Source: Candidatus Omnitrophota bacterium
GTDB taxonomy: Bacteria > Omnitrophota > Gorgyraeia > 1-14-0-20-64-10
Reading direction: 5' to 3'
Assembly: GCA_016201735.1 (NCBI GenBank)
Contig: JACQCH010000017.1
Span: 7,910 to 71,909, forward strand
Length of the DNA: 64,000 nucleotides
Under the pieces are notes generated by a model that did not search any database, was not told where the DNA came from, and saw nothing but the letters and a program-made list of their open reading frames with translations. Positions within the stretch are counted from its first letter, which is position 1, and each line of letters opens with the position of its first letter. Positions 1 through 64,000 of this stretch are shown here, piece by piece. The position numbers were made by a program, and so were the translations under genes.

Positions 1-647
1 CGGATAACGACCGCCCGATCTCGAGGGACCATGACATCCCTCACCTTCAGATCCCCGAACTCAAAGATCCGGTGAAGCATTCCCCGCTCATGCTCCCCGA
101 GGACTCCTTCCTCCTTCCCCATCTCGATCATCAGCTTAAGCTCCTCCTCCGTCACCAATGGGGACCGGGATGGAGTGGAAATTCCGACGAGCCGGAAAGC
201 CCAGTTGGTCAGCCGAGTCACCCCGCGGGCAATCGGATGAAAGATTCGGACCAGCAGGCGCATCGGCGGGGAAACCCAGAGAGAAACCTCGTCCGCGTGC
301 CGGACCGCGTACACCTTCGGAAGGATGTCCACCAGGAACAGGATCGTGCTTCCGGCAATCAAGGTCGCCACCAGAACCCCCACCCTCTGCCCCAACGCCC
401 CGATGCAGGCGGCGGTGACCAGGCCGGTCAGCGCGGCATTGATGAAACTGCTCCAGACCAAGATCGTGGTGATCACCTGGTCCAGTTGAGAGACCAGGCC
501 CTGCGCCGTCTTCGCGCCCCGGACCCCCCGATCGGCCATGTGCCGAAGCCGGATCTTGGAAATTCCCACCAGGGCGATTTCGGACAGAGACAGAAAGGCC
601 GACGCCGTCACCAACAGGAAAATCAGGAAAAACTCCAGCGGGCTCAT
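1..647 (-). CDS. CNNM/CorC-HlyC family protein (DUF21 membrane domain + CBS), N-terminal part; gene continues past window start
   Basis: Third minus-strand frame missing from ORF track (no stop within window): ATG at 647..645 gives MSPLEFFLIFLLVTASAFLSLSEIALVGISKIRLRHMADRG...ILFLVDILPKVYA...EEELKLMIEMGKEEGVLGEHERGMLHRIFEFGDLKVRDVMVPR, typical DUF21+CBS transporter-associated architecture; 4-nt overlap with nadD stop. Preferred over the low-complexity ORFs 72..674(+) and 136..696(-). Confidence 0.6.
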   Translation of the reverse strand, partial: MSPLEFFLIFLLVTASAFLSLSEIALVGISKIRLRHMADRGVRGAKTAQGLVSQLDQVITTILVWSSFINAALTGLVTAACIGALGQRVGVLVATLIAGSTILFLVDILPKVYAVRHADEVSLWVSPPMRLLVRIFHPIARGVTRLTNWAFRLVGISTPSRSPLVTEEELKLMIEMGKEEGVLGEHERGMLHRIFEFGDLKVRDVMVPRDRAVVI

Positions 648-1264
648 CGGTACAAACGACGCTTCTCGATGTAGCGATAGACCGGCTCCGGAACAAGGGA
701 TTGAATCGGCTGGCCCTGTCGGATCAACTCCCGGATCTCCGAGGAGGAGATGTCCGGGGTCTTCACGGGAATCTCCCGGACCCCGGCAGGAAGCGGATCG
801 GAATTTTTTCCAGGACGAGGAATCGCGATCGGTTGAACCAACTGTTTCAGCCGATCGTATTCCCGCCAGGTCGGAAGCTCCCGCGCGGTGTCGGAACCAA
901 CCAGCAGAAACCATTCATTTTTTGAATCCTTGAACTGCTCCTGGATCTGCCGCACGGTGTCTATAGTATAGGAAGGGGGCGGCCTCTCCAATTCAACCCG
1001 GGAAAGTTGGAAGGATGGGTGATCCCGGATCGCCAGCTCCACCATCTCGGCCCGGTCCTCCGGGGAAACGCTTCGGCTCCGTTCGTCCTGAGCTTTGTCG
1101 AAGGACGAACAGGATTTGTCGGCTTCGGTCTTGTGCGGAGCGATGTGGGCGGGGATCCATAAGACCTGGTCGAGCTTGAGCAGTTTCTTGGCCCCTTCCG
1201 CCAAAAGCAGATGCCCGTTGTGAACCGGGTTAAAGGTCCCCCCCAACAGGCCGATCCGCTTTAT
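644..1264 (-). CDS. nadD: nicotinate-nucleotide adenylyltransferase NadD; start codon unresolved (ATA in ATAA overlap with proA stop); contains 36-bp in-frame repeat insertion
   Basis: Conserved N-terminal motif KRIGLLGGTFNPVHNGHL and WIPAHIAPHK in ORF 644..1591; no in-frame ATG/GTG/TTG within ~150 nt upstream of the conserved N-terminus; ~12 extra residues (SCSSFDKAQDER) relative to canonical NadD coincide with a palindromic repeat. Confidence 0.7.
   Translation of the reverse strand: MKRIGLLGGTFNPVHNGHLLLAEGAKKLLKLDQVLWIPAHIAPHKTEADKSCSSFDKAQDERSRSVSPEDRAEMVELAIRDHPSFQLSRVELERPPPSYTIDTVRQIQEQFKDSKNEWFLLVGSDTARELPTWREYDRLKQLVQPIAIPRPGKNSDPLPAGVREIPVKTPDISSSEIRELIRQGQPIQSLVPEPVYRYIEKRRLYR
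1078..1110. repeat. REP-like palindromic unit GTTCGTCCTGAGCTTTGTCGAAGGACGAAC inserted in frame in nadD
   Basis: Perfect 11-bp stem palindrome; same unit family as 35721..35790 and 52932..53009 (CCGTTCGTCCTGAGCYTGTSGAAGGACGAAC). Confidence 0.6.
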
Positions 1265-2523
1265 CGTCTCACCTGGCCGTGGCCCATCACCACGTACTTG
1301 TAAGTCGTCAGCTCCTCCAACCCCATGGGACCCCGGGCATGCAGTTTGTCTGTCGAGACCCCGATCTCCGCGCCGAGCCCGAATTGGCCCCCGTCGGTGA
1401 ACCGGGTGGAGGCGTTCACATAGACGCAGGCGGAATCCACGCCCCGCAAAAATTCCTCCGCGTTTGGCTTGGAGCGGGTCACGATCGCGTCGGAGTGGCC
1501 GGAACCGTACCGCCGGATGTGCTGGACCGCCTCCTTCAAGGAATCGACCACCTTCACGGAGAGGATGAGCCCCAAATATTCGGTGGCCCAATCGGTCTCC
1601 GTCGCCGGCCGGACCGAAAAACCTTTCAGGATCCGGCGAGTTTCCGCGTCGCCCCGCAGCTCCACCCCGGCCACTTGATACGCCTTGGCCATAGCTGGCA
1701 GAAAAACGGGAGCCGCCTTGCGATGGACGAGAAGGGTCTCCATCGCGTTGCAGACGCCGGGCCGCTGGACCTTGGCGTTGTAGCAGATTTCCTGCGCCAT
1801 CTTAAGATCGGCCCCCTGATCCACAAAGGTGTGGCAGATCCCCTTGTACTGCTTGATCACCGGCACCTTGGCCTTCGCCACGATCTGGCGGATCAACCCT
1901 TCCCCTCCACGGGGAATCACCAGGTCCACCCATCCGACTAGCCCCAGAAGATGATCCACCGCCCGCCGGTCGGTCGTCCAGACCAGATTCACCGCTCCTC
2001 GAGGGAGCCCAGTCCGAAGTGCCGCCTTCTCCAGCCGGCGGAAGATCGCCCGGTTCGAGTGAATCGCCTCGGATCCTCCCCGCAGGATCACGCTGTTGCC
2101 GGATTTCAAGCAGAGTCCCGCGCAGTCGGCGGTCACATTAGGGCGGGCTTCGTAAATAATCCCGATCACCCCGATCGGAACCCGAACCTTGGCGATCTTC
2201 AATCCGTTGGGCCGGCTCCACCGCTTGATCACCTCACCCACCGGGTCCCGGAGTTTGGCCACGTCCCGCAGACCCTGGGCCATCTCATCGATCCGCTTCC
2301 CATTCAACAAAAGCCGGTCGAGCAGAGCTCCGCTGATCCCTCGGGCCCGGGCGGCCCGGAGATCTTTCCCGTTGGCCGCCAAAATCTCCCGCCGGCCGGC
2401 CTCCAGCCCGGCCGCCATGGCAAGCAGGGCTTTATTCTTGACGCTCGTCGGCGTCCGGCCCAAAACCACCGATGCTTCCTTCGCCCCCCGCGCTAATTTT
2501 TTAATCTGCTCGCGCATCTTCAT
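1261..2523 (-). CDS. proA: gamma-glutamyl phosphate reductase
   Basis: 420 aa; ALDH-fold ProA hallmarks (VPIGVIGIIYEARPNV, NASTRFTDGGQFGLGAEIG); adjacent proline-pathway context. Confidence 0.9.
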   Translation of the reverse strand: MKMREQIKKLARGAKEASVVLGRTPTSVKNKALLAMAAGLEAGRREILAANGKDLRAARARGISGALLDRLLLNGKRIDEMAQGLRDVAKLRDPVGEVIKRWSRPNGLKIAKVRVPIGVIGIIYEARPNVTADCAGLCLKSGNSVILRGGSEAIHSNRAIFRRLEKAALRTGLPRGAVNLVWTTDRRAVDHLLGLVGWVDLVIPRGGEGLIRQIVAKAKVPVIKQYKGICHTFVDQGADLKMAQEICYNAKVQRPGVCNAMETLLVHRKAAPVFLPAMAKAYQVAGVELRGDAETRRILKGFSVRPATETDWATEYLGLILSVKVVDSLKEAVQHIRRYGSGHSDAIVTRSKPNAEEFLRGVDSACVYVNASTRFTDGGQFGLGAEIGVSTDKLHARGPMGLEELTTYKYVVMGHGQVRR

Positions 2524-2571
2524 CTGACAACCTTAAGTTTCAACGGGAAGTTTTCCCATTTGGTGATTCGT

Positions 2572-2922
2572 CTACCGCGGATGCTCTTCGTGTTCCTTCT
2601 GCTTCTCTTGCATGCGCTCATCCCAGCGCTTGTTCATCTCTTGTGTGTGCTGCTGATATCTATTTTCCATCTCCTGCATGCGCTTGTCATGCTCCGCCTT
2701 CATGGCGGCCTGCATCTCATTGTGTTCTTCTTGTTCGAGCGCCTGCATCTTCTGTTTGAATTCGTTATGCATCTGCTCTCTGCGCGCTTGGTATTTGTCC
2801 TTGATCGCTTTCACCGCCGCCGACATCTCTCCGCGATGTCCCTCCTCGCCTTCGTGCGCGACAACGACACCCGCGGTCCCCAGCACCCCGATCAGCGCTG
2901 CAATCATCCCCCACCGTGGCAT
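2572..2922 (-). CDS. small secreted His/Met/Glu/Gln-rich protein (possible periplasmic metal-binding or Spy/ZraP-like)
   Basis: Signal peptide MPRWGMIAALIGVLGTAGVVVA then charged repeat-like HEGEEGH...EMQAAMKAEHDKRMQEMENRYQQHTQEM...KEHEEH; antisense ORF 2560..2994 is low-complexity leucine run, so minus frame preferred. Confidence 0.4.
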   Translation of the reverse strand: MPRWGMIAALIGVLGTAGVVVAHEGEEGHRGEMSAAVKAIKDKYQARREQMHNEFKQKMQALEQEEHNEMQAAMKAEHDKRMQEMENRYQQHTQEMNKRWDERMQEKQKEHEEHPR

Positions 2923-3104
2923 AAACCCTCCTCCTTGCTGAGCAGTTTCTTATTTACCAGGGTTCGCATAAACCCTAACATCCGCGTGGAATAACGGCGC
3001 CATTTAACAACCGTATCTTTCAAGAAAAAGCTTCTTCAACGTGTCCCCCCCCGCGTACCTGGCACCAATTTATCATGGGAAACGATTCCACTCTGCTCAA
3101 ATTC

Positions 3105-3740
3105 CTATTTCTTGACCGCGAGGGTGAGCCCGTCGCGGAGTGTCAGCATCACCGCTTCGACCCGCTTATCGGCCGCGACACGCCGGTTGAAGGCGGCGAT
3201 CGCCCTGTCACTGCTGTCCTGCGGGCGCAGTACCCTGCCGCCCCAGAGCGTGTTGTCCGCGAGCAGGATGCCCCCTTTGCGGATCTTCGGCACGCACAGC
3301 TCCCAATAACGGATGTAGTTTTCCTTGTCGGCATCGATGAACACGGCGTCGAAAGGACCTTTCAACCGCTGGATTGTCTGAGCCGCGTGACCGAGCCGGA
3401 GCTGGATCTTTTTCCCGTGGGGGCTTTTCGCCCAATAGGCCTTGGCGATTTTTGTGGTGTCGGGATTGATGTCGCAGGTGATGAGCCGGCCGCCCGTCGG
3501 GAGCCCTTCGGCCATCGCCAGCGCACTGTAGCCGGTGAACGTCCCGATCTCCAGCACCCGCTTCGCCCTCGCGATCCTCATCAGGAGCCGCAGGAAACTC
3601 CCTTCGAGATGCCCGACCTGCATCTGGGGGAGGTCCGTCGCAGCCCAGGTGGTACGCGCGAGATTCTTGAACAGGGCCGGTTCCGGGCTGGTGTGCTTTG
3701 CCGCGTAGGACTCAATCTCAGGATTTACGATCGGATTCAT
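3105..3740 (-). CDS. class I SAM-dependent O-methyltransferase (family 3, caffeoyl-CoA OMT-like)
   Basis: 211 aa; VLEIGTFTGYSALAMAEGLP...GRLITCDINP...AVFIDADKENY motifs of COG4122 O-methyltransferases. Confidence 0.75.
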   Translation of the reverse strand: MNPIVNPEIESYAAKHTSPEPALFKNLARTTWAATDLPQMQVGHLEGSFLRLLMRIARAKRVLEIGTFTGYSALAMAEGLPTGGRLITCDINPDTTKIAKAYWAKSPHGKKIQLRLGHAAQTIQRLKGPFDAVFIDADKENYIRYWELCVPKIRKGGILLADNTLWGGRVLRPQDSSDRAIAAFNRRVAADKRVEAVMLTLRDGLTLAVKK

Positions 3741-3762
3741 TAGAGAAACTCACCTCCGATCC

Positions 3763-4881
3763 TCAGCTCTTGAGGATCACCATCGAGTCCCGGTGGATCA
3801 CCTCTTGAGCTTTGCGGCCCAGCGCCGACCGGATGGCGTCGCTCTTGAACCCTTTGATCTTCTCCAATTCGGCGTGGGAGTAGCCGACGATCCCCCGCGC
3901 GAATTCCTGGTCCTGGTTGATCTGTGCCACGGAAACCAGATCCCCTCGGCGGAAGTTCCCCTCAACCGCGTGGACCCCCGAAGCCAGCAGGGAAAGCCGC
4001 CGAGAAGCCAACGCTTCCCTCGCCCCGGAATCAACCAGGATCCGCCCCTTGGGCCTTCCCGTCAGGCCGAGCCACCGCTGTTTCCCCTTTAATCCGGATC
4101 CCTTTCTCGGAATAAACCATGTTCCAGAGAACTCCTTTTTCAGGAAGGCCTTCGTCAAACAATTCTCCTGCCGGCCGTTCATCAAAATCATTGGGATGCC
4201 GCTGGCCATCACGATCTTGGCTGCCTCTAATTTCGTCCGCATGCCGCCCGTGGAAACTGCTTTGGTCGTCCCCCCGGCCGCCCTTTCCAAATCCGGCGTG
4301 ATCTCTGTGACGAGGGCCTGAAAACCATCGGGACCTTTGAGCTGGTCCACATCGCTTAAAAGAACCAGCAGGTCCGCGTCCACCAGCGCCGCCACCTGAG
4401 CGGAGAGGATGTCGTTGTCTCCGTAGCGAATCTCCTCAACCGACACCGTGTCGTTCTCATTGATGATCGGAACCACCTGCGCCTTCAACAAAGTCAACAG
4501 GGTCGCTTTGGCATTTAGGTACCGCCGGTGATTTTCAAGATCGTCCCGGGTCAGAAGAATCTGCGCCGCGTGGAGGCCCTCTTTCTCGAAATGGGTCGTG
4601 TACCACTGCATGAGCCGGCCCTGCCCCGTCGCCGCGGCGGCCTGGAGCTTGGCCAACTCCTTGGGACGCTTCTTTAAATCCAAGATCCCCATTCCCACCC
4701 CGATGGCGCCGGAGGTCACAACGATCACCTCCATCTTTTGGCGCCAGAGGGCGGCCACCTCGGAAGCGATCGCCTCAACCCGGTGGCGGACCACTCCGGC
4801 ACGGTCAGGATCGGTCAAGACCGACGTACCCACCTTGACCACCAGCCGCTTAGCGGAGGAGAGAAATTCTGTGGGGTTCAT
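3763..4881 (-). CDS. proB: glutamate 5-kinase (with C-terminal PUA domain)
   Basis: 372 aa; LVVKVGTSVLTD..., kinase core and PUA-like C-terminus; ATGA overlap with obgE stop. Confidence 0.9.
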   Translation of the reverse strand: MNPTEFLSSAKRLVVKVGTSVLTDPDRAGVVRHRVEAIASEVAALWRQKMEVIVVTSGAIGVGMGILDLKKRPKELAKLQAAAATGQGRLMQWYTTHFEKEGLHAAQILLTRDDLENHRRYLNAKATLLTLLKAQVVPIINENDTVSVEEIRYGDNDILSAQVAALVDADLLVLLSDVDQLKGPDGFQALVTEITPDLERAAGGTTKAVSTGGMRTKLEAAKIVMASGIPMILMNGRQENCLTKAFLKKEFSGTWFIPRKGSGLKGKQRWLGLTGRPKGRILVDSGAREALASRRLSLLASGVHAVEGNFRRGDLVSVAQINQDQEFARGIVGYSHAELEKIKGFKSDAIRSALGRKAQEVIHRDSMVILKS

Positions 4882-5996
4882 ATTCCAATGTCATCCTCGC
4901 TAAAGCGAGGATCAGATTCCCGCTTTCGCGGGAATGACGGATCTCGAGATTGCTTCGGCTCTTCGAGCCTCGCAATGACCTCCCCTATCTTCTTCAACAG
5001 TTTCGGGACTCCCTCGCCAGTCTTGGCGGAGATCGGAAGTACCGTTCCCTTAATCTTCTTCTTGAACCGGGCCAGGTTTTTGGCGGCGGCCGGCTCGTCC
5101 ATTTTGTTGGCCGCCAGGATTTGCCGCTTGGCGGCGACCGCCGGATCGTACAGCTTCAATTCCCGGTTCAACGTCTCGTAATCCTCCACCGGGTCCCGGC
5201 CGTCCGCCCCAGCCATATCGATCAAGTGGACCAGGAGCGTGGTCCGTTCAATGTGCCTTAAGAACTCCAGCCCAAGCCCCTTTCCCCGGTGGGCCCCCTC
5301 GATCAAGCCGGGGACATCCACGGCGACGACGGAGTTCTTGGAGGGAAGCGTCACCGCCCCCAGCACCGGATGGATCGTCGTGAAAGGAAACGGAGCGATC
5401 TTGGGCCGGGCCTGCGAAATCTGCGCGATCAAGGTGGACTTGCCGGCATTGGGAAGTCCCACGATCCCGACGTCCGCGAGGAGTTTCAGTTCCAGCCGCA
5501 GACGTCTGCGTTCACCGGCCGCCCCGTCCAATTTGCCCGGCTCTAAGAGACGGATATCCCGGGAAGGAGCCCAGGAAGAAGTGGACCGGGACCTTTCCTT
5601 GGAGGCGTTGCCGACCCCGCCGGCCCCGCCCCGGGCGATCAGCATTTCATCACCGGGTTTGAGCAGTTCCTGGATCAGCTCGCCGGTGTCGGCGTCCCAA
5701 AGGAGTGTTCCCAAGGGGACGTTGATCCGGCAGTCGGTCCCTTGAGCGCCGTGCTGTTTCTTGGAAGAGGCGTTGCCGCCGTGCCCGGCCCGGAAATGCC
5801 GTTTGGCTTGGAAATCGAGGAGAGTGGTTAGCTGCGGGTTGGCGCGAACCAGGACATGGCCGCCCCGGCCCCCGTCCCCGCCGTCAGGGATTGCATGCCG
5901 GGTCCAGCGATCCTGGTAAAACGAACGGCACCCCTTGCCGCCCCGGCCGGCTTCCGCGAGGATGGATGCTTGGTCGACGAAACGGGTCGTTCTCAC
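4878..5996 (-). CDS. obgE: GTPase Obg/CgtA
   Basis: 372 aa; Obg fold N-terminus ([21 protein letters not shown], glycine-rich), G domain [10 protein letters not shown]; conserved rplU-rpmA-obg context. Confidence 0.9.
4895..4990. repeat. cluster of three tandem REP-like hairpins (GTCATCCTCGCTAAAGCGAGGATC; ATTCCCGCTTTCGCGGGAATGAC; GATTGC...GCAATGAC) lying inside the 3' end of obgE coding sequence
   Basis: Seen directly; translated in-frame as obg C-terminal tail ...[25 protein letters not shown]; third hairpin resembles unit inside aroA insertion (32216..32250). Confidence 0.6.
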
Positions 5997-6235
5997 TGAG
6001 CATGGACAGCAACCAGTCGCGGCTTTGGGAAAACCACAATCCCATCCCGGAGAGCAAAGAGGGTGTCGTCCCCGCCGCGTCCGACGTTCAGACCCGGCTT
6101 GAAGCGGGTTCCCCGCTGGCGGATGATGATCGATCCGGTCGTGACAAACTCGCCGCCGTAGGCCTTGACTCCCAGCCGCTTGGAATGGGAGTCCCGCCCG
6201 TTTTTAGTCGATCCCTGTCCTTTAGTGTGCGCCAT
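5993..6235 (-). CDS. rpmA: 50S ribosomal protein L27
   Basis: [31 protein letters not shown]...[17 protein letters not shown] matches L27. Confidence 0.9.
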
Positions 6236-6551
6236 TGAAAGAAATCTCCGTCACTTTAAGGCGCGTCAATTCCTGGCGGTGCCCCACCTTCCGGTGGTAT
6301 CCCTTGCGCCTCTTGTACTTGAAGTTGATCACCTTCGGTCCTCGAAGATGCTTCACCACCTGCGCGACCACAGCAGCTCCTTTGACCAGGGGCCGCCCGA
6401 CCTGGAACTGATCCTGCGCCCGGACCGCCAAGACCTGCTCCAAACGGACAGAGGCCCCCACTTCCGCCTTCAGCAGCTCCACATCCAGCAGAGCGCCGGC
6501 GCTTACCTTATATTGCTTTCCACCCGTTTCCAAAACAGCGTAATCGGACAT
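6222..6551 (-). CDS. rplU: 50S ribosomal protein L21
   Basis: [27 protein letters not shown]... 109 aa, L21 family; overlaps rpmA start. Confidence 0.9.
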
Positions 6552-6623
6552 TTCCCCCTCGGTATCTCAAACGTTAAAAATACCACGGATCGCTCGATAA
6601 GACAACCGGATTCCACGAGATGG

Positions 6624-7616
6624 TCACTGGCGATTAAGCCAGGAGAGCCATTCCTTTTCGAGGGCAACGGGGGCTTCCTTATATTGGGCGCGGAGGGCGT
6701 CGACGATCGGGTACCCCTGCCCCAGGAGTTTGAGAAGACCTACCAGGTCGGGCCAACTGAAACGCTTGACCAGGTACTGCGTGATCAGATACCCCTGGGC
6801 ATAGTGGAGCTCCAGATCCCCTTGGTCGTATTCCTCCTTCCATAACTGCTCCCAGGGAATCGGCTTCCCCTTATCGAGGATCCCCCTGGCCAAACGGAGG
6901 TCGATCGGGCGGACACGGGCTTCCTGGAGGGTCGCGATTCCTTCATTGAGCCAAACCGGACATCGCCCTTTGGCCAGGTCATGGACGAGCGCGTGGGTGT
7001 ATTCGTGCCAAAGAATTGCTTTTAATGCGTCGCCCGGTCCGGATTGAACCGGCCCGCCGGATTGAATCGGCAACCGGATCTTTCCATCGTACAGGCCGGC
7101 GACCCGGTGGCTGATTCCCTTGACCTGTTCAAAACTGGAGGCCGGATAGAGAATCACGGTGATTGGATAATCCGGGAAATATTGAAAGGATTGGCCGACC
7201 TGCCGGTAGGTCTCTTGAAGGATCGGTCTAAGATCCTCCCGCTCCGGCCCGATCTGGTCCTGGGCAAACCGGACGACAAACGGGGCGGTGTCGTTTCGGG
7301 AGAGGCCCCGCTCCAACGGAGCTTCCTTCTGAAGTTTCTCCAAGCGCTCCCGGACGTCCCGCCTGGAAGGAGCCAGCTTTAAGGCCTGCTCCCAACTCTC
7401 CCGGGCCTTCTCCAAATCCTGGCGCAGGTAATACAGCTGCCCCAACAACAGATGCGCCTCGACGTGGCCCGGCTCCTCCCGGACGGCCTCCTCCGCATAG
7501 GAAAGCGCTTCATCTAACCGCCGGTCCTGGTACGCCGCTGCCGCCCGCGCGTACGGCGACGCCTCCTCCGCCCAGGAAATAGCCGAGGGCAAAAGGATGA
7601 TGAAATAAACGGTCAT
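6624..7616 (-). CDS. secreted TPR-repeat protein with HExxH(...NEG) zinc-metallopeptidase-like domain
   Basis: Likely start MTVYFIILLPSAISWA (signal-like) at 7616; TPR-like helical N-region; WHEYTHALVHD...WLNEGIATLQE gluzincin-type motif. The upstream 87 codons of ORF 6624..7877 are repeat-derived (CSHSPCQSIGRWPNPTGLSMESRSFQLGFPF recurs at two other loci). Confidence 0.55.
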   Translation of the reverse strand: MTVYFIILLPSAISWAEEASPYARAAAAYQDRRLDEALSYAEEAVREEPGHVEAHLLLGQLYYLRQDLEKARESWEQALKLAPSRRDVRERLEKLQKEAPLERGLSRNDTAPFVVRFAQDQIGPEREDLRPILQETYRQVGQSFQYFPDYPITVILYPASSFEQVKGISHRVAGLYDGKIRLPIQSGGPVQSGPGDALKAILWHEYTHALVHDLAKGRCPVWLNEGIATLQEARVRPIDLRLARGILDKGKPIPWEQLWKEEYDQGDLELHYAQGYLITQYLVKRFSWPDLVGLLKLLGQGYPIVDALRAQYKEAPVALEKEWLSWLNRQ

Positions 7617-7629
7617 TACGAGAGGGATG

Positions 7630-7876
7630 ATAATGCTTCGGAGAGCTTCGGGGTGTCGGGGGTGGGCTGGATCCCGCCAGCAGGGCCAACCATTGAGGAT
7701 CAAGCCCTGATGGAATGGAAACCCAAGCTGAAATGAACGACTTTCCATGGAGAGTCCTGTCGGGTTTGGCCACCTGCCGATGCTCTGACATGGTGAATGT
7801 GAACAATCCGTCCGAACAGGCCCGATGCCGGGAGCCGGCCCGCCCCCGACAGGACCCCGGGCGGTGGTCCGGAGCA
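7630..7876. mobile_element. MITE-like repeat, truncated copy A (3' two-thirds of the ~0.5 kb element)
   Basis: Core GGAAACCCAAGCTGAAATGAACGACTTTCCATGG...GCTCTGACATGGTGAATGTGAACAA...CCGAACAGGCCCGATGCCGGG shared with 18808..19287 and 25975..26469; fills rng/TPR-protease intergenic gap. Confidence 0.6.
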
Positions 7877-9382
7877 TCAGGCGACCGGCTCGACCTTCAC
7901 CATCTCCGGATGAAGTGTGGGATCCGGCTTCACAATCACCCGGCCCCGGTACTGAGATTCGATCGCCGTGATGGAGGACCGGTCCTCGTTAAAGAGGCGG
8001 GAGGCCAGGTCCGGGTGAACCGTGACTTCCACCGCCTGCTTCTTGGAAGTCTGGAAGGCCCTGCGGATCTGACGCAGGCACAGGATAGAAACCGTCATGA
8101 CCGATCGGATGGAACCCCGCCCCTGGCACATCGGGCATTCCTGGAAAGAGAGCGACTCCAGAGAGCGGCGGACCCTCTGCCGGGTCATCTGCACCAGGCC
8201 GAACTCCGACAGGAAGATCAGGTTGGTCTTGGCCCGGTCCTTGTGCATTGCGTTCTGCAGGATGTTGAACACCTTCTGCCGGTGGGACTGGGCGTTCATG
8301 TCGATGAAATCGATGATCAGGATCCCCCCTAAATCCCGGAGTCGGATCTGGCGGGGAATCTCCTTGGCCGCCTCCATGTTGGTGATGAAGGCGGTCTCCT
8401 CCAGGTTCCTCCGCCCGGTGAACTTGCCGCTGTTGACGTCGATGGCGACCAGGCTCTCCGTCTGCTCGATGATCACCGTTCCCCCGCTGGGGAGTTCCAC
8501 CTTTCGGTTGTAGATCCGTTCGATCTCTTTCTCCAAGCCCCGTTTTTCAAAGAGGGGGATCTCATGGCGATGCAACTCGACCCGGGAACGCATGTGGGGC
8601 TCCGTCTGGGCGAGAAACCGGTGGAGCTGCCGGAATTCCTCCTTGGAATCGACGATGATCTTGTTGACCTCTTCCGTCAGGTTGTCCCGGACAATCCTTA
8701 AGGGGAGGTTGTATTCCTCGTGGATCAGCGACGGGGCGGAGGCCCGGACCGAACGGGCCTTGATCCGCTTCCAGAGGGACCAGAGGAACCGCAGGTCACG
8801 GCCCAACTGTTTCCGGTTCGCTCCATCGGCGGCGGTCCGGACGATCAATCCGACCTCTTCTGGAGGACGCAGTTCCTTGACCAAACCGCGCAGCCGATCC
8901 CGCTCCTTGGGCTCGTCGACCCTTTTGGAAATCCCGAAGGTGGCATCCAGAGGCATCAGGACGATGAAGCGGCCCGGCAGGGTCAAGTGGGTGGTCAGCC
9001 GCGGCCCTTTCGTGCCGATCGGCTCCTTGATCACCTGGACCAGGATCTCCTGACCGATCCGGACCAGATCCTGGATCCGGGGCTGCTGACCACCGCTCAA
9101 AGGGGCCGCGGCCGGGCGCTCCCCCTCGATGTGGACCGTCTCCTCCATTTCCGAAGCCGGCCCCATGATGTCGGTCAGATACAGGAAGCCGTTCTTCCCC
9201 AGCCCCAAATCCACAAAGGCGGCCCGGATCCCAGGGACCACGGAGGTGACCTTTCCTTTATAGACGTTCCCGAGCAGGGGCGCAGGCGAAGAGCGCTCGA
9301 CGTAAAACTCCTCGAAGGCCCCCTCCTCGAGCACCGCCACGCGGGTCTCCATCGACTCGATGTTGATCAACAGTTCTTTCAT
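7877..9382 (-). CDS. rng: ribonuclease G/E family endoribonuclease (Rng/CafA-like)
   Basis: 501 aa; S1 domain N-terminus (LGNVYKGKVTSVVPGIRAAFVDLGLGKNGFLY), RNase E/G catalytic core motifs. Confidence 0.8.
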   Translation of the reverse strand: MKELLINIESMETRVAVLEEGAFEEFYVERSSPAPLLGNVYKGKVTSVVPGIRAAFVDLGLGKNGFLYLTDIMGPASEMEETVHIEGERPAAAPLSGGQQPRIQDLVRIGQEILVQVIKEPIGTKGPRLTTHLTLPGRFIVLMPLDATFGISKRVDEPKERDRLRGLVKELRPPEEVGLIVRTAADGANRKQLGRDLRFLWSLWKRIKARSVRASAPSLIHEEYNLPLRIVRDNLTEEVNKIIVDSKEEFRQLHRFLAQTEPHMRSRVELHRHEIPLFEKRGLEKEIERIYNRKVELPSGGTVIIEQTESLVAIDVNSGKFTGRRNLEETAFITNMEAAKEIPRQIRLRDLGGILIIDFIDMNAQSHRQKVFNILQNAMHKDRAKTNLIFLSEFGLVQMTRQRVRRSLESLSFQECPMCQGRGSIRSVMTVSILCLRQIRRAFQTSKKQAVEVTVHPDLASRLFNEDRSSITAIESQYRGRVIVKPDPTLHPEMVKVEPVA

Positions 9383-9675
9383 TGTTTCTTCTCGCGTTGT
9401 TGGAGCCCCGCTTTAATCTCCTGCAGTTCCTTCAAGATCCGGACCTGATCCTGATGAAGGGCCGTCAGGCCGCTGGCGATCAGTTCCTGCGTATCCCACT
9501 CCGCGTTCCCTTTCCGGAACCGCTTCAAATCCACCGCCTCACGAAAATCGTCACTCCCGGAAAAAACCTCCTCCCGGGAGACCGGCGGCGGCCGGTACTG
9601 GGCCTGAGCGACATCCCCAAAGGGAGCTAAGCTCAAACCGAAAATCATCATCCCCATCATCAAAGAACGCCTCAT
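9379..9675 (-). CDS. small secreted hypothetical protein
   Basis: 98 aa; signal peptide MRRSLMMGMMIFGLSLAPFGDVAQA; no recognisable domain. Confidence 0.35.
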   Translation of the reverse strand: MRRSLMMGMMIFGLSLAPFGDVAQAQYRPPPVSREEVFSGSDDFREAVDLKRFRKGNAEWDTQELIASGLTALHQDQVRILKELQEIKAGLQQREKKQ

Positions 9676-9842
9676 TAAAGTTCTCCTAAGGTTACAGGTT
9701 CACAGAGGAATCATTGTTGCCAGAGCCAAGTAAGTCGAAGTGCCGAAAGATGTAATCTCCTTCAAGACGCTCTTGAGGGTCGCCAGATCTTTTGCTTCGA
9801 GAAGCTGTTTCAGTTCCGGAAGGAAAAGAAAACAGGCCTTAG

Positions 9843-11516
9843 TCAACGCGGCTTCTGATGAGCCTGGCCTTTGTTGGACAGCTTTTCATGCAGGAACTCT
9901 CCATACTGCTGCTGAAGTTGATCCGTCTGCTCCGAAGAAAGAGTCCCTGGGTCGACGATCTTCGCGGTCAGGAAAATCAAGAGATCAATCTTCGCCAGAT
10001 CGGTTGTCGAACGGGAGAAGAGGGGCCCAACCAATGGGAGCTTCCCTAAGAAGGGCAGTCCCACCCGGGACTTGGACTTGACATCCTTCAAGAGCCCGCC
10101 GATCACCACCGTCTCCCCATGCTCCAGGACCACCTGGGTTTCCGCTTCCCGGACGTTCAAGATCGGATACTGGTTCGTGCCCACGACACTCCCCCGAGCG
10201 GAGATGACCGGATGGACGATCATGTCGATGTTGTGCTCGCCGCTGACCTGGGGAACCACGTACAGCTCAATGCCGATGTTTTGGTAATAATCCAGGCTTG
10301 TCGTCGTGGTGGTGGAGGAAGTGCCCGTCACCTGTGTGGAAAGAATCGGATACTTCTCTCCAATTAAGATCCTCGCCTCCTGGCCCGAGAGGGTCATCAC
10401 GTGAGGCGCCGAGAGGGTGTTGGTCCGCACATCCTCCTCCAAGGCCCTTAAGAGCAGTTCGAACTGCGTCCCGCGGAGCTGCCTTAGCACCAGCGACAGG
10501 CCCGTGTTGGCTGAAGTCAATCCGGAGGTCAGAGGAACGAAGCTGGCCGGGCTTAAAACTTGATTCAAGACAGATCCGCCGAATTTGGCCGTATCCGTTC
10601 CACCCACTCTTTTATCCAGAGATTGCAGGCCGAAGGGCCGGGAACTCGTGCTGGAAACGAATCCTTCGGACGAACTCGTGGTGGTGGAGCCGGGTCCTGT
10701 GCCCACCTCCAACCCAAGGTCCCTTAACAGATCGCGGCTGACCTCCATAACACGGGCCTCAATGAGGATCTGCTTCGGGAGAACGTCGATCATCGTTAGA
10801 ATCTTCTCCAGCCGGTCAATGGTGGTCGGGGTATCGGTGATCACTATCGCTTTGGAGCGGGCCTTCTCCCTCCCGGCCCGCTTCCGGTTCGCTTGTTCCT
10901 CCCCTCCTCCTCCCCCGGCCTTGGTCGTCCCAAAGGCCCACCCTTTCTGCCCCGTCATCTCCAACACCGAAATCTTCCCCTGGCCGGTCAGCTGCGGTTC
11001 CAGGAAGGTCTTGACGTCCCCGGCATCCAGAAATTTCAGCCGAATTACCTTGGTCGTCACCGGTTCAATCTCCACCAGCTGTTTCATGGCATCCCGCCTC
11101 GCCTTGAGATCTTCCAGGGTGGTGACGAGAATGACGTTGCCATCCTTCTCATAGCCGTACCCGTAGTTCTTGGCGATCACATCCAGGGCCTGCTCCCACG
11201 ACACCTCTTCCAGATGGATCGTCACCACCCCGGCGATCTCCTTGCCCGTGACGATGTTGACCTTGGCCTTCCGGGCCAAGGCCTGCAGGACCGTCTGAAT
11301 ATCCGCCTCCTTGAAATCGAGGGAAATCGATCCTCCGTCCGGAGGATTTGGAACCGGCGCCTGGGCGACCTGCACCGGTTTTTCTCCCGCTTCACCGGCC
11401 GCGCTCGGCCCCGGCTCTTCTTGAGAGAACAAGCCCGATCCCGTCGTTGTCAGAACCATTCCGATCGCCGTAAGCCAGATTGAAACCCGCTTCGGCAAGC
11501 CGTGGGTTCGTCTCAT
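9843..11516 (-). CDS. pilQ: type IV pilus secretin PilQ
   Basis: 557 aa; signal peptide, AMIN/N-domains, C-terminal secretin domain (GETVVIGGLLKD...RVGLPFLGKLPLVGPLF). Confidence 0.85.
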   Translation of the reverse strand: MRRTHGLPKRVSIWLTAIGMVLTTTGSGLFSQEEPGPSAAGEAGEKPVQVAQAPVPNPPDGGSISLDFKEADIQTVLQALARKAKVNIVTGKEIAGVVTIHLEEVSWEQALDVIAKNYGYGYEKDGNVILVTTLEDLKARRDAMKQLVEIEPVTTKVIRLKFLDAGDVKTFLEPQLTGQGKISVLEMTGQKGWAFGTTKAGGGGGEEQANRKRAGREKARSKAIVITDTPTTIDRLEKILTMIDVLPKQILIEARVMEVSRDLLRDLGLEVGTGPGSTTTSSSEGFVSSTSSRPFGLQSLDKRVGGTDTAKFGGSVLNQVLSPASFVPLTSGLTSANTGLSLVLRQLRGTQFELLLRALEEDVRTNTLSAPHVMTLSGQEARILIGEKYPILSTQVTGTSSTTTTTSLDYYQNIGIELYVVPQVSGEHNIDMIVHPVISARGSVVGTNQYPILNVREAETQVVLEHGETVVIGGLLKDVKSKSRVGLPFLGKLPLVGPLFSRSTTDLAKIDLLIFLTAKIVDPGTLSSEQTDQLQQQYGEFLHEKLSNKGQAHQKPR

Positions 11517-11905
11517 GGAGTTTCCTTCTCCTCTTTTGAGTGGATCAGAGTAAGACGATGGGATTGCCCTTCAACCCAGAGGACGACCGCGTCCGGCTCA
11601 ATCTTTAAAATCTTCATTCCATCAATCTCCTCTTTCTCCCTGACCACCTTTCCGTTGAGGACCGCGTAGGACTCCGCGTGAGGATCAAACACAATTCCCT
11701 GAAGGGTCAACCCTTCAATCCCCCCACCGACTTCCTCATCGAAACCGGGAGGATGCATCCGCTGGCCGTCTTCCGTCAGAAGGGCAACGAAAGGATCCCT
11801 CTTGCCCTTGGCCTGATACTCCGCCCAGACAGACGGCAATCCCAACCCACCGATGAAAGCGCAGAGAAGCCACGCGCAGGAAATCCCGGCGATGGTTCTG
11901 CTCAT
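11513..11905 (-). CDS. pilP: pilus assembly lipoprotein PilP-like
   Basis: Internal start MSRTIAGISCAWLLCAF... (130 aa) giving ATGA overlap with pilO stop; position between pilO and pilQ; upstream part of ORF 11513..12379 is antisense junk. Confidence 0.55.
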   Translation of the reverse strand: MSRTIAGISCAWLLCAFIGGLGLPSVWAEYQAKGKRDPFVALLTEDGQRMHPPGFDEEVGGGIEGLTLQGIVFDPHAESYAVLNGKVVREKEEIDGMKILKIEPDAVVLWVEGQSHRLTLIHSKEEKETP

Positions 11906-12480
11906 TTCTTTGAGTCCCCCGCGGCCGGCAGAAGATAGACCTGGAAGGTCAGGGTAGTCTGGTGGTTCCATACGTCCTTCGGGTTGGCCTGTATCTTCAA
12001 CTCCTGCAGCCGGATCAGACTTTCGGAACGCTCCAAGGCGTCGAGGAATTTCCCGATCGGATGATAGCCGCCCACGGCCTCCACCTGAATCGGCATCTCC
12101 AGAAACCCGGTGGGACTGGGACTCAGTTGACTGAGATTCTCTTTCGGCTTCACCAGAATCAACTTCACTTGAGAGGCGCGGGCCGCCTGGGCGATCATTT
12201 CCAGAAGCTCCGGCAGCTGCTCCTCGGGCGGGTGGGCAGCCGAGAAGATCTCCGCTTGGGCTTTCTGCTTCGCCAGTTCCTCCTCGGCGCCGGGCAATTG
12301 GGTCAATTCCTGACGGGCAAGACCAATCCTCTGTTTCATCGAGATGATACTGGAACGCCCTGCGGCCCACACCCTGCATTGCGGGATGAAAAAGAAACCT
12401 GCCCAGATAAAAAACCCAATCCCCGCTCCCACGGTGGAAAGAATCCTCCGCACACGGGGGTCGGAAAGAGTCAGGGCCAT
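11902..12480 (-). CDS. pilO: type IV pilus assembly protein PilO
   Basis: 192 aa, single N-terminal TM then coiled coil, canonical position in pilMNOPQ. Confidence 0.65.
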   Translation of the reverse strand: MALTLSDPRVRRILSTVGAGIGFFIWAGFFFIPQCRVWAAGRSSIISMKQRIGLARQELTQLPGAEEELAKQKAQAEIFSAAHPPEEQLPELLEMIAQAARASQVKLILVKPKENLSQLSPSPTGFLEMPIQVEAVGGYHPIGKFLDALERSESLIRLQELKIQANPKDVWNHQTTLTFQVYLLPAAGDSKK

Positions 12481-12483
12481 GGA

Positions 12484-13146
12484 TTACAGCCCCTCCGGGA
12501 AAAACAGCATCTCAAAATCGCTGACCTGTTCCTCATGGACCTGCCGCTGCTCTACCGACTTGAGCTCGACGGTACGAAACATCCGTTTAAAATCGGGCTG
12601 CTCCTTCAGGCGCTGGAGGTATCGACTGACAGGAGAACCAGCCCCTGTTTCCGTCACAAAGGCCGACCCCTTGAGGATCAGCATCGGGACAGCCGGCGGG
12701 GGCGGTGGATTCTTCGAAGCCGCGCCCTTTGGAGCGCCCGGTTTGGGTTTTTGCACAGGAGCAGTCGGGTTGGGATGGGCAACGGTTGTTTTAAATTCCA
12801 AGGAGGAAAACCACAGCTGTGAAACCAAGGCATTGGAAAGAAGATTCAGGCGAGGCGCCCACTGCGCCTCGGACGCTTTAAGAGTCTTTTGGAGCGTCGT
12901 TCGATTCTGCAGCGCCCGCAGGACCCCTTGGGTCCTTTGCAACCGGTTCCATTCCGGTTGAATACGGTTCCATTGAGCGGTCAGTCTTCCCAATGTCCAT
13001 GCGTGAAGCCCATTGGCCAGCAGCAAGAGGCAGGAGATGGAAACGACAACGGTGAGGGTCCTCCTCCCGATCAATTTCCAAGGCATCTGACCGAACTGCG
13101 GGATCGCCCGCCGGCCGATCGGAGGCAGCAGATTAATTCGGATCAC
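12484..13146 (-). CDS. pilN: type IV pilus assembly protein PilN (GTG start)
   Basis: VIRINLLPP N-terminus typical of PilN; GTG at 13146..13144 gives GTGA overlap with pilM stop; TM segment then coiled coil. Confidence 0.6.
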   Translation of the reverse strand: MIRINLLPPIGRRAIPQFGQMPWKLIGRRTLTVVVSISCLLLLANGLHAWTLGRLTAQWNRIQPEWNRLQRTQGVLRALQNRTTLQKTLKASEAQWAPRLNLLSNALVSQLWFSSLEFKTTVAHPNPTAPVQKPKPGAPKGAASKNPPPPPAVPMLILKGSAFVTETGAGSPVSRYLQRLKEQPDFKRMFRTVELKSVEQRQVHEEQVSDFEMLFFPEGL

Positions 13147-14219
13147 GACAGCTCCCGCACGGCCAGCCCAACTGCCACCCCGAGACTGTCCCGATTCTGT
13201 TCCATCTGGGCAGGATCTACCTCGGAAGCAAATCCCTCCAGCAGATTCCATTCCTCCATTGGAACTCCCAATCCCTCCTGGATCCATTCCTTGAAGCCGG
13301 CCAAGCGGGAAGATCCCCCGCTTAAGGCAACCCGCTGGATTCTCTGGCCGGATTGATCCTCATAAAAATCAAACGAAGCTCGGCATTGGGTCAGCCATTT
13401 CTCCCACAAAGGCTGCAGGACCGTTTGAACCTCAGCAGATCGCGTTTCCGGGCGACATTTTATCGCCTCCGCTTGAAGGGCGTCAAGCTGCAGGCTCTCC
13501 CCTATCACTTGAGTGAAGGAGCTTCCCCCAACGGAAACCTCACGGGTAAACTGCAGCAAGGAACCCAGAAGGAAAATCAAGATGGTGCCCCGAGCCCCCA
13601 CATGAATCAACGCCACCCCCTCGGAGCCCGGATTGGGGTGGCTCTTTCCCCAGGCATTGGCCAAGGCCAGCGCCTCCAGATCCACCGCATAGGGTGTTAC
13701 CCCGGCGGCCTCAAGCAGCGCCAGGTGAGACTGGATCAATTCCTGGCGGGCCGCCGCCAGCAGAACCTCCATCCGGCCCTCCGGCCGGTCCCCAACGATG
13801 GAAAAATCCAGAGTCGCTTCCTCCAATTTAAACGGGATGTATTTCTCCGCTTCAAAAGCAAGGGCCCCCTTTAATTCCTGGGGAGACATCTTCGGCAGGA
13901 GAACCGATCTTAAGACGGCGCTGGGTCCGGCAACGGCAGTCACCACCCGAACCTGACGGCCGTCCCGAAGTGACTCAACCACCTGCTGGACCGCTTGGGC
14001 CCGCTGGGGCAGCTCGGCCCCGGGGAGAATGGGGGCTGTGGCGAAGCGAACGAGTGGGGGACCTTGGGGGGCTGATTTAAGCAAGACCCCCTTGACCGAG
14101 GTAGATCCTATGTCAAGGCCAATGGAAGGAACGGAGCCTCTAAGGAGCCCCGTCAAGGTTTGCCTGAGACTTGACAGATCAGTGAGTTGGGATATTCGGA
14201 AGCCAGGCACGTTGGGCAA
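13143..14219 (-). CDS. pilM: type IV pilus assembly ATPase-like protein PilM
   Basis: 358 aa; actin-like fold motifs IGLDIGSTSVKGVLL. Confidence 0.85.
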   Translation of the reverse strand: MPNVPGFRISQLTDLSSLRQTLTGLLRGSVPSIGLDIGSTSVKGVLLKSAPQGPPLVRFATAPILPGAELPQRAQAVQQVVESLRDGRQVRVVTAVAGPSAVLRSVLLPKMSPQELKGALAFEAEKYIPFKLEEATLDFSIVGDRPEGRMEVLLAAARQELIQSHLALLEAAGVTPYAVDLEALALANAWGKSHPNPGSEGVALIHVGARGTILIFLLGSLLQFTREVSVGGSSFTQVIGESLQLDALQAEAIKCRPETRSAEVQTVLQPLWEKWLTQCRASFDFYEDQSGQRIQRVALSGGSSRLAGFKEWIQEGLGVPMEEWNLLEGFASEVDPAQMEQNRDSLGVAVGLAVRELS

Positions 14220-14273
14220 TTATACCGCTTTATGGCTTCCTGTCCAAGCTTGTCGGTGTTTAGGGGTTTGGGT

Positions 14274-14657
14274 TCAGTAGGACAGAACGCCCTTTTTCTC
14301 GAGTTCCTGGAGCTCTTCGGGCGTCGGAGTAATCGATCCTTCCTTCTTCTTCTCCTCCTGGAGAGGAGGGCTGATTTTTTGTTCCCGCCCAGGCGTCGCT
14401 CGAGAAGGGACCTCCGGAACGGATCGCTTCTCAAAAACCAATGGGTCGGGAGCCGGACCCGGGGCCCCTGGTGGCAGAACCGTTCCTAATTCCTCCGGCC
14501 GCGGCAATTGCAGGGGCTGTTTCCCCTTTAGCTCTTCCATAAAACCTCCGGAGGGAGACTCTGAAACCGACGGCTGTTTCCAGAATCCCAGAACAAAGGA
14601 GAAACCGACTGCCAGAATCCCCGCGAGCACCAAAATCAACTTTGTTTTATCATTCAT
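14274..14657 (-). CDS. hypothetical membrane-anchored Pro-rich protein
   Basis: 127 aa; TM LILVLAGILAVGFSFVLGF then Pro-rich region; inside pilus locus. Confidence 0.35.
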   Translation of the reverse strand: MNDKTKLILVLAGILAVGFSFVLGFWKQPSVSESPSGGFMEELKGKQPLQLPRPEELGTVLPPGAPGPAPDPLVFEKRSVPEVPSRATPGREQKISPPLQEEKKKEGSITPTPEELQELEKKGVLSY

Positions 14658-14674
14658 CGTGGTTTTCTCACATT

Positions 14675-15973
14675 TTATGTGTTGCTCTCATCGTTCCAGC
14701 TGAGGGTGCTGTAGCTGCCGGTCAACGGGAAGTACGGCGGAATCATGTTCTGCAAACGGGTGTCGTAGTGATAGTCCTTGGTGTACCCGGACAATTTGCT
14801 TCCGGTGCTCCCGCTGAATGTTCCCACAGGACCCCGGTTGGCCTGGTTGAGCCCTCCGTAGAGGGTCAGCGTCCCTTTCGGCGGCCCGATCCAATAGTTC
14901 GACACGGTGAACGACTTGTTCAGCGCCATCACCGACGCTTGAACCGTGATGTTCGTCGGGGCCGACGTGGAGATGATGGCGTTGCCGCCCGCTAAAACTC
15001 CCAAGAGATCGGTGGAATTGGGATTTGTTTGCGGGTTATCCGAATACGTGATCGAATCGACGAAATTAATATCTCCGCTGGCGGCAACGGTCATCTGTCC
15101 CTTCATCGTCCCCTGCAGGGTGAGGGTACCCCCGTTGACATAAACCACTCCGTTGGCGGGAGGGGGCAGCACGGCGTTGTTCAAGCCCGCGCTCGCATTC
15201 GTGACCTGGATGTTCCCGTTCGCCAAGAAGGTGAGCGTGGTGTTGCCGTTAAAGGTCTTGCCTGACGCGGAAGCGGCGGCGGTGATGAGAGCCGCGGGGA
15301 TGCTCGCCGGATACGGCTTGGCTGGAGCGTTCAACTGAAGCCCCCCGTTGAAATTCGGGGCATTCCCGCCGGGAGGAGGCGGGCTGTAGTAGTTGATGCT
15401 GGCGGAAACAGAGCTGACCAGACCGTCAAAGGTCGGCTTCCCATTCATGCTGAACTGGCTGTTCGTGTGCGTGGGCCCCTCGATGTGGTCCACCGTAATG
15501 AACCAAACCTTGGAACCGCTGGAAGATATCTCGCTGTTGGTCAAGTAGGCAAATTCCGCGAAGCTCTGCACCTGGACCACCATATCCGTCCGGCGGACAG
15601 CCGCTCCAGCCCCGGCGCTCGCCCATCCCTGGATGGAATATCGTTTGACGTAGGAGGTTGGATTTGCATCATCCGGGTCGATGGTCACGAGGAACTGCCC
15701 GTTCCCGAGATTCTGGACTCCTCCGTTGATGACGAACGGCGCCGATCCGCCGGGAGGACCCGCTTGACTCTGAAGCCAACGATACCCTTGATCAAGCGCC
15801 GCTTCCGTCAGATAGAAGGCCTGCGTGGATGCCTGCGACCGCTGAGCGGACCATCCCTCCGCGACCGCGTGCGTCATCATGGCTCCCACCAGAATCAGGA
15901 CGACCGCCAACACCATGTAGAAGGTGATCAGGACAAACCCCTCTTCTCCCTGCCGACCCCTGTTTGTTCTCAT
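14675..15973 (-). CDS. PilX-like large minor pilin / pilus-associated protein
   Basis: 432 aa; N-terminus RGRQGEEGFVLITFYMVLAVVLILVGAMMTHA resembles PilX-type pseudopilin anchor; Gly/Asn/Thr/Ser-rich beta region. Confidence 0.5.
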   Translation of the reverse strand: MRTNRGRQGEEGFVLITFYMVLAVVLILVGAMMTHAVAEGWSAQRSQASTQAFYLTEAALDQGYRWLQSQAGPPGGSAPFVINGGVQNLGNGQFLVTIDPDDANPTSYVKRYSIQGWASAGAGAAVRRTDMVVQVQSFAEFAYLTNSEISSSGSKVWFITVDHIEGPTHTNSQFSMNGKPTFDGLVSSVSASINYYSPPPPGGNAPNFNGGLQLNAPAKPYPASIPAALITAAASASGKTFNGNTTLTFLANGNIQVTNASAGLNNAVLPPPANGVVYVNGGTLTLQGTMKGQMTVAASGDINFVDSITYSDNPQTNPNSTDLLGVLAGGNAIISTSAPTNITVQASVMALNKSFTVSNYWIGPPKGTLTLYGGLNQANRGPVGTFSGSTGSKLSGYTKDYHYDTRLQNMIPPYFPLTGSYSTLSWNDESNT

Positions 15974-15985
15974 CGAGCGCCCTCC

Positions 15986-16540
15986 TTAGTTCCTGACCCG
16001 AACCCGGGTGCTTAAAGTCCCCGCGTTTGGAAAATCCCCCGAATTGGCTCCCCGCTGGACCGATACATTGATCTCGATCACCGATGGGGTGGCCGCCTGC
16101 CGGCGGAATTGGAGCGCCGTCACCCCGTTGGCCAAGACCTGATCCACGCCATTCTGGGACCTCAAGATCTGGTTGCCTCCGTTGCCCCCCAGGGAATAGG
16201 TGATCGGAGTCGACCATTCGATAAGACCCGTCGCGTCGTTCAACACGGTCGTCCCCGCATCCGGCCCGTCCTGGGGGATTCGAAAAATAAGGTTTCCTGA
16301 GTACCAGGCCGCACCCACTGGAATCTCAGTCAAATCAGCCAGTTGAGTTGAAATCAGCTCCCGAGACAGGGAATCGATGGCTCTTCGCAGCTCGGTGGAC
16401 GTCGTCATCCGGGCTTGCTCCACCTGCCATGTCCTCTGGCTCGAAGATAAAATCCCCACCACCACTCCGGAAATAATTGCGATGATCGCCATGGAGACCA
16501 GGATTTCAATAAAGGTAAACCCATCCCTTTTCCTCCTCAT
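15986..16540 (-). CDS. type IV pilin-like minor pilin (PilW/PilV-like)
   Basis: Prepilin class III signal RRKRDG|FTFIEILVSMAIIAIISGVVVG with Glu at +5. Confidence 0.6.
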   Translation of the reverse strand: MRRKRDGFTFIEILVSMAIIAIISGVVVGILSSSQRTWQVEQARMTTSTELRRAIDSLSRELISTQLADLTEIPVGAAWYSGNLIFRIPQDGPDAGTTVLNDATGLIEWSTPITYSLGGNGGNQILRSQNGVDQVLANGVTALQFRRQAATPSVIEINVSVQRGANSGDFPNAGTLSTRVRVRN

Positions 16541-16965
16541 CTCTGGGTCACCAATGTATTCACCGCCGCAAACCGGGCCCGGCCCCGCTCCGACCAGTTG
16601 ATCGTCACGGTGACATCCAGCGGATCCGCCGCGGGGTTGACATAGGCCACCGTCACTGCCTCATTATTCAGCGACGTCAGGTTGTTCGCCGTCGCCCACG
16701 CCGTCCAACCCGTCCCGGTCACGGCAGCCAATCCTCCTATCGAGACGTTCCGGATCTGCTCCAACACCGCCCGGGCGTCCGCCATCGCCCGCGTCATGTT
16801 CCGGCTCGATTCGTTCATCGCAGCGATACTCACATAAAATCCGACCAAAGCGGCCGTTGTGATCACGAAGATGCTCACCGTGACCAGGATCTCAATCAGG
16901 GTGAACCCATGCCGCTTCAAAAAACCGGGGCGGCAGCCCCGGAGGACCACCGCCCCTGAATTCAT
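16537..16965 (-). CDS. type IV pilin-like minor pilin
   Basis: Start at ATG 16965 (strong GGAGGAA SD) gives MNSGAVVLRGCRPGFLKRHG|FTLIEILVTVSIFVI prepilin motif. Confidence 0.55.
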   Translation of the reverse strand: MNSGAVVLRGCRPGFLKRHGFTLIEILVTVSIFVITTAALVGFYVSIAAMNESSRNMTRAMADARAVLEQIRNVSIGGLAAVTGTGWTAWATANNLTSLNNEAVTVAYVNPAADPLDVTVTINWSERGRARFAAVNTLVTQR

Positions 16966-16987
16966 TTCCTCCAGCCCTTTTAACTCA

Positions 16988-17458
16988 TTAATCAAGCGGC
17001 GGGCTGGCTGCACCCGCAGCACCCGCGGCCGCGACACGGATGACCCCCGTCTGATCCACAAAGAAACCTCTCGTACCGGTCACAGCGACCGTCACCGGAT
17101 CGGCGTTCAAGGTATACGTGTTGGCTGATCCAAACACATAGGTAAAGTTATACCCCTGCTTCGTCCCGCTGGACAACACAGTGTCAATGTAAGGCGGGTT
17201 TGCAGCCGACAAAACGAGCAAGTTCGCCGGATAGCTTAAAGGGGTCTGATTCGCCCTCCAGCTTTCCAACGACGAAACCAGCGTCCGACACGAGGCGATG
17301 GCCGCTGTCTCATCGGCATTGTGCCGCGCCCGAAGCATATTCGGGATAGCCACCGCTGCAATCAACGCGATAATGGCAACCACGATCATGATCTCAACCA
17401 GCGTGAAACCTTTTGCGTCATGAGAATGATATGCACGCATTTTTGTGTTCTCCTTCAT
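16988..17458 (-). CDS. pilA: type IVa major pilin PilA
   Basis: 156 aa; AKG|FTLVEIMIVVAIIALIAAVAIP prepilin leader and hydrophobic helix, conserved Cys pair absent/variable C-terminal. Confidence 0.7.
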   Translation of the reverse strand: MKENTKMRAYHSHDAKGFTLVEIMIVVAIIALIAAVAIPNMLRARHNADETAAIASCRTLVSSLESWRANQTPLSYPANLLVLSAANPPYIDTVLSSGTKQGYNFTYVFGSANTYTLNADPVTVAVTGTRGFFVDQTGVIRVAAAGAAGAASPPLD

Positions 17459-17581
17459 TTTTCAGTTAATCTAACCTACACACCACTCCATCGAAGGGCT
17501 CTTACGCGCCCTCCGTTACAGAGTATACCCGTTCCATCACTACGGCGACAAGGCGGGTTGGACAATGCACAAAAGCACATT

Positions 17582-18787
17582 TTATTTCCCCAGCACCTCG
17601 GTCAGCTTGAAGATCGGCAGCAGGATCGAGAAGACGATGGAACCGACCACTAACCCTAAGATGCCGATGATCATCGGCTCTAGCGCGCTGGTCAGCCCCC
17701 CGATCGCCACCTCCACCTGATCCTCATAGAATTCCGCAACCTTGGTCAACATCTCATCCAGCCGGCCGGTCTGCTCCCCGACTGAAATCATCCGAACCAC
17801 CAGGGGCGGAAACACCTTGCTAGCCGTCAATGGGCCCGCGATATTCTCTCCTTCCCGTATGGAAGCCCTGACCTTTAACACCGCATCCGCCACCACTCGG
17901 TTGCCCGCCGTGTCCGATACGATCTCCAGAGCCGAGAGGATGGGGACGCCGGTCTTGACCAGTGTGGAAAGGGTCCTGGCGAACTTGGCGATGGAGACCT
18001 TCCGGACCAGGGTCCCGATCACCCACAAACGAAGGAGCATCCGATCGAACCCCAGACGGCCCGATGGAGTCTTCAGCAGCCGACGCAGAAGGAACAGTCC
18101 GACGAATCCCGCCCCAATTCCAGGCAGGAAACTGTGCTGGGCAAATTCAGAAATCCCAATCAGGATGCGGGTGGGAAGAGGAAGGGAGACACCCAGCGTT
18201 ACAAAGATCTGCTTGAAGGTGGGGATCACCTTCAGCATCAGCACCCCGGTTATGAGGGCAGCCATGGAGATGACGATGACCGGGTAAATGCAGGCCGCCC
18301 GGATCTTCCGCTGAAGGGAGGCCGATTTCTCCAAGTAGGTGGAAAGCCGCTCCAGAATCTCAGCCAGATGGCCGCTGGCCTCTCCGGCCCGAATCATGCT
18401 GATAAAAAGGGGCGAAAAGACGGTGCTTTGTTTGGCGATGGCCGCCGTGAAATTCGCTCCCCCCTCCACGGCCGCCCGCACCTTGAGCACCACTCCCTGG
18501 AGGGTCCGATTCTCGATCTGCTCTGAAACGGCTTCCAATCCGGCCACAATCGGGATGCCCGCATCCACCAAGGTCGCCATCTGGCGGGTGAAAATCGCCA
18601 GGTCATCCATCCCCACTCTTTTGAGAAACAATTGGGAGGCCGCCGTGCCGCTGGCCTTTTTCAAGTTGATCACGATGAGCCCTTTTAAGTGCAGGGCTTC
18701 CAGAACCGCCGCCTGTGAGACCGCCTCCAGCGAGCCGGTAACTCTCCTGCCGTCCCCCAATTTAGCGACGTAAGAAAACTTAGGCAT
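17582..18787 (-). CDS. pilC: type IV pilus inner-membrane platform protein PilC (GspF family)
   Basis: 401 aa; two T2SS-F domains. Confidence 0.9.
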   Translation of the reverse strand: MPKFSYVAKLGDGRRVTGSLEAVSQAAVLEALHLKGLIVINLKKASGTAASQLFLKRVGMDDLAIFTRQMATLVDAGIPIVAGLEAVSEQIENRTLQGVVLKVRAAVEGGANFTAAIAKQSTVFSPLFISMIRAGEASGHLAEILERLSTYLEKSASLQRKIRAACIYPVIVISMAALITGVLMLKVIPTFKQIFVTLGVSLPLPTRILIGISEFAQHSFLPGIGAGFVGLFLLRRLLKTPSGRLGFDRMLLRLWVIGTLVRKVSIAKFARTLSTLVKTGVPILSALEIVSDTAGNRVVADAVLKVRASIREGENIAGPLTASKVFPPLVVRMISVGEQTGRLDEMLTKVAEFYEDQVEVAIGGLTSALEPMIIGILGLVVGSIVFSILLPIFKLTEVLGK

Positions 18788-18807
18788 CCCTGATTTCCTT
18801 ATTCATC

Positions 18808-19287
18808 CGAACAAGGCCCGATGCCGGGAGCGGACCGCTCCACGCCAGGCCCCGTCTCGTGGATGGGCTTCTCAGACCCGCTCGACGTCCCCAGCGAGGC
18901 CGTCTCGCTAAACGTCGGCCCTCGCTCTCTCCGCCGAACCCAAGCTCACCGGCGGAGAACCATGCCCGCTCGGGCCTCCGATTGTCTTCGAACCCCCTCC
19001 CCGAGCCGGAGCCATCGCATGAGACCTTCGGGGTGGCAGGGGGCAGGCCAGATTCCGCCAGCAGGGCCGACGTTTCAGGCCCATGCCCTGACCGAATGGG
19101 AACCCAAGCTGAAATGAACGACTTTCCATGGAACGTCCTGTTGGATTCGGCCATCTCCCGATGCTCTGACATGGTCAATGTGAACCATTCATCCGAACAA
19201 GGCCCGATGCCGGAACTGGCCTGCCCCCTGACAGGCCCCCGAAAGAAACAGGGGTGGTACCAGTCCAGCATCGCTGTGAACCATTCA
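18808..19287. mobile_element. MITE-like repeat, copy B, flanked by 9-bp direct repeat TTATTCATC (18799..18807 and 19288..19296)
   Basis: ~480 bp non-coding element filling entire pilB-pilC intergenic space; shares core and terminal sequences with copies at 7630..7876 and 25975..26469; ORF-track ORFs inside (18780..19295, 18859..19665) are repeat-derived. Confidence 0.65.
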
Positions 19288-21012
19288 TTATTCATCGCTG
19301 GTAACCCGCAGGACCTCTTCCACGCTGGTCCGCCCCAAGAGGCAGTGCTCCAGCCCTTCCTGCCGGAGGGTCCTCATTCCGTGCTCCACGGCATAGGCCT
19401 TGATCAAATCCGGAGGGCGTTTGGCGATGATCATCTCTCGGATCGGATCATCCACCAGCATCGCCTCCAAGATGGCGAAGCGGCCGTGGAAACCGGTCTG
19501 CTGACAGGAGAGACAACCCTGGCTCCGATACAGCTGCTTCCCCTGGGGGAGTACAAGGTTCAACTTCTTAAGAACCTCCGGTTTGACCGACTCTTCCTCC
19601 TTGCATTGAGGGCAGAGCTGGCGGCAGAGCCGCTGGGCCGCCACAAAGATAAGGCTCGAGCTTAACAGAAACGGGTCCACCCCCATATCGACGAGGCGCG
19701 TGATGGAGGTAGCGGCGTCGTTGGTGTGAAGGGTGGATAAAACGATCTGCCCCGTCAGAGAAGCCTTGACGGCAATGTCCGCCGTCTCTCCATCCCGGAT
19801 CTCTCCCACCAAGACCACGTCGGGGGCCTGGCGGAGGAAAGCCCTTAAGGCGTTGGAAAAGGTGAGCCCGATGCCGGGGTTGACCTGAACCTGGGTGATT
19901 CCGTCCAATTGATATTCCACCGGGTCCTCGACGGTGAGGATGTTCCTGCCCGGCTCGTTCATCTGGGCAAGCACGGAGTAGAGCGTCGTTGATTTCCCGC
20001 TGCCCGTCGGCCCTGTCACCAGGATCATTCCGAAAGGGCGCGAGACCGCCTTCTGGAAAGCCGCCAGAGAATCCGGAAGCAAGCCGATCTTTTCTAAGCC
20101 CACGGAAAGATTGCTTTTGTCCAGGGCCCGCATGACGATCTTGTTGCCGAATCCGATCGGCAAGCTCGAGACGCGGAAATCCACTTCCCGGTTTTCGACC
20201 CGGACCCGAAATCGCCCGTCTTGGGGAAGCCGGTTCTCCGTGATGTCCAACCGGGCCATGATCCTTAAGCGGGTCGTGATGGAGTTCTGGAGACGCTTTG
20301 GAAACCGAAAGGCCTCCAGAAGGTCCCCATCCACTCGATACCGGACCCGGACATCCTTTTCTTCGGGTTCCAGATGGATGTCGCTGGCCCGGGCCTTCAG
20401 GGCTTCCAGGATCATCGCGTCGACGATCTTGACCACCGGCGCCCGCTTGCCTACAATCCCAAAGGGGGTTAAATCCACAATCTCCTGCTGCTCTCCTCCA
20501 ACCGGTTCCTCTTCAGATTCAGACTTTTCTTCCTCCGAGGAAGATTCCGGTTGAGCCGTTTCCTGCAGAGGCCCGGCGTCGGACCGGTAAAGCTGCTGGA
20601 TCGCCGCGTTGACATCCTCTTCCGAAGCAATCACGGGAGTCACCTGGAGCGAAGTCAGGGTGGTCAGATCATCCAGGGCCAGTACGTTTAAGGGATCCGC
20701 CATCGCCACCGAGAGACAGTTGCTCATCTTGGAGACCGGGACCAGGCGATATTGGCGGGCCATCCGTTCCGGGACCAGTTTGGATAGGGCCGGATCGATC
20801 TGGTACCGGGCCAAGTTAATCGGAGGAATCTGCAGCCCTTTGGACAGCGTGGAAAGCAGGTCCTGCTGTCGGATCAGCCCCTGTTTCACCAACTGTCCCA
20901 GATTCCGGGGATCGCTCTTGGAGGATTTGAGGACTTCCTCCAGTTTCTTTCGGTCGATCCGCCGGTCTTCAACCAGAAGTTCTATGATCCTCTGCCTCAA
21001 GGATTCGGCCAT
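19288..21012 (-). CDS. pilB: type IV pilus assembly ATPase PilB (GspE family)
   Basis: 574 aa; N-terminal GSPII_E_N/MshEN-like repeats (NLGQLVKQGLIRQQDLLSTLSKGLQ), Walker A GPTGSGKST, C-terminal tetracysteine CRQLCPQC...CLSC. Confidence 0.9.
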   Translation of the reverse strand: MAESLRQRIIELLVEDRRIDRKKLEEVLKSSKSDPRNLGQLVKQGLIRQQDLLSTLSKGLQIPPINLARYQIDPALSKLVPERMARQYRLVPVSKMSNCLSVAMADPLNVLALDDLTTLTSLQVTPVIASEEDVNAAIQQLYRSDAGPLQETAQPESSSEEEKSESEEEPVGGEQQEIVDLTPFGIVGKRAPVVKIVDAMILEALKARASDIHLEPEEKDVRVRYRVDGDLLEAFRFPKRLQNSITTRLRIMARLDITENRLPQDGRFRVRVENREVDFRVSSLPIGFGNKIVMRALDKSNLSVGLEKIGLLPDSLAAFQKAVSRPFGMILVTGPTGSGKSTTLYSVLAQMNEPGRNILTVEDPVEYQLDGITQVQVNPGIGLTFSNALRAFLRQAPDVVLVGEIRDGETADIAVKASLTGQIVLSTLHTNDAATSITRLVDMGVDPFLLSSSLIFVAAQRLCRQLCPQCKEEESVKPEVLKKLNLVLPQGKQLYRSQGCLSCQQTGFHGRFAILEAMLVDDPIREMIIAKRPPDLIKAYAVEHGMRTLRQEGLEHCLLGRTSVEEVLRVTSDE

Positions 21013-21018
21013 CGGCTT

Positions 21019-22755
21019 CTACTCCAGGACTCCCACGGTGGTCCGGACGACCTCCTCGAGGGGGAGGATCCCTTCCGCCGCTTTGCCGATCGCATTCTCC
21101 CTCAAGAAAAGAAAACCGGCGGCGCGAGCCGCCTCCTGAAGCTTCACAGAGGAAGCCCCTTCCGCGACCAACCGGCGAAGCTGGGCCGTTAAAGGAATCG
21201 CTTCCAAAAGGCCGATCCGTCCGTCTAAACCTGTCCCTCGACATTCGGGACATCCCTTCCCCTTGCAGTAGTTCCCATTGGGTGGAAGGATCAGCCTTTC
21301 CATAAGCTGTTTGGAGGGATGGAAAATCTGCCGACAATGCGGGCAGACTCGGCGGGGCAGGCGCTGGGCTCCCACCAACAGAAGGGAAGAAGCGATCAGA
21401 TACGGTTCAATGCCCATATTCATCAAACGGGCGACCGCCCCGAGGGCCTCGTTGGTATGAAGCGTGGAAAGAACCAGGTGTCCCGTCAACGCCGCCTTGA
21501 TGGCGATGTCGGCCGTTTCCTCATCCCGGATCTCCCCCACCATGATGATGTTCGGGTCCTGTCGAAGAATCGAGCGCAAAGCGGCGGCGAAGGTCAGCCC
21601 GATCTCCGGGTGGATGGAAACTTGATTGATTCCGGCCAAGTCGTACTCCACCGGGTCCTCCACCGTGACCAGATTCCGCTTTGGGGTGTCGACCAGTTTC
21701 AAGAGACTGTACAGGGTGGTTGTTTTTCCGGATCCGGTCGGGCCGGTGATCAAGATCATCCCATGGGGATGCGTCGCGGCTTCTTTGAGCGCGTTCAGGG
21801 GAACCGGGTCGAATCCAAGCCGCTCCAGGTCCAGCGTCGCCTGATTCTTATCCAGAATCCGCAGACAGACCTTCTCCCCGAAATAAGAAGGGATCACCGA
21901 AACACGGAAGTCGACATCCCTCCCCCGGACGAAAAACTTGATTCTGCCGTCCTGCGGAAGCCGGTGCTCGGCGATATTGAGGGTGGACATCACCTTGATT
22001 CGGGAAACGATCCCTCCCTGCATGAGGGTGGGCAGGGACTTGCCTTCACGAAAGACCCCGTCCACCCGGTACCGGATCCGGAGCCGCTTTTCAAAAGGCT
22101 CGACCAAAATATCGCTGGCCTTCATCGAGACCCCCTCGGCAAGGATCGAATTGGTCAGCCGAACAATGGGGCCCTCTTGAGTCATCCGGATCAGGTCTTC
22201 CAGCTGCTCCGGCTCGGCCGTCTTGGTCTCCGAGACCAGCTCCAGGGTCGAGAGAGACCCCCCTTCTTCGGTAAGCTCCTTGAACGATTCCGACATGACG
22301 ATGCCGTACAATCGATTCAAGGCCTCCTGGATCTCCTCTTTCGTCGCCAGGAAAGGAACCAGGACCATTCCCGTCGTCTGGCTCAAATGATCCAGGGCCA
22401 GCACATTCATCGGGTCCACCATGGCAACCGTCAGTTGGTCGCCCAGGAACGAGACGGGAACGATTTGATAGTGAAAGGCCAGCTTCCGGGAGATCCTCTT
22501 GGTCAACTCCGGATCCATCTCCATCTTGGACAGACGGATGCTCGGAATCTGCAGGGTGTTGCTTAAGACGGCGATCAATTCCTTCGGCTCGACCAATCCC
22601 TGTTCCGTCAGGATCTGGCTCAAAGAGCCCCCCCGCTCCCGCTGCAGAGCCAGCGCCCGCTCCAGGTCTTCGGGCTTGAGGAGGCATTTCTCGACCAGCG
22701 CCTCTCCCAAGCGCTCCTTGACCGTTTTCCAATTCCTGGCACCCGCCTCAGGCAT
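21019..22755 (-). CDS. second PilB/GspE-family secretion ATPase paralog
   Basis: 578 aa; MshEN-like motifs RLGEALVEKCLLKPEDLERALALQ and LSQILTEQGLVEPKELIAVL, Walker A GPTGSGKTT, CPHC...CPEC zinc motif. Confidence 0.85.
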   Translation of the reverse strand: MPEAGARNWKTVKERLGEALVEKCLLKPEDLERALALQRERGGSLSQILTEQGLVEPKELIAVLSNTLQIPSIRLSKMEMDPELTKRISRKLAFHYQIVPVSFLGDQLTVAMVDPMNVLALDHLSQTTGMVLVPFLATKEEIQEALNRLYGIVMSESFKELTEEGGSLSTLELVSETKTAEPEQLEDLIRMTQEGPIVRLTNSILAEGVSMKASDILVEPFEKRLRIRYRVDGVFREGKSLPTLMQGGIVSRIKVMSTLNIAEHRLPQDGRIKFFVRGRDVDFRVSVIPSYFGEKVCLRILDKNQATLDLERLGFDPVPLNALKEAATHPHGMILITGPTGSGKTTTLYSLLKLVDTPKRNLVTVEDPVEYDLAGINQVSIHPEIGLTFAAALRSILRQDPNIIMVGEIRDEETADIAIKAALTGHLVLSTLHTNEALGAVARLMNMGIEPYLIASSLLLVGAQRLPRRVCPHCRQIFHPSKQLMERLILPPNGNYCKGKGCPECRGTGLDGRIGLLEAIPLTAQLRRLVAEGASSVKLQEAARAAGFLFLRENAIGKAAEGILPLEEVVRTTVGVLE

Positions 22756-23203
22756 GGTTGGTTCCGTAGCTGCGCTGGATCGCTTCCATCACATCGCTGA
22801 TCGTGGCCACAAAGACCTGCACCGTGCAGTGGCTGATCATCTCGATGTCTTCCACGGCCTTCATGTTCAGGGGATCGGCCATCGCGACGGTCACGGTGTC
22901 TCCAATCCGGTCCACCGGAACCAAGCAATATTGGCGGGCGACGTTCTCCGGAATCAGGCGCAGCAGATCCCCATCAATGGTGTACCGTTTCAAGGGCAGA
23001 TAAGGGAATCCGTACTGCAGGGTCAATGCCTGCGCCACCGCTTCCTCGCTGGCATATCCCAAATTCACCAGGATTTGGCCCAGCAGCCCTCCCCTCTTTT
23101 CCTGAAGCTTGAGGGCTTCCGCCACCTGATCGGGAGTGACCACTTTCCGCTCCACGAGCAGCTCGCCAATCAGCTTGGTAATGAGCTTCCGATGCGTTGG
23201 CAC
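22748..23203 (-). CDS. standalone GspE/PilB N-terminal (MshEN-like) domain protein
   Basis: 151 aa; KLIGELLVERKVVTPDQVAEALKLQ and LLGQILVNLGYASEEAVAQALTLQ tandem motifs resembling c-di-GMP-binding MshEN repeats; no ATPase domain. Confidence 0.55.
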   Translation of the reverse strand: MPTHRKLITKLIGELLVERKVVTPDQVAEALKLQEKRGGLLGQILVNLGYASEEAVAQALTLQYGFPYLPLKRYTIDGDLLRLIPENVARQYCLVPVDRIGDTVTVAMADPLNMKAVEDIEMISHCTVQVFVATISDVMEAIQRSYGTNHA

Positions 23204-23218
23204 CTTAAAAGACTCCCC

Positions 23219-24286
23219 TCATCCCCTTTGAGTTAACCGGGAGAATTCTTCCGGATCGTGGGAACGGGCAATGGCCTCTTCATGGTTGATGATCTTTCTC
23301 AGATACATCTCCGCCAAGGACTGGTTCATCGTCCGCATCCCTTCCCGCTGACTGGTCTGAAGCACGGAATAAAGCTGATGGGTCTTCGCCTCCCGGACCA
23401 GGGCCCGGACCGCCGAGTTGGCAATCATGATCTCCACCCCCAGAGCCCGGCCGGTCCCCGTCGCCTTTGGAATCAACTGCTGAGTCATCACCGCCAACAG
23501 GACAAAGGAAAGCTGGACCCGGACCTGCTGCTGCTGATGGGCCGGGAACACATCCACGATCCGGTTGACCGTCTGGACGGCGTCCGAGGTGTGCAGGGTG
23601 GCCAGCACCAAGTGCCCTGTCTCCGCGATGTTGAGCGCCGACTGGATCGTCTCCAAATCCCGCATCTCACCGATTAAGATCACGTTGGGATCCTCCCGCA
23701 GGACGTGCTTTAACGCGTTGGTGAAACTTAAGGTATCCGACCCAATCTCCCGCTGATCAACGATCGCTTTCTTATTCGTGTAGACATATTCAATCGGATC
23801 TTCCACGGTAATCACGTGACACTGTCTCTGGTTATTAATCCACTCCACCATCGAGGCCAAGGTGGTGGATTTCCCACTCCCTGTGGCACCCGTAATCAGG
23901 ACCAACCCCTTCTTTCTCCGGCACAACTCCTCTAGGATGGCCACGGGCAGACCGCACTCTCCGAAGTTCCGAATGGCGTGGGGAAGGAGCCGCACGGCGA
24001 CGCTCACCGAACCCCTCTGCAGGAAGACGTTGACGCGGAAGCGCCCCAGCCCTACCACGCCGAAGGACATGTCCAACTCCCTCTGCTTCTCAAAGTGAGC
24101 GATCTGTTCCGGGGAAAGAAGGCTGTAGGCCATCGCCTTGGTTTCAGCGGGCGTCAAGGGAGGATGCTCGGTCCGGATCAGCTCCTCATCCACCCGGAGA
24201 ACCGGCGGAGATCCGACGCACAGGTGCAGGTCGGAAGCGGTCCGCTCCACCATCTGCTTTAACAACTGATCCACAGGCATCGGCAT
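23219..24286 (-). CDS. pilT: twitching motility retraction ATPase PilT
   Basis: 355 aa; Walker A GATGSGKSTT, PilT-type AIRNLIRE-like region (ANSAVRALVREAKTHQL). Confidence 0.9.
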   Translation of the reverse strand: MPMPVDQLLKQMVERTASDLHLCVGSPPVLRVDEELIRTEHPPLTPAETKAMAYSLLSPEQIAHFEKQRELDMSFGVVGLGRFRVNVFLQRGSVSVAVRLLPHAIRNFGECGLPVAILEELCRRKKGLVLITGATGSGKSTTLASMVEWINNQRQCHVITVEDPIEYVYTNKKAIVDQREIGSDTLSFTNALKHVLREDPNVILIGEMRDLETIQSALNIAETGHLVLATLHTSDAVQTVNRIVDVFPAHQQQQVRVQLSFVLLAVMTQQLIPKATGTGRALGVEIMIANSAVRALVREAKTHQLYSVLQTSQREGMRTMNQSLAEMYLRKIINHEEAIARSHDPEEFSRLTQRG

Positions 24287-24299
24287 CGGGTCTTCTCCT

Positions 24300-25730
24300 T
24301 TAGCGCTTGGCGGACTGGATGGCTTCGGTCGCCTTTGCCAGCAGATGGGCTGCGGTGGATCCGTCCAACGGATTCTCGCTGACTCCCGCCGAGACCGACA
24401 GGGGGCAGGAAAGCAAACTGGATCCGGAGGTGAATGGCTGCCGCTCGATCTGCTGGCGGATGGCTTCCGCCAGTTCGATGGCCTCCCGCTTATTCCTCTC
24501 CGGCAGGATGAGGGTAAATTCTTCCGGCCCGGTCCGCCCCACCCGGTCCACTTCCGTCAGATTCTTCTTGAACAATCCGGCCACTTGTTTCAACACTTCA
24601 TCGGCTGCCGAAGATCCATCCACATCTCGGATCCGATCCAGGCTGCCCAGACGGAAGACCGCAAGGGAACAGGAGTGGTGGAAACGGATGGCCCGCTGGA
24701 TTTCCTCCTCCAGCCGGTTCCTCATGTGCTTGGCATTGTACAGACCGGTCAGCTCATCGGTAATCTCCAGCAGGGCGGCCCGTTTCGTCAGAGTGTCGTT
24801 CTCGATCGCGATCCCCATCTGCCGAGCGAAAACCCTTAACAGATTCATCGCGTCTTCCTCGAAAGTGAACCCCTGCTTCTGGTTCGCGGAAATCAGAAGC
24901 GAAACCGCTTTTCCCACCGAGACCAGCGGCTGACAGGCAGCGTTGCGCATGCCAAACAGGCTTTCAAGAAAATCCTTCTCCACCGAAGAACCTGTGCTGT
25001 CGTCAATCACGAGGAGGCGGCGCTCATGGAGGGCGCGGGCAAGCCACGGGGCCATCACCTTCTTATGGAGGAGCAGCTCCACCTGCGTCCGATCCACTCC
25101 CGCGGCGGCGTCAACCAAAAAGACTCCCTCCTCCCCTTCCACAGGCACCATAAGACAGTTGAGCTCCGCTTCCTCCAGGTGGGACAGCTTCTCCAGGATA
25201 AACCCCCGGATCTCCTCCAGACTGGCCGACTGGGTGATGAGGTTGCTCGCATGCAGCAGGTCGGAGAAAGCGAGGATGTGGCGATTGATCTCCAGATTCA
25301 GGAACTTCGTCTGCTCCCCATAAACCTGGAGCTGCCTCATATTGTCCCGCACCCGCTGAGTCATCTGATTCAGAGCCATCCCCAGATTTCCCAGTTCGCC
25401 CGGCTCGTCCGCATCCACCTCTGTGTCAAGATTCCCTTCAACAATCGCCTTCGCCTCCGAAGACATCCGGATCACCGGAAAGACCAGGCCCCTGGCAACC
25501 AAGAAACCCAAAACAGCCAGAACAATGGCCAGGCCGGCAATCACGGAAATCTGTCCGGGGGATTTTGTATGAGGAAAAACTTCACTCCAAAGCACGTAAC
25601 TCAACACCAGAAGCGGCAGGATCGACATCAGGGAGAAAGCAACCATCAGTTTCTCCCGGAGCCCCTGCGGCATGATGGAAAATTTCATGGATTCTGTAGA
25701 TCCTTGCTCTGACACCGCTCTCTTATCCAT
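24300..25730 (-). CDS. HAMP-GAF-GGDEF signalling protein with degenerate active site (GPEEF) and lost I-site; alternative start at 25688
   Basis: TM + HAMP (AKAIVEGNLDTEVDADEPGELGNLGMALNQMTQRV), GAF-like middle, GGDEF domain (ITDELTGLYNAKHMRNRL ... RVGRTGPEEFTLILP); M15 start at 25688 gives ATGA overlap with upstream HTH gene. Confidence 0.8.
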   Translation of the reverse strand: MDKRAVSEQGSTESMKFSIMPQGLREKLMVAFSLMSILPLLVLSYVLWSEVFPHTKSPGQISVIAGLAIVLAVLGFLVARGLVFPVIRMSSEAKAIVEGNLDTEVDADEPGELGNLGMALNQMTQRVRDNMRQLQVYGEQTKFLNLEINRHILAFSDLLHASNLITQSASLEEIRGFILEKLSHLEEAELNCLMVPVEGEEGVFLVDAAAGVDRTQVELLLHKKVMAPWLARALHERRLLVIDDSTGSSVEKDFLESLFGMRNAACQPLVSVGKAVSLLISANQKQGFTFEEDAMNLLRVFARQMGIAIENDTLTKRAALLEITDELTGLYNAKHMRNRLEEEIQRAIRFHHSCSLAVFRLGSLDRIRDVDGSSAADEVLKQVAGLFKKNLTEVDRVGRTGPEEFTLILPERNKREAIELAEAIRQQIERQPFTSGSSLLSCPLSVSAGVSENPLDGSTAAHLLAKATEAIQSAKR

Positions 25731-25873
25731 TGATCAATCTCCTCCTTCTGGAATCTCCACTGCCGGCCGATCTTGGTGGCAGGGATGGTATGGCCCTTGG
25801 CAAGCCGATAAATCGTGAACCGGCTGACCTGCATGTAAGCAGCAACATCTTCAATGGTCATTAATGCATTCAT
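25685..25873 (-). CDS. small helix-turn-helix DNA-binding protein (excisionase/AlpA-Xis family-like)
   Basis: MNALMTIEDVAAYMQVSRFTIYRLAKGHTIPATKIGRQWRFQKEEIDQWIRE; N-terminal extension of ORF 25685..26005 is repeat-derived. Confidence 0.45.
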   Translation of the reverse strand: MNALMTIEDVAAYMQVSRFTIYRLAKGHTIPATKIGRQWRFQKEEIDQWIRERCQSKDLQNP

Positions 25874-25974
25874 AGGCGTACCCATTGGCGAGTATGGCTG
25901 ATTGTTGCTTATCTGTGCAAGACTCTGGCAAATCCACGCAATGTGTACATTGCACAATTGGTACCGCTTCCGGG

Positions 25975-26469
25975 GTCCTGGCGTGGAGCAGTCCGTTCCC
26001 GGCATCGGGCCTGTGTTGGAACTACGAGAGGACCCCGTCTCGGGGGATGGGCTTCTCAGGCCCGCTCGTCGACCCCAGCGACTCAGAGCTTACAAGTGGT
26101 GCGGCCTCCTCTAGCCGCAGCCACGTGGTCGACTTCGCTAATCGAAAATCCCTCGCTCGTCCCCGGAATTTCAGAGCGCGGGGGACACCATGCCCGCTTG
26201 GGATTTTCATTGCCTTCGAACCCCATCCCCCGAGCCGGGGTCCTCGCAGATTCGTCGATCCTCGGGGTGGCGGGGAGCGGTCCGATTCCCGCCAGCAGTG
26301 CCGACGTTTGAGGCCGAGCTCTGTTGAATGGAAACCCATGCTGAAATGTACGACTTTCCATGGAACGTCCTGTTGGGTTTGGCCACCTGCCCATGCTCTG
26401 ACATGGTGAATGTGAACAACCCATCCGAACAAGGCCCGATGCCGGGAACGGACCGCTCCACGCCAGGAC
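25975..26469. mobile_element. MITE-like repeat, full-length copy C with ~45-bp terminal inverted repeats
   Basis: Left end GTCCTGGCGTGGAGCAGTCCGTTCCCGGCATCGGGCCTGTGTTGG vs right end CCGAACAAGGCCCGATGCCGGGAACGGACCGCTCCACGCCAGGAC (about 41/45 complementary); no credible ORF; contains sub-repeat module (26078..26130) that also occurs inside aroA and an alpha/beta hydrolase gene. Confidence 0.7.
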
Positions 26470-26510
26470 CCCGAAGGAACTAGGAGAGGATTAAATTTCT
26501 GGGAGGTGGA

Positions 26511-27611
26511 TTAGAAAACGGGACGGCGGACGCCGACGGAGAGGATCATCCCGACGGCGCCCAGGCAGGTGAGGAGCCAGGATCCTCCATAGCTTAAGAA
26601 CGGCAGGGGAAGCCCGACCACCGGCATCAGGCCCATCGTCATCCCAATGTTGACGACCAGGTGAGACGCCAATAGGGCCACCAACCCGACGATGAGCAGG
26701 CGGCCGAAGGGATCCCGGGTCTGGGTGGCGATCAGAATCGATCGATAGAAGAAAAAGGCGAATAACCCCAACAAGAGACTGGATCCTAAAAATCCCCATT
26801 CTTCGCCCACCACGGAGAAAATAAAATCGGTATGGCGCTCGGGCAGAAAGTTCAATTGGTTCTGTGTCCCGGCCAACCACCCTTTCCCTAACAAGCCGCC
26901 GGAGCCGATGGCGATCCGGGATTGGACCACCGTGTAGCCGGCACCGAGCGGATCCATGTTGGGATTCAAGAAAACCAGGAGCCGGGAACGCTGGTAATCG
27001 GCCAGACCCATCCATCCCAAAGGAACCAACGCGGCCCCCGCCGCGAGAAGGAGACCCAACACCTTAAGCCGGATTCCCCAAACCAGAAGCATGGCCAGCG
27101 CCATCGGGAGAAAGACGGAGGCGGTCCCCAGATTCGGCTCCCGCAGAATCAGAAACATCGGAACCGCAGCGAACAGGCCCGCGAAAATGAGAGCTCTCCA
27201 GCTTTGCTTGACCATCTCTCTTCTGGATCCGAGATACCGGGCCAAGGCCAGAACGGTCGTCACCTTGGCGAACTCGGACGGCTGAATGGTGAATCCCGCC
27301 AACGTCAGCCAGCGCTGGGCCCCGCCCCGCACGACCCCCATCTCCAACACCAACAACAGCAGGAGCAGATTCAGGCCGTAAAGCAGATAGGCCCATTCCA
27401 ACCAACGATGGTAATCCACCACCACCAGCAGGAGGGCCAGCAGCCCCCCCATGGCGGCCCAGCTCATCTGCCGGGTAAAGAAAGAGACTCCCGTCGCCTG
27501 GGCCTTCTGAAAGGATGCGCTGTAGAGGGTCAGAAACCCGACGGCCAAAAGAAGCAAGGCCGCCACCAGCAAAGGGCGATCGATTCCTCGGAGTTCCCGC
27601 CGCGTCAACAT
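26511..27611 (-). CDS. rodA: SEDS-family peptidoglycan glycosyltransferase RodA
   Basis: 366 aa from MLTRRELRGIDRPLL (start 27611, 1-nt overlap with mrdA stop); 10 TM; the upstream 224 codons of ORF 26511..28283 are antisense junk. Confidence 0.85.
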   Translation of the reverse strand: MLTRRELRGIDRPLLVAALLLLAVGFLTLYSASFQKAQATGVSFFTRQMSWAAMGGLLALLLVVVDYHRWLEWAYLLYGLNLLLLLLVLEMGVVRGGAQRWLTLAGFTIQPSEFAKVTTVLALARYLGSRREMVKQSWRALIFAGLFAAVPMFLILREPNLGTASVFLPMALAMLLVWGIRLKVLGLLLAAGAALVPLGWMGLADYQRSRLLVFLNPNMDPLGAGYTVVQSRIAIGSGGLLGKGWLAGTQNQLNFLPERHTDFIFSVVGEEWGFLGSSLLLGLFAFFFYRSILIATQTRDPFGRLLIVGLVALLASHLVVNIGMTMGLMPVVGLPLPFLSYGGSWLLTCLGAVGMILSVGVRRPVF

Positions 27612-29311
27612 TACAGGTACTCCAACTCCTTGAGATAGGCGAACAAATCCCTGGCCACCATCGCCGCGGACACCCCCCCCCTGCCTCCATGCTCCAAAAA
27701 CACCACGAGGCTCACCTTCGGATGTTCCACGGGAGCGTAACCCAGAAACCAGGCATGTGGAAGCCCTCTGGGATTCTGGGCTGTTCCGGTCTTTCCTGCC
27801 GCGTGGACTCCGGACACCTGCGCTAAACGCCCCGTTCCGGTCGGTGAGTTTACCACCCGCTCCAGCCCGATCTTCACCACCGACAAGGGTTCCGGTTCCA
27901 GGGAAAGCCGGGCCGGCTGAGGATGAGATTTCCCCTTCTCTCCCTCTACATCGGTGACGAGATGCGGCTGGGGAACCTTGCCGTCCTCCGCGATCACCGA
28001 CATCAAAACCAGCATCTGCAAAGGGGTCACTTGAAGCGGGCCCTGGCCGATGGCAAAGGAAATCGTATCCCCTTCCTGCCAGGAGGTGGGATGGTCGGGG
28101 ACAAACCCTTTGGATTCTTTTGGCAGGTCGATCCCGGTGGGAGACCCCAGCCCAAACAGATGCGCCGCCTGGGCGATCCCTTCCCTCCCCAAGCGGTGTC
28201 CCGTCTGATAAAAGAAAACGTTGCAGGAATGCTCGAGGGCATCCGTCACGGTCTGGGGGCCATGGCCCTCTTCCCTCCAACAATGGAAGAGCCCCCGGCC
28301 CAACTCAAAATAACCGGGGCAGACAAAGATCGTGTCGGGTCGAATCTTTCCGGCTTTCAGGGCCGCATAGGCGACGACCGGCTTAAAGATGGAACCGGGC
28401 GCCACGGCGGACCGAACCGCCCGGTTGAACATCGGCCGCTCCACCCCATGAAGGCTCGCGCGCACTTCCCGTTCACGGGCCGGATCAACGAAAGCATTCG
28501 GATCGAAGGAGGGAGTGGAGACGAGCGCCAGGATCTCTCCGGTGTCCGGATTCATGACCACGACGGCGCCCGAGATCCCTTTCAATAAATGATGGCAAAA
28601 GGCCTGCACCCGGCCATCCAGGGAGGTGGTCACCGCCCGTCCCCGTTGAGGTACGAGAAACCCAATCTGCCGAACCAGTCTTCCCCGGTTGTCCACCTCC
28701 ACTTGGAGTCCGCCGTCGCGCCCCCGCAGGACGGAGTCGTACTCCTGTTCCAGCCCCTCTTTGCCCACGAAATCACGGAAGGTGTAGCCGTACGATTGAA
28801 GGTGGGTCAGCTCTTCCGGCGCGATCAGTCCCACGTAGCCGGCCACCGATCCCAATGCCGGGCCGTCGCGGTAGGTCCGCCGAGGAACCGGCCGCACAAA
28901 AACGCCCGGAAGCTGAGCTCGTCTCTCTTCTAAGAGAAAGGCGGTTTCCGATGGAACGCTCCGAACCAATGGAACGGGAGCGAAGGGACCCTGATATCCT
29001 TTCCGATACCGGCTTGAAAGCTCCTTGGCGGAAATTCTCACCAACGATTCAAGGCGGGTCCAGGTCTGCCCAGGATCCTTCAGATCCTGAGGAAAGATGG
29101 TGAGTTCGAAGCTTAAGCGGTCCTCAGCAAGGGGAACTCCGTTCCGGTCAAGGATGGCCCCGCGGGCGGCGGGCAGATGAATCAGCCGGATCCGGTTTTT
29201 CTCCGCCTGCTGCTGGAATCTCCCCCCCTGGGGGATCTGCAGGGTAAAAAGCCCTGCCCAGATTAAGATCAACCCGCCGGCAATCAATCGCTGCAGGATC
29301 AGAAGCCGCAT
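27611..29311 (-). CDS. mrdA: penicillin-binding protein 2 (elongasome transpeptidase)
   Basis: 566 aa; PBP dimerisation + transpeptidase domains (SIFKP, SCN, KTGTA motifs: GSIFKPVVAYAAL, HSCNVFFY, AGKTGTAQ). Confidence 0.9.
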   Translation of the reverse strand: MRLLILQRLIAGGLILIWAGLFTLQIPQGGRFQQQAEKNRIRLIHLPAARGAILDRNGVPLAEDRLSFELTIFPQDLKDPGQTWTRLESLVRISAKELSSRYRKGYQGPFAPVPLVRSVPSETAFLLEERRAQLPGVFVRPVPRRTYRDGPALGSVAGYVGLIAPEELTHLQSYGYTFRDFVGKEGLEQEYDSVLRGRDGGLQVEVDNRGRLVRQIGFLVPQRGRAVTTSLDGRVQAFCHHLLKGISGAVVVMNPDTGEILALVSTPSFDPNAFVDPAREREVRASLHGVERPMFNRAVRSAVAPGSIFKPVVAYAALKAGKIRPDTIFVCPGYFELGRGLFHCWREEGHGPQTVTDALEHSCNVFFYQTGHRLGREGIAQAAHLFGLGSPTGIDLPKESKGFVPDHPTSWQEGDTISFAIGQGPLQVTPLQMLVLMSVIAEDGKVPQPHLVTDVEGEKGKSHPQPARLSLEPEPLSVVKIGLERVVNSPTGTGRLAQVSGVHAAGKTGTAQNPRGLPHAWFLGYAPVEHPKVSLVVFLEHGGRGGVSAAMVARDLFAYLKELEYL

Positions 29312-29797
29312 TTAACGAAGGATTCGTTGGAGTCTCGGAAACCCCCAGGCCGCGCAGATCCCGTTGACCCCCATGGCGACCGGGAGAGTCCAGAGAACCC
29401 ACCGGTTCCACGCAACTGCCGGGTCCGCCAGGGTAAGGAGACCTCCAAACAGAATCCCGCTGGCTCCGCTTAAGATTCCCGCCACAATCCCTTGGACCAG
29501 CGGGTCCTCCCGTTCCACCAGATGCCGGGTCGAGTTTAAGATCCAGCCGATCAGCCCAAAGGTGCAGGCGAAACCCCCCAAGAGGGAACCGGTCCCTAAA
29601 TCCCGAAGGAACCCTAATCCCATTCCGATCGCCCAAAGAAACCTGCCGGAAGGAAGACGGAATCCAAGGAAGATCAACAACAGCAGGAGCGGATCCACCA
29701 CCCAGCGCAGAAGCGGAACCCGGGAAAGAAACAGAAGGTCAACCCCCCAGAAAAGGAAGATCCAAAAGGGGAGGGAATGGGTGATCCGTTCACTCAC
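29312..29797 (-). CDS. mreD: rod shape-determining protein MreD
   Basis: 161 aa polytopic membrane protein immediately downstream of mreC. Confidence 0.65.
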   Translation of the reverse strand: MSERITHSLPFWIFLFWGVDLLFLSRVPLLRWVVDPLLLLLIFLGFRLPSGRFLWAIGMGLGFLRDLGTGSLLGGFACTFGLIGWILNSTRHLVEREDPLVQGIVAGILSGASGILFGGLLTLADPAVAWNRWVLWTLPVAMGVNGICAAWGFPRLQRILR

Positions 29798-30497
29798 TGT
29801 CGTTCTGCCGGACGATCAGGATCTCCTCCAAAGAGCCGGCCTGGACGGCCGGCCGGATCCTGGAGATAAGGAACATGTTCGAGGCATCGATGCGGGCTTT
29901 TCCGGCCGAACCGATCAGGACCCCATCCGGGCAGAAGCTTCTTCCACCGCTGGTGAGTACCTTCTCCCCTTCCTTGATTTCAGCGTTGAGAGGAAGATAG
30001 GTGAGAAGGCACTCCCCGGAAGAGGTCCCGGTTGCCAGCCCCGAGATCCTGGAAGGAGAAAGGGTCGCCGCCACCCTGAAATGGGAGTCGGTCGTCAGAA
30101 TCACCCGGCTGGCCGAAGGCCCCACTTCGCTCACCCGCCCCACCAGCCCCACCTCGGTGATCACCGCCATTCCACTCTTTAGGCCGTCCCGCGCCCCTTT
30201 GTCCACCAAGAGAGTGCGGGACCAAAGATTCAGCTCATGACCGATCACTTCCGCCGGGATCAAAACCCAGGGGGATCTTTTCCTGAAACCGATCAGGGCC
30301 CGCAGGCGTTCATTCTCCTGAGAAAGCTGCCGGTGGGTTTCCTCGTGCGCGGCGGCGGCGGCGAGCTGATTCCGAAGGCGGCGGTCCTCCTCGAGCAGGA
30401 AAGGTCCTTTCAAGAATCCAAAGAGGAGCCGTTGAAAACCGATCCGGCCCGCCTGGAACCCTTCAAAAACCGGCTTCAACCCCTCCACGACGTTCAT
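29790..30497 (-). CDS. mreC: rod shape-determining protein MreC
   Basis: 235 aa; N-terminal TM, coiled coil, beta domains; between mreB and mreD. Confidence 0.8.
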   Translation of the reverse strand: MNVVEGLKPVFEGFQAGRIGFQRLLFGFLKGPFLLEEDRRLRNQLAAAAAHEETHRQLSQENERLRALIGFRKRSPWVLIPAEVIGHELNLWSRTLLVDKGARDGLKSGMAVITEVGLVGRVSEVGPSASRVILTTDSHFRVAATLSPSRISGLATGTSSGECLLTYLPLNAEIKEGEKVLTSGGRSFCPDGVLIGSAGKARIDASNMFLISRIRPAVQAGSLEEILIVRQNDSE

Positions 30498-30600
30498 CCG
30501 CAGAGAGGAAGCTCCAGGACGAGACTGCAGGACGGGAAGCCAAAAAGGAGAGGCGACGAGAACTACCAGGACGGCAAACCGTTCAAGCTTGGGTCGCGTG

Positions 30601-31644
30601 TTAAGATTCGCTCCAGGTGGAGGTTGAAGTGCTGGTGATCTTGCGAAGAGTTTTCAAATCGGAAAGATACTTGCCGGTGCCTAAGGCCACCGCGGTGATC
30701 GGATCATCGGCCAGATGAAACGGCAGGCCGGTCTCTTCCGACAGGAGCCGATCAACTCCTCTCAACAGAGACCCCCCGCCGGCCAACACCACCCCCCGCT
30801 CGATCAAGTCCGCGGACAACTCCGGCGGAGTCCGTTCCAAGGTCAACCGGACCGCCTCCAGGATCTGCGCCAGCGGTTCCGCCAAGGCCTCCCGGATCTC
30901 TTCCGAAGAGACCGTCACCATCTTGGGTAACCCGGCCACCAGGTCACGCCCCCGAACCTCCATGGTGACTTCCTGCTCCAGAGGATAGGCGGACCCGATC
31001 TTCAATTTGATTTCCTCGGCCGTCCGCTCCCCGATCATCAAGTTGTAGGTTTTCTTCAAATGCTGGATGATCGCCTCATCCAGCTCATCCCCGCCGACCC
31101 GGATCGACTTGGAGAAAACGATGTCCGAAAGAGAGATCACCGCGATCTCCGTCGTGCCGCCGCCGATGTCAACGATCATGTTCCCGGCCGGCTCATGGAT
31201 CGGCAGGCCCACCCCGATCGCCGCCGCCACCGGCTCCGGAACCAGATGGACCTCCCGAGCCCCCGCGTGAAGGGCCGAATCCCGCACCGCCCGTTTTTCC
31301 ACCTCGGTGATTCCGGAGGGGATGGCGATGACCATCCGGGGACGAACCAAAACCCGGTGATTGTGGACCTTCTTGATGAAGTAACGCAGCATCGCCTCGG
31401 TCACTTCGAAATCGGCGATCACTCCGTCTTTCATCGGGCGGATGGCGAGGATGGAACCGGGGGTCCGGCCCAGCATTCGCTTGGCCTCTTCTCCGACGGC
31501 CAACACCCCGTTCCCGTTGCGTTGGATGGCGACCACGGACGGCTCGCACAGGACGATCCCCTGCCCTTTGACGAAGACCAGGGTCGTCGCAGTCCCCAGG
31601 TCGATCCCCATATCATTGGAGAACATCCCCAGGAGACTGCTCAT
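30601..31644 (-). CDS. mreB: rod shape-determining actin homolog MreB
   Basis: Start at ATG 31644 gives [32 protein letters not shown], matching canonical MreB N-terminus; ORF-track start 31713 is a TTG extension. Confidence 0.9.
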
Positions 31645-31728
31645 CGCATCACCGCGCCACTCATGATTGTTTTCAGGCATCGGAAGGTGGGTATCCAGTT
31701 TCCATTGTAGCAATGGGGGCGAGGGGTG

Positions 31729-33111
31729 TCAACGGCGAATCGACTCTAAGATCTCGACGAATTCGGGGAAGGAGATATCGATCCACTCCGCCCCCTCGAT
31801 CGTGGTCTGCCCTTTCGCCGCCAACCCGGCCACGGCCAGCGCCATGGCGGTCCGATGATCGTTGAAACTTTTGACCCGGGCCCCTTTCAAGGGAACGGGC
31901 CCTTCAATCCGGATCTCATCTCCCTCGGCCTGAATCTTGGCTCCCATCGCCGTCAGACCCGTCGCCATCGAAACAATCCGATCGGCCTCCTTGACCCGGA
32001 GCTCCCCCGCTCCTTGAATCAGGGTGATCCCTTGGGCTTGAGTCGCGGCCACCATCAGGATCGGAAGCTCATCAATCAGCCCTGGAATCGCCGCCGGGCC
32101 GACCCGAATCCCTTTGAGCGGCGCATGGCTCACCGTCACATCCCCGACCGGCTCCCAGGAGTCCACGTCATGGCTGCGGTTAGAGGAGACCGCACCATTT
32201 CTAAGCTCTAGGTCATTGCGAGCGACCAACGGGAGTGAAGCAATCTCGCTTTTAACATTCGCCCCCATTTGCTTCAACATCTCCAAGAAGCCGGTCCGGG
32301 TCGGATTCAGGCCGACTTGACGGACCGTCACGGAGGATCCGGGAACGATCGCCGCGGCCGCGAGGAAGAAGGCGGCGCTGGAAATATCCCCGGGGATGGT
32401 GAGATCTTTCCCCTTCAGTTCCGGGCCGGGAACCAGGGTGATCTCCGGGCCTTCCCTTTTAATCTGCGCTCCGAAATGCTCAAGCATCCGCTCGGTATGG
32501 TCCCGGGTGGGGATCGGCTCGACGACCGTCGTGGGTTCCTTCGCGTAGAGAGCTGCCAGCAGGAGAGCCGATTTGACCTGTGCCGAGGGAACCGGAAGCG
32601 TGTAGAGGATCCCATGCAGACCTCCGCCCCGGACCGTGAGCGGCAGATGATCCGCCCCATCCGGCCCTTGGATATCCGCCCCCATCTTCCCGAGAGGTTC
32701 GGTAACGCGGCGCATCGGCCGCTGGGAGAGAGAAGCATCCCCGCTTAAAGTCGCAGAGAAAGATTGCCCGGCCAGCAGTCCCAAGAGGAGCCGTGTCGTC
32801 GTCCCGGAATTGCCCATCTCCAGGGGGGAGGAGGGAGTTTTAAAACCGTAGAGCCCGCGGCCCTCGATAACGACCCTCTCGGCTTCCTCTTGGATCCGGA
32901 TCCCGAGAGCCCGGAGGGCCCGCCGCGTCGATTCATTGTCTTCCGATTCCAGGCAATGATCGATCCGTGTTGTCCCTTGGCTGACCGCGCCCAAGAGCAG
33001 GGCCCGGTGAGAAATCGATTTGTCTCCCGGAAGGGACAGTTCCCCTCGGAGAGAATGAGCCGGAGAGATCGTCAGGTGTGCCATGTGGATGAGGGAACCA
33101 ATTCCGTTCAC
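31729..33111 (-). CDS. aroA: 3-phosphoshikimate 1-carboxyvinyltransferase (EPSP synthase) carrying ~90-bp in-frame repeat insertion
   Basis: 460 aa; LPGDKSISHRALLLGA, EPSPS fold motifs; extra segment SLPLVARNDLELRNGAVSSNRSHDVDSW coincides with repeat at 32161..32250. Confidence 0.85.
   Translation of the reverse strand: MNGIGSLIHMAHLTISPAHSLRGELSLPGDKSISHRALLLGAVSQGTTRIDHCLESEDNESTRRALRALGIRIQEEAERVVIEGRGLYGFKTPSSPLEMGNSGTTTRLLLGLLAGQSFSATLSGDASLSQRPMRRVTEPLGKMGADIQGPDGADHLPLTVRGGGLHGILYTLPVPSAQVKSALLLAALYAKEPTTVVEPIPTRDHTERMLEHFGAQIKREGPEITLVPGPELKGKDLTIPGDISSAAFFLAAAAIVPGSSVTVRQVGLNPTRTGFLEMLKQMGANVKSEIASLPLVARNDLELRNGAVSSNRSHDVDSWEPVGDVTVSHAPLKGIRVGPAAIPGLIDELPILMVAATQAQGITLIQGAGELRVKEADRIVSMATGLTAMGAKIQAEGDEIRIEGPVPLKGARVKSFNDHRTAMALAVAGLAAKGQTTIEGAEWIDISFPEFVEILESIRR
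32161..32250. repeat. composite REP-like insertion inside aroA (sub-repeat of MITE family + GGTCATTGCGAG...GAAGCAATC hairpin)
   Basis: ~85% identity over ~54 bp to reverse complement of 26078..26130; second half resembles hairpin in obg tail (4955..4990). Confidence 0.55.
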
Positions 33112-33165
33112 CCTGAGTCCCCGATCGAGTCGGGGGCAAGCTTTGTCGAAGGGTGAATGGATATG

Positions 33166-33969
33166 CTACGAAGTCAGGCGGACGAGGTCTCCCTCTTTGA
33201 CCTGACCCTTTTTCTCCTCGGTCAGGAGAGTCGCGGCGGACATCGTTTCGTAAAGCTTCTCGACCTGGGCCTTGCCGATCGCCTTACCTCCCCGCCACAA
33301 AGAGAGCTGATCGCCGATCTTCAGTCCCTCTTTGGAGCCCAGATTGACCACGACAAAATTAAAATCCCGGTTGACCACCAACACTTTTCCTTCCAAGGGG
33401 CTTGAGGATTGAGAAGGAGCGGGGATTAAGTCTGTGTTAGTCGAACGGGTGGGCTTGACGACGATCTTCTCCGCTTCCTGGGCCTGGAGGGAGAGCATCT
33501 CCTTCACCCGCCGCTCCAGCGCCTCCTTTGCCTGGCGCAGGGTAGTCAGCTCATTGCTCAAGGCCTGGTAGCTTTGCTTGGCCTTGGCCAGATCCTCGGT
33601 TAAGTTCTCCTTCTCCTTCTCTGTGTTGCTGACCTGCTCGTTCCGATCGGTCAAATCCCGGCGGGTCTGAGCCAATTCCGTGGTGAGGGACTCCCGGGCC
33701 TTCTTCTCCTGGGCGAACTGCTGGGCCAGATCCTTGGCCTGGGACATGGTGTCCTTCAACTGCCCCTCGAGCGATTCCTTGGTCTTGACCAGCTCGTCCC
33801 GTTCCTCCTGCAGAGCGTCCCGGGCCTTGGTGATCTTGTCCAACTGCCCCTCCAGCCAGATCCGCTTGGTCCGCTCGGCGTTGCGGCCCAGCGCAAAATT
33901 CACCGCGGACAAGGTGGATAGGATCAGCGCCACGAACAAAACGATTGTTCCAACCGATGGCTTCTTCAT
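33166..33969 (-). CDS. hypothetical secreted/anchored coiled-coil protein
   Basis: 267 aa; N-terminal hydrophobic segment, long coiled coil, C-terminal beta-rich domain (LVVNRDFNFVVVNLGSKEGLKIGDQL). Confidence 0.35.
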   Translation of the reverse strand: MKKPSVGTIVLFVALILSTLSAVNFALGRNAERTKRIWLEGQLDKITKARDALQEERDELVKTKESLEGQLKDTMSQAKDLAQQFAQEKKARESLTTELAQTRRDLTDRNEQVSNTEKEKENLTEDLAKAKQSYQALSNELTTLRQAKEALERRVKEMLSLQAQEAEKIVVKPTRSTNTDLIPAPSQSSSPLEGKVLVVNRDFNFVVVNLGSKEGLKIGDQLSLWRGGKAIGKAQVEKLYETMSAATLLTEEKKGQVKEGDLVRLTS

Positions 33970-34006
33970 GAGTATGGTCGGAATTTATCACACGCCGATT
34001 CGATTA

Positions 34007-34921
34007 TCAAGGGAAAAGAGCCGCAGCTTGGGCCAGGTCCTCCGGCCAGGGAGATTGGAATTCGACCCAGCGGCCGGAATGGGGATGATTGAATCCGAGC
34101 CGATGGGCGTGGAGGGCCTGCCGGGGAAATCCTGCCCTGAGCCCAGTCGAAGGGCCGGCCTGAACCCCGTACCGGGTATCCCCCAGGATCGGGTGCCCCA
34201 AGTGGGCCAGGTGAACCCGGAGCTGATGAGTCCGGCCGGTCTGCGGGGTCAGCTCCAGGAAAGTGGCGGTGGAGAATCTTTTTAGGACCCGGTAGCGGGT
34301 CACGGCGTCCCGGGTCGCGTCGTACCGGACCGCCATCCGCTGGCGCTTCACTGGATGCCGCCCGATGGGAGCGTCAATCACCCCCTCCTGCCGCCGCACC
34401 AAACCCTGAACCAGCGCCAAGTAAACCCGATGGACTTTCCGGGAGGCGAACTGCTCGCTCAAATGCCGGTGCGTGGCGTCGTCCTTCGCCACCAGAAGCA
34501 GGCCGGAGGTGTCCTTGTCCAGCCGATGAACGATTCCCGGCTTGAACGGCCCCGCCACCGACGAGAGGCGGCCGCCGTGAGCCAGCAGGGCGTTGACCAG
34601 GGTGCCGGAAGGATTCCCTGCCGCCGGGTGAACCACCAGCCCCGCCGGCTTGTTGACGACGAGAAGATATTTGTCCTCGTAGACGATCTTTAACGGGATC
34701 GGCTCCGGCTTTAGGTTCATCGGAGCCGGCGGAGGAATTTCGATGGACAGTTTCTTCCCCGGAATGATCCGGTGAGACGGCTTGACCGATTTGCCGTCGA
34801 CCTGGATGTGCCCCCCGGAAATAAGTTTCTGGATCTGGGCCCGGGAAGAGTCGGGGAGGATCACCGTCAGGTACCGGTCGAGACGCTGAGGAATCGCGTC
34901 CGGGGGGATGGTAAGGGTCAT
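34007..34921 (-). CDS. rluD: 23S rRNA pseudouridine synthase, RluA/RluD family
   Basis: 304 aa; S4 domain N-terminus, catalytic LLVVNKPAGLVVHP and HRLDKDTSGLLL motifs. Confidence 0.85.
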   Translation of the reverse strand: MTLTIPPDAIPQRLDRYLTVILPDSSRAQIQKLISGGHIQVDGKSVKPSHRIIPGKKLSIEIPPPAPMNLKPEPIPLKIVYEDKYLLVVNKPAGLVVHPAAGNPSGTLVNALLAHGGRLSSVAGPFKPGIVHRLDKDTSGLLLVAKDDATHRHLSEQFASRKVHRVYLALVQGLVRRQEGVIDAPIGRHPVKRQRMAVRYDATRDAVTRYRVLKRFSTATFLELTPQTGRTHQLRVHLAHLGHPILGDTRYGVQAGPSTGLRAGFPRQALHAHRLGFNHPHSGRWVEFQSPWPEDLAQAAALFP

Positions 34922-35709
34922 TTCGACGAGCGAAGCGAGGAGAAATCTCGATTTTTAGAGCGGGATTTCTCGGCCTGGCGGCCTCGAAATGACTTAAAGA
35001 GTAGCCACCCGCATGTGAGCGCTAAAGGAATGCTCGCCCATTGGAACGCGGTCAAACCGCAGGCCGCCGCCGGATTGTCTCCCCGGAGGAACTCGATGAA
35101 GAATCGCCAGATTCCGTAAGAGAATCCGTAGATCAAGAAGACGGTTCCTGGCCTGGGACGCCGGCGCTCCACGGCTTTCAGCAGAAAGAATAGAAGAATC
35201 AGCGCTCCCGATTCATAAAGCTGGGTCGGATGACGCGGGACGGTTTCCGGTGGGAAAACTACCGCCCAAGGAACCGAGGACGGTTTCCCGTAGCAGCAGC
35301 CATTAAGGAAGCAGCCGATCCGGCCGATCGCGTGGGCCAGCACGAGCGGCGGCACCATCAGATCCACGGTGATCCAGAGAGGGAGTTGGGCCTTCCTTAC
35401 AGTCCAGATTCCAGTGAGGATCCCCCCTGCCAATCCGCCGTAGAAGACGAGCCCTCCATGATCCAGCCGAATGATTTCCAGAAGGTTGGAGCGAAACGCC
35501 GCCCAATTCAGCGCCACGTAAGCGGCCCGGGCTCCCGCGATCCCACCGAGAAGGACAACGACTCCCAGCGTCTGGATCTGGGTGGGATTCAAGCCCAGAC
35601 GCAGGGCCCGCCGGGCCGCGAGACGGATCGCCCCCAGGAACCCCAAAGCCAGCATTAGGCCGTAGCTGTAGAAGGTGAACGGCCCCCAACGAAATAGGAT
35701 TGGGTGCAT
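34918..35709 (-). CDS. lgt: prolipoprotein diacylglyceryl transferase
   Basis: Start MHPILFRWGPFTFYSYGLMLALGF (ATG 35709); Lgt signature HPTQLYES; upstream part of ORF-track ORF overlaps palindromic repeat. Confidence 0.85.
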   Translation of the reverse strand: MHPILFRWGPFTFYSYGLMLALGFLGAIRLAARRALRLGLNPTQIQTLGVVVLLGGIAGARAAYVALNWAAFRSNLLEIIRLDHGGLVFYGGLAGGILTGIWTVRKAQLPLWITVDLMVPPLVLAHAIGRIGCFLNGCCYGKPSSVPWAVVFPPETVPRHPTQLYESGALILLFFLLKAVERRRPRPGTVFLIYGFSYGIWRFFIEFLRGDNPAAACGLTAFQWASIPLALTCGWLLFKSFRGRQAEKSRSKNRDFSSLRSSK

Positions 35710-35720
35710 CGGACAATCCC

Positions 35721-35790
35721 CCGTTCGTGCTGAGCCTGTCGAAGCACGAACCTCCATTAGTTCACCCTTCGACAAGCTCAGGGTGAACGG
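35721..35790. repeat. 70-bp nested-palindrome REP-like element occupying the lspA-lgt intercistronic gap
   Basis: CCGTTCGTGCTGAGCCTGTCGAAGCACGAAC ... TTCACCCTTCGACAAGCTCAGGGTGAACGG; two hairpins that are also mutually complementary; same family as 1078..1110 and 52932..53009. Confidence 0.6.
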
Positions 35791-35797
35791 TTCTATT

Positions 35798-36232
35798 CTA
35801 TCTCCGTCGCAAAAGATTCCAGGCGATCAGTACCGCTCCGATCGTGATGCAGCTGTCGGCCACGTTAAAAACGGGCCAGATCCGGAAATCCAGGAAGTCG
35901 ATCACCCCTCCGACCCGGACCCGGTCGATCAGGTTCCCGACCGCCCCTCCGAAGATCAACCCCAGCGCAAGGTTGTTCCATCGGCTGCTTCCCTGCCCCC
36001 GGACGGCGGAAAAGAGCAGTCCCACGACCACCGCCGTCGTCGCCAGGGCGATCGGGAAACTGTAGCCGCTGAACAATCCGAAGGCGACCCCGGGATTGCG
36101 CAAATAGGTCAGATGAAAAACACCCGGAAGAATCGGAACCGAAGGAGAACCGGAAAGGGTTCGGACCACCAGGAACTTGGTGCCCTGATCCAGGAGGATG
36201 ATCCCGAGAGACAAAAGAAGGATTTGGGTCAA
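35798..36232 (-). CDS. lspA: lipoprotein signal peptidase II
   Basis: 144 aa; four TM, conserved NxGxAFG-like (NPGVAFGLF) and FNVAD motifs. Confidence 0.85.
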   Translation of the reverse strand: MTQILLLSLGIILLDQGTKFLVVRTLSGSPSVPILPGVFHLTYLRNPGVAFGLFSGYSFPIALATTAVVVGLLFSAVRGQGSSRWNNLALGLIFGGAVGNLIDRVRVGGVIDFLDFRIWPVFNVADSCITIGAVLIAWNLLRRR

Positions 36233-36246
36233 CCTTTGAAGCGTTC

Positions 36247-36666
36247 TTAGCCGCGATCTTCCGGCGGCAGCCCGGAGGAGGGAGCGACCCCGCGGCGCTT
36301 GGTCTCCTCCTTCGACTGGCAGGCGATGCAGAGACTGGCGTACGGGATCGCCGTCAGGCGCCTCCGGTTGATTGGCTTGCCGCAGGTCAAGCAGTCGCCG
36401 AACCGCTTCTCCTGCACTCGCTTCAACGCCTCATCAATTTCGTACAGGATGGACTGGGCGTTGGTGGCCAGACCGAGGGAGAATTCCCGGTCGTAGCTGT
36501 CGGTGGCGATGTCGGCCATGTGCAGGGTGTAGCCGGACAGATCCCCGGAGGCATCCCGCTGGGACTTGCTCAGGGTATCCTTCTCGATGTGCTTCATCGC
36601 CTGAAGGACCTCCTCTTTCTTCTTGAGGAGCAGTTTTTTGTATCGGTCCAGATCTTTCTTGGTCAC
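36247..36666 (-). CDS. DksA/TraR-family C4 zinc-finger transcription factor (GTG start)
   Basis: 139 aa; coiled-coil N-region, CLTCGKPI...CIACQ zinc finger; GTG start embedded in GGAGGGGCGGGGTGA motif. Confidence 0.7.
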   Translation of the reverse strand: MTKKDLDRYKKLLLKKKEEVLQAMKHIEKDTLSKSQRDASGDLSGYTLHMADIATDSYDREFSLGLATNAQSILYEIDEALKRVQEKRFGDCLTCGKPINRRRLTAIPYASLCIACQSKEETKRRGVAPSSGLPPEDRG

Positions 36667-36826
36667 CCCGCCCCTCCATGGATCGGGACGCCAAAACTGC
36701 GCTCAGGAGCACTGTGGGCGTCCCGAAAAGCTCCATGAGCTTTTATTCTCTGGGGCAACCCGGAAATTACCCTCATGCTCATCCTCCCTCCATGGCCCCA
36801 GAGAAATCCATGGAGGGGCGGGGTCA
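36663..36826 (-). promoter_or_regulatory. structured GC-rich inverted-repeat element between ileS stop and dksA start; outer arms TGACCCCGCCCCTCC / GGAGGGGCGGGGTGA pair and would sequester dksA SD + GTG
   Basis: On minus strand: ileS stop TGA is first 3 nt of 5' arm; inner stems UCUCUGGGGC/GCCCCAGAGA and GGGACGCC/GGCGUCCC; homologous element upstream of ADH at 42458..42691. Confidence 0.5.
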
Positions 36827-39694
36827 TCGTAAACCGAGAGTATACCACATGTTCACCGTTTCCACGCACCGATGGCACAGGGCCGGATGCTCCGAAGAAG
36901 CCCCTACCGAAGGCAGCCGCATCCAGCAGCGCTGGCACTTGGACCCGGCTGCCGGGCGGACATTCATCTGAAGTGCCGGGCCGGGCCCGGATCCCGGGAC
37001 AATCTCCAGTTTCGAAACGATGCAGGCCAGCTCCAACTCCGACCGGCGCTTCGTCAGAAAGTCCAACGATTCCTTATCCTGGACCAGGATCTCCAACTCC
37101 GCTTCCAGAGAATCTCCGATCTGGCCTCCCTCTCGCGCCTTCTCCAACGCCTTCATCGCCTGGTCTCTGAACTGAATCAGGCGGGCCCAGTCCGCTTCCA
37201 GCGATCGGTCCGGCGGCAGACCCGGAGAGATGGGCCAATCCTGCAGGTGCACGCTCCGGCTGCGGTTGGAGGAAACCGCACCAGGCGCCTCGGCGCTCCC
37301 GCCGCTGGGGAGCCCGAAGGCGGTCCAGGCCTCTTCCGCCGTCAGCGGAAGGATCGGGGCGATCAGGCGGATCATTGCGTCGGTCAGGATTGCCAGAACG
37401 GTTTGAATCTCCCGCCGCTGGGGATCCTTGGGGTAAAAAGTGTACAGCCGATCCTTGATCACATCGAGATAAAAGTTGGAGAGGATGCCCGTGCAGAATT
37501 CATGGATCTTCTTGACCGCCCGGTGAAACGCATATTGCTCGTAGGCATCGGTCACCTCCCGCACAAGGGCACCAAACTGCAGAAGTATCCAGCGGTTGAG
37601 CCCCTGCATCTTCTCCAGCGGGACCCGGACTTCCGAGGCCTGGAAATCGGACAGGTTGGCCAGCATGAACCGGAGGGTGTTCCGGATCTTCCGGTACACC
37701 TCGGCGGTCTGCGACAGGATCTCCGGTGAGATCCGAACATCTTCCCGATAGTCGGAGGCGGCCACCCAGAGCCGCAGGAGATCAGCCCCCAGCGAGGAGA
37801 CCACCTCCTGCGGAGCGGTGACGTTCCCCAGCGACTTCGACATCTTCCGCCCTTGGCCGTCCACGACGAACCCGTGGGTCAGCACCGCCCGGTAAGGGGC
37901 CTTCCCCTCCAGCGCCACCCCGGTGATCAGCGAAACCTGGAACCAGCCCCGGTGCTGGTCCGATCCTTCCAGGTACATGTCGGCTGGGACTGCGTGATCT
38001 TCGCGGCGCTTCAAGACGGCTTGATGACTGACCCCGGAATCAAACCAGACATCCAGGATGTCGGTTCCCGGTTTGAAATCGGATTTGCCGCATTTGCATT
38101 TCAATCCGGCGGGGAGCCACCGGCTGACCGGCTCGCTGAACCACCGGTCGCTCCCCTCCGGGTCCTTCTCGATCTCTTTCGCGAACCGGTCGATCACCCG
38201 GGAGTCCAGAATTCCTTCTCCGCAGCCAGAGCAGATCACCGCCGGGATCGGGATCCCCCAGAGCCGCTGGCGGGAGAGGCACCAGTCCGGCCGGGTCTTG
38301 ATCATGCCGGCCATCCGCTCCTTTCCCTCCGGCGGGATCCATTGAACCTGTTTCTCGACGGCGTCGAGCAGTTTCCGGCGGAGATCCTCATGCTCGACGT
38401 TCAAGAACCATTGGTCGGTCGCCCGGAAGATGATCGGGTTGTGACACCGCCAGCAGTGTGGATACTGATGTTCCTCTTCGCCGGCTTTCACGAGAGCTCC
38501 CCGTTGTTTGAGCAGTTCGATGACGGCGGGATTGGCTGTCTGAACCTGCTGGCCGTTAAATTGTGCGACTTCTTTGGGCAAGCCGACGAACTGTCCCCGT
38601 GAATCGACCGGCGCCAATACCTCCAGCCCGTATTTCTTTCCGATCGCGTAATCCTCAGCTCCGAACCCGGGCGCCGTGTGAACCAGCCCCGTCCCGTCCT
38701 CCGAGGAAACGTAATCAGCCAGAATGACTTTCCCTTCCCGCAATCCAAACGGATGCTGATAACGAAGTCCGTCAAGATCGCGACCGCGAAATCGATGAAA
38801 GATGGAGCTGGGATCTTCGGACAAACCGAGATCTTTTTGGGCCACTTCTGGCAAACGGGCCAGCGTCACCCAGATTTCATCCGGGTTAGTTCCTTTTCGC
38901 GCGACGTATTCATAATCCGGATGAATCGCCACGCCGACATTGCCCATCAATGTCCAGGGAGTGGTTGTCCAAATCACTAAATAGGCCTTCCGTGGCTGGA
39001 TTCCAAGAGGATTCATCCTAAGAGCGGCGTTCTTTTCCAATTCAAACTTCATGTAGATCGAGGGAGAGCGGTGCATCTCGTACTCCACCTCGGCCTCGGC
39101 CAGGGCGGTCTCGCAGGACCAGCACCAGTTGACCGGCTTCCGGGCCCGATACACGAAACCTTTCCCGACGAGCGTGCTCAAGACCTGCAGGGCCGCCGAC
39201 ACGTACCCCGGCTCCAGCGTCAGGTACGGATGCTCCCAATCCCCCTGAACCGCCAGCCGTTTGAACTGATCCCGCTGGATCCCGACGTATTTCATGGCGT
39301 AGGCCCGGGCCTTGCGGCGGAACTCCAGCGTGTCCACCTGATGCTTGGTAACCTTCAGCTCCTTCATCAGGGCGTACTCGATCGGCAGACCGTGGCAGTC
39401 CCAGCCGGGAATGTACGGGGCCTTCCTCCCCCGCATCCCTTTGTACCGGACGATGAAATCCTTGAGCACCTTGTTCAAGGCATGCCCGATGTGAATGTCC
39501 CCGTTGGCGTACGGCGGCCCGTCGTGGAGGACAAAGGCCGGCGCCCCCTTCCGGTGTTCCAGGAACTGGGAATAAAGTCCTTCCCGTTCCCATTGGTCCA
39601 GGATCTTCGGCTCGCTCTGAGGGAGATTTCCCTTCATCGGGAAAGAGGTCTTCGGCAGGTTCAGGGTCGATTTGTAATCGGTCACCGGATTCAC
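36824..39694 (-). CDS. ileS: isoleucyl-tRNA synthetase
   Basis: 956 aa; HIGH (PYANGDIHIGH), KMSKS, C-terminal zinc-binding Cys cluster. Confidence 0.95.
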   Translation of the reverse strand: MNPVTDYKSTLNLPKTSFPMKGNLPQSEPKILDQWEREGLYSQFLEHRKGAPAFVLHDGPPYANGDIHIGHALNKVLKDFIVRYKGMRGRKAPYIPGWDCHGLPIEYALMKELKVTKHQVDTLEFRRKARAYAMKYVGIQRDQFKRLAVQGDWEHPYLTLEPGYVSAALQVLSTLVGKGFVYRARKPVNWCWSCETALAEAEVEYEMHRSPSIYMKFELEKNAALRMNPLGIQPRKAYLVIWTTTPWTLMGNVGVAIHPDYEYVARKGTNPDEIWVTLARLPEVAQKDLGLSEDPSSIFHRFRGRDLDGLRYQHPFGLREGKVILADYVSSEDGTGLVHTAPGFGAEDYAIGKKYGLEVLAPVDSRGQFVGLPKEVAQFNGQQVQTANPAVIELLKQRGALVKAGEEEHQYPHCWRCHNPIIFRATDQWFLNVEHEDLRRKLLDAVEKQVQWIPPEGKERMAGMIKTRPDWCLSRQRLWGIPIPAVICSGCGEGILDSRVIDRFAKEIEKDPEGSDRWFSEPVSRWLPAGLKCKCGKSDFKPGTDILDVWFDSGVSHQAVLKRREDHAVPADMYLEGSDQHRGWFQVSLITGVALEGKAPYRAVLTHGFVVDGQGRKMSKSLGNVTAPQEVVSSLGADLLRLWVAASDYREDVRISPEILSQTAEVYRKIRNTLRFMLANLSDFQASEVRVPLEKMQGLNRWILLQFGALVREVTDAYEQYAFHRAVKKIHEFCTGILSNFYLDVIKDRLYTFYPKDPQRREIQTVLAILTDAMIRLIAPILPLTAEEAWTAFGLPSGGSAEAPGAVSSNRSRSVHLQDWPISPGLPPDRSLEADWARLIQFRDQAMKALEKAREGGQIGDSLEAELEILVQDKESLDFLTKRRSELELACIVSKLEIVPGSGPGPALQMNVRPAAGSKCQRCWMRLPSVGASSEHPALCHRCVETVNMWYTLGLR

Positions 39695-40509
39695 AGCTGC
39701 TCGATCAGTTGACTCACCAGATGGGTCAAGCGGGGCTTGGCCTCTTTGGCCACTCGAAGAATTTCCTCCAGCAGGGCCGGCTTCAAGGTTTCCGGGATGC
39801 AGACGTCGGTGATGCAGCTGACCCCGAAGACCCGCATCCCGCCGTGGACCGCCGTCAGCACCTCCGGCACCGTCGACATTCCGACCGCATCGGCCCCGAT
39901 CCCCCGGAGGAACCGATACTCCGCCCGGGTTTCCAGGTTCGGCCCGGTCACCGCCGCGTAAACTCCCCGGTGCAGGCGGATCCCGGCCGCCTTGGCGATC
40001 CGCTCGGCCAACCCGATCAGTTTCTGGTCGTACGGGGCAGACATATCCGGGAACCGGATCCCCAGCCGGTCGTCGTTGGGACCGGTCAACGGATTGACTC
40101 CCATCAAGTTGATCTGGTCGGCAATCACCATCAGGTCCCCGGCGGTAAATTTCGGATTCATCCCGCCGGCGGCGTTGGAGACGATCAGAACCTCCGCCCC
40201 TAGGGCCCGCATCACCCGAACCGGATAGGTCACCTGCGCCAGGGAATATCCTTCGTAGAAATGGAACCGCCCCTCCATGACGACCACCGGTTTTGCTCCG
40301 ATCCGGCCGAAGACCAGCTGCCCCTTGTGCCCTTCCACCGTCGAGCGGGGGAAATGGGGGATCTCCTCGTAGGAGATGGGGTGAGCGTCATCAATCTTTT
40401 CTCCCAACCCCCCCAAACCGGTCCCCAAGATCACCCCGATCCGGGGCGTATCGGAAACCTTCGCCTGGATGAACCGAATTGTCTCTTGAAGCTGATCCCA
40501 AATCGGCAT
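39691..40509 (-). CDS. purine nucleoside phosphorylase / MTA phosphorylase family (PNP/MTAP family)
   Basis: 272 aa; PNP-UDP family motifs (GVILGTGLGG, VGMSTVPEV). Confidence 0.75.
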   Translation of the reverse strand: MPIWDQLQETIRFIQAKVSDTPRIGVILGTGLGGLGEKIDDAHPISYEEIPHFPRSTVEGHKGQLVFGRIGAKPVVVMEGRFHFYEGYSLAQVTYPVRVMRALGAEVLIVSNAAGGMNPKFTAGDLMVIADQINLMGVNPLTGPNDDRLGIRFPDMSAPYDQKLIGLAERIAKAAGIRLHRGVYAAVTGPNLETRAEYRFLRGIGADAVGMSTVPEVLTAVHGGMRVFGVSCITDVCIPETLKPALLEEILRVAKEAKPRLTHLVSQLIEQL

Positions 40510-40513
40510 CGGA

Positions 40514-40816
40514 TTATCGCAGCCGCAGACTCAAATCCACCAGGGTCCGCACCAGGAAATGCTGGATCGCCTGCAGAAGAAGCAGGGCCACGATCGGCGT
40601 GATGTCGAGGAACCCGATCGACGGGATCAGGCGCCGGAGGGGCTCCAAAACCGGGTCCGTCGCCCGCTGCAGGAATTGAACCACCGGGTTAAACGGGTCG
40701 GGGCTGACCCAACTGATCAGCACCCGGATGATGAGGACCCAAGTGTAGATGGTAAGCGTGGCGTTCACCAACTGCGCCAACGCAGAGACGAGATTCCCGA
40801 TCACAAACATCCTCAC
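40514..40816 (-). CDS. yggT: YggT family membrane protein
   Basis: 100 aa; two TM, conserved position after proC in yggS-proC-yggT operon. Confidence 0.7.
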   Translation of the reverse strand: MRMFVIGNLVSALAQLVNATLTIYTWVLIIRVLISWVSPDPFNPVVQFLQRATDPVLEPLRRLIPSIGFLDITPIVALLLLQAIQHFLVRTLVDLSLRLR

Positions 40817-41631
40817 CTCCCTAGCTTCTTACTTCTTTGAGCGGCTGCCTGAATTCCGGCCCGAATTATTTTCCCCAGCCCGGCCCGAGCATACACCTTA
40901 AACGCCGCTTCCGTGGTTCCCCCCTTGGAGGTCACCCGGGCCCGCAGAAGTTTCGGCTCCTCGCCGGATTTCGCCAGCTTGGCGGCTCCTTCGGCGGTGG
41001 CCAGAACTAACTGCCGCGCCGCCTGTTTCGACAGCCCCAAGTGGACTCCCGCCTCAATCATCTGCTCCATCAGAAAAAAGAAATAGGCCGGCCCGGAGCC
41101 GCTGACCGCCGTGACCCCGTTCATCCAGCTTTCCGGAACCTCCAGCACCTCCCCCACTCCTTGAAAGATCCGTTTCACTATCTTGACCATCGAGGGGATC
41201 GCCGCCCGGCCGGGGGCGATCGCCGTCACACCGGCCCCCACCAACGCCGGGGTGTTCGGCATCACCCGGACCACCGGGACGGCCTTGCCGGTTGAACCAG
41301 CGCGGCCGATCCGTTTCTCGATCCAACGGGTTGAAATCCCTGCCGCAATCGAAATTAGAAGCGGCCGTTTGCTAAGATGCAGACGGATCTCCTCGAGAAC
41401 CCCCTACATCTGCTGGGGCTTGACCGCCAAGAGGATGAGTTGTGATTTCTCGGCCAGATCGGAATTGGACCGGGCTCGCCGAATTCCAAAGACCCGGCTC
41501 AATTTCTTAAGCTTCTCCGAATCCGAATCCCAGACAAGGATCCGGCCCGGCGCAACGAACCGGCTCGCCAGCATCCCCCGGATCAGGGCGGACCCCATGT
41601 TCCCGCATCCGATCACCCCGATCGTTTTCAT
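40813..41631 (-). pseudogene. proC: pyrroline-5-carboxylate reductase ProC interrupted by a single in-frame TAG (41404..41406)
   Basis: N-fragment ORF 41404..41631 (MKTIGVIGCGNMGSAL...AVKPQQM*) and C-fragment 40813..41274 are in the same frame; the 129 nt between read through as GVLEEIRLHLSKRPLLISIAAGISTRWIEKRIGRAGSTGKAVP without further stops. Confidence 0.7.
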
Positions 41632-42320
41632 TGAAAGATCGCCGTCCCGATCCGCACCATCGTCGCTCCTTCCTCCACCGCCACCTCCAAGTCCTGGCTC
41701 ATCCCCATGGACAAATCCAGCGAGGGGTCGATCCCATCCCGAAGCCGGCGCAATTGCCGGAAAACCGGTCGGGCCGATTCCGGATCGTCGGCAAATGGGG
41801 CCATCGTCATGAAGCCCGACAATTTCAGATTCTTCGATTTCAAGATCGCCGCCGCCAGCACCCTTGCTTCGTCCGGCTTACAGCCATGCTTGGCCGCCTC
41901 TCCCGACACATTCACCTGAACCAGCAGCTCCAACCCCCGCTCGGGCTGAGCCGGTCGAAGCCCGACGGCCCGACCCAGCGCCTCGACCAGCTCCAGCGAG
42001 TCGACCGAGTGAACCACGTCGAACAGCTCCACCGCGGCCCTCACCTTGTTCCGCTGAAGGTGCCCGATCAGGTGCCAGCGGACTTCGCGCCCGATCGCCG
42101 GCTGTTTCTGCTGGGCTTCCTGGACCCGGTTCTCGCCGATCTCCCGCACCCCGCAGGCAATCGCCTCCCGGATCCTCTCGACCGGAACTCCTTTGGTCAC
42201 ACCGATGAGACGCACGCCGGCAGGGTCTCGGCCTTTAGACCGGGCCGCTGCCGCAATCCGTTGCCGGATCTGCTCCAGGTTCGCGTCGATCACCCCGCCC
42301 CTCCGGAGTTCCGCTTCCAT
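41628..42320 (-). CDS. yggS: PLP homeostasis protein YggS (alanine racemase N-terminal fold)
   Basis: 230 aa; LIGVTKGVP...IGHLQRNK motifs; ATGA overlap with proC start. Confidence 0.85.
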   Translation of the reverse strand: MEAELRRGGVIDANLEQIRQRIAAAARSKGRDPAGVRLIGVTKGVPVERIREAIACGVREIGENRVQEAQQKQPAIGREVRWHLIGHLQRNKVRAAVELFDVVHSVDSLELVEALGRAVGLRPAQPERGLELLVQVNVSGEAAKHGCKPDEARVLAAAILKSKNLKLSGFMTMAPFADDPESARPVFRQLRRLRDGIDPSLDLSMGMSQDLEVAVEEGATMVRIGTAIFQ

Positions 42321-42457
42321 CCCTGCAGGGATGGAAGCGCTGTGCCGAAGGCACAGATGCCCTCGGCTGTCTCTCGCTTTAAACGATCCCTCTTTTCATG
42401 AACCTGTGCATCTCCTCAGACCCTGAAGAATCCACCCCCCTGCCGAGGGCATACTCC

Positions 42458-42691
42458 GGAGGGGCGGGGTCATGAAATTGCTATTACAGCACCCCGCTTC
42501 CACCTTGTCAACCGACGGAACGGCGTGATAAATTAGACGGCGTGACCCCGCCCCTCCTTTGGGCTCTCTGGCACAGTTGGAGGGTGGTCAACCGGGAGGG
42601 GTCAGCGAGTCACCTGTGCCAGAGAGAGAAATCTTACGAAAGATTTCTGGGACGCCTGAAAGGCGTCCCTACCAAAGGAGGGGCGGGGTGA
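42458..42691 (+). promoter_or_regulatory. three-arm GC-rich inverted-repeat leader (GGAGGGGCGGGGTCA / TGACCCCGCCCCTCC / GGAGGGGCGGGGTGA) with 18-codon uORF (42472..42528), preceding ADH GTG start
   Basis: Arm 1 42458..42472 carries SD+ATG of uORF MKLLLQHPASTLSTDGTA; arm 2 42543..42557 is perfectly complementary to arm 1 and 14/15 to arm 3 (42677..42691) which contains SD and GTG of the ADH; inner stems CTCTCTGGCACAG/CTGTGCCAGAGAG and GGGACGCC/GGCGTCCC. Confidence 0.5.
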
Positions 42692-43752
42692 AGGCAGCCA
42701 TCTATCGGGGGCCGAATGATGTCCGGGTGGAAGAGGTGCCGGTGCCGCCGGTGGGACCCGGCGAGGTACTGCTTCAGGTACAGGCTTGCGGCGTCTGTGG
42801 GACGGATCTAAAGAAGATCGCGCAGGGGGATCTGCCGGCTCCCCGCATCTTCGGCCACGAGGTGGCCGGCCGGGTGGTGGCCGTCGGATCGGGCGTCGGG
42901 CAATGGCGTAGCGATGACCGGGTCGTCTTCTTCCACCACATCCCCTGCCGATCCTGCGATCTCTGCCGCGTTCAGGCCTATGCCCAGTGCCCGCAGTACC
43001 TTCGGGTGGGGACCACTGCCGGCTTTGAGCCGGCCGGCGGCGGATTCGCCGAGTACGTCAAGGTGATGGATTGGATCGCGCGTGACGGTCTAGTCAAGAT
43101 CCCCAACGGGGTCACGGACGAAGAGGCGATTTTCGTGGAACCGGTCAACACCTGCTTGAAAGGAATTCAAAAGGCTGAGATCATTCCCGGTCGGCCGGTG
43201 CTGATCCTCGGCTCCGGACCGGTGGGGCTGATCTTGCTTCAGCTGGCCCGGTTGGCCGGCGGGGTGGTCTACGTCGCCGATCCCATTCCGGAACGCCTGG
43301 AGGCGGCCCGCCGGCTGGGGGCGGCCGATACGCACGACATCTCGGGACATTCCCTCCTGGATTGGGTCCGCCGGCGAATTGATCCGCGCGGGGCAGAGGT
43401 CGCCCTCGTCGCCGCGGCATCGGTGCAGGCCATTTCCTCCGCGCTGGAGGCGGTGCGGCCAGCCGGTCGAGTGGTCCTCTTCGCGCAAACTCGACTCGGC
43501 GAGACGGCCGCGCTGGACGTCGGGCAGATCGGCAAACTGGAGAAGGAACTGGTGGGGAGTTACAGCGCATCGATTGATCTGCAGGAGGAGGCGGCCCGGC
43601 TGGTCTTTACTCGAGAGATTCAAGTCGCTCCGCTCATCTCTCATCGGTTCGGGCTGAATCAGATCCGCGAGGCCCTCGGTGTAGCGATGCGGCCCTCCGC
43701 CCAATCTCTGAAGGTCATCGTCCAGCCAGGGTTGAACGGATCCACGCCATGA
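42688..43752 (+). CDS. zinc-dependent alcohol dehydrogenase (MDR superfamily, sorbitol/threonine DH-like), GTG start
   Basis: VKAAIYRGPNDVRVEEVPVPPVGPGEVLLQV..., GHE motif, structural zinc cysteines, GxGxxG; upstream 43 codons of ORF 42559..43752 are leader, not coding. Confidence 0.8.
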   Translation: MKAAIYRGPNDVRVEEVPVPPVGPGEVLLQVQACGVCGTDLKKIAQGDLPAPRIFGHEVAGRVVAVGSGVGQWRSDDRVVFFHHIPCRSCDLCRVQAYAQCPQYLRVGTTAGFEPAGGGFAEYVKVMDWIARDGLVKIPNGVTDEEAIFVEPVNTCLKGIQKAEIIPGRPVLILGSGPVGLILLQLARLAGGVVYVADPIPERLEAARRLGAADTHDISGHSLLDWVRRRIDPRGAEVALVAAASVQAISSALEAVRPAGRVVLFAQTRLGETAALDVGQIGKLEKELVGSYSASIDLQEEAARLVFTREIQVAPLISHRFGLNQIREALGVAMRPSAQSLKVIVQPGLNGSTP

Positions 43753-44780
43753 AGGCCGCGGTCCTGCACGGAAAAGAGGATGTCCGGTTAGAGGAAGTGC
43801 CCCTGCCCGCCCCCGGCCCCGGTGAGATCTTGATCAAGGTCCGCTCGGCCCTGACCTGCGGCACGGACCTGAAGGTGTTCCGCAACGGATCGCATGCCCG
43901 GATGATCAAACCGCCGGCCCTGTTCGGCCACGAATTCGCCGGAACCATCGAGAAGATCGGCTCCGGCGTGACCGGCTGGCGGCAGGGTCAGCGGGTCGTC
44001 GCCGCCAATTCTGCCCCGTGCCGCTCTTGCTTCTACTGCCGGCGGCATCAGCCGAACCTGTGCGAGGATCTGCTGTTCGTCAACGGCGCCTATGCGGAGT
44101 ATCTCTTGCTCCCCGCGCGAATTGTGCGAGAGAATCTGCTGGAGATCCCAGAGCGTCTTGGCTTTCAGGCCGCGGCACTCACGGAACCGCTGGCCAGCAC
44201 CTTACGCGGATTCCAGGCGGTGCATCCCGGCCCGGAAGAAACCGTGGTGATCCTCGGAGCCGGCCCGGTGGGCCTGATGTTCGCGCAGTTGGCCCGCCGA
44301 GCGGGCTGCCGGATCATCCTGCTCGGTAAAGGAAGCCGCCGGCTGGAAGCTGCCCAGCAATGCGGCGCGGATCGGGCGCTCGACCTTGGCCAACTCAGCG
44401 ACCCAATTCAGGCGATCCGGCAGGTCACTCCCGAAGGGAAAGGAGCCGATGTCGTCATCGAGGCGGTGGGGCGGCCGCAGGCCTGGAGCCAGGCCCTCTC
44501 GATGGTCCGGCCGGGAGGCCGGGTGCTTTTCTTTGGAGGCTGCCCCCCCGGCACAGAAATCCCCCTGGATACCGGCCGGATGCATTACGAGGAGCTCACC
44601 CTCCTGTCGGTCTTCCATCACACGCCCGAGGCGATCCGCCAAGCCCTGGGCCTTCTGGCCGACGGATCCATCCGGGCCGATCTGCTGATCACCGGCGATG
44701 CGCCCCTGGGCGAGCTGCCCGCGATCCTTCGGCGGATGTTAACCGACCAGGACGCCGTCAAGACGGCGATCCTTCCATGA
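43749..44780 (+). CDS. zinc-dependent alcohol dehydrogenase paralog
   Basis: 343 aa; MKAAVLHGKEDVRLEEVPLPAPGPGEILIKV; ATGA overlap with upstream ADH. Confidence 0.8.
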   Translation: MKAAVLHGKEDVRLEEVPLPAPGPGEILIKVRSALTCGTDLKVFRNGSHARMIKPPALFGHEFAGTIEKIGSGVTGWRQGQRVVAANSAPCRSCFYCRRHQPNLCEDLLFVNGAYAEYLLLPARIVRENLLEIPERLGFQAAALTEPLASTLRGFQAVHPGPEETVVILGAGPVGLMFAQLARRAGCRIILLGKGSRRLEAAQQCGADRALDLGQLSDPIQAIRQVTPEGKGADVVIEAVGRPQAWSQALSMVRPGGRVLFFGGCPPGTEIPLDTGRMHYEELTLLSVFHHTPEAIRQALGLLADGSIRADLLITGDAPLGELPAILRRMLTDQDAVKTAILP

Positions 44781-44784
44781 GGAG

Positions 44785-45705
44785 TTGAAGATGCGGATCT
44801 GCTCCCTCCTCCCCACCGCCACCGAGATGCTGTACGCCCTGGGGCTAAGCCGTTCCGTCGTCGCCCGAAGCCAGCACTGCAGTTATCCACCCCAGGTCCG
44901 GGCGAAGCCCGTCGTCGTGACGAGCCGCGTCAAGAAGATCGCCAAGCAGGACAGTTTCGCCATTCACCAGGCGGTCCTCAAACTCCAGCAGGAGGGAGTC
45001 CACCAATTCCAGATCGATCTGCCCGCCTTAAAGCGTCTCAAGCCGGACTTGGTGATCACCCAGAATCTCTGCTCCGTCTGCGCCGCTCCTCATCCGGAGG
45101 TTTCCGCCGTTCTGCAGCATCTCTCCCCTCGCCCCCGGCTGATCTCCATCAACTCCCAGCGGCTCGATGAGATCTTTACCGAGATCCGGAAGCTTGGAGA
45201 AATGACCCATCGGGAAAAAGCAGCAATCCGCTTGACGCACCAGCTTCAACAGCGGATCGACCGGGTCCGGCAATTGGTCTCTCGAACCTCCTACCGGCCC
45301 CGTGCCTGGGTCTGCGAGTGGCTGGAACCGCTGATGGCGGCCGGCCATTGGATCCCGGAGATGGTGGAGGTGGCCGGCGGCGTCGATGGGCTGGGGGTGA
45401 AAGGAAAGGATTCCATCTGGCTGAATTGGGAGCAGGTGCGCCGCTACGATCCGGAGGTGATCGTGGTGATGCCCTGCAGTTACTCAATCTCCCAAACCCT
45501 GCGGGAGAAGAAGCGGCTCACCCAGCGCCCCGGCTGGAAATCTTTATCCGCGGTGAAGCAAGGAAGGGTGTTTGCCCTGGAAGGAAGCTTCTTCCATCAC
45601 GCCGGGCCTCGCCTCGTCGACGGGATCGAGCTCCTGGCCCACCTGTTCCACCCGACCCAAGTCCCCGGAAATTCCCTCTGCCGTCATTACCGCGCATTGA
45701 CCTAA
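44785..45705 (+). CDS. class III periplasmic-binding-protein-fold protein (BtuF/FecB-like ABC substrate-binding domain)
   Basis: 306 aa; PDLVITQNLCSVC and EVIVVMPC motifs typical of cobalamin/siderophore binding proteins; no obvious signal peptide. Confidence 0.55.
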   Translation: MKMRICSLLPTATEMLYALGLSRSVVARSQHCSYPPQVRAKPVVVTSRVKKIAKQDSFAIHQAVLKLQQEGVHQFQIDLPALKRLKPDLVITQNLCSVCAAPHPEVSAVLQHLSPRPRLISINSQRLDEIFTEIRKLGEMTHREKAAIRLTHQLQQRIDRVRQLVSRTSYRPRAWVCEWLEPLMAAGHWIPEMVEVAGGVDGLGVKGKDSIWLNWEQVRRYDPEVIVVMPCSYSISQTLREKKRLTQRPGWKSLSAVKQGRVFALEGSFFHHAGPRLVDGIELLAHLFHPTQVPGNSLCRHYRALT

Positions 45706-46373
45706 TTGGGCTCCAATCCCTTGGCAAGCGTTTCACGCCACTCGTTGAAAAACCCCTGCAGCTCCTGGAAAGGAATCGGTTCCAAGAGCCACAGCATTTC
45801 GGGCATTTCCTCTTTGAAGGTTTTGATCCGCTCCAACGCTACCGCAAGCCAATAAGAATCAAAACCGGGATCCTTTCTTTTGGCATTCTCCATCAGCTCG
45901 TTTGGCTGAAAGCCCCCCTTCTTGACCAAAACATAGAGGTCGATGAAATCTCTCAAGGCCGCTCGGCCAAACAAAGCCAACAGTTTATTGGAAGCGATGT
46001 CCACCAGACTGTCCACTTTCAGGCGCGGATATTCCGGAAACTCCTTGACCGGCTCAAACCGAAAAGGGGCGTCCTGGGCCAGTTGGATCAACGTGGACTC
46101 GCCGGATCGCTCAACGAATAGTTCGACGAACGAATGGAGACCCCTCTGGCGCTCAACGGAAATCCCTTTGGCTCTAAGCACTCCCTCTAGTCGACGACTG
46201 AACGGCTCAACCAGCTCCTCCGTCACCGTGAAAAAGTCCAGATCCTGACTCTTCCGATGGTGAAGGTAAAACTGCGCCAAGGCGGTCCCACCCGTCAGAT
46301 AAAATTGTTCGCTTTCCTGGATGGATGGGAAATTTCGAAGGATAAAATCTTGAATCTTACTGATGACCTGCAA
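45702..46373 (-). CDS. nucleotidyltransferase AbiEii/AbiGii-family toxin (type IV TA / abortive infection, DUF1814)
   Basis: 223 aa; FYLTGGTALAQFYLHHRKSQDLDFF hallmark; lower GC than flanking chromosome. Confidence 0.75.
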   Translation of the reverse strand: MQVISKIQDFILRNFPSIQESEQFYLTGGTALAQFYLHHRKSQDLDFFTVTEELVEPFSRRLEGVLRAKGISVERQRGLHSFVELFVERSGESTLIQLAQDAPFRFEPVKEFPEYPRLKVDSLVDIASNKLLALFGRAALRDFIDLYVLVKKGGFQPNELMENAKRKDPGFDSYWLAVALERIKTFKEEMPEMLWLLEPIPFQELQGFFNEWRETLAKGLEPN

Positions 46374-46623
46374 GGAAATCTTCCCAAAACATCCGCACCT
46401 CCGTTGGAAGGAAGGGGTTCACTCTTCGAATCGACTCGCGCAGCCGATTCCACGGAAGCGTCTTGAGCAAATCCCGGACATCTCCCAGCCGGCCCCGAGT
46501 CAAGACCTGCTGGACGAGAAGATCCGCCTGGGGCGGATCGTCGAGATCGATCCGCGCTCCTTCCCGAAGGAACCAGAAGAGGCGTTTGTGCGGCTGATAA
46601 TCCCGTGGCATCTTAAAGTTCAC
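46357..46623 (-). CDS. putative cognate partner/antitoxin of AbiEii (short, unclassified)
   Basis: 88 aa, overlaps AbiEii start by 17 nt, co-directional; no recognisable wHTH so assignment weak; antisense ORF 46363..46713 is an alternative. Confidence 0.3.
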   Translation of the reverse strand: MNFKMPRDYQPHKRLFWFLREGARIDLDDPPQADLLVQQVLTRGRLGDVRDLLKTLPWNRLRESIRRVNPFLPTEVRMFWEDFLAGHQ

Positions 46624-46669
46624 ACTCCCATGTCGGAGTGTATCACATTCGAGGAAAGACAGGAAGGCG

Positions 46670-49600
46670 TTACGCGAAGATCAGGAGGGCCTCGCCGAAG
46701 TCCCCCCCCTTGAAGAGGCGATGGAGCACCACGATCGAGCCCGGCTCCAACAGCCCCTGCTTCTGTAAATATTGAAGCAGCCCCGCAGTTACTTTAGAAG
46801 CGGTCTGATCATTGACTTGAATCAGCACTTGATCCCGCCGAATTGAAACATTATCGCCCCCAATCACAATCGCCGCTTCCTCCAGAGTCTTCGCCCATCT
46901 AATCAACTTCTTGTCAATCGCATCGTGAAGCCCCGGGGTCACCTGGCCCAACCACCCTTGCTGCACATAGACCGGAACCTCCGTGCCAACGAATGCCTCT
47001 TCAAGCACTGCCGGCGGAACCATCCGGGCGAGGCCCTCCCGATATCCAGCATTTTCTGCCAGCTTCGAAAGGCCGTCGAATTTATCCGCGACATCCACCA
47101 CCCGTTGCGGATCGATCAGATATAGCAGGGTATCGGCAATGACCCGCCGGGCTATGAATTCGTTCAACATATCCCGGGCCTCCTCCGCCGTCGGCGGCGC
47201 CGCCAGCGCCGGCACCGGCGCTTCGGTCTTCTTCACCTCCTCCATCCCGGCGCGCAAGCCAAACTCCCTTGCCACGTCTGGAGCAAACCTTAGTACCTCC
47301 TCTTCAGAGAGCCGAGTAAGACTCCCATTTCTCATAATACGGGCATATTCGGGTAAGAAGCTATTCTGCGGATTGAGATATTTAACGTAGACATCGCCCC
47401 TTACCGTGAATGCGCTCACATTGTCCAGAGAAATGTGCCGCCCCAAATCCAAGAAGTGGACTTCCAAATACCCATCGTCCCCCGGTTTAGGTTTACCAAG
47501 TCGGAATTCCATGCCGGGGCGATTTTCAGGTGCGTCCATGTATGCAGTCTTGAGATGGGATTCCATCGCCGCACGCTTCATGATGCCCAACTCCTGCCTC
47601 ATCTGAGCATCAAGAGATTCCTCGGCAACTTCGGTTATGCCTTTCCTTGTAATACGCAAATAGACGGGAGTATAAGCTCGTTTGGGATCAAGACGTCGCA
47701 CATAAACGTCTCCGCCAAACGACGTAAAACCCGTCACTTTCGTCAACCTGTTTTCCTTCCCAATATCCTTTTGGTGCACATAAAGAAGCTCTGCGGATTC
47801 TACCAAACTAAATGCGATTCCAAGACGGGTGTCCGGATGAACTCTATTTATCTGACGATCCAATTCGTTATAAGACATGCGAGTGCCCAATGGGGCGATG
47901 ACATCCCCACGCAGAAGGCCTACCGTCGGCGTTACTTCTGCCACGTCATCACTATCAACGAGATACTCCCTACTCTCAACCCTAAGTAAAACCTTCCTGC
48001 CGTCGGAACTCAGGCCTCGAACCACATCCCCATTGACAAGAAATCCTTTCGGCACACGCTCTTTGAATCCGATATCTCCCCGGCTGTTTGGATGTATCCA
48101 CTCGATGACATTGACATATCGACCCTTAGGATCTACTACATCAACCATCTTTGTCCCACCATCTCTTAATCTATGTGCCCTCAATCCGTACAAAGGATGC
48201 CCCTTGAGCTCTTGCTTGAGGCCACTGAACAGGTCAAATGCGGAACAGAGCACGTCAGCAGCATCGCGGGCCTGTTCGTCTGTCACGACAGGTTTGAACC
48301 CATCAAACGAAATAGGCACTGGAGTGAGAACCTGAGGAGGAACCCTGGCTGGTTCCGGGGTATGTGGCTGTGGAGTAGGCGTTGTTAACGCATCGTAACC
48401 GATCTTTCCAACTACCCCAGCAGCAGTCCCTAATACTGCCCCCACTGTCCCCACCAGAAGGTCCCGCCTCGTTAAGCCTCTTCCCTTTTTTCCCTCCTCC
48501 AGCCCGGCGGCGGGAGAAGGTGGTTCTTGCTCCCATTTAATCTCCGCTTCCTTAAAATCCATTTTGGCGACAAGCTGCGCTAAAACTGCTTTAAGGACCT
48601 TTTGAATATCTGGGGCAGCTTCCCATCGAGCGAGCCCCCATTCCTCCTTTGAGAAATCGTTGAGGATTGGATTGAATTCCTCGCCCAGCTCGCGACGGTG
48701 GTCAGGTGTAATCTTAAATTGATCCCAATTCATACCGATAAAAAGCCCCAGATCAAATGCGGATATGCCTTTCTCTTGAAATTTCTTTAACAATTTTTTC
48801 TCTGGCTCCTCCAGCCCGGCGGAAGTCTTCTTCTCAAATGGACCCGAAAGGAGTTTGATTTCAAGCTCTAGCTCATCCGGAAACGCGGGGGGAAGTTCAT
48901 TGACTTGAAATTGATAATCGGACAACCCGTCAGCGAGCAGGCGTTCCCTTACGCCATCCAGAACTGTGGGAACATTGGACCACCCCTGAATCGCCACAGG
49001 AACTTTAACCGCATCTCCCCTCTCCAAATCCAAAGCCCTCTTCGGAAAACCGACCAGATTGATGGTTGCCGCTTTACTCACGCTCTTAAGAATTCCTTCA
49101 GCCTTCTGCCATGCCTGTTGTGGAGACAGCCCCCCCTCCAACTCGGCGGCGCCCGGTAGTCGATCGTTGTAGAGAATCATGGCCAGAGCAAGGGCATCTT
49201 GCCTCACGTCAACAATTCCACGGAGATCCAGTTCCAATCCTCTCCGTGTGAAAGCATACGACAGCGTTACTGAATCGCCCTTGATATCCTCCGTGGGTTT
49301 CTTGATGTCTAGATAGAGTAATGCGCCATCCGGACCTACGGATCCGTGGAGAGGTATTGTGTCTGACATCGTTATTAGATCCGCCATCTCTCCTATTCCC
49401 CTAAAAACGGCTTCAATCCTCTTTATGTTGCCCTTGACAACGGGGTCGTCAGCGCGCGTGGGATCTGAAGCTAGTTGAGCTCTAAGGACCTCAAGCCGGG
49501 ACGCAGCCTGAGTGATTGCCAAAGCCGTTCTTTCCAGCCCGTTGAGCTGGCGATTCATGAACTCGTAGGAGCGGTGATTGACTTGCGGGGAAAGTCTCTC

Positions 49601-52600
49601 CCTCTCTTTGCTAAGTGCAGTTTTATCCGATTCCTCCCGAATTGACCGGATCGTTTTCTCCAGCTCATTGAGCCGTCCGTTCAATCGCCCTGCAAGATTT
49701 GTGCGTAATCTTTCCATGTCGGCTAGAAGATTCCGCCCTTCTTGAAGTAAACGTCCAGCATCCTCATGGGTCATATTCTCTCCGGACAAATCCTGCCACA
49801 AGGCATTCGCCCTCGGAGACAACTTCTTGGCTTCGTCCGCCCCCGTTATGATCTCATTCGACGAATGGATCTGTGCCATGAGAATTTGAAGGAATTCCCG
49901 CAGGTCCGGATTAACAGGACGAGGCAGATCAGAAACTTGGCGAAGTTCCTCTATTTCGCGCCGAGGAAGGAAAACCCGTGCCCCAGATCGGCCCTCTTCT
50001 CGTATCAACAATCCTTTCTCAGGAATAGATTGGAATGCAACGTGCTTTCTCGAGATATGTTGAGGAGCTTCAACTCCCAGGAGTCCCGGTTTACTGCTCT
50101 CGCCTCTTCCAAAACCAAACTTCCCTTCAGAATCAAAAGGGATCATCCCTTCCCCTATTTTTCTCGGATCTGCGAACCAGAAGCCGCCCTTTCCATCCCA
50201 GGCGAGAATTCCCTGGATTAAACCGTTCGGTTCAATAGGGTTTTTATCTATACGATCTGTTACGACATAGACCGTGATTGCCCCAGGTTCTCTCAAGGCG
50301 TTCGGGGAAATAAGAATTCCTCCACCCGGAACTCCAAGAAGCTTCCTCTCTTCAACCCGATTTTTGTAATCGAACATGAGTGAGCTTCCCGTCACTCTAG
50401 ATTCCACTTTCTCGACCTTTCGATAGGTCTTCTGGACCAAACCGTCCAAGTCCAAGTCGGCAAGCTCCCTGGTCTCTTCCAGCCCAGCGAGATTGTTCTG
50501 GACAAACCAGACGTCCGATTCCACCTCCGCCGTGGTGATCTGCGTCCCATCCAGGAACCTCACCTCCGTCTCGCCTCCCTCCATCGGGACTGAATAGCTG
50601 ACAATCCGGACCGCGTCGTCGGGTCCCCTCACCCGATCCCCGCCGCGCAAATTCCTCAGATCTGGCCCCGTCAGCGCCTTCCACTGCTCTAACTCCTCCA
50701 TCCCGGCGGCGGTACGAGTACCCCAGGACCGCAACCCTTCCCGGACAGCGTAGAGGAACGTAAGGAATTCTGATGATTTCCGAGAAGGCAGGTTCTGTCT
50801 TTCTTTACCTATCTCCCGCAGGATTAATCCGTTGATCTTTAAGAGAACCGGATCGGTACTGAGATCTACGACTTGGCGATCGATATAATGTTTAAAAAGG
50901 AGGTCGCCTACTTCCCTCGCCAGATCCTCCCTTGCAGAATCCTGGACGAGACCTCCGAGAGAACGAGACGCTACCAACCGGTCTACAACATGATTCCGGA
51001 GTGCCTCTCGATCGGAGGTCCATTGCAATCCTCTCCGGAGTGACTCCATTTGGTTATCATCAAGAAAAACATCACCGCGAATGGGCTGCAGGCGGATTGC
51101 ATCTCCATCCTGCGTGATCTTCATTACCTTTGTCTTCTTAACTGTAAGAGTGCTTCCACTCTCCTTAAAAGGTTGGCGTTCCTCCTCTCCGGATTCATTT
51201 GTGGATACAAGATCAAAGCCGCTGCCGTTCCACTGAAGGGTAACCATCTGCATGCCCGGTATCTCGATCATCAGACCCCTCGTCAACTGGGCCGCAGCAA
51301 CTCCGGCAACTGGGATTCGCAGTCCACCCTTAGGAACCTGCGCCTGCTTAACAACAGTCCCATACTGCAACACGGTTTTCTTCGAAGCCGTCCGGAACCA
51401 TGCCGCGAATTCCTCTCCAGCGGCACCAAACAACTTCCGCTCAGGAGCAGTCCCTTCTGCTTGAATCCCAATTTCTTCAATCTGTGATTGAATCGCCTTA
51501 GGGGTACTGAGGATAAGAACGGGTTTCCCACTTTCTCCATCGGGCTCATGCCTAACCATGAATAATCTGGGTATCTTATAATCCCTACCACTATTCAGGC
51601 TCCTTTTCTTGCCCTTGGAATTTGAAAGCACAACCTTTCTATCTTTACCCTCGGCAAGTTTAAAGCGCGCCTCCTTCCCGGGCTGGCGCGCGGCAAGATT
51701 CAAGGGCCCTGACAGAACGACGGGCATCCTTACCTCTTCTCCCGACTTGAATCGAAATAGGATGCGCTCGCCAGGTTGCAGGCGGATGGGCCCCTCAACA
51801 ACGCCAAACGAACTTTGGTCGGTTATCTTTCCAGAAAGGATGAGCTCTAACAACTTATAGCGGCTCACCACGAACCGCACCTGCCCGTTCTCTCCCGGAA
51901 CCTTCATCTCCGCCAGTTGCCCAGGGTTAACACGGTGTAAAGCCGCAAGGTATAAATCGGCGGTCTTGTCTCGATAAACGGCCCCGTCAACCGGTTTCCT
52001 TTTTTTACGAAGTTTTTGGATATCCGCGATAACTTGCTCCGCCACCTTGCGCATATCACCGTTGCCCAGGCCGGACTTCGCAAGGCGGTCCAACGCCTTC
52101 TGCACATCTCCGCTCTCAGCTTTACCCAGCAAGGTCTTAACCACCGCCGCGCCAGCGAGTTCGGCAGCCAGTTCTTGAGTCATTATCCCTCCAGATCCGC
52201 CAATACGTGAATCGGCCCACTCTCTGGAGAAATTCTTTGCCGCTGCAAAAGGATGATGTCGATTCGACAAAGCAATAATCAAGGCGACTTTTTGCCATGA
52301 AAGCTGGCTCATGATCTGCGAATAAGCTCTTTCCACTCGTGCCTTTTCTTCTGGAGTCACTCGAGTGCCCGTCGTGAGTTTGAATTGAAGGACCTGGTAA
52401 GCTCCAATAACAGCCATCTCTCTTTTTAACCTCCCCCACGCTGCCTCGAGCTCCGCATCGGTTGGCTGCACGAATCTTCTGAGAACTTTCAAGGAGGGGG
52501 CCTTAAATGTTCCCCCTTCCATGCCGGCGGCGGGGGCGGAGTTCGGGGCGGCGCCGAGGGCTTTTTCGAGTGCTTCGAGACCGGCTTCCTGCTGTTTGAT

Positions 52601-52720
52601 TTCATTGGGACGCAGGGCGAGGGCGGAATTAGGCAAGGCAAGGCATAGACTTAGGAAAAGGGCCAAAATTCTGGGATAAAAAAATAGTTTCTGACTCATG
52701 AAATTTCCTTTGTACCTCAA
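46670..52720 (-). CDS. giant (2016 aa) orphan secreted protein with internal Tat-like/TM segment; no recognisable catalytic domain
   Basis: Sec signal MSQKLFFYPRILALFLSLCLALPNSALA|LRP; long mixed alpha/beta region; coiled coil ~aa 1100-1210; GRGLTRRDLLVGTVGAVLGTAAGVVGKIG then Pro-rich linker (~aa 1520-1570); C-terminal ~450 aa with internal duplications (GDVYVRRLDPKRAYTPVYLRITRKG / GDVYVKYLNPQNSFLPEYARIMRNG); DNA ~50% GC vs ~65% surroundings. Confidence 0.7.
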   Translation of the reverse strand: MRYKGNFMSQKLFFYPRILALFLSLCLALPNSALALRPNEIKQQEAGLEALEKALGAAPNSAPAAGMEGGTFKAPSLKVLRRFVQPTDAELEAAWGRLKREMAVIGAYQVLQFKLTTGTRVTPEEKARVERAYSQIMSQLSWQKVALIIALSNRHHPFAAAKNFSREWADSRIGGSGGIMTQELAAELAGAAVVKTLLGKAESGDVQKALDRLAKSGLGNGDMRKVAEQVIADIQKLRKKRKPVDGAVYRDKTADLYLAALHRVNPGQLAEMKVPGENGQVRFVVSRYKLLELILSGKITDQSSFGVVEGPIRLQPGERILFRFKSGEEVRMPVVLSGPLNLAARQPGKEARFKLAEGKDRKVVLSNSKGKKRSLNSGRDYKIPRLFMVRHEPDGESGKPVLILSTPKAIQSQIEEIGIQAEGTAPERKLFGAAGEEFAAWFRTASKKTVLQYGTVVKQAQVPKGGLRIPVAGVAAAQLTRGLMIEIPGMQMVTLQWNGSGFDLVSTNESGEEERQPFKESGSTLTVKKTKVMKITQDGDAIRLQPIRGDVFLDDNQMESLRRGLQWTSDREALRNHVVDRLVASRSLGGLVQDSAREDLAREVGDLLFKHYIDRQVVDLSTDPVLLKINGLILREIGKERQNLPSRKSSEFLTFLYAVREGLRSWGTRTAAGMEELEQWKALTGPDLRNLRGGDRVRGPDDAVRIVSYSVPMEGGETEVRFLDGTQITTAEVESDVWFVQNNLAGLEETRELADLDLDGLVQKTYRKVEKVESRVTGSSLMFDYKNRVEERKLLGVPGGGILISPNALREPGAITVYVVTDRIDKNPIEPNGLIQGILAWDGKGGFWFADPRKIGEGMIPFDSEGKFGFGRGESSKPGLLGVEAPQHISRKHVAFQSIPEKGLLIREEGRSGARVFLPRREIEELRQVSDLPRPVNPDLREFLQILMAQIHSSNEIITGADEAKKLSPRANALWQDLSGENMTHEDAGRLLQEGRNLLADMERLRTNLAGRLNGRLNELEKTIRSIREESDKTALSKERERLSPQVNHRSYEFMNRQLNGLERTALAITQAASRLEVLRAQLASDPTRADDPVVKGNIKRIEAVFRGIGEMADLITMSDTIPLHGSVGPDGALLYLDIKKPTEDIKGDSVTLSYAFTRRGLELDLRGIVDVRQDALALAMILYNDRLPGAAELEGGLSPQQAWQKAEGILKSVSKAATINLVGFPKRALDLERGDAVKVPVAIQGWSNVPTVLDGVRERLLADGLSDYQFQVNELPPAFPDELELEIKLLSGPFEKKTSAGLEEPEKKLLKKFQEKGISAFDLGLFIGMNWDQFKITPDHRRELGEEFNPILNDFSKEEWGLARWEAAPDIQKVLKAVLAQLVAKMDFKEAEIKWEQEPPSPAAGLEEGKKGRGLTRRDLLVGTVGAVLGTAAGVVGKIGYDALTTPTPQPHTPEPARVPPQVLTPVPISFDGFKPVVTDEQARDAADVLCSAFDLFSGLKQELKGHPLYGLRAHRLRDGGTKMVDVVDPKGRYVNVIEWIHPNSRGDIGFKERVPKGFLVNGDVVRGLSSDGRKVLLRVESREYLVDSDDVAEVTPTVGLLRGDVIAPLGTRMSYNELDRQINRVHPDTRLGIAFSLVESAELLYVHQKDIGKENRLTKVTGFTSFGGDVYVRRLDPKRAYTPVYLRITRKGITEVAEESLDAQMRQELGIMKRAAMESHLKTAYMDAPENRPGMEFRLGKPKPGDDGYLEVHFLDLGRHISLDNVSAFTVRGDVYVKYLNPQNSFLPEYARIMRNGSLTRLSEEEVLRFAPDVAREFGLRAGMEEVKKTEAPVPALAAPPTAEEARDMLNEFIARRVIADTLLYLIDPQRVVDVADKFDGLSKLAENAGYREGLARMVPPAVLEEAFVGTEVPVYVQQGWLGQVTPGLHDAIDKKLIRWAKTLEEAAIVIGGDNVSIRRDQVLIQVNDQTASKVTAGLLQYLQKQGLLEPGSIVVLHRLFKGGDFGEALLIFA

Positions 52721-52931
52721 GTATATCCTCCCGATGGGGCCGTGTCAATATCCTGAGAAAAGTCCTCTGTAACTCCTTTGTTCGCAGGGGGTTGTTTAAA
52801 CAAGATATGCGTTACCGCTAACTAAAAGCCAATTTCACGCCTAGTTCCGTAACTCCGCAGAAACGCTGTAACGTATTGATAGACAGAGGATAGAAATACG
52901 GTGAATGAGGCACCCGTTTTCTTGAGCGTCT

Positions 52932-53009
52932 CCGTTCGTCCTGAGCTTGTGGAAGGACGAACATTTGTACTCGGTTCCGTTCATGGTTCGACAAGCTCAC
53001 CATAAACGG
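52932..53009. repeat. nested-palindrome REP-like element upstream of giant gene
   Basis: CCGTTCGTCCTGAGCTTGTGGAAGGACGAAC ... CCGTTCATGGTTCGACAAGCTCACCATAAACGG; family shared with 1078..1110 and 35721..35790. Confidence 0.55.
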
Positions 53010-53045
53010 TTTGCGGAGCTAAGGAAGCAGGCGTGAGCCAATTTT

Positions 53046-54272
53046 TCATGGCAACAAAGAGAAAAAACGGTCGGCTCCCATCACATAAAGGTCCTTTGCT
53101 TTCTGCACGCAGAGTCCTTTTTGGTTGACGATCTGGAGTGCCAAGTCGGCTTGCGTCTTCTCTTGAAGAAAAGAGAGACTCTTCGACAGGGAGGTTTCCG
53201 CCTCCTTGGTCTCAACAAGAAGCAGGACTTTATTTCGGTTGGTTACTGCGAAGTCTACCTCCTGACCATCCTTCGTCCTCAAATAATGGAGCTTAAAAGG
53301 ACCTTTCCCTGTCTCATTCCAATGCGCCACGGCGCGCTGTAATTGAACCGCAACGAAATTCTCGAAACGGGCTCCCCGAGAGGTCGCCATCCCCCAATCC
53401 CAAAAATACACCTTCTCCTCTTTAAGAACAGACCGAGAAAGACGTGAAGTCCAGGGAGAGACCGAAAAGATGAGATAGACCATCTTCAACGCCTCCAGCC
53501 ATGACCGGATCGAACCGTGGGCGGATTCCAACGGCTGGCGCAGCGCATTGAGGCTTAGCGGGGAACCCACCCTTTCCGGAAGCAGATAGAGCAGGGTTTC
53601 GAGTTTTCTGACATGGACGATCTTTGTGAGGTCCCTTAGATCCTCCTGCAGGATAAGAGAGATGTAGTTGTCCCGCCACCGGTTGCAAAAAACCTGCGTT
53701 CCGACGGCGAACGGTTCCGGATAGCCCGTCAGGTTAAGCAGACTCTTCAATACTTCATGGACTTGAGAACCGGCGGTTGGAACCGACTTGATTTTCTCTT
53801 CCGGGTTCCATCCATCGGACTTTGGGATGTTGGGAAGAACCTCCCGGATCCCGAGCGGCAGCATCTTAAAAAGGAAGTAACGGCCCACAAGGCTGTCGCC
53901 CGATTTTCGAAAAAGATCTAGGCGAGCGCTGCCCGTAACGATAAACCGGATTTTCTCCCGCCACTCATCATAATACCCTTTGATGAGATTCTTCCATTCG
54001 GGATACTTGTGGATTTCGTCTAAAGCGACCCAGGGCCTGGGAAGCTCCGGCGGGATATCCTCGATGAAAAAATCCGGCTTCGCGGCAAATCGCCTCTTGA
54101 CCGTTGGGGTATCCCAGTTGTAGTAAAGATGGCGCTGCCCTTGCTCGCTCAAAAACCGCTGAACCGCTGTGGTCTTCCCGATCTGTCGAGGCCCAGAAAT
54201 GAACGACATCCGTCCCTGCAAGGCCGCTTCGGAAAGGGCGGTGTGAATCACCTGGCGGCTGAAATATCTCAC
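53046..54272 (-). CDS. AAA+ ATPase, AAA_14 + DUF4143 family (COG1373)
   Basis: 408 aa; Walker A ISGPRQIGKTT, Walker B ...VALDEIHKYPEW; low-GC DNA. Confidence 0.75.
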   Translation of the reverse strand: MRYFSRQVIHTALSEAALQGRMSFISGPRQIGKTTAVQRFLSEQGQRHLYYNWDTPTVKRRFAAKPDFFIEDIPPELPRPWVALDEIHKYPEWKNLIKGYYDEWREKIRFIVTGSARLDLFRKSGDSLVGRYFLFKMLPLGIREVLPNIPKSDGWNPEEKIKSVPTAGSQVHEVLKSLLNLTGYPEPFAVGTQVFCNRWRDNYISLILQEDLRDLTKIVHVRKLETLLYLLPERVGSPLSLNALRQPLESAHGSIRSWLEALKMVYLIFSVSPWTSRLSRSVLKEEKVYFWDWGMATSRGARFENFVAVQLQRAVAHWNETGKGPFKLHYLRTKDGQEVDFAVTNRNKVLLLVETKEAETSLSKSLSFLQEKTQADLALQIVNQKGLCVQKAKDLYVMGADRFFSLLP

Positions 54273-54330
54273 ATGTCTATTTTATACATCAATCGAAATT
54301 AGTCAAGTCTATTTTACATACCTATGAAAA
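54273..54330. repeat. AT-rich imperfect direct repeat (TCTATTTTATACATC / TCTATTTTACATACC) at right edge of low-GC island
   Basis: Seen directly immediately upstream of the AAA ATPase gene at the composition boundary. Confidence 0.3.
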
Positions 54331-54343
54331 ACAGCCATACCTC

Positions 54344-54715
54344 CTACTGATCTTCCAGTGCCCCTTCGAGGCGGCCGACCAGAAGGTCCACCCGGAGGCC
54401 GTGGGCCGAGCGCAGATGGATCTCGAAATCGGTACCGGAGGGCTCCACTCCCAACAATCCACCCAAAGGAGGCTTGGCATCGTACTCCTCCCAGATCGAT
54501 ATCCCCTTCACATGGGAAATGGTCAGCCGGCACGGGACCCAGTCCTGCCGGGTTTTCCGGAAAAGGCCGGCTCCTTTGAGCGAGTCGGCGGGCGGCCGGG
54601 CGGTTTCCAGAATAAAAACCGGGCCCGGCTCCCAACAGCAATTGGCCCGGTCAAAATCAGATTCCGCAAGAATTTCTCCGACCTTCTTTAATTGTTCAAG
54701 ATTTTGGAATTCCAT
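54344..54715 (-). CDS. hypothetical protein
   Basis: 123 aa, high GC, no recognisable motif. Confidence 0.3.
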   Translation of the reverse strand: MEFQNLEQLKKVGEILAESDFDRANCCWEPGPVFILETARPPADSLKGAGLFRKTRQDWVPCRLTISHVKGISIWEEYDAKPPLGGLLGVEPSGTDFEIHLRSAHGLRVDLLVGRLEGALEDQ

Positions 54716-54732
54716 GGAGCGCTCCTCTTCCT

Positions 54733-55686
54733 CTATTCACCCAGGTCCAACAACATGCACTTGACCGCCCCGCCTCCCTTTTCCAGAAACTCCGACACAT
54801 CGACCGGACACGGGACGACGCCCAAGGAACGGACCTTCTCGTACAGCGCCTCGGTGAGGCCGTCGGGCATCAGAAGGAGACGGGTTGTCTCGCCGTGATA
54901 CCGGGTCGAGATCTGGAAACTGTTGGCGGCAAAGTTCCGGCCGTCCGGATCGCTTAAAGGGACCAGGCGGCTGCCGAAGCGGCGGCGCAGGACGGCCTGG
55001 GAATCTTTAGACAGGGCGTTTAAGTAAACCAGAAGATGCTCCCGGTGAGGGCCGAAGGAATACAAGACGGTGTCCCCGTGGTAATGGGCCTCGTTGACCA
55101 GATCCAGCGGCAGGACCTCTCGCGGCTGGACGATCGATTCCAGGAGCGGCAAGGTCCGCCGATCCGACCGGAATCCGTAGACCCGCCGGTACGGGGGAAT
55201 CCCGAACCGGAAGGCCCATTTCTGCCGCTCGACCGGCCCGCAGGTAAACAGATAAACCGTCTTGGCCGGGTCGCCGGAAGGATCTCCCACTGGAATGAAA
55301 TCGGCCTCCCCCTCGAAGGGCAGCGGCCTCTCGAAGGGATCCGGCGAGGGAATGTCCCGAATCGAAAATCCCAATGAATCTAAAATTTCACGGTAATATT
55401 CCCGTTCCCCGGCCCGGCCGGGATTCAGGTTGCTTAGATAGAAGGCGTCCCCATGTCGGAAACCGGCGTTGGCCGGGAAAACAAGCCCTGGCAGTCCTGG
55501 ATCCGGAGGGACAACATGAATCCGGACCCCATGACTTTCCAGCACCGATTTTAACTGGAGCCATTGGGCGACCGCCTTTGGAAGATCCACCTTCTTGCGG
55601 CGGCCCCAGGAATCCCGGGTGTGGGGGTTGGCGCCGGAGCGGATCCGGAAATGAGTCGGGTCTCCGAGAAGAACCTGCTGCGCCAT
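54733..55686 (-). CDS. amidinotransferase-superfamily hydrolase (DDAH/CtlX-like, C-terminal catalytic Cys)
   Basis: 317 aa; C-terminal EKGGGAVKCMLLDLG resembles DDAH/arginine deiminase superfamily catalytic Cys loop. Confidence 0.5.
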   Translation of the reverse strand: MAQQVLLGDPTHFRIRSGANPHTRDSWGRRKKVDLPKAVAQWLQLKSVLESHGVRIHVVPPDPGLPGLVFPANAGFRHGDAFYLSNLNPGRAGEREYYREILDSLGFSIRDIPSPDPFERPLPFEGEADFIPVGDPSGDPAKTVYLFTCGPVERQKWAFRFGIPPYRRVYGFRSDRRTLPLLESIVQPREVLPLDLVNEAHYHGDTVLYSFGPHREHLLVYLNALSKDSQAVLRRRFGSRLVPLSDPDGRNFAANSFQISTRYHGETTRLLLMPDGLTEALYEKVRSLGVVPCPVDVSEFLEKGGGAVKCMLLDLGE

Positions 55687-55702
55687 CAGAACCGGCAGGC
55701 CA

Positions 55703-57193
55703 CTAAAAGGGAAGCGCCCGTTTGTTGAGTGGCCGGGTATCCTTCAAGACCGCCACCGGAACCGTGCAGTAGTAAGGGGAGAAGAGCCCAGCCGGTTTGA
55801 AGGAGCCGCTGGCCTTGGTGCCGCCGAAGGGAAGTTTTCCCGACGAGAAGATCGTTCCCCGGTTCCAGTTCACCATCCCGGTATCAATTCCCGGCAGGAG
55901 GCGTTCAAAAGTTTTTCGGTTCCGGGTGAAGACGGCGGTGATCAGCCCGTAGGGAACCTCGTTGTTGATCGACACGGCTTCATCGTTTCCTTTCGCCAGA
56001 TAGACGGCCGCGTCCGGCCCGAAGATCTCCTCCCGACGGTAATGGACGGACCGGTTCTTCGCCGGCCGCTCGCACAAATGGACGCTGGGGCTCACATAAT
56101 AGCCGCGCCGCTTGCCCCAACTGCCCAGCGCTTTCCCGACCCGGAGGGTCTCGTATCCTTCTTCCTCAGCCAGCTTCATGTACTTCTGGAACTTGGCCAC
56201 CGCGTCATGACTGACCAGCGGGCCCATCAAGACCCCTTCCTCCAATGGATAGCCCACCTTGACCTGGTTCGCCACCTTAAGGAAAATCTCCAGGAACCTC
56301 TTGGCGACCCGCCGGTCGACGACGACGCGGCTGGTCGCGTTGCACCGCTGTCCCGCCATGGAGAACGCGGCGACCGCGATTTCCCGGGCGGCCAGTTCCA
56401 GATCGGCGTCCGCTAAAACGAGGGCGGCGTTCTTCCCTCCCATCTCGAGGGCAAGGCATTTCTGCGGCTCCTTCAACGTCACCGCCTTGATCGCCTGCCC
56501 CGTTGCGGTGGAACCGGTAAAGAGGACCCCGGCCACCTTCGGATGGCCGACCAACCGGGTTCCCACTCCGCCGTCCCCCTGAACCAGATTGAAGACGCCC
56601 GGCGGGAAACCGGCCTCATCCAGAATCTCGGCAATCCGCTGGCCGACGAACGGGGTGTGCTCGGAGGGTTTGAAGACGATCGTGTTGCCGGTCAACAGCC
56701 CCGGGATGATGTGGCTGCCCGGCGTGTGGGCCGGAAAATTGAACGGCCCGATCACCGCCAAAACTCCCAGGGGCCGGTACCGGCACTCTCCCTTCACTCC
56801 GGGCGCCGTTTCGATGGAAAAGGGGCGGATGAGCTTTAGCCCCAAGTTCACCATCTCATCCACTTTGCCGATCAGCCGTTCCACTTCCCGGCGGGATTCC
56901 GTCAGCGGCTTGCCCGCTTCTTTGGCAATCAGACGGGTGAATTCCTCCTGACGCCCGGCTAGGATCCGCTGAAAAGATCGGAGCAGGCCGATCCGCTTAG
57001 AAAGGGACTGGCCCATCCATTTCGGAAACGCTTGTCCCGCCGCCGCCACCGCTTGATCGACCGGATCCGTTGAGAAAACAAGAGAACCGACCGGATCCAG
57101 AAGATCCCCGGGGTCCTCGCTGATCAGATCGGCCCCCTTCGAGGTCCGGACGAACCGCCCGGCGATGTAGTTACCTCGATAAAGGACAGACAT
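55703..57193 (-). CDS. NAD-dependent aldehyde dehydrogenase (succinylglutamate-semialdehyde / P5C dehydrogenase-like)
   Basis: Start MSVLYRGNYIAGRFV at 57193 with GGAGAAGG SD; ALDH motifs FTGSTATG, catalytic LEMGGKN / Cys region AGQRCNA. Confidence 0.8.
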   Translation of the reverse strand: MSVLYRGNYIAGRFVRTSKGADLISEDPGDLLDPVGSLVFSTDPVDQAVAAAGQAFPKWMGQSLSKRIGLLRSFQRILAGRQEEFTRLIAKEAGKPLTESRREVERLIGKVDEMVNLGLKLIRPFSIETAPGVKGECRYRPLGVLAVIGPFNFPAHTPGSHIIPGLLTGNTIVFKPSEHTPFVGQRIAEILDEAGFPPGVFNLVQGDGGVGTRLVGHPKVAGVLFTGSTATGQAIKAVTLKEPQKCLALEMGGKNAALVLADADLELAAREIAVAAFSMAGQRCNATSRVVVDRRVAKRFLEIFLKVANQVKVGYPLEEGVLMGPLVSHDAVAKFQKYMKLAEEEGYETLRVGKALGSWGKRRGYYVSPSVHLCERPAKNRSVHYRREEIFGPDAAVYLAKGNDEAVSINNEVPYGLITAVFTRNRKTFERLLPGIDTGMVNWNRGTIFSSGKLPFGGTKASGSFKPAGLFSPYYCTVPVAVLKDTRPLNKRALPF

Positions 57194-58199
57194 AGACCTT
57201 CTCCCCCACTTTAAGTTTGAGAAGCCGCAACGCCTCTCTGCTGACGAAACAGCGGCCCCGATCCACCTGGGCCCGAATCCGGACCGCTCGGAAGAAACCG
57301 CCCGCATCGGTCCCAACCAGAAAAGCAGGAGATTGCTTCGCCCTTCCAGGGCTCGCAATGACGGCGGCCTTCAGCCGGCGCATCTGGCGGATGAGCCGCA
57401 CCCGCCGGCGATCAGCACTGTAATAAGGCCCCCCGTCGAACGGCTCGATCTGCGCAAGCGCACGAAACCCAATTCCCCTTAAAAGTCCCGCGGCCCGCCG
57501 GGCGGCCGGATGAATGGCCCCGATCGCTTCCTGGACCGATTCCGGCAGGAGGGCGCAGTAGATCGGCTCCCGGGGAAAAAGATTCAGGATGAACTCCTTG
57601 TTCGTGACCGAGAGCCGGTCCGCCTTCTGATAAGGGAGCCCGGTGAAAACCCGGCCGACCGCCTCCCAGAAGGGACTCTTGTTCCCGGCTCCCATCGCCC
57701 CCCGGTATTCCACCAGGATTTTCCTCTCAAAGCGGTCTGGGTGGATTCCCATATAGAGGAAGCGGACATAAGAGATCTGGAGGCCGCAGACCTCCGGATG
57801 CTTCCGGTAGCCGGGGAGGACCACCAGCCCCCCCACCTCGGTCGGCCCATTGACCGTGTATCCCAACCGGAGGACCTGATGCGACCGTCGAATGCCCAAG
57901 GTGCGGCTCTGCTTCCTTATCTTTTCCAGCCCCAGCCAAAGATGCGGGCGCCCCGGTGTGCCATGTTTTCCGATGATCAGGGAACAGCCGACTAAGGTAC
58001 CGGGTACCGTTTTCCCCTCCAGAACGAAAAGATACTTCGCCTTCGCCTTGGGCAGCTTTCCGGCAAACGAGGCCTCGGAATCCCGGAGGAGCTGCCGGAT
58101 GTATCCCCGATCCGCCGGCAGATTGTAGGAATCCAGCAGTCTGGCCAGCTGGAAGAGGCCGGAGAAATCGGATGGACCCGCCTGCCGGATCAGGAACAT
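57171..58199 (-). CDS. astA: arginine/ornithine N-succinyltransferase (AstA/AruF family)
   Basis: 342 aa; family-level similarity (LFVLEGKT...GCSLIIGKHG, GNKSPFWEAVGRVF). Confidence 0.6.
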   Translation of the reverse strand: MFLIRQAGPSDFSGLFQLARLLDSYNLPADRGYIRQLLRDSEASFAGKLPKAKAKYLFVLEGKTVPGTLVGCSLIIGKHGTPGRPHLWLGLEKIRKQSRTLGIRRSHQVLRLGYTVNGPTEVGGLVVLPGYRKHPEVCGLQISYVRFLYMGIHPDRFERKILVEYRGAMGAGNKSPFWEAVGRVFTGLPYQKADRLSVTNKEFILNLFPREPIYCALLPESVQEAIGAIHPAARRAAGLLRGIGFRALAQIEPFDGGPYYSADRRRVRLIRQMRRLKAAVIASPGRAKQSPAFLVGTDAGGFFRAVRIRAQVDRGRCFVSREALRLLKLKVGEKVYVCPLSR

Positions 58200-59608
58200 A
58201 TTTTCTTTAAGAACGCCTCGTAGAACCGGACGGCCGCCCTCAGTTGGCGGAGCGAAACCGATTCATTGGGTTGATGGATGTTTCCCTTGGAGCGGCCCGG
58301 GCCGATCACGACAGAGGGAATCCCCACCTTGGCGTACAGCCCGGCCTCGGAACAGCCGGACTTGGCGGTGATTTTCACCGGCAGCCGGGCCGCCCGCAGC
58401 GCGGAAACCGCCTGCCGGACGACCGGCGCATCCCGCTTCACCTCCAAAGCCGGATTTTCCCTCTCCAGATGGAACTGCCAGTCGGAACCCGGATGCCCGA
58501 ACCGTTTCCACAGTTTCCCTTCAAAGGCCTTGATCGTCCGCTCCACTCTCTGCCCGGGGAGCGAACGGATGTCCATCGCCATGCTCCATCCCTCCTTGGT
58601 TTCCCGGAGAAGGGTCGCGTTCCAGGTGAGATGGGGCGGCTGGAAATCCCGGTCCCGCGGTTTCTCCAGCGGTTCTAAGAGGGTCCCCAGGGTATCGAGG
58701 GACCAGACGGCGTCCGCCCAGGGCAGCGTCGGGTACCAGCCCGGTTCAAGCCGCTTGGACCGCACCTGACAATCCCGCGTGGACCGGAAATTCATCTTCG
58801 GGGAATCTCCCAATGAGAAGCGGACCACCGCTTGAGCCGGGATGATGTTATGGCCCGTCCCGCCGGTCCAAGAGAGGACCTGACACTTTTTCACCTTCGG
58901 CTGGAGTTTCCGCAAGAATTCGATTGAGGTACCGATGGCATTGACTCCCAGATCCGGCGTGCTGGAATGGGCCGGGCGCCCCGTGCAGGTCAACTCGTAG
59001 ACCCACTCGGCGGCCGACGGGCGATGAAGGCCCCGCGATTTAAAGAGAAGTTCAACCACCGCGAACCCTTTGTGGCGCGTGACCAGGGAAAGTTCCGACG
59101 GTTCCCCCACCAGAGCCATCTCCGGTCTGGGGAATTCCCCCTGACAAAACCGGGCGGCCCCCCGCAGCCCGGATTCCTCCCCGAAGGTTCCCAGCAGAAT
59201 CACCGGCCGCTTCAAGGAGTCGGGTTTAAACTGACCGACGGCGAGCAGTTTGCATAAGAAATCCAGTTTTGTGTCGGCCGCCCCCAGACCGTACAGGGTG
59301 TCTCCCCGAACCGTCAGTTTCCACGGATCTGCGCCGGTCTTCGTCCAGAACCGGGGATTGCCGGAATCCACCGTGTCCAGGTGAGTGGTGAGAAGAAGGG
59401 GCGCCCCTTTGCCTTTTCCGACGAGGCCGGCCACATTCATGAACAGGACTCCATCCTCCGAGCGGCTGTCTTGATAGGAAATTTGGGCGCCAAGTTTACG
59501 CAGGAGGGAACCGACGTAGACGGCGCAGTCGGCGTTGCTGTTCCAGGTGACGGTATTAAACCGGATGAGGCGCTTGGCCTCGTCGATCAGATGGAAGGGG
59601 GCGGCCAT
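58190..59608 (-). CDS. M20-family metallopeptidase / deacylase (ArgE-DapE-like)
   Basis: Start MAAPFHLIDEAKRLIRFNTV at 59608; HLDTVD, GAADTK, GEESG-like (GTFGEESG) metal-binding motifs. Confidence 0.7.
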   Translation of the reverse strand: MAAPFHLIDEAKRLIRFNTVTWNSNADCAVYVGSLLRKLGAQISYQDSRSEDGVLFMNVAGLVGKGKGAPLLLTTHLDTVDSGNPRFWTKTGADPWKLTVRGDTLYGLGAADTKLDFLCKLLAVGQFKPDSLKRPVILLGTFGEESGLRGAARFCQGEFPRPEMALVGEPSELSLVTRHKGFAVVELLFKSRGLHRPSAAEWVYELTCTGRPAHSSTPDLGVNAIGTSIEFLRKLQPKVKKCQVLSWTGGTGHNIIPAQAVVRFSLGDSPKMNFRSTRDCQVRSKRLEPGWYPTLPWADAVWSLDTLGTLLEPLEKPRDRDFQPPHLTWNATLLRETKEGWSMAMDIRSLPGQRVERTIKAFEGKLWKRFGHPGSDWQFHLERENPALEVKRDAPVVRQAVSALRAARLPVKITAKSGCSEAGLYAKVGIPSVVIGPGRSKGNIHQPNESVSLRQLRAAVRFYEAFLKKICS

Positions 59609-60255
59609 AGCTCGCACATCACTCCATCCACTCCCAGCGCGGAAAACCGCTTTAACTGCGTGGGGGTTCGGACGGTCCAGACATAACATCTTAAGCCGGC
59701 TTCGTGGACCCGACGCAGAGATCCCTTCGTGATCCAGCCCCGGTAAACGAGCAGGCCCGTCAGTTTCAACCGCCGGGCTTGACCGACTCGGCTTCGAGTC
59801 ACACGGGCTCGGAAACCGGTCACCCAGAAAAGCGGCCTCTTCCCGAGCAGCCGCCGCCATCGCTTGAGACTGGCCTTCGTTCCTGCTCCCACCACCGTCT
59901 GATGGAGCCAACCGGACTGCTTCAAGACCTTAAAAAGTTCCCCTTCTCCTTGGGTGACCTTCACATCCAGGACCACCCGCACATGACGGCGGCGGCACAG
60001 ATCCAGAACCTGAGTGATCCGGGGAATTCCCAGCGGACGCAGCGCCGTCCAGGGAGTGCGGGCGAGAATCCCCCTGCGGCCGGTGGTCCGCCGAAGGGTC
60101 AGATCATGGAAAGCAACCCACACCCCGTCGGAGGATCGGCGGACATCCGTCTCCACTGCCTTGGCCCCCTTGGCGATAGCGGACCGGAACGAAGCCAGGG
60201 TATTCTCCGGGGCGTGGACCGGATCCCCCCGATGCGCGATCAGCAAAGGGTGCAT
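59587..60255 (-). CDS. glycerophosphodiester phosphodiesterase family protein
   Basis: Start MHPLLIAHRGD at ATG 60255 (AGGA SD); GDPD motifs HRGD...ENTL, ETDV. Confidence 0.7.
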   Translation of the reverse strand: MHPLLIAHRGDPVHAPENTLASFRSAIAKGAKAVETDVRRSSDGVWVAFHDLTLRRTTGRRGILARTPWTALRPLGIPRITQVLDLCRRRHVRVVLDVKVTQGEGELFKVLKQSGWLHQTVVGAGTKASLKRWRRLLGKRPLFWVTGFRARVTRSRVGQARRLKLTGLLVYRGWITKGSLRRVHEAGLRCYVWTVRTPTQLKRFSALGVDGVMCELWPPPSI

Positions 60256-60380
60256 GAATCCTATGATATCATAACCGCCATGCACGTCGTCTCGGTTGGA
60301 CAACTGTTTGTATGTTCAACATTTTTCTTGAGCCTTTCGGCGTTGGAGAAGTGGTCAACAGCATGAGTTGTCCAACCGAT

Positions 60381-60650
60381 TCTGAGGGGAAAACCATTGC
60401 GTGGTTTTCCCCTCAGGACTCCCCAATCCAGCAAAAGCAATCGGTCTCGTTGGGGGAGATCTCCCATCTCCCCCAACATCCCCCTCTTCCAGAGGAAGGC
60501 CCCGGCTCGGTGGATGAGTTCGAAGACCCTCGGAGGCCCGAGCGGGCATGGTTCTCCGCCTGTGAGCTTAATTATGGCGGAGAGAGCGAGGGCCGGAGTA
60601 GGAGCGAGGCGGACACGCTGGGTCCGCCGAGCGTGTCTGAGAACTCGCCA
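60381..60650. mobile_element. two strong hairpins (60381..60416, 60450..60476) plus inverted partial MITE-like copy E (60478..60650) in divergent GDPD/hydrolase intergenic region
   Basis: 60478..60650 is reverse complement of the left half of copy B (e.g. GGAGGCCCGAGCGGGCATGGTTCTCCGCC); hairpins CTGAGGGGAAAACCA/TGGTTTTCCCCTCAG and TTGGGGGAGAT/ATCTCCCCCAA. Confidence 0.5.
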
Positions 60651-60665
60651 CCGAGCCGGGGCCGG

Positions 60666-61655
60666 ATGGCCATGGCTGGGTTGCTGATCGTAACGCTGAG
60701 TGGATGTGCGTCGGTTCCGATGACGGGTCAAAGTACTGATCATCCTCCTCTGTCCGAAAAATTAATTTCTTATTATGCATATCCGCGGCAATCCTTAGAA
60801 GCGACCGTGGAATCGATTCAGGAGAAGTCCGGGTATCGGATCCGGCACCTGCATCTGGCCGCACCGAACGATTCCGCCTTCCGCCCGATCCGGATTGATT
60901 TCTACCAATCCAATCGGCCGGGGCGGCTGCGGCTAGAGGGAGCCGCACCACTTGTAAGCTCTGAGTCGCGCCTGCCGGTGGTTCTGATGTCCCCGATCCT
61001 GGCGGGGAATGATCTGTACATCCGGGAGTTCGCTCAGTATTACGCGGCGCGGGGCCTGCATTCCGTAATCGTCTACCGGCCGAAGGAGGTTTTCTCCGCG
61101 GACCGGGACTTGAAAGACATTGAAACCCATTTCCAGGAATCGATCATCCAGCTGCGGCGGACGATCGATTGGCTGGAGACACTGGACTCGGTCGACCCCC
61201 GGCGGATCGGATCCTTCGCCATCAGTCTCGGAGCCATCCTCACCATTCCCCTGGCGGCGGTGGAACCCCGAGTGAAAGCTCATGTTTTTGGAATGCCCGC
61301 GGGACACCTCGCCCAGGTGATCATGACCTCCAAGGACAGAACGATCCGAAAACGACGCAGGGCCTATCTGGAAAAGCACGGGTGGAGTCAGGAAGAGGGA
61401 CTGCGCCAGCTAAAAGCGGTGATCGTTTCGGAGCCGATGGAATTCGCCTCAGGGATCGATCCTGAAAGAGTCCTGGTGATCGCGGGACTTTTTGATCGGG
61501 TCCTGGGAGTCCGGCGGTCGCTTGATCTCTGGCAGGCGATGGGCCGGCCGAAACTGATCGTGCTTCCGACCGGGCATTACTCGGCTTACCTGGCCACCCC
61601 GTACCTGAAGATCGTCACCTACTCGTTCTTCCGCCGCCAACTAAAGCTTAAATAG
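60666..61655 (+). CDS. lipoprotein alpha/beta hydrolase (dienelactone-hydrolase-like) with ~40-bp in-frame repeat insertion
   Basis: Start MAMAGLLIVTLSGCAS (lipobox LSGC); AISLG nucleophile-elbow variant; segment LRLEGAAPLVSSESR encoded by repeat at 60935..60975; upstream 118 codons of ORF 60312..61655 are repeat-derived. Confidence 0.55.
   Translation: MAMAGLLIVTLSGCASVPMTGQSTDHPPLSEKLISYYAYPRQSLEATVESIQEKSGYRIRHLHLAAPNDSAFRPIRIDFYQSNRPGRLRLEGAAPLVSSESRLPVVLMSPILAGNDLYIREFAQYYAARGLHSVIVYRPKEVFSADRDLKDIETHFQESIIQLRRTIDWLETLDSVDPRRIGSFAISLGAILTIPLAAVEPRVKAHVFGMPAGHLAQVIMTSKDRTIRKRRRAYLEKHGWSQEEGLRQLKAVIVSEPMEFASGIDPERVLVIAGLFDRVLGVRRSLDLWQAMGRPKLIVLPTGHYSAYLATPYLKIVTYSFFRRQLKLK
60935..60975. 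repeat. sub-repeat module (GAGCCGCACCACTTGTAAGCTCTGAGTCGCG) inserted in frame in hydrolase gene
   Basis: Reverse complement matches 26080..26110 in MITE copy C and 32165..32215 in aroA. Confidence 0.5.
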
Positions 61656-62870
61656 ATCCTCCATGTCCACCCGGTGGTACGTTCCCATCGCGGCCGGCTG
61701 CCGATCCTTCGGGTTGGCAATCCAGAGTTCCGGAGCGGCATAGATAATGCTCTGAATGTTGCTCGAAGGAGCCACCGCCCGGGCGATCGCCATGGCAACC
61801 TCCGGATCGATCTTTCCATGGAAGGTTTGAAGCAGAGTTCCCATCCCGCAGTAGCGGACATCGTACGCGGTCGAACCGACCGGGGATTCCAGCCCGGCTT
61901 GAGAAGGATTCCCTCGGGAAGCGGTCTGCAGATCCCGGACCGCCGGGTCAAGCGCCCAATCGGAACGGAAGATCGCATTGGGGACGTATAGGGCGAAAGG
62001 AACCTTCGGTTCCTGGTCCGCCCAGAAGACCGCCGCCTGGCTTCGGGTCGTCTCCAACGCAACGGCCCGCCGCCCGGTTGAGTTGGCGAACAGGTAATTG
62101 TAGCCGCCGGTCCTGGGAGAGGTTCTTATGATCGAGACCGCCTCCTCCAGATCAAGCGCCTGCTCCAGAACCCGCCGGAGCAGAAACGGCATCGGGGTCC
62201 CTTTCAAGCGGGCGTCCTTCGTCTTGGCCCCGATCTCCGCCACGGAGATTCCCCGCTGGTTGATCCCGGAAATGACCCCGATGAATCCGAGCCACCCGAT
62301 GCTGATAAACGGCTCCCTCCCTGCCGGGTGGTAAACGAACAGGGCCGAATACCGCTGCACGTTCGACTGGATCGCCCAGTCCAGATTCCGGGCCTGGATC
62401 ATCCGTCCTTCCCTTGTCGCCTGGCCGAACGCGGCGAAACTGGAGCAGCTGGACGACATCAATTCCGGCAGGGCGTGAACCCTCTGCAGATCCCGCAGGG
62501 AAACCCCGGCCCCGTCGGCAAGCCCCTGGAGTTCCTGCTGGATCTCGAGCGGCACGAATGGAGCCATCTGGTTCCAGGCCCGGTCCAGGGCCCGTCGGGC
62601 GAACCACCGGCCCGCCAGAGGAACCTTGATTTGGCCGTCCACAAAGGCCATCGCGTTGTCCACCGAGGCGTGGACTTCCTCCTGCAGGAGAGCCCCGTGC
62701 TGATATCCCATCTCGTACGGGGAGCCGTGGAGAATCAGGACCGGAATCCCCGCCACCCACGCGAGCCGGCCCGAGGGAACCGTGTAGATCGGCCCCAGCC
62801 GCTGCGCGGGGGCGCAACCGGCTAGCAAAGTTGAGAGCCCGATTGTCATTGCGAGAAGCACAGCGCCCAT
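61641..62870 (-). CDS. predicted lipoprotein, possible Ntn-hydrolase (peptidase C45/acyltransferase-like)
   Basis: 409 aa; lipobox LLAGCA; internal SSSCSSFAAFG candidate autoproteolytic Gly/Ser-Cys site; functional call tentative. Confidence 0.45.
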   Translation of the reverse strand: MGAVLLAMTIGLSTLLAGCAPAQRLGPIYTVPSGRLAWVAGIPVLILHGSPYEMGYQHGALLQEEVHASVDNAMAFVDGQIKVPLAGRWFARRALDRAWNQMAPFVPLEIQQELQGLADGAGVSLRDLQRVHALPELMSSSCSSFAAFGQATREGRMIQARNLDWAIQSNVQRYSALFVYHPAGREPFISIGWLGFIGVISGINQRGISVAEIGAKTKDARLKGTPMPFLLRRVLEQALDLEEAVSIIRTSPRTGGYNYLFANSTGRRAVALETTRSQAAVFWADQEPKVPFALYVPNAIFRSDWALDPAVRDLQTASRGNPSQAGLESPVGSTAYDVRYCGMGTLLQTFHGKIDPEVAMAIARAVAPSSNIQSIIYAAPELWIANPKDRQPAAMGTYHRVDMEDLFKL

Positions 62871-64000
62871 TACTTTCGCTTCTCTTTGTACAACCCGGCA
62901 AGCTCCTGCACCCGATCCACCAGGTACAGGCCGAAGCTCGGCCCGTACCAGGTCATCCAGGCTTCATAACTCCGGCGGCTCCATTGCTCCGGCGTGACCG
63001 CGTAACCGAGATAGCCGTTGGCGTATTCCACCAGGATCGGGGACAATCCTTGGGCTTCCAGTTTTTGTCTTAAATCCTGGCCGAGCCCGGTGGTCATCTC
63101 ACCGGACAACGGCACAAAGAGGACTTGATCCAGAGCAAGAAGATTCAAATCCGAAGAGGTGGGCCGAATGAACCGCCCGATTTGAGAAGGGATGGGAATA
63201 GGACCCAAATGCAACTGGGGAGGAGGCAGTGGAATCTCCCATCCCCAGGCGGCCAGATCCCCGTTGGACTTTACGCTGATTTGGTTCACCAATCCGGTGA
63301 CTCCTTCCGCCAACGCCCGCCCAAACCGGCCGATCCGTTCCTCCGGGGACGATCCGATCTCCCCCTTGGGCCTCAAGTCCCCGGCCGCCCCGTTGACAAA
63401 CAGACAGGTCGCCCCAGGATAGGTCTCCTCGATCAGGCGGCAGAATTCGCCGGGGTAGTCGGCGCTGAACCGGAACGCCTTTGAATCCATCAAGGTAGGA
63501 TGCGCCGAGGCATTAGCCAAAATCGCCAAGGGCCTTCCTTCCATCGAGTCAAACAGCAGGACCGTCACCGCCGGGTCAACTCCTCCCAAGGGATCCATCC
63601 GGTTCTCAATCAGCCCCCTCAAAAGCAGATTCCCCTTTCCCACCCCCCATCGGGCCGGCTGTTGATGATCGAACGCCTGCCGGACGGCCCAGATCACGCG
63701 GCCTTTGAGCCCCTCGACGATCTGGGACTGGTAGGACCCAAAGACCATCTGATAGAGAAATCCATCCGCGATCGAGCCGAGCCCGGAATGGGTATGGGTG
63801 CCGGCAAGAACAATGGCCCGCTTGGGAATCTTTAACTGTTCCGATACCTCATCCAAAATCTCCTCCGCCAGGGGCGGCGGAAACAGCAAGATGTCCGCGG
63901 AGACCAGAACCAGAATATCTTCCCCATCGTTTAAGACCAGCGCCCGGACGTAGAGAGGATCCCGGATTCCCACGGAGGGCTTGCCGCGCCGTTTGGAATA
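62870..64000 (-). CDS. neutral/alkaline ceramidase-like hydrolase, C-terminal ~370 aa; N-terminus lies beyond window end
   Basis: DPLYVRALVLNDGEDILVLVSAD and LAGTHTHSGLGS match neutral ceramidase N-domain motifs, which normally sit ~50-150 aa from the true start, so gene is 5'-truncated by the window. Confidence 0.6.
   Translation of the reverse strand, partial: YSKRRGKPSVGIRDPLYVRALVLNDGEDILVLVSADILLFPPPLAEEILDEVSEQLKIPKRAIVLAGTHTHSGLGSIADGFLYQMVFGSYQSQIVEGLKGRVIWAVRQAFDHQQPARWGVGKGNLLLRGLIENRMDPLGGVDPAVTVLLFDSMEGRPLAILANASAHPTLMDSKAFRFSADYPGEFCRLIEETYPGATCLFVNGAAGDLRPKGEIGSSPEERIGRFGRALAEGVTGLVNQISVKSNGDLAAWGWEIPLPPPQLHLGPIPIPSQIGRFIRPTSSDLNLLALDQVLFVPLSGEMTTGLGQDLRQKLEAQGLSPILVEYANGYLGYAVTPEQWSRRSYEAWMTWYGPSFGLYLVDRVQELAGLYKEKRK

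Follow-up and report, generated by a model that had tools for sequence, protein, structure and literature searches.

The aroA gene of this genome, from an uncultured Omnitrophota-like bacterium (31729..33084, minus strand, ATG at 33084), which encodes an EPSP synthase of 451 amino acids (aa), contains an in-frame segment that is derived from repeats and is absent from its closest orthologues. Within the window, by which we mean the whole 64-kb stretch of DNA analyzed, the repeat-derived segment runs from about 32167 to 32255 on the minus strand and encodes approximately residues 278-306 (KSEIASLPLVARNDLELRNGAVSSNRSHD), as delimited by codon-level comparison with the orthologous genes in L001 and L003. 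The preliminary description had placed an insert of 30 aa at 32161-32250; a repeat segment is indeed present there, but its boundaries lie at the positions given above, and the net gain relative to the same two orthologues is 23 codons. About 89 nucleotides (nt) look repeat-derived, compared with a net gain of 69 nt, a mismatch that reflects either partial loss of the ancestral loop or boundaries that are off by a few nt.

The encoded protein is identical to NCBI entry MBI3615512.1 (also P0001), whose deposited annotation is AroA only, with the repeat segment unflagged. It was identified as an EPSP synthase by a full-length match to Pfam family PF00275 (residues 9-446, E = 2.7e-118) and by retention of the invariant motifs, and its best solved relative is PDB 3rmt (E = 5e-118). 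In an alignment of 24 sequences, it keeps every one of the 90-odd invariant columns, including those of the LIDELP, KE-DR, and DHR motifs. The reading frame is open and full-length across the insert. The gene is presumed essential in view of the general role of the shikimate pathway, and we infer that the enzyme remains active.

The two closest orthologues (P0002 and P0003, 68% and 71% identical) lie in the same gene neighborhood, formed from rluD, a coiled-coil gene, aroA, mreB, and mreC, and have an 8-residue loop at the insert position. Among the 120 closest homologues, the median AroA length is 428 aa, compared with 451 aa for the insert-bearing protein. Alignment with 3rmt is split at the same place, with query residues 6-280 and 306-449 pairing with chain residues 9-283 and 286-430, so that residues 281-305 (IASLPLVARNDLELRNGAVSSNRSH) are extra; the placement by orthologues and structure that had been proposed earlier could thus be made. 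In an AlphaFold2 model of the protein (mean pLDDT 90.5, pTM 0.88), values below 50 are limited to residues 286-307, which follow strand 276-283 and precede strand 313-319, and the insert is accordingly predicted to sit in the turn of a surface beta hairpin or loop of the enzyme. The MGAxI-coding sequence that precedes it is ATGGGNGCNAANAT.

Syntenic orthologues without the insert, together with the open frame and the retained invariant columns, bear out the central proposal of the preliminary description, namely that an intact aroA hosts a repeat-encoded peptide segment. Conservation in distant AroA proteins, which was named there as an observation that would speak against this, is not seen, the insert being unconserved among AroA sequences. 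A lineage-specific loop that resembles repeats by chance was rejected given an E value of 1e-7 and a match of 43/44 nt in another genome, both described below. An intein was likewise discarded, the segment being far too short and devoid of splicing motifs.

Composition of the insert

The segment consists of two modules, here called A and B. Module A is represented by an arm of 36 nt (32212..32247, minus; mRNA strand GAGATTGCTTCACTCCCGTTGGTCGCTCGCAATGAC, encoding EIASLPLVARND), with the same terminal motifs as two canonical copies in the window. One of these (4945..4981, minus; inner stem GGCTC/GAGCC intact) contributes 11 residues to the C-terminal tail of Obg (obg, 4878-5996, minus), and the other (57329..57362, minus; inner stem GCCCT/AGGGC intact) is read as VIASPGRAKQS in the arginine N-succinyltransferase gene (astA, 57171-58199, minus). 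The layout of the family is GTCATTGCGAG, a variable hairpin, and GAAGCAATC, and CATTGCGAG occurs four times in the window against 0.53 expected. The aroA hairpin had earlier been likened to that of the obg 3' tail: two exact matches, a 13-mer (AGGTCATTGCGAG) and a 12-mer (GAAGCAATCTCG), link the aroA insert to the obg-tail element, but the aroA copy does not have the two-tier hairpin that folding gives for canonical copies such as that of obg.

A related genome has, at L007, an intergenic doublet of inverted arms whose spacer and right-hand arm match the module A part of aroA at 43/44 nt. The arm alone (L007 2452-2487) is identical at 35/36 positions, and the spacer reads TTTAAAAGCGAGATTGC in L007 and GTTAAAAGCGAGATTGC in aroA; the AroA protein of that genome is only 61% identical to the insert-bearing one. 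The aroA stretch that matches the doublet spacer (TTAAAAGC on the mRNA strand; 32248..32255, minus; boundary uncertain by a few nt) probably belongs to the inserted element, and module A of aroA corresponds, in these alignments, to one arm plus the spacer of a REPIN-like doublet.

Module B (40 nt; 32172..32211, minus) reads CTAGAGCTTAGAAATGGTGCGGTCTCCTCTAACCGCAGCC on the mRNA strand, encodes LELRNGAVSSNRS, and contains a hairpin, UGCGGU/ACCGCA, with an 8-nt loop. In a BLAST search within the window, aroA positions 32171-32209 match the reverse complement of 26085-26123 at 35/39 nt (89.7%, E = 1e-7), and further matches are found at 60925-60962 (84%) and 37258-37283 (92%). Over the full 40 nt, comparison by eye with the module in MITE copy C gives 34/40, in agreement with the ~85% identity to its reverse complement that had been reported before. 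A covariance model assigns the aroA copy 50.3 bits (E = 2e-10), a score that is partly by construction, as the 15 distinct copy sequences in the model include this one.

The best-scoring of these partners is a long form of the module (26078..26122, plus) inside an intergenic MITE-like composite of ~500 bp (25967-26473) whose terminal inverted repeats, of 42 nt, show 98% complementarity; the ORF overlapping it has no Pfam match. A second long form, in the opposite orientation (60925..60969, plus), is translated as RLRLEGAAPLVSSES in ORF 60312-61655, whose weak alpha/beta-hydrolase matches begin at residues 213-220, just after the module. The core at 37258..37283 (minus) lies in frame in ileS (36824-39694, minus), where it encodes PGAVSSNRSR in the anticodon-binding domain; alignment of IleRS with 8c9f has a 12-residue gap exactly at this site. 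This ileS copy is ~5 kb away from the aroA insert.

Module B was inserted after module A, because deletion of 45 nt of B, which leaves GCT CGC AAT GAC GTG GAC, restores the canonical A end CGCAATGAC, joined straight to GTGGACTCC, without a frameshift. As read from the sequence, the terminal ATGAC of module A is directly repeated at 32167..32171 (minus; ATGAC on the mRNA strand), and this second copy may be a target duplication of 5 bp or else the original end of A, which a 45-nt module B would have displaced. Other long-form copies of B begin with GCGAC or ACGAC (GCGAC on the left only), and the ATGAC repeat flanking the aroA copy may therefore be part of the element. No long-form copy of B other than that of aroA is preceded by module A, and a 33-aa query with the composite A+B peptide, a weak test because so short, had no match among 1.84 billion representative proteins. 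We conclude that the composite was assembled at this site and was not moved there as a whole.

The fold energy of module B in aroA is -10.3 kcal/mol (z = -0.65), and the hairpins of the aroA copies are no better than shuffled sequence (z = -0.14 to -0.65); the ileS copy alone stood out (z = -2.97). Because the aroA z-scores are ordinary, folding energy is not used as evidence here. A known RNA family was ruled out as the identity of the modules, since no Rfam match was found in the whole window at the gathering threshold and a permissive search with the aroA insert and the obg copy remained at chance level (E > 0.3; best CRISPR-DR4, 16.9 bits, E = 0.44).

Copies in other genes and genomes

In related genomes, Dxr, Mdh, SerA, and an HD hydrolase carry module B in frame, and the C-terminal tails of PyrD and of an aldo-keto reductase are formed by it. 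Relative to their host genes, copies lie in either orientation, and four different reading frames are used. A search for diverged copies with the covariance model, covering the window and 17 related loci, gave one marginal addition (L015 4093-4128, 22 bits). Module B was not found in the viral contigs searched.

Module A commonly occurs as inverted doublets, which were seen in L007, L015, and several viral contigs, and the module is also found on plasmids of Alphaproteobacteria, Gammaproteobacteria, and Cyanobacteria, the last including Calothrix, Aulosira, Trichormus, and Tolypothrix. Throughout these viral contigs and plasmids, the outer sequences are kept while the inner stem covaries freely; the aroA-specific variant is absent from the viral contigs searched. 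Its presence in viral contigs and on plasmids of distant phyla, with no matching paper or Rfam family found, suggests that module A is a common element without a formal description so far. A literature search on the DNA motif, the peptide signatures, and Omnitrophota with palindromic repeats returned nothing that matched.

Peptides with the repeat signatures are present in 11 of the 120 closest AroA homologues, as at least 16 segments in three loops; the DNA was read for 3 of these 11. In P0008, module A occupies the same loop with its inner stem intact, and in P0042 it does so in the opposite orientation, again with an intact inner stem. P0031 carries three inserts, and the insert of P0039 (IVSLARND), as far as its protein sequence tells, looks shortened in frame. 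The same AroA loop and two structurally equivalent loops have been struck independently in related lineages. EPSP synthase is of agricultural interest, and the repeated hits show, as a natural map, where this enzyme tolerates insertions.

Proposed origin and alternatives

Very probably, the aroA insert arose by two successive insertions of very small non-autonomous hairpin repeats and is carried as a neutral or near-neutral passenger in a surface loop. One arm of a REPIN-like doublet with its spacer (module A) would have entered the aroA loop, and a hairpin element of 40-45 nt (module B) would next have landed at the ATGAC terminus of A. Both could persist because together they keep the frame, have no stop in the frame used, and occupy a loop that tolerates extra residues without disturbance of the fold; for the same reasons, the ~27 repeat-encoded residues would be transcribed and translated at little or no cost. 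A trans-acting enzyme of the RAYT or IS200/IS605 kind, which recognizes hairpins in single-stranded DNA, would be the likeliest route of insertion. Because comparison of >40 ORFs of the window (64 kb of genome) with Pfam revealed neither a transposase nor a RAYT domain, and no empty-site allele was recovered (the closest aroA in the metagenome contig collection being 42% identical), we can only infer that modules A and B are or were mobile.

It is unlikely, in our judgment, that the hairpin modules are instead kept for a role at the level of nucleic acid, such as a protein binding site, a signal for mRNA processing or stability, or a translational pause between folding units, with the peptide as a by-product. 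Module B has a 26-nt core that most of its 12 copies in 8 other genomes share without a mismatch, despite differing host genes. A 52-nt block around the module is also mostly invariant in the genes of three orthologous secreted proteins, between flanks that can barely be aligned, a pattern easier to reconcile with constraint or gene conversion than with neutral decay. In two copies, one stem pair of module B has changed from C-G to T-A, the single covarying pair of a stem whose remaining positions were set by the search pattern, and the outer sequences of module A are retained around its covarying inner stem across viral contigs and plasmids. Recent spread would account for this conservation just as well, however, and so would recognition by a mobilizing enzyme. 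The occurrence of copies in both orientations and four reading frames argues against a strand-specific role in mRNA, the sites that they occupy (loops, tails, and positions after signal peptides) would tolerate any peptide, and neither the ordinary folding energies nor the Rfam searches point to such a role.

Two further explanations concern the gene and its assembly. That the insertion inactivated aroA, leaving a recent pseudogene or a gene made dispensable by aromatic amino acids obtained elsewhere, seems very improbable: T367, nearly invariant in the family alignment, is A in the RVKEADR motif, but the ORF is full-length with all 90-odd invariant columns intact, the predicted fold is undisturbed outside the loop, and comparable inserts persist in the same loop in several diverged lineages, among which the apparent in-frame shortening in P0039 implies long-term translation. 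An artefact of assembly or binning, in the form of a repeat-induced chimera, is scarcely credible, even though the source is a metagenome-assembled genome (MAG) and the exact AroA protein is on record from one contig only and was not found in the metagenome contig index. On either side of the segment, the sequence continues as collinear aroA without a change of frame, the modules, at 36-45 nt, fall below the k-mer length usual in assembly, and analogous in-frame copies are present in independent assemblies from other studies.

Relation to known repeats

Taken as successive insertions of hairpin repeats, the aroA insert most resembles in its effect the Rickettsia palindromic elements (RPEs; Ogata et al. 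2000, 2002), which measure ~100-150 bp and are reported from Rickettsia (PMC10969869). Like RPEs, the modules are dispersed palindromic repeats that occur in frame in unrelated housekeeping genes, are translated at fold-compatible sites, and are also intergenic. The insert is a dispersed repeat in frame and without a stop in a conserved host gene, absent from orthologues, and one repeat family lies in frame in several unrelated genes (IleRS, Dxr, Mdh, SerA, and the HD hydrolase), which places it in the same functional class. It is not an RPE proper, which would be ~100-150 bp with a conserved peptide of 30-50 aa, as its modules measure 36 nt and 40-45 nt. The modules here (34-45 nt in all) also differ in being nested and in another host lineage, with module A spanning several phyla and viral contigs. 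With the aroA insert, the selfish DNA known from protein-coding genes of Rickettsia gains a new example, and within the present lineage the phenomenon recurs in many housekeeping enzymes; in-frame repeats of this kind are a route to new protein loops.

REPs and REPINs are mobilized by RAYT transposases, REPs being extragenic by definition (Bertels and Rainey 2011, PMC3116915), and inverted doublets are expected of REPIN-type elements (PMC3116915). The modules share with them the short imperfect palindrome, a similar size, many copies, and frequent inverted doublets with a short spacer, and module A shows the palindrome, the doublets, and the spacer. It is, however, not confined to extragenic DNA, since aroA, obg, astA, and other AroA proteins include translated copies. 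No RAYT gene turned up among the >40 ORFs examined in the 64-kb window. Classical REPs carry a conserved 5' GTAG, which is absent from the modules here. Repeats barely longer than a REP can evidently ride, translated, inside core enzymes (AroA, IleRS, Dxr, Mdh, and SerA).

Small dispersed repeats of the Nostoc type, reportedly described by Elhai and colleagues in 2008, are said to be 21-27 nt long and confined to one cyanobacterial subgroup, to be mobile-looking, with a hairpin that shows compensatory changes, and to nest within each other as well as within other repeats. The modules resemble them in length (tens of nt), mobile appearance, conserved hairpin with compensatory changes, and nesting, and differ in exceeding 21-27 nt and one subgroup. 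Bacterial MITEs of the ERIC, BOX, Correia, Nezha, and QMITE types also create in-frame fusions (review PMC10969869). The aroA modules are likewise non-autonomous repeats that extend or interrupt ORFs in frame, and module B also occurs within the ~500-bp composite with terminal inverted repeats; unlike MITEs, neither aroA module is itself bounded by terminal inverted repeats, and the sole candidate target duplication, ATGAC, is ambiguous.

It is conceivable, although rather doubtful, that modules A and B together represent an undescribed class of ultra-small hairpin mobile elements of 35-45 nt that cross phyla via viral and plasmid DNA and routinely colonize essential coding regions in an Omnitrophota-like lineage. 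If so, they would widely and continuously supply proteins with new surface loops and C-terminal tails, would extend the RPE-type process well beyond Rickettsia, and might have their own mobilizing enzyme or a nucleic-acid-level function. Apart from this, automatic annotation misses repeat-encoded segments like that of aroA, with spurious peptides (EIAS..ARND, VIAS..AKQS, GAASSSRS) in many predicted MAG proteins as a consequence.

Inserts subject to translational bypass, as in T4 gene 60 and the 'byps' of Magnusiomyces mitochondria, break the frame or carry stops. The aroA insert is similar in being a short GC-rich hairpin in an essential gene between identical flanking codons, here GAC 45 nt apart around module B. 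It differs in being in frame and open, and bypassing was rejected on this ground. In the module B of the HD hydrolase, a potential TAG reads AAG in the frame used, which would be the expected outcome of selection for an open frame and indicates translation through the element.

An insert within a conserved EPSP synthase

The minus-strand ORF 33084 -> 31729 encodes an EPSP synthase of 451 aa (PF00275, residues 9-446, E = 2.7e-118); the median length among its 120 closest homologues is 428 aa. The protein (P0001) is identical to NCBI MBI3615512.1, which comes from a 90.6-kb contig of a metagenome-assembled Candidatus Omnitrophota genome and bears no annotation beyond AroA. Alignment to the closest solved structure, Bacillus halodurans AroA (PDB 3rmt, E = 5e-118), splits into two blocks (query 6-280 to chain 9-283, query 306-449 to chain 286-430), leaving residues 281-305 (IASLPLVARNDLELRNGAVSSNRSH) without a counterpart. 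The insert is likewise absent from the closest orthologues, P0003 (71% identity) and P0002 (68%), whose loci share with the window the gene order rluD, coiled-coil gene, aroA, mreB, mreC. Codon by codon, their loops read MGASVQ-IQPKSSES-WEPVGD and MGASIQ-VTPTPPGG-WEPLGD, compared with MGANVK-SEIASLPLVARNDLELRNGAVSSNRSHDVDS-WEPVGD in the window. The comparison with orthologues and structure that the preliminary description had proposed places the insert, with a net gain of 23 codons instead of the 30 residues originally suggested.

In a 24-sequence alignment, all invariant columns are kept in the window AroA, and one nearly invariant threonine, in RVKEADR, is replaced by alanine. The AlphaFold2 model computed with this alignment has a mean pLDDT of 90.5 and a pTM of 0.88, with pLDDT falling below 50 only at residues 286-307, a beta-hairpin turn between strands 276-283 and 313-319. 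Conserved residues and predicted fold together suggest that the enzyme would still be active with its insert.

Two modules and their order of arrival

The repeat within aroA was described correctly in that BLAST of 32140-32270 against the window finds related copies: the reverse complement of 26085-26123 (35/39 nt, E = 1e-7), which is the MITE module whose likeness had been pointed out, as well as 37258-37283 (24/26 nt) and 60925-60962 (32/38 nt). For the short sequence CATTGCGAG, the window has 4 occurrences where 0.53 would be expected. A likeness to the hairpin in the obg tail also holds: the 4945-4981 element is matched exactly over 13 nt at one end and 12 nt at the other.

With slashes marking the module bounds, the mRNA strand reads GTT AAA AGC / GAG ATT GCT TCA CTC CCG TTG GTC GCT CGC AAT GAC / CTA GAG CTT AGA AAT GGT GCG GTC TCC TCT AAC CGC AGC C/AT GAC GTG. 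Module A (32212-32247) belongs to a family of the form GTCATTGCGAG-variable hairpin-GAAGCAATC, of which the opposite strand is read here, and module B (32172-32211), 40 nt long, has a stem of 6 bp and a loop of 8 nt.

In a related genome, with an AroA (P0031) that shares only 61% identity with the window protein, an intergenic inverted doublet of module A stands between convergent genes (locus L007; GTCATTGCGAGGAACGAAGTGACGAAGCAATCTC - GATTTAAAAGC - GAGATTGCTTCGCTCCCGTTGGTCGCTCGCAATGAC). The aroA segment matches the end of its spacer and its right arm at 43/44 positions, both giving the identical peptide KSEIASLPLVARND, and the aroA module A is therefore a single arm from one particular REPIN-like doublet subfamily. 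After this match, we dropped the reading that the inner stem of the aroA copy had decayed. The doublet, at L007 2407-2487, also provides the stop codon of an rseP-like gene, whose product ends MSLRGTK, and an opposite-strand ORF runs into the same doublet, so that automatic gene calls reach repeat DNA from both sides.

Module B in aroA is flanked on both sides by ATGAC. Because long-form copies elsewhere begin with GCGAC or ACGAC, the left ATGAC may belong to a 45-nt element; alternatively, the pair may represent a 5-bp target duplication. Taking out 45 nt yields GCT CGC AAT GAC GTG GAC, which keeps the frame and regains the canonical module A end, and module B was therefore inserted later than module A. 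About 89 nt are apparently repeat-derived, versus a net gain of only 69 nt; probably, the insertions cost the ancestral loop some of its sequence, or the module limits as drawn are a few nucleotides off.

Translated copies in other proteins

AroA has been hit repeatedly. Signature peptides of translated repeats (IAS..RND, VIA..KQS, SLSNH) occur in 11 of the 120 closest homologues and amount to at least 16 segments, near residues 140, 210-230, and 276-307. Besides the window protein, ten AroA proteins of the same broad lineage (P0008, P0018, P0019, P0021, P0031, P0035, P0042, P0050, P0052, and P0059) bear repeat-encoded segments at three loops, with three each in P0031 and P0042. We read the DNA for P0008, P0042, and P0031 (loci L023, L024, and L025): at the loop that bears the window insert, P0008 has module A oriented as in the window (AAGATTGCTTCGGCCCCCTCGGGGCATCGCAATGAC), P0042 has module A reversed (GTCATTGCGAGCGCCGAAGGCGCGAAGCAATCTC), and P0031 has a reverse copy of greater complexity; inner stems are intact in P0008 and P0042. 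The EPSP synthase fold consists of repeated beta-alpha-beta-alpha-beta-beta units, and a MGAxI strand precedes all three insertion sites, which would thus be equivalent turns of these units; the shared context may reflect either structural tolerance or a DNA target.

Within the window, ileS (36824-39694, minus strand) contains module B at 37258-37283, translated as PGAVSSNRSR in the same frame as in aroA; a 12-residue gap in IleRS 8c9f falls exactly at this site, in the anticodon-binding domain. This copy shares the T-A stem variant of the aroA copy, although its flanks are those of the short subfamily. In the plus-strand ORF 60312-61655, a putative lipoprotein with no Pfam match, module B (60925-60969) is read in the opposite orientation as RLRLEGAAPLVSSES, immediately before a weakly recognisable alpha/beta-hydrolase core. 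The remaining window copy of module B, the fourth, is part of a MITE-like composite in intergenic DNA. Module A is canonical, with its inner stem intact, in an astA-like arginine N-succinyltransferase gene (57171-58199, minus strand), where 57329-57362 is translated as VIASPGRAKQS; since the length differs from PDB 1yle by only 3 residues, the module may stand in place of a former loop instead of lengthening one. At the 3' end of obg (4878-4985), the C-terminal ~25 residues are encoded first by module A and then by a member of a second palindrome family (TTCCCGCTTTCGCGGGAATGAC; IPAFAGMT on the other strand), so that repeat DNA supplies the stop codon.

Translated repeats in coding genes are general in this lineage. 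Scanning one genome per species for the 26-nt module B core gave 12 copies (L004-L015) from 8 genomes. Each of these genomes bears the title "uncultured Planctomycetia"; one is the source of P0031, which identifies the eight as relatives of the window organism. With hosts named by Pfam, the module is internal and in frame in Dxr, SerA, an HD-domain hydrolase (where AAG takes the place of the loop TAG in the frame that is read), and a malate/lactate dehydrogenase, between its two domains. It forms the C-terminal tail of PyrD and of an aldo-keto reductase, lies in the N-terminal region of an LptC-like protein, and directly follows the signal peptide of three orthologous large secreted proteins; two more copies (L004, L012) have no identifiable host. 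In the secreted proteins, a ~52-nt block comprising a GCAGCCAGG.ACTGGCTGC hairpin and module B (L005 3660-3715, L013 2630-2685, L009 2325-2380) is almost invariant, while the neighbouring coding sequence is hardly alignable, which may be due to constraint, to gene conversion, or to one site having been hit more than once.

Spread and proposed mobility of the repeats

Judged by its matches, module A is not lineage-specific. Its pattern occurs in at least 120 stretches, on at least 120 viral contigs (L026-L145), from which 157 copies were extracted; these have conserved outer sequences, freely covarying inner stems, and a pyrimidine-rich 5' flank, and many form inverted doublets. The canonical 35-mer matches a Methylosinus trichosporium OB3b plasmid at 32/32 nt (NZ_CP023738.1; L146 1501-1532) and plasmids of Methylocystis, Novosphingobium, Halomonas, and Legionella, as well as of the heterocystous cyanobacteria Calothrix, Aulosira, Trichormus, and Tolypothrix. 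Among the matches listed, viral and plasmid, module A always lies in unannotated DNA. Rfam searches returned no family for it, and a literature search found no paper describing it.

The aroA feature is real, and the interpretation in the preliminary description is supported and extended; the mechanism we in part infer. The best-supported account is that small, non-autonomous hairpin repeats insert widely; in coding DNA, the survivors would be copies that keep the frame, lack stop codons, and sit in tolerant loops or tails, and these would then be translated. Such selective survival is favoured by the use of precisely those frames that are open, by the TAG to AAG change in the HD hydrolase, and by the form IVSLARND in the AroA homologue P0039, which, judged from protein sequence only, looks shortened in frame. 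The hairpins might instead serve a function as nucleic acid, as the strongly conserved module B core and the 52-nt block, whose conservation in three orthologues far exceeds that of its flanks, would suggest; however, both orientations and four reading frames are in use, and folding energies are ordinary. For insertion followed by selective survival, the doublet organisation, as in REPIN/RAYT-type elements (PMC3116915), and a conserved left-flank GAC without clear duplication suggest a mobilising activity akin to REPIN/RAYT or to IS200/IS605 single-strand transposition. No RAYT- or IS200/IS605-type gene was found within the window, and a search for close aroA relatives in metagenome contigs recovered no empty site.

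Functionally, the phenomenon is the same as that of Rickettsia palindromic elements, in which selfish palindromic DNA is translated as part of housekeeping genes (PMC10969869), although by size and lineage the window modules do not belong to that family. In size and doublets they resemble REP/REPIN elements, but they break the extragenic rule of the latter. Very small, nested repeats, to which the modules are also similar, have been described in Nostoc-type cyanobacteria. How broadly module A is spread, and how densely essential genes are populated by in-frame copies, might exceed what is known of this kind.

The window also holds a composite at 25967-26473, with 42-nt terminal inverted repeats (98% complementary), internal inverted repeats, and one module B, which is one of several MITE-like composite repeats. 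Partial relatives occur at 7658-7860, 18804-19245, and 60495-60595, for the most part in between genes for type IV pili and type II secretion. A third palindrome family, GTTCGTCCTGAGC..GAAGGACGAAC, which as peptide would read FVLSLSKDE or RPEPVEG, has copies at 1081-1110, 52934-52962, 35723-35790 (an inverted doublet), and 33106-33158, the last just upstream of the aroA start and containing a nested hairpin, CCCCGATCGAGTCGGGG. The AroA homologue P0050 bears a peptide of this family, VSLSNHD. Finally, a 2016-aa ORF (46670-52720, minus strand) adjoins an AbiEii-type toxin gene (45702-46373, minus strand), encoding a nucleotidyl transferase of a type IV toxin-antitoxin system.

Follow-up and report, generated by a model that had tools for sequence, protein, structure and literature searches.

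A MITE-like repeat at the ileS/dksA-like junction of an Omnitrophota lineage and its probable role in relaying translational coupling

Element E1, which separates the ileS stop codon from the start of a DksA/TraR-family gene, probably represents one copy of a small, non-autonomous MITE-like mobile element of an Omnitrophota lineage that would relay translational coupling between the two genes. A preliminary description of this DNA had proposed a structured element between the ileS stop and the dksA-like start, and the arms, their positions, the fold and the comparison with shuffled sequences all bear this out. The suggestion that the element belongs to a family is also correct, as 39 unique copies have been found. 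The phrase "repeat that donates start sites" was essentially right, in that the 3' arm gives both a Shine-Dalgarno sequence (SD) and a GTG.

Element E1 and its insertion site

The features of E1 and of the flanking genes are listed below, with positions given for the window (the whole 64-kb stretch of DNA that was analysed).

36824..39694, minus strand: ileS (isoleucyl-tRNA synthetase) ORF, 956 aa, with Pfam domains tRNA-synt_1, Anticodon_1 and zf-FPG_IleRS
36826-36824, minus strand: ileS stop TGA, which is the left copy of the duplicated TGA
36825..36827, minus strand: old dksA-like start ATG, as seen at empty sites in relatives; it overlaps the ileS stop (ATGA) and now begins the element ORF
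36663..36826, minus strand: element E1 from TGA to TGA, consisting of the 12-bp inverted repeat, a 134-nt interior and the duplicated TGA
36826-36812, minus strand: TGACCCCGCCCCTCC, the TGA plus the 5' arm; this TGA is the stop of the IleRS ORF
36812..36823, minus strand: 5' arm CCCCGCCCCTCC, anti-SD-like, directly after the ileS TGA
36824-36806, minus strand: 5' strand of P1, the 19-bp outer stem, made of the A of the TGA, the 5' arm and an ATGGAT extension
36746..36805, minus strand: inner helix P2, a 13-bp stem closing the variable region
36726..36744, minus strand: inner hairpin P3, AAAAGCTC/GAGCTTTT
36684..36725, minus strand: inner hairpin P4, CGGGACGCC/GGCGTCCCG plus a distal 7-bp stem, common to E3
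36666..36677, minus strand: 3' arm GGAGGGGCGGGG, with the SD GGAGG at 36677-36673, ending in the first G of the new GTG
36677-36663, minus strand: GGAGGGGCGGGGTGA, which carries the GTG (36666-36664) of the dksA-like gene
36247..36666, minus strand: DksA/TraR-family gene, 139 aa, zf-dksA/traR, starting at the GTG formed by the element end and the right TGA
36663..36827, minus strand: E1 element ORF, ATG plus 53 further codons plus TGA (MTPPL...GGAG*), with a GTGA, -4 overlap with the dksA-like GTG

The stop codon of the element ORF is at 36665-36663 and the surrounding open frame extends over 36663..36938. The GGAGG of the 3' arm is 6 nt before the dksA-like GTG. Two features of this junction were overlooked in the preliminary description: the TGA direct repeat, which lies outside the perfect 12-bp inverted repeat, and the old ATG overlapping the ileS stop, with its 54-codon ORF through E1. 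A promoter of the dksA-like gene's own inside the element would have pointed away from the coupling proposed earlier, and no promoter-like or terminator-like site was found at positions 36200-37200, the E1 region.

The preliminary description had noted a second locus, the leader of a zinc-ADH gene, with the same arm sequence. The sharing is confirmed but the number is not, as yggS has a further copy, E2, at its start.

42290..42472, minus strand: element E2, located where yggS begins, with 177 nt (3n) from arm to arm
41628-42293, minus strand: yggS, the gene after E2, with its old ATG at 42473-42471
42543..42691, plus strand: element E3, at the zinc-ADH gene start, with the old GTG at 42542-42544
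42688-43752, plus strand: zinc-ADH gene, the gene after E3
42505..42534, plus strand: promoter-like TTGTCA-18-TAAATT, 7 nt ahead of the former start of the ADH gene, with an ortholog in locus L128

The 12-mer arm has six exact occurrences in the window, and these form the three inverted pairs of E1, E2 and E3. The arm-pair pattern identifies the three elements, each on both strands, compared with 0 matches in 100 shuffles of the window. Approximately one window gene in 20 carries a copy. Alignment of E1 to 42543..42691, which had been suggested earlier, gives 78% column identity with E3. The inner hairpin GGGACGCC/GGCGTCCC is common to E1 and the ADH leader, as was originally observed.

Secondary structure modeling of the E1 RNA gives a fold of -102 kcal/mol (z = -8.3). 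In this predicted fold the SD and the GTG are both base-paired within the 19-bp stem. An outer stem of 14-15 bp enclosing two inner stems had been described; the stem is present, but its computed length is 19 bp, and the fold has three inner helices. For the three window copies the fold energies lie between -100 and -115 kcal/mol (z = -8.3, -10.0 and -10.2), and each copy displays an 18-19-bp outer stem around three helices. Folds of the family likewise consist of an outer stem and three hairpins, with z = -8 to -10. The 12-bp perfect repeat is extended by 5-7 co-varying pairs, and there are compensatory changes at all five pairs of the P1 extension.

Related loci provide empty sites for all three window copies. 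When the element and one TGA are deleted in silico from the E1 site, the sequence that remains is ggtttacgATGACCAAGAAAGAT. The corresponding sequence is gcgATGACCAAG (longer: ggtttgcgATGACCAAGAAGGAT) in locus L058, where ileS and dksA overlap by 4 nt, and gccATGACCAAG (longer: tttgccATGACCAAGAAAGAG) in locus L125, where the DksA is 94% identical. A further contig, that of P0003 (90% identical), has an ileS/dksA overlap of -4 as read from gene coordinates. At the empty site of E3 in L128, the promoter-like TTGACG...TGATAAGT is kept and is followed by gacgatATGAAAGCAGCG. The empty site of E2 in L130 has gtTATAATcgtctgcttATGATTGCG at the yggS start. The TGA is thus a target duplication: it is found at both ends in element copies and as a single TGA at the same position in L058, L125, L128 and L130. 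A variant with a 4-bp duplication (TGAA) also exists. Comparison of occupied and empty sites shows, at the level of DNA sequence, that E1 was inserted into the ATGA overlap of ileS and the dksA-like gene, with duplication of the TGA. Since the ATGA overlap already couples ileS and dksA in relatives that lack the element, the element preserves a coupling. The earlier proposal of a dedicated device that newly makes DksA-like expression depend on ileS is not upheld, for the same reason.

The family and its target sites

The arm pair alone, without the requirement for a TGA, was used to scan one representative genome per species and a metagenome collection. The matches split into two classes, a TGA-flanked family and unrelated palindromes. 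After removal of duplicates the family comprises 39 unique copies flanked TGA...TGA, which are 125-184 bp arm to arm and have perfect 12-bp terminal inverted repeats (CCCCGCCCCTCC / GGAGGGGCGGGG) in all 39. In the genome and metagenome scan it is confined to Omnitrophota MAGs, MAGs labelled "Planctomycetia" and metagenome contigs, so that all element loci are from MAGs or metagenome contigs. At least one MAG with the "Planctomycetia" label, CAZRTR, has the same ileS-dksA gene order as the window; it carries at least 9 copies, compared with three in the 64-kb window. Homologs of the dksA-like protein of the window with 73-94% identity are named Candidatus Omnitrophica, which assigns the window to an Omnitrophota relative, and the identical protein is present in samples SRR12113410/11.

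An element spread across phyla was considered and rejected. Approximately half of the pattern matches are longer palindromes that merely contain the same 12-mers, and these come from Actinomycetota, Chloroflexi, Bacteroidota, Armatimonadota and others. They were left out because they have no TGA flanks and no downstream ORF. With respect to a viral origin, there were 0 matches in viral contigs.

The interiors differ among copies and are not alignable between subfamilies; BLAST on the interiors reveals an 11-member subfamily. Among interiors related by BLAST, both orientations with respect to arms and downstream gene occur, one of them being favoured by about 4:1. Flipped interiors are seen in L045 compared with ten relatives, in L013 compared with E2, L035 and L044, in L014 compared with L034, and in L016 compared with L030. 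The presence of both orientations points to symmetric-ended mobile DNA and not to a leader that evolved in place. Palindromic interiors are kept despite the different sequences in different subfamilies.

An arm-agnostic scan reveals a shorter sister family, TGA-CCCCACCAC...GTGGTGGGG-TGA. In locus L129 the yggS site is occupied by a shorter element, whose arms have co-varied (CCCCACCCCCTCC / GGAGGGGGTGGGG). The window and 465 kb of related DNA were searched for a transposase and for longer elements bounded by the family's termini, and neither was found; additional arms spaced as in an IS were likewise absent from the window and the 465 kb of related loci. The solo arms in L018 and L020 were examined as a possible autonomous partner and set aside: one of them, a right arm, is at a GTGA junction that looks natural, the others are in coding sequence, and no transposase-sized unit was found.

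A long ORF is in frame with the GTG of the arm in 38 of the 39 copies, and the same number sit on an NTG-A gene start; copies away from start codons, which would have spoken against the earlier reading, are thus limited to one. The base that precedes the left TGA is A in 23 copies, G in 11, T in 4 and C in 1, and from these counts the left flank is read as a start codon plus A. In 27/39 copies the left TGA closes an upstream ORF of at least 90 codons, i.e., it represents a former NTGA stop/start overlap such as that of E1, and 12/39 are without an upstream gene. Ten downstream ORFs were analyzed by Pfam; nine have unrelated functions and one has no match. The downstream genes include dnaG, cdsA, ribF, ribD and genes for a MiaB/RimO-type enzyme, a G3P-dehydrogenase-like protein, an epimerase, a heptosyltransferase and an amylase-like protein. 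The Pfam domains begin at residues 2-16 in the majority of the ORFs, which argues that the GTG is the true N-terminus.

For comparison, 1233 background TGA/TCA sites were taken from 44.5 kb of related DNA selected independently of the element. NTGA gene starts make up 20 of these, TGA stop codons without an overlapping start 18, intergenic sites 43 and sites inside coding sequence 1152. Gene starts are therefore only about 25% of tolerated sites, even if every coding insertion were lethal. No decayed copies at neutral sites were detected in 465 kb. A relaxed search that allowed 2 mismatches per arm found only one further copy in the 465 kb; as this lone copy with degenerate arms is also at an ATGA start, decay of neutral copies fails to explain the site pattern.

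Two sequence-based explanations for the choice of target were tried and rejected. Flanks are no closer to GGAGGGGCGGGG than control starts are (p = 0.44-0.62), which does not fit a choice by likeness to the element's own end. The profile (G/C)(G/C)(A/G)TGA equals that of ordinary NTGA starts and does not represent an extended target motif. As lineage background, about 40% of genes have an SD-like motif, and 8 of 65 junctions are -4 overlaps. It is possible, although we consider it rather doubtful, that the element is actively targeted to translation starts without a DNA motif and acts as a portable RBS/coupler that has rewired the initiation of several percent of the lineage's genes, among them near-leaderless genes that became SD-led. 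Candidates for such targeting are a step tied to transcription or translation of the target, or a recombinase that senses start/stop overlaps.

The element ORF and translational coupling

The arm-to-arm length is 3n+2 in 33 of the 39 copies; the first 27 copies have 14 distinct lengths, all of them 3n+2. With this length the old start codon sets a frame that runs into the right TGA, and this TGA and the new GTG overlap as GTGA. No stop codon interrupts the element frame in 33/39 copies, compared with 13/39 and 9/39 for the other two frames. Among the 3n+2 copies it is open in 32 of 33, where 11.6 would be expected from dinucleotide-preserving shuffles of the interior. In the flipped element the corresponding frame is open in 26/39 copies, compared with 13/39 for each other frame. 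Three of the five unique copies with the TGAA duplication have a length of 3n+1, and the ORF still ends on the terminal TGA; an in-frame N-terminal extension is present in L074, which has this duplication. Every copy has the GUGA overlap and a GGAGG 6 nt upstream, and the ORF reaches that UGA in 32/39. In E3 the element ORF has 49 codons and ends on the TGA that overlaps the new GTG. The element peptides start with M/V/L-TPPL and end with GGAG, both of which are encoded by the arms, and are otherwise dissimilar. That the length class follows the reading frame is the strongest indication of ribosomes reading through the element. However, intact genes also follow copies that depart from the length or open-frame rule, namely E2, where the element ORF stops internally at codon 25, L010 and a few others. 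Translation through the element therefore cannot be strictly required, and in some cases it must be sufficient that P1 breathes or melts and ribosomes initiate directly at the SD-GUG.

Because of its 3n+2 length and a frame free of stops, E1 is crossed by a 54-codon ORF that begins at the old ATG. After the insertion the left TGA still terminates ileS, the terminal G of the element and the right TGA remake a start (GTG-A), and the 3' repeat supplies GGAGG as Shine-Dalgarno sequence. In the proposed mechanism, ribosomes ending ileS would reinitiate at the overlapping AUG and traverse the element ORF, unwinding the fold of about -100 kcal/mol that buries the SD and the GUG. They would then stop at the UGA and reinitiate at the dksA-like GUG. 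The ancestral coupling of ileS to dksA would in this way be relayed and not broken, as in a natural bicistronic-design cassette. Translational coupling of the dksA-like gene to ileS, as originally suggested, is its most plausible mode of expression. The 54-codon ORF ends on a UGA that shares bases with the GUG, so that ribosomes translating the element probably pass the coupling on, beyond melting of the stem at the ileS stop.

E3 and E2 precede first genes. The old starts at these two sites are 6-9 nt after a -10-like box, and with a promoter-like site 7 nt before the old ADH start, E3 would sit in a near-leaderless transcript. Such a near-leaderless start would have to load ribosomes before the 3' arm is transcribed. 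A point against the relay model is the 19-bp GC-rich stem that begins right at the old AUG; unless initiation there is coupled or co-transcriptional, this stem should make a de novo start difficult.

Occlusion and melting, the model of the preliminary description, would explain expression without translation of the element ORF, and the arrangement of E1 is compatible with it: P1 starts right after the ileS stop and pairs the SD and GTG, so that a ribosome at the ileS stop could melt the 5' arm and allow a free 30S subunit to initiate. The ending of the upstream ORF at the left TGA in 27/39 copies fits this explanation, as do the copies with a broken ORF (E2, L010) that are still located before intact genes. 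It leaves unaccounted for the 3n+2 lengths in 33/39 copies, the stop-free frame of the old start (32/33 compared with 11.6 expected) and the shift in length class with the 4-bp duplication, and 12/39 copies are without an upstream gene to supply a terminating ribosome. As a full account it is unlikely; melting at the ileS stop may nevertheless be a viable minor route. A conserved cis-regulatory RNA, such as a riboswitch, an RNA thermometer or a protein-binding leader, where a signal toggles the SD between sequestered and free and defines a regulon, was implied by the preliminary description. This is now very improbable. Very stable anti-SD/SD pairing, a conserved structure with covariation, an orientation bias of about 4:1 and a copy at about one window gene in 20 could all be expected of such a family. 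However, sequence conservation of the interior does not extend across subfamilies, and interiors may be inverted; the downstream genes are unrelated housekeeping genes without a common theme, and the closest relatives lack the element at the same genes. Rfam gave no match at the gathering threshold in the window and none at E<=1 over three copies, and about -100 kcal/mol is far too stable for a reversible switch.

Two further readings place the selection elsewhere, and both are most improbable. If the repeat spreads a small-protein family (approximately 45-60 aa, M-TPPL...GGAG), with the peptide and not the coupling being selected, an open frame in 33/39 copies and in 26/39 for the flipped sense would follow, and subfamily members do have peptide stretches in common, e.g., RRRLCLRHSGPALAE. 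Only the arm-encoded ends are universal, however; the interiors differ completely between subfamilies and flip, conservation tracks base pairing and not codons, and Pfam gave nothing for four element peptides. The other is a neutral palindromic repeat, e.g., one that serves as an RNase III target or affects mRNA stability in the manner of REP, ERIC or Correia, for which the start position and open frame would be by-products. Other bacterial MITEs behave in this way, and long perfect stems are good substrates for RNase III. Yet the location of 38/39 copies at starts, compared with about 25% expected among tolerated sites, the frame statistics, which are far from chance, and the lack of decayed copies at neutral sites in 465 kb all argue against neutrality.

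Relation to known repeats and coupling systems

Correia/NEMIS, ERIC/IRU, RUP and Rickettsia palindromic elements (RPEs) are small dispersed repeats without a transposase that form long hairpins in transcripts, and RPEs survive inside expressed sequence by respecting the reading frame. The Omnitrophota element is similar to these bacterial MITEs and palindromic repeats in its terminal inverted repeats, target duplication and presence or absence between strains. It has several properties of a MITE: terminal inverted repeats, a verified target duplication and many dispersed copies at unrelated loci, with similar copies within one genome. The autonomous partner expected of a MITE was not found in the window or the 465 kb of related loci. 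To our knowledge, none of Correia/NEMIS, ERIC/IRU, RUP or RPE is found on start codons specifically, and we know of none that regenerates the flanking stop and start or obeys a 3n+2 rule for a -4 coupled ORF.

The MIRUs of Mycobacterium are direct units of 46-101 bp that often occur in tandem (VNTR); they have neither terminal inverted repeats nor a multi-hairpin fold. By this description the Omnitrophota element differs in being a single copy per site with 12-bp perfect inverted repeats and a duplicated TGA. It also differs in having a four-way-junction fold, its own GGAGG SD, a remade GTG, both orientations and another host phylum, Omnitrophota. Start codons are the insertion sites of MIRUs, which are described as repeats that appear to be mobile (Supply et al. 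1997, as summarised in PMC12548453). According to that summary, an ORF inside the repeat is coupled to the host gene with -4 nt spacing, which is thought to minimise the impact on expression (PMC12548453). To the extent of this summary, the likeness is in the location at start codons, the internal ORF with a stop overlapping the host start (-4) and the same logic. The mycobacterial MIRU is thus the closest known analogue, although structurally different, the two being set apart by description.

In bicistronic designs and -4 termination-reinitiation, a short leader ORF holds the SD of the next gene and its stop overlaps the next start; the translating ribosome clears structure around the downstream start (PMC12548453). 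Similarly, the element ORF contains the SD and its stop overlaps the next start (GUGA). The element differs in being a natural, mobile and highly structured repeat, neither a fixed operon feature nor an engineered part, and for it we infer the reinitiation. No description of the element was found by sequence or by concept in the literature searched, which covered few subscription journals. We classify it as of the MIRU/MITE kind and structurally new, with unusually explicit design rules and from an uncultured phylum.

Start-codon insertion made harmless by coupling has so far been attributed to mycobacterial MIRUs, and here it would have arisen in an inverted-repeat element. The Omnitrophota element therefore offers a second, cleaner system for the study of this insertion strategy. 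Its design rules can be read directly: the TGA is duplicated, a terminal G completes the new GTG, GGAGG is built in, the length is 3n+2 and a frame is stop-free in either orientation. As a natural bicistronic cassette it may also be of use as an expression part. In annotation of these genomes, gene callers will set starts at the wrong position or predict spurious small ORFs at approximately one gene in 20. Short-read assemblies break or turn chimeric at the repeat, as in L126 and L127, and L126 was rejected as an independent occupied site since it is probably a chimeric contig across the repeat.

A shorter sister family

A sister family of the element is shorter, with interiors of 60–98 nt. 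Its arms are different and have co-varied, reading CCCCACCAC.../...GTGGTGGGG, or CCCCACCCCCTCC. Copies are found at the following loci (L-numbers denote loci from other genomes, MAGs or metagenome contigs):

L032, 2792–2895, sister-family copy
L036, 6123–6208, sister-family copy
L077, 4513–4578, sister-family copy
L129, 289–377, sister-family copy

Like the element, these copies are flanked by TGA, which is preceded by A or G. Three of the four are of 3n+2 length, the class in which an ORF from the old start can cross the insert and end on a TGA overlapping the new GTG. The yggS start, which hosts copy E2 in the window, is also the site of the L129 copy.

Variant copies, a solo arm and a probable chimera

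Two copies of the element, at L040 6545–6678 and L074 841–1004, carry a 4-bp duplication, TTGA or TGAA. The element frame of L074 continues in frame into the gene, and its product would carry an N-terminal extension of 56 residues that replaces the coupled ORF. Positions 6854–6868 (-) of L018 contain the right arm GGAGGGGCGGGGTGA alone at a GTGA junction, with the left arm absent. Here a 285-aa ORF terminates ...EEGGAG* and the overlapping GTG starts a 359-aa ORF; the solo arm could be a remnant of the element fused to the upstream gene.

L126 (1–452 compared with 503–1176) is a short-read contig that encodes the identical DksA protein. The TAG-terminated C-terminus of a Clp-type ATPase directly abuts its left arm, and the loop of P2, the inner helix closing the variable region, is longer. 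Two copies similar to E1, the copy at the ileS/dksA-like junction, have probably been joined in this contig as a chimera. This implies a further copy in this organism with TAG, not TGA, as its left flank.

The 12-mer pair in other phyla

The 12-mer pair of the element also occurs in other phyla, within longer palindromic repeat families unrelated to it:

L002, L017, L023, L028, L048, Chloroflexi MAG CALBSQ
L065, L069, L075, L084, L094, L117, metagenome
L006, L047, L076, L108, L110, L119
L012, L038, L049, L050

Examples are 140-nt units in the Chloroflexi MAG, GGGAACCTCTCC-CCCCGCCCCTCC-CCTrGrAAGG..., and CCCAC-CCCCGCCCCTCC-CCCATCCAGG units in Capsulimonadaceae and in Prevotella-labelled contigs. 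TGA flanks are absent from these palindromes.

The yggS region and start-proximal boxes

On the strand opposite the gene of E2, window positions 42472–42528 (+) contain the arm GGAGGGGCGGGG followed by TCATGA, whose ATG opens, as read by eye, an 18-codon ORF in the yggS–ADH divergent spacer. The near-identical genomes of loci L056 (about 4436–5242) and L057 (about 4272–4859) differ by ~153 nt at the yggS 5' end; the difference is a tandem repeat of 51–55 nt, unrelated to the element.

Several genes of the lineage, yggS and ADH and, in some relatives, dksA, have a TATAAT-like box only 6–12 nt upstream of the start codon:

window, 42505–42534 (+), start-proximal boxes
L054, ~500–523, same
L056, ~4415–4435, same
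L058, ~4520–4540, same
L059, ~4430–4452 and ~9985–10000, same

This close spacing suggests that leaderless or very-short-leader mRNAs are frequent in the lineage.

Follow-up and report, generated by a model that had tools for sequence, protein, structure and literature searches.

Pyrroline-5-carboxylate reductase (ProC) carries out the last step of proline synthesis. Proteins of the ProC family are recognised by a two-domain architecture (PF03807 and PF14748), by an N-terminus of the GxGxxG type (GCGNMG in the window protein), and by invariant residues involved in catalysis and dimerisation. A TAG codon within a reading frame, followed by an intact continuation of that frame, is known from the UAG recoding systems, i.e., pyrrolysine decoding, amber suppressor tRNAs, and the TAG-reassigned codes of phages and bacteria. 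A gene can also be split in the annotation of a MAG by a single-base consensus error or a minority SNP, which is seen as a single substitution between sequences that match perfectly everywhere else.

The window described here (64,000 nucleotides; contig JACQCH010000017.1 of the NCBI GenBank assembly GCA_016201735.1, positions 7,910 to 71,909 of the forward strand) is from a Candidatus Omnitrophota bacterium and contains a proC gene with a TAG within its frame. This TAG is really present in the deposited sequence. It is peculiar to the deposited contig, and the population carries an intact proC with glutamate at residue 76 (Glu76).

The proC Gene

In the window, proC is on the minus strand (41631..40813) and comprises 272 codons and a terminal TGA, with one internal TAG. 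The single in-frame TAG had been pointed out in a preceding sequence-only reading of this DNA and was confirmed by translation of 41631..40813: it is codon 76 (41406..41404, minus strand), and in the translated frame it separates LLAVKPQQM from GVLEEIRLH. In the NCBI MAG of Candidatus Omnitrophica bacterium, proC is annotated as two fragments, both on the minus strand: an N-terminal fragment of 75 amino acids (41404..41631; MBI3615522.1, “NAD(P)-binding domain-containing protein”) and a C-terminal fragment of 150 amino acids with an internal GTG start (40813..41265; MBI3615521.1, HY211_03275, “hypothetical protein”). The N-terminal 75 residues of the window ProC are those of MBI3615522.1, and the C-terminal fragment has 99% identity to MBI3615521.1; both are encoded on a MAG contig of 90,586 bp.

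When the stop was masked, Pfam identified PF03807 (F420_oxidored/NADP-binding) in ProC residues 3-98 (E = 1.1e-18) and PF14748 (P5CR_dimer) in residues 167-270, the latter over the full profile (1-105; E = 7.4e-33). The NAD(P)H-binding Rossmann domain has the glycine-rich motif GVIGCGNMG, which is near-invariant across homologues, and the C-terminal dimerisation and catalytic domain has kept the invariant motifs SGSGPAY and S-GGTT. The TAG is positioned inside the Rossmann domain; thus, neither of the two ProC fragments could be an active enzyme alone.

The remainder of the gene is well preserved. In an alignment with 30-31 homologues, all of the 37 family-invariant columns were kept in the window ProC, on both sides of the stop, and neither the translation nor the homologue alignment revealed a frameshift or a second lesion in proC, the only change being a single substitution. 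The closest full-length ProC proteins, all from Omnitrophica-type metagenomic contigs, are 72-78% identical to the window ProC. As a member of the ProC family, this gene is ordinary, and the operon in which it lies is conserved.

A six-residue insertion, GRAGST, was observed at ProC residues 109-114 (41290..41307, minus strand), in the loop that precedes the conserved motif VPVVRVMPNTP. The 30 homologues in the alignment all lack this insertion. It is also present in the independent Logan alleles described below, and is therefore a real, lineage-specific feature rather than an artefact of assembly.

The Operon and the Other Genes for Proline Synthesis

Upstream of proC is yggS (41628..42320, minus strand), which encodes a YggS-family PLP-binding protein (TIGR00044, 174.6 bits; PF01168) and is intact. 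Downstream is yggT (40514..40816, minus strand), which encodes a YGGT family membrane protein (PF02325), is also intact, and was called in the two Logan contigs L001 and L002 too. The same operon contains an intact gene for purine-nucleoside phosphorylase (PNP; 39691..40509, minus strand; NF006054, 373 bits), and the last large gene of the conserved block is ileS (36824..39694, minus strand; Pfam tRNA-synt_1, Anticodon_1 and zf-FPG_IleRS). The yggS-proC-yggT-PNP-ileS block is syntenic in three related Omnitrophica contigs, i.e., L006 (JACPXU010000124.1), L007 (Logan SRR22387852) and an ENA contig, all of which have an uninterrupted proC and the gene order yggS-proC-yggT-PNP-ileS-dksA-like.

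The profile and Pfam matches for yggS (TIGR00044) and yggT (PF02325) bear out the earlier description of the yggS-proC-yggT operon as otherwise intact. The ATGA-type overlaps that had been reported for these genes hold for the yggS stop and the proC start, which share the ATGA at 41631..41628; at the border of proC and yggT, depending on which yggT start is chosen, there is either a GTGA overlap or a distance of 2 nt. As had also been stated, proA and proB are intact: each is full-length in comparison with its family profile. For proA (glutamate-5-semialdehyde dehydrogenase; 1261..2523, minus strand), the match covers positions 2-417 of the 418 in NF001221 (614 bits), and for proB (glutamate 5-kinase; 3763..4881, minus strand), it covers positions 1-363 of the 363 in TIGR01027 (381 bits).

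Small Inverted-Repeat Elements and Other Features of the Window

Three small elements of 145-185 bp were observed in the window, at 36662..36827, 42289..42473 and 42542..42692. They are bounded by terminal inverted repeats of 18-21 nt, which are 95-100% complementary and have the core ACCCCGCCCCTCC / GGAGGGGCGGGGT, and their architecture is MITE- or REP-like. Exact matches to the 13-mer core number 6 in the window, compared with 0.62 expected. The elements at 36662..36827 and 42289..42473 bracket the ileS-PNP-yggT-proC-yggS block, and one of them overlaps the annotated start codon of yggS. The same organism has a fourth element immediately beyond the window (L003, 9636..9816), and no such element was found in the loci of the relatives. 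One of the small-element repeats lies 32 nt before the end of the contigs L001 and L002.

The annotated ATG of yggS, at 42320, sits within the terminal inverted repeat of one of these elements. The family profile aligns with YggS from residue 12, and there is an in-frame GTG at codon 10 (42293). The true start of yggS is probably about nine codons downstream of the annotated ATG, and may be this GTG.

Between yggS and a cluster of DDAH-like, astD-like and astA genes there is a block of about 12 kb (42559..54715); in the relatives L006 and L007, yggS is only 1-2.5 kb from that cluster. The block includes two genes of the Zn-dependent alcohol dehydrogenase family, one gene for a periplasmic binding protein, an AbiEii toxin gene (45702..46373), a gene for an AAA_14/DUF4143 ATPase (53046..54272), and an ORF of 2,016 residues (46670..52720) without a Pfam match. 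It may be an inserted island. Exact look-up of the 408-amino acid AAA_14/DUF4143 protein returned no contig, which is probably due to a different choice of start codon or to a contig break.

A large cluster resembling type IV pilus and type II secretion systems occupies 9843..24286 and encodes a secretin, PilM, N_methyl pseudopilins and a T2SSF platform protein. It has three consecutive T2SSE ATPase genes (19288..21012, 21019..22755 and 23219..24286), the first two of which have N-termini of the MshEN type (c-di-GMP-binding), and a gene for a GGDEF/GAF/HAMP protein (24300..25730) adjoins them. Elsewhere in the window, the overlapping ORFs 26511..28283 and 27611..29311 were considered as a possible frameshift and rejected, as they correspond to rodA with a long upstream stop-free extension and to the adjoining PBP2 gene.

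Codon 76 in Homologues and Relatives

Most of the 30 aligned homologues have Glu at the position of the stop, and a small number have Asp, Gly, Ala or Leu instead. Each of the 29 full-length homologues has a sense residue at codon 76, and TAG was found in none of the 30. The relatives L006 and L007 both read GAG at this codon, and TAG is one transversion from GAG.

Codon 76 in Independent Assemblies

Exact look-ups in a collection of 15 billion proteins were carried out for both fragments and for the seven proteins that are obtained when the TAG is reverted by a single base (to E, Q, K, Y, W, L or S). Among these seven revertant ProC proteins of 272 amino acids, the Glu version alone exists (P0121), on two Logan contigs. 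The source of the 75- and 150-amino acid fragments in the collection is the NCBI MAG only; exact look-up of these fragments gave no encoding contig, and the 75-amino acid fragment is not obtained from any of the Logan, ENA or JGI assemblies.

The two contigs with the Glu version are L001 (SRR12113409_5548; 3,260 bp), which aligns with 42336..39077 of the window, and L002 (SRR12113410_66361; 3,250 bp), which aligns with 42336..39087; both alignments are ungapped and have one mismatch. In each case, this sole mismatch is at position 41406, where the coding strand has G in these contigs and T in the window, such that the codon and its neighbours read ATG GAG GGG in L001 and L002 and ATG TAG GGG in the window. 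The base change is thus G to T on the coding strand and C to A on the window strand, and the 31-mer context of the variable site contains CAGATGTAGGGGG. Whereas the window does not have one uninterrupted ORF for both ProC domains, L001 and L002 do.

The two runs yielded three more Logan contigs that are identical to the window where they overlap it, i.e., L003 (1..4931), L004 (19232..25079) and L005 (19232..23710), which together cover about 10.8 kb of other window sequence. When each window position is counted once, the comparison of the MAG with the run-level assemblies thus covers about 14.0 kb (21.8 kb as pairwise alignments) and shows a single difference, which implies that the MAG and the two runs represent one population that is essentially clonal. 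When the genome and JGI metagenome contig collections were scanned for the exact DNA with K at the variable base, neither allele was found, which means that the MAG itself is not part of these collections. In the whole protein collection, the neighbouring PNP protein occurs on the L001 and L002 contigs only, and this suggests that the MAG was built from SRR12113409 and SRR12113410 themselves. Judging by the accession series, the MAG and these two runs may be part of PRJNA640378, a link on which none of the conclusions depends. In that project, many Omnitrophica MAGs were obtained from groundwater, using per-filter MEGAHIT assemblies that were scaffolded with IDBA-UD [He et al. 2021; PMC7906910].

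In Logan, each SRA run is assembled separately, k-mers that are seen once are dropped, and variants are collapsed onto the major allele [PMC12424806]. Consequently, GAG is the multiply-supported, dominant path in both runs. The sequence-only reading had held that reads with a sense codon at this position would speak against the stop, and such a codon has effectively been obtained, in the form of GAG in two read-derived, per-run assemblies.

TAG as a Terminator in the Window

Approximately 12 of the 57 crude ORF calls in the window are terminated by TAG. In lspA (35798..36232), which had been put forward as an example of a genuine TAG stop, the TAG is indeed at the end of the family profile, and the same is true of pilB (21019..22755) and the DDAH-like gene (54733..55686). 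A six-frame scan for stops with long open stretches on either side, read against the domain annotations, identified no second gene in the 64 kb that is split by a single in-frame stop. No tRNA was found by ARAGORN in the window or in the seven fetched loci, no Rfam element was found in the window at gathering thresholds, and there are no pyrrolysine (Pyl) or selenocysteine (Sel) genes among the annotated genes of the window. A genome-wide change of code was considered and rejected in view of the TAG codons at profile ends and the absence of another split gene.

Origin of the Stop Codon

The T at 41406 is probably a miscall of one base, confined to the deposited MAG contig. On this reading, the organism has GAG (Glu76) at this codon, and its proC encodes an ordinary NADPH-dependent pyrroline-5-carboxylate reductase of full length and shares a transcript with yggS and yggT; the pathway via proB, proA and proC to proline is complete, with no need for read-through of a stop codon. 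The T would seem to have arisen from an error in sequencing, from damage to the library or from an error in assembly, rather than from a real subpopulation. A technical origin is favoured because the approximately 14 kb compared contain no second polymorphic site, because both run-level assemblies have G, and because a change of G to T beside a run of G belongs to a familiar class of artefacts (the variable site abuts a G5 run). Changes of G to T, or C to A, are the classic library artefact of oxidative damage (8-oxoG). A miscall is also supported by the otherwise undamaged state of proC, by the conservation of the operon, and by Glu being the majority residue in this column.

There are also points on the other side. 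MEGAHIT-type assemblers normally output the better-covered path; if the MAG came from such an assembler, the sample that was used would have contained more than a few reads with T, which would fit a real variant as well. In addition, only about 4% of random substitutions would generate a stop, an argument that carries little weight, as the site was chosen for being a stop.

Possibly, though less probably, the T is a real nonsense allele that has not become fixed. A subpopulation, a filter or a time point would then carry proC E76*, and the assembler would have emitted TAG, with GAG dominating both Logan runs; the E76* allele would be a null for the enzyme, and the resulting proline auxotrophy would be supported by the community. 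That the T stands in the deposited consensus is in keeping with such an allele, the assembler behind this consensus being of a kind that usually chooses the path with the higher coverage. So is the single lesion in an otherwise pristine proC, as expected for a very young mutation, and the GAG and TAG versions, which are otherwise identical over 3.2 kb, are compatible with a recent, segregating SNP. Against such an allele, GAG is the major path in both of the independent run-level assemblies, the 75-amino acid fragment comes from no Logan, ENA or JGI assembly, and neither allele was found when the genome and JGI metagenome collections were scanned for exact matches. Furthermore, about 14 kb without another polymorphism indicate a population with very little standing variation, and when the sole difference is a null mutation in a gene of core biosynthesis, an artefact is the better explanation. 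If the allele were real, part of this groundwater Omnitrophica population would have lost proC recently, and proline auxotrophs would live beside a prototrophic majority that is otherwise identical to them at the level of bases.

It is very unlikely that proC is a fixed pseudogene, in which case the last step of proline synthesis would have been lost and proline would be imported or made by an alternative reductase. This is how the deposited genome reads at face value, with its stop and the two fragments annotated by NCBI. However, an intact GAG allele was assembled from both SRR12113409 and SRR12113410, i.e., from the same clonal population; proC has no secondary lesions, frameshifts or lost invariant residues; proA and proB are intact; and the structure of the operon has been kept as in the relatives. 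The loss of proC from a genome that retains proA and proB had been regarded as metabolically odd, and such a loss is not supported, GAG being present in two per-run assemblies that agree with the window at every other base.

Programmed recoding, in which UAG would be read through, or decoded by a suppressor tRNA(CUA), a pyrrolysine-type system or an altered code, to give full-length ProC, is extremely improbable: the frame simply runs on intact past the TAG and positive evidence is absent, whereas TAG ends pilB, lspA and the DDAH-like gene at their profile ends and about 12 of 57 ORF calls, proC is the only gene in the window with an in-frame TAG, this TAG is missing in the 30 homologues and in the other assemblies of the same population, and no tRNA (window and fetched loci), Rfam element (window) or Pyl or Sel gene (annotated window genes) was seen.

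The sequence-only reading had left three options for the stop side by side without choosing between them. Two of these survive, i.e., an error of sequencing or assembly and a recent nonsense allele that is not fixed. The third, read-through or suppression, found no support, as TAG is a normal terminator here, is not conserved at this position in relatives, has no other in-frame occurrence and is not accompanied by a tRNA in the window.

Implications

If the MAG were read at face value, the final step of proline biosynthesis would be recorded as absent, with proC in two pieces, one of which is “hypothetical”. Metabolic reconstructions of this genome should include ProC, and the TAG in proC provides no basis for claims of stop-codon recoding or of proline auxotrophy. 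The main value of the case is in quality control: when an in-frame stop in a MAG is suspect and reads are not at hand, exact look-up of all the single-base revertant proteins in large collections of assemblies is a cheap test that can be applied generally.

Comparison with Known Systems

The window protein shares with the ProC family the two-domain architecture, the GCGNMG N-terminus and the invariant catalytic and dimerisation residues. In comparison with the ProC of relatives and of the sister assemblies, which have GAG, the deposited copy alone has TAG. The resemblance to UAG recoding systems, an in-frame TAG followed by an intact frame, is superficial: unlike in those systems, the TAG in proC is neither conserved nor recurrent, the window uses TAG as a terminator, and no associated tRNA or genes were seen. 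What proC shares with the single-base consensus errors and minority SNPs of MAGs is a lone substitution between sequences that otherwise match perfectly, and a gene split in annotation. The anomaly in proC is thus of a kind that is well known from MAGs, a problem in the consensus at a single base.
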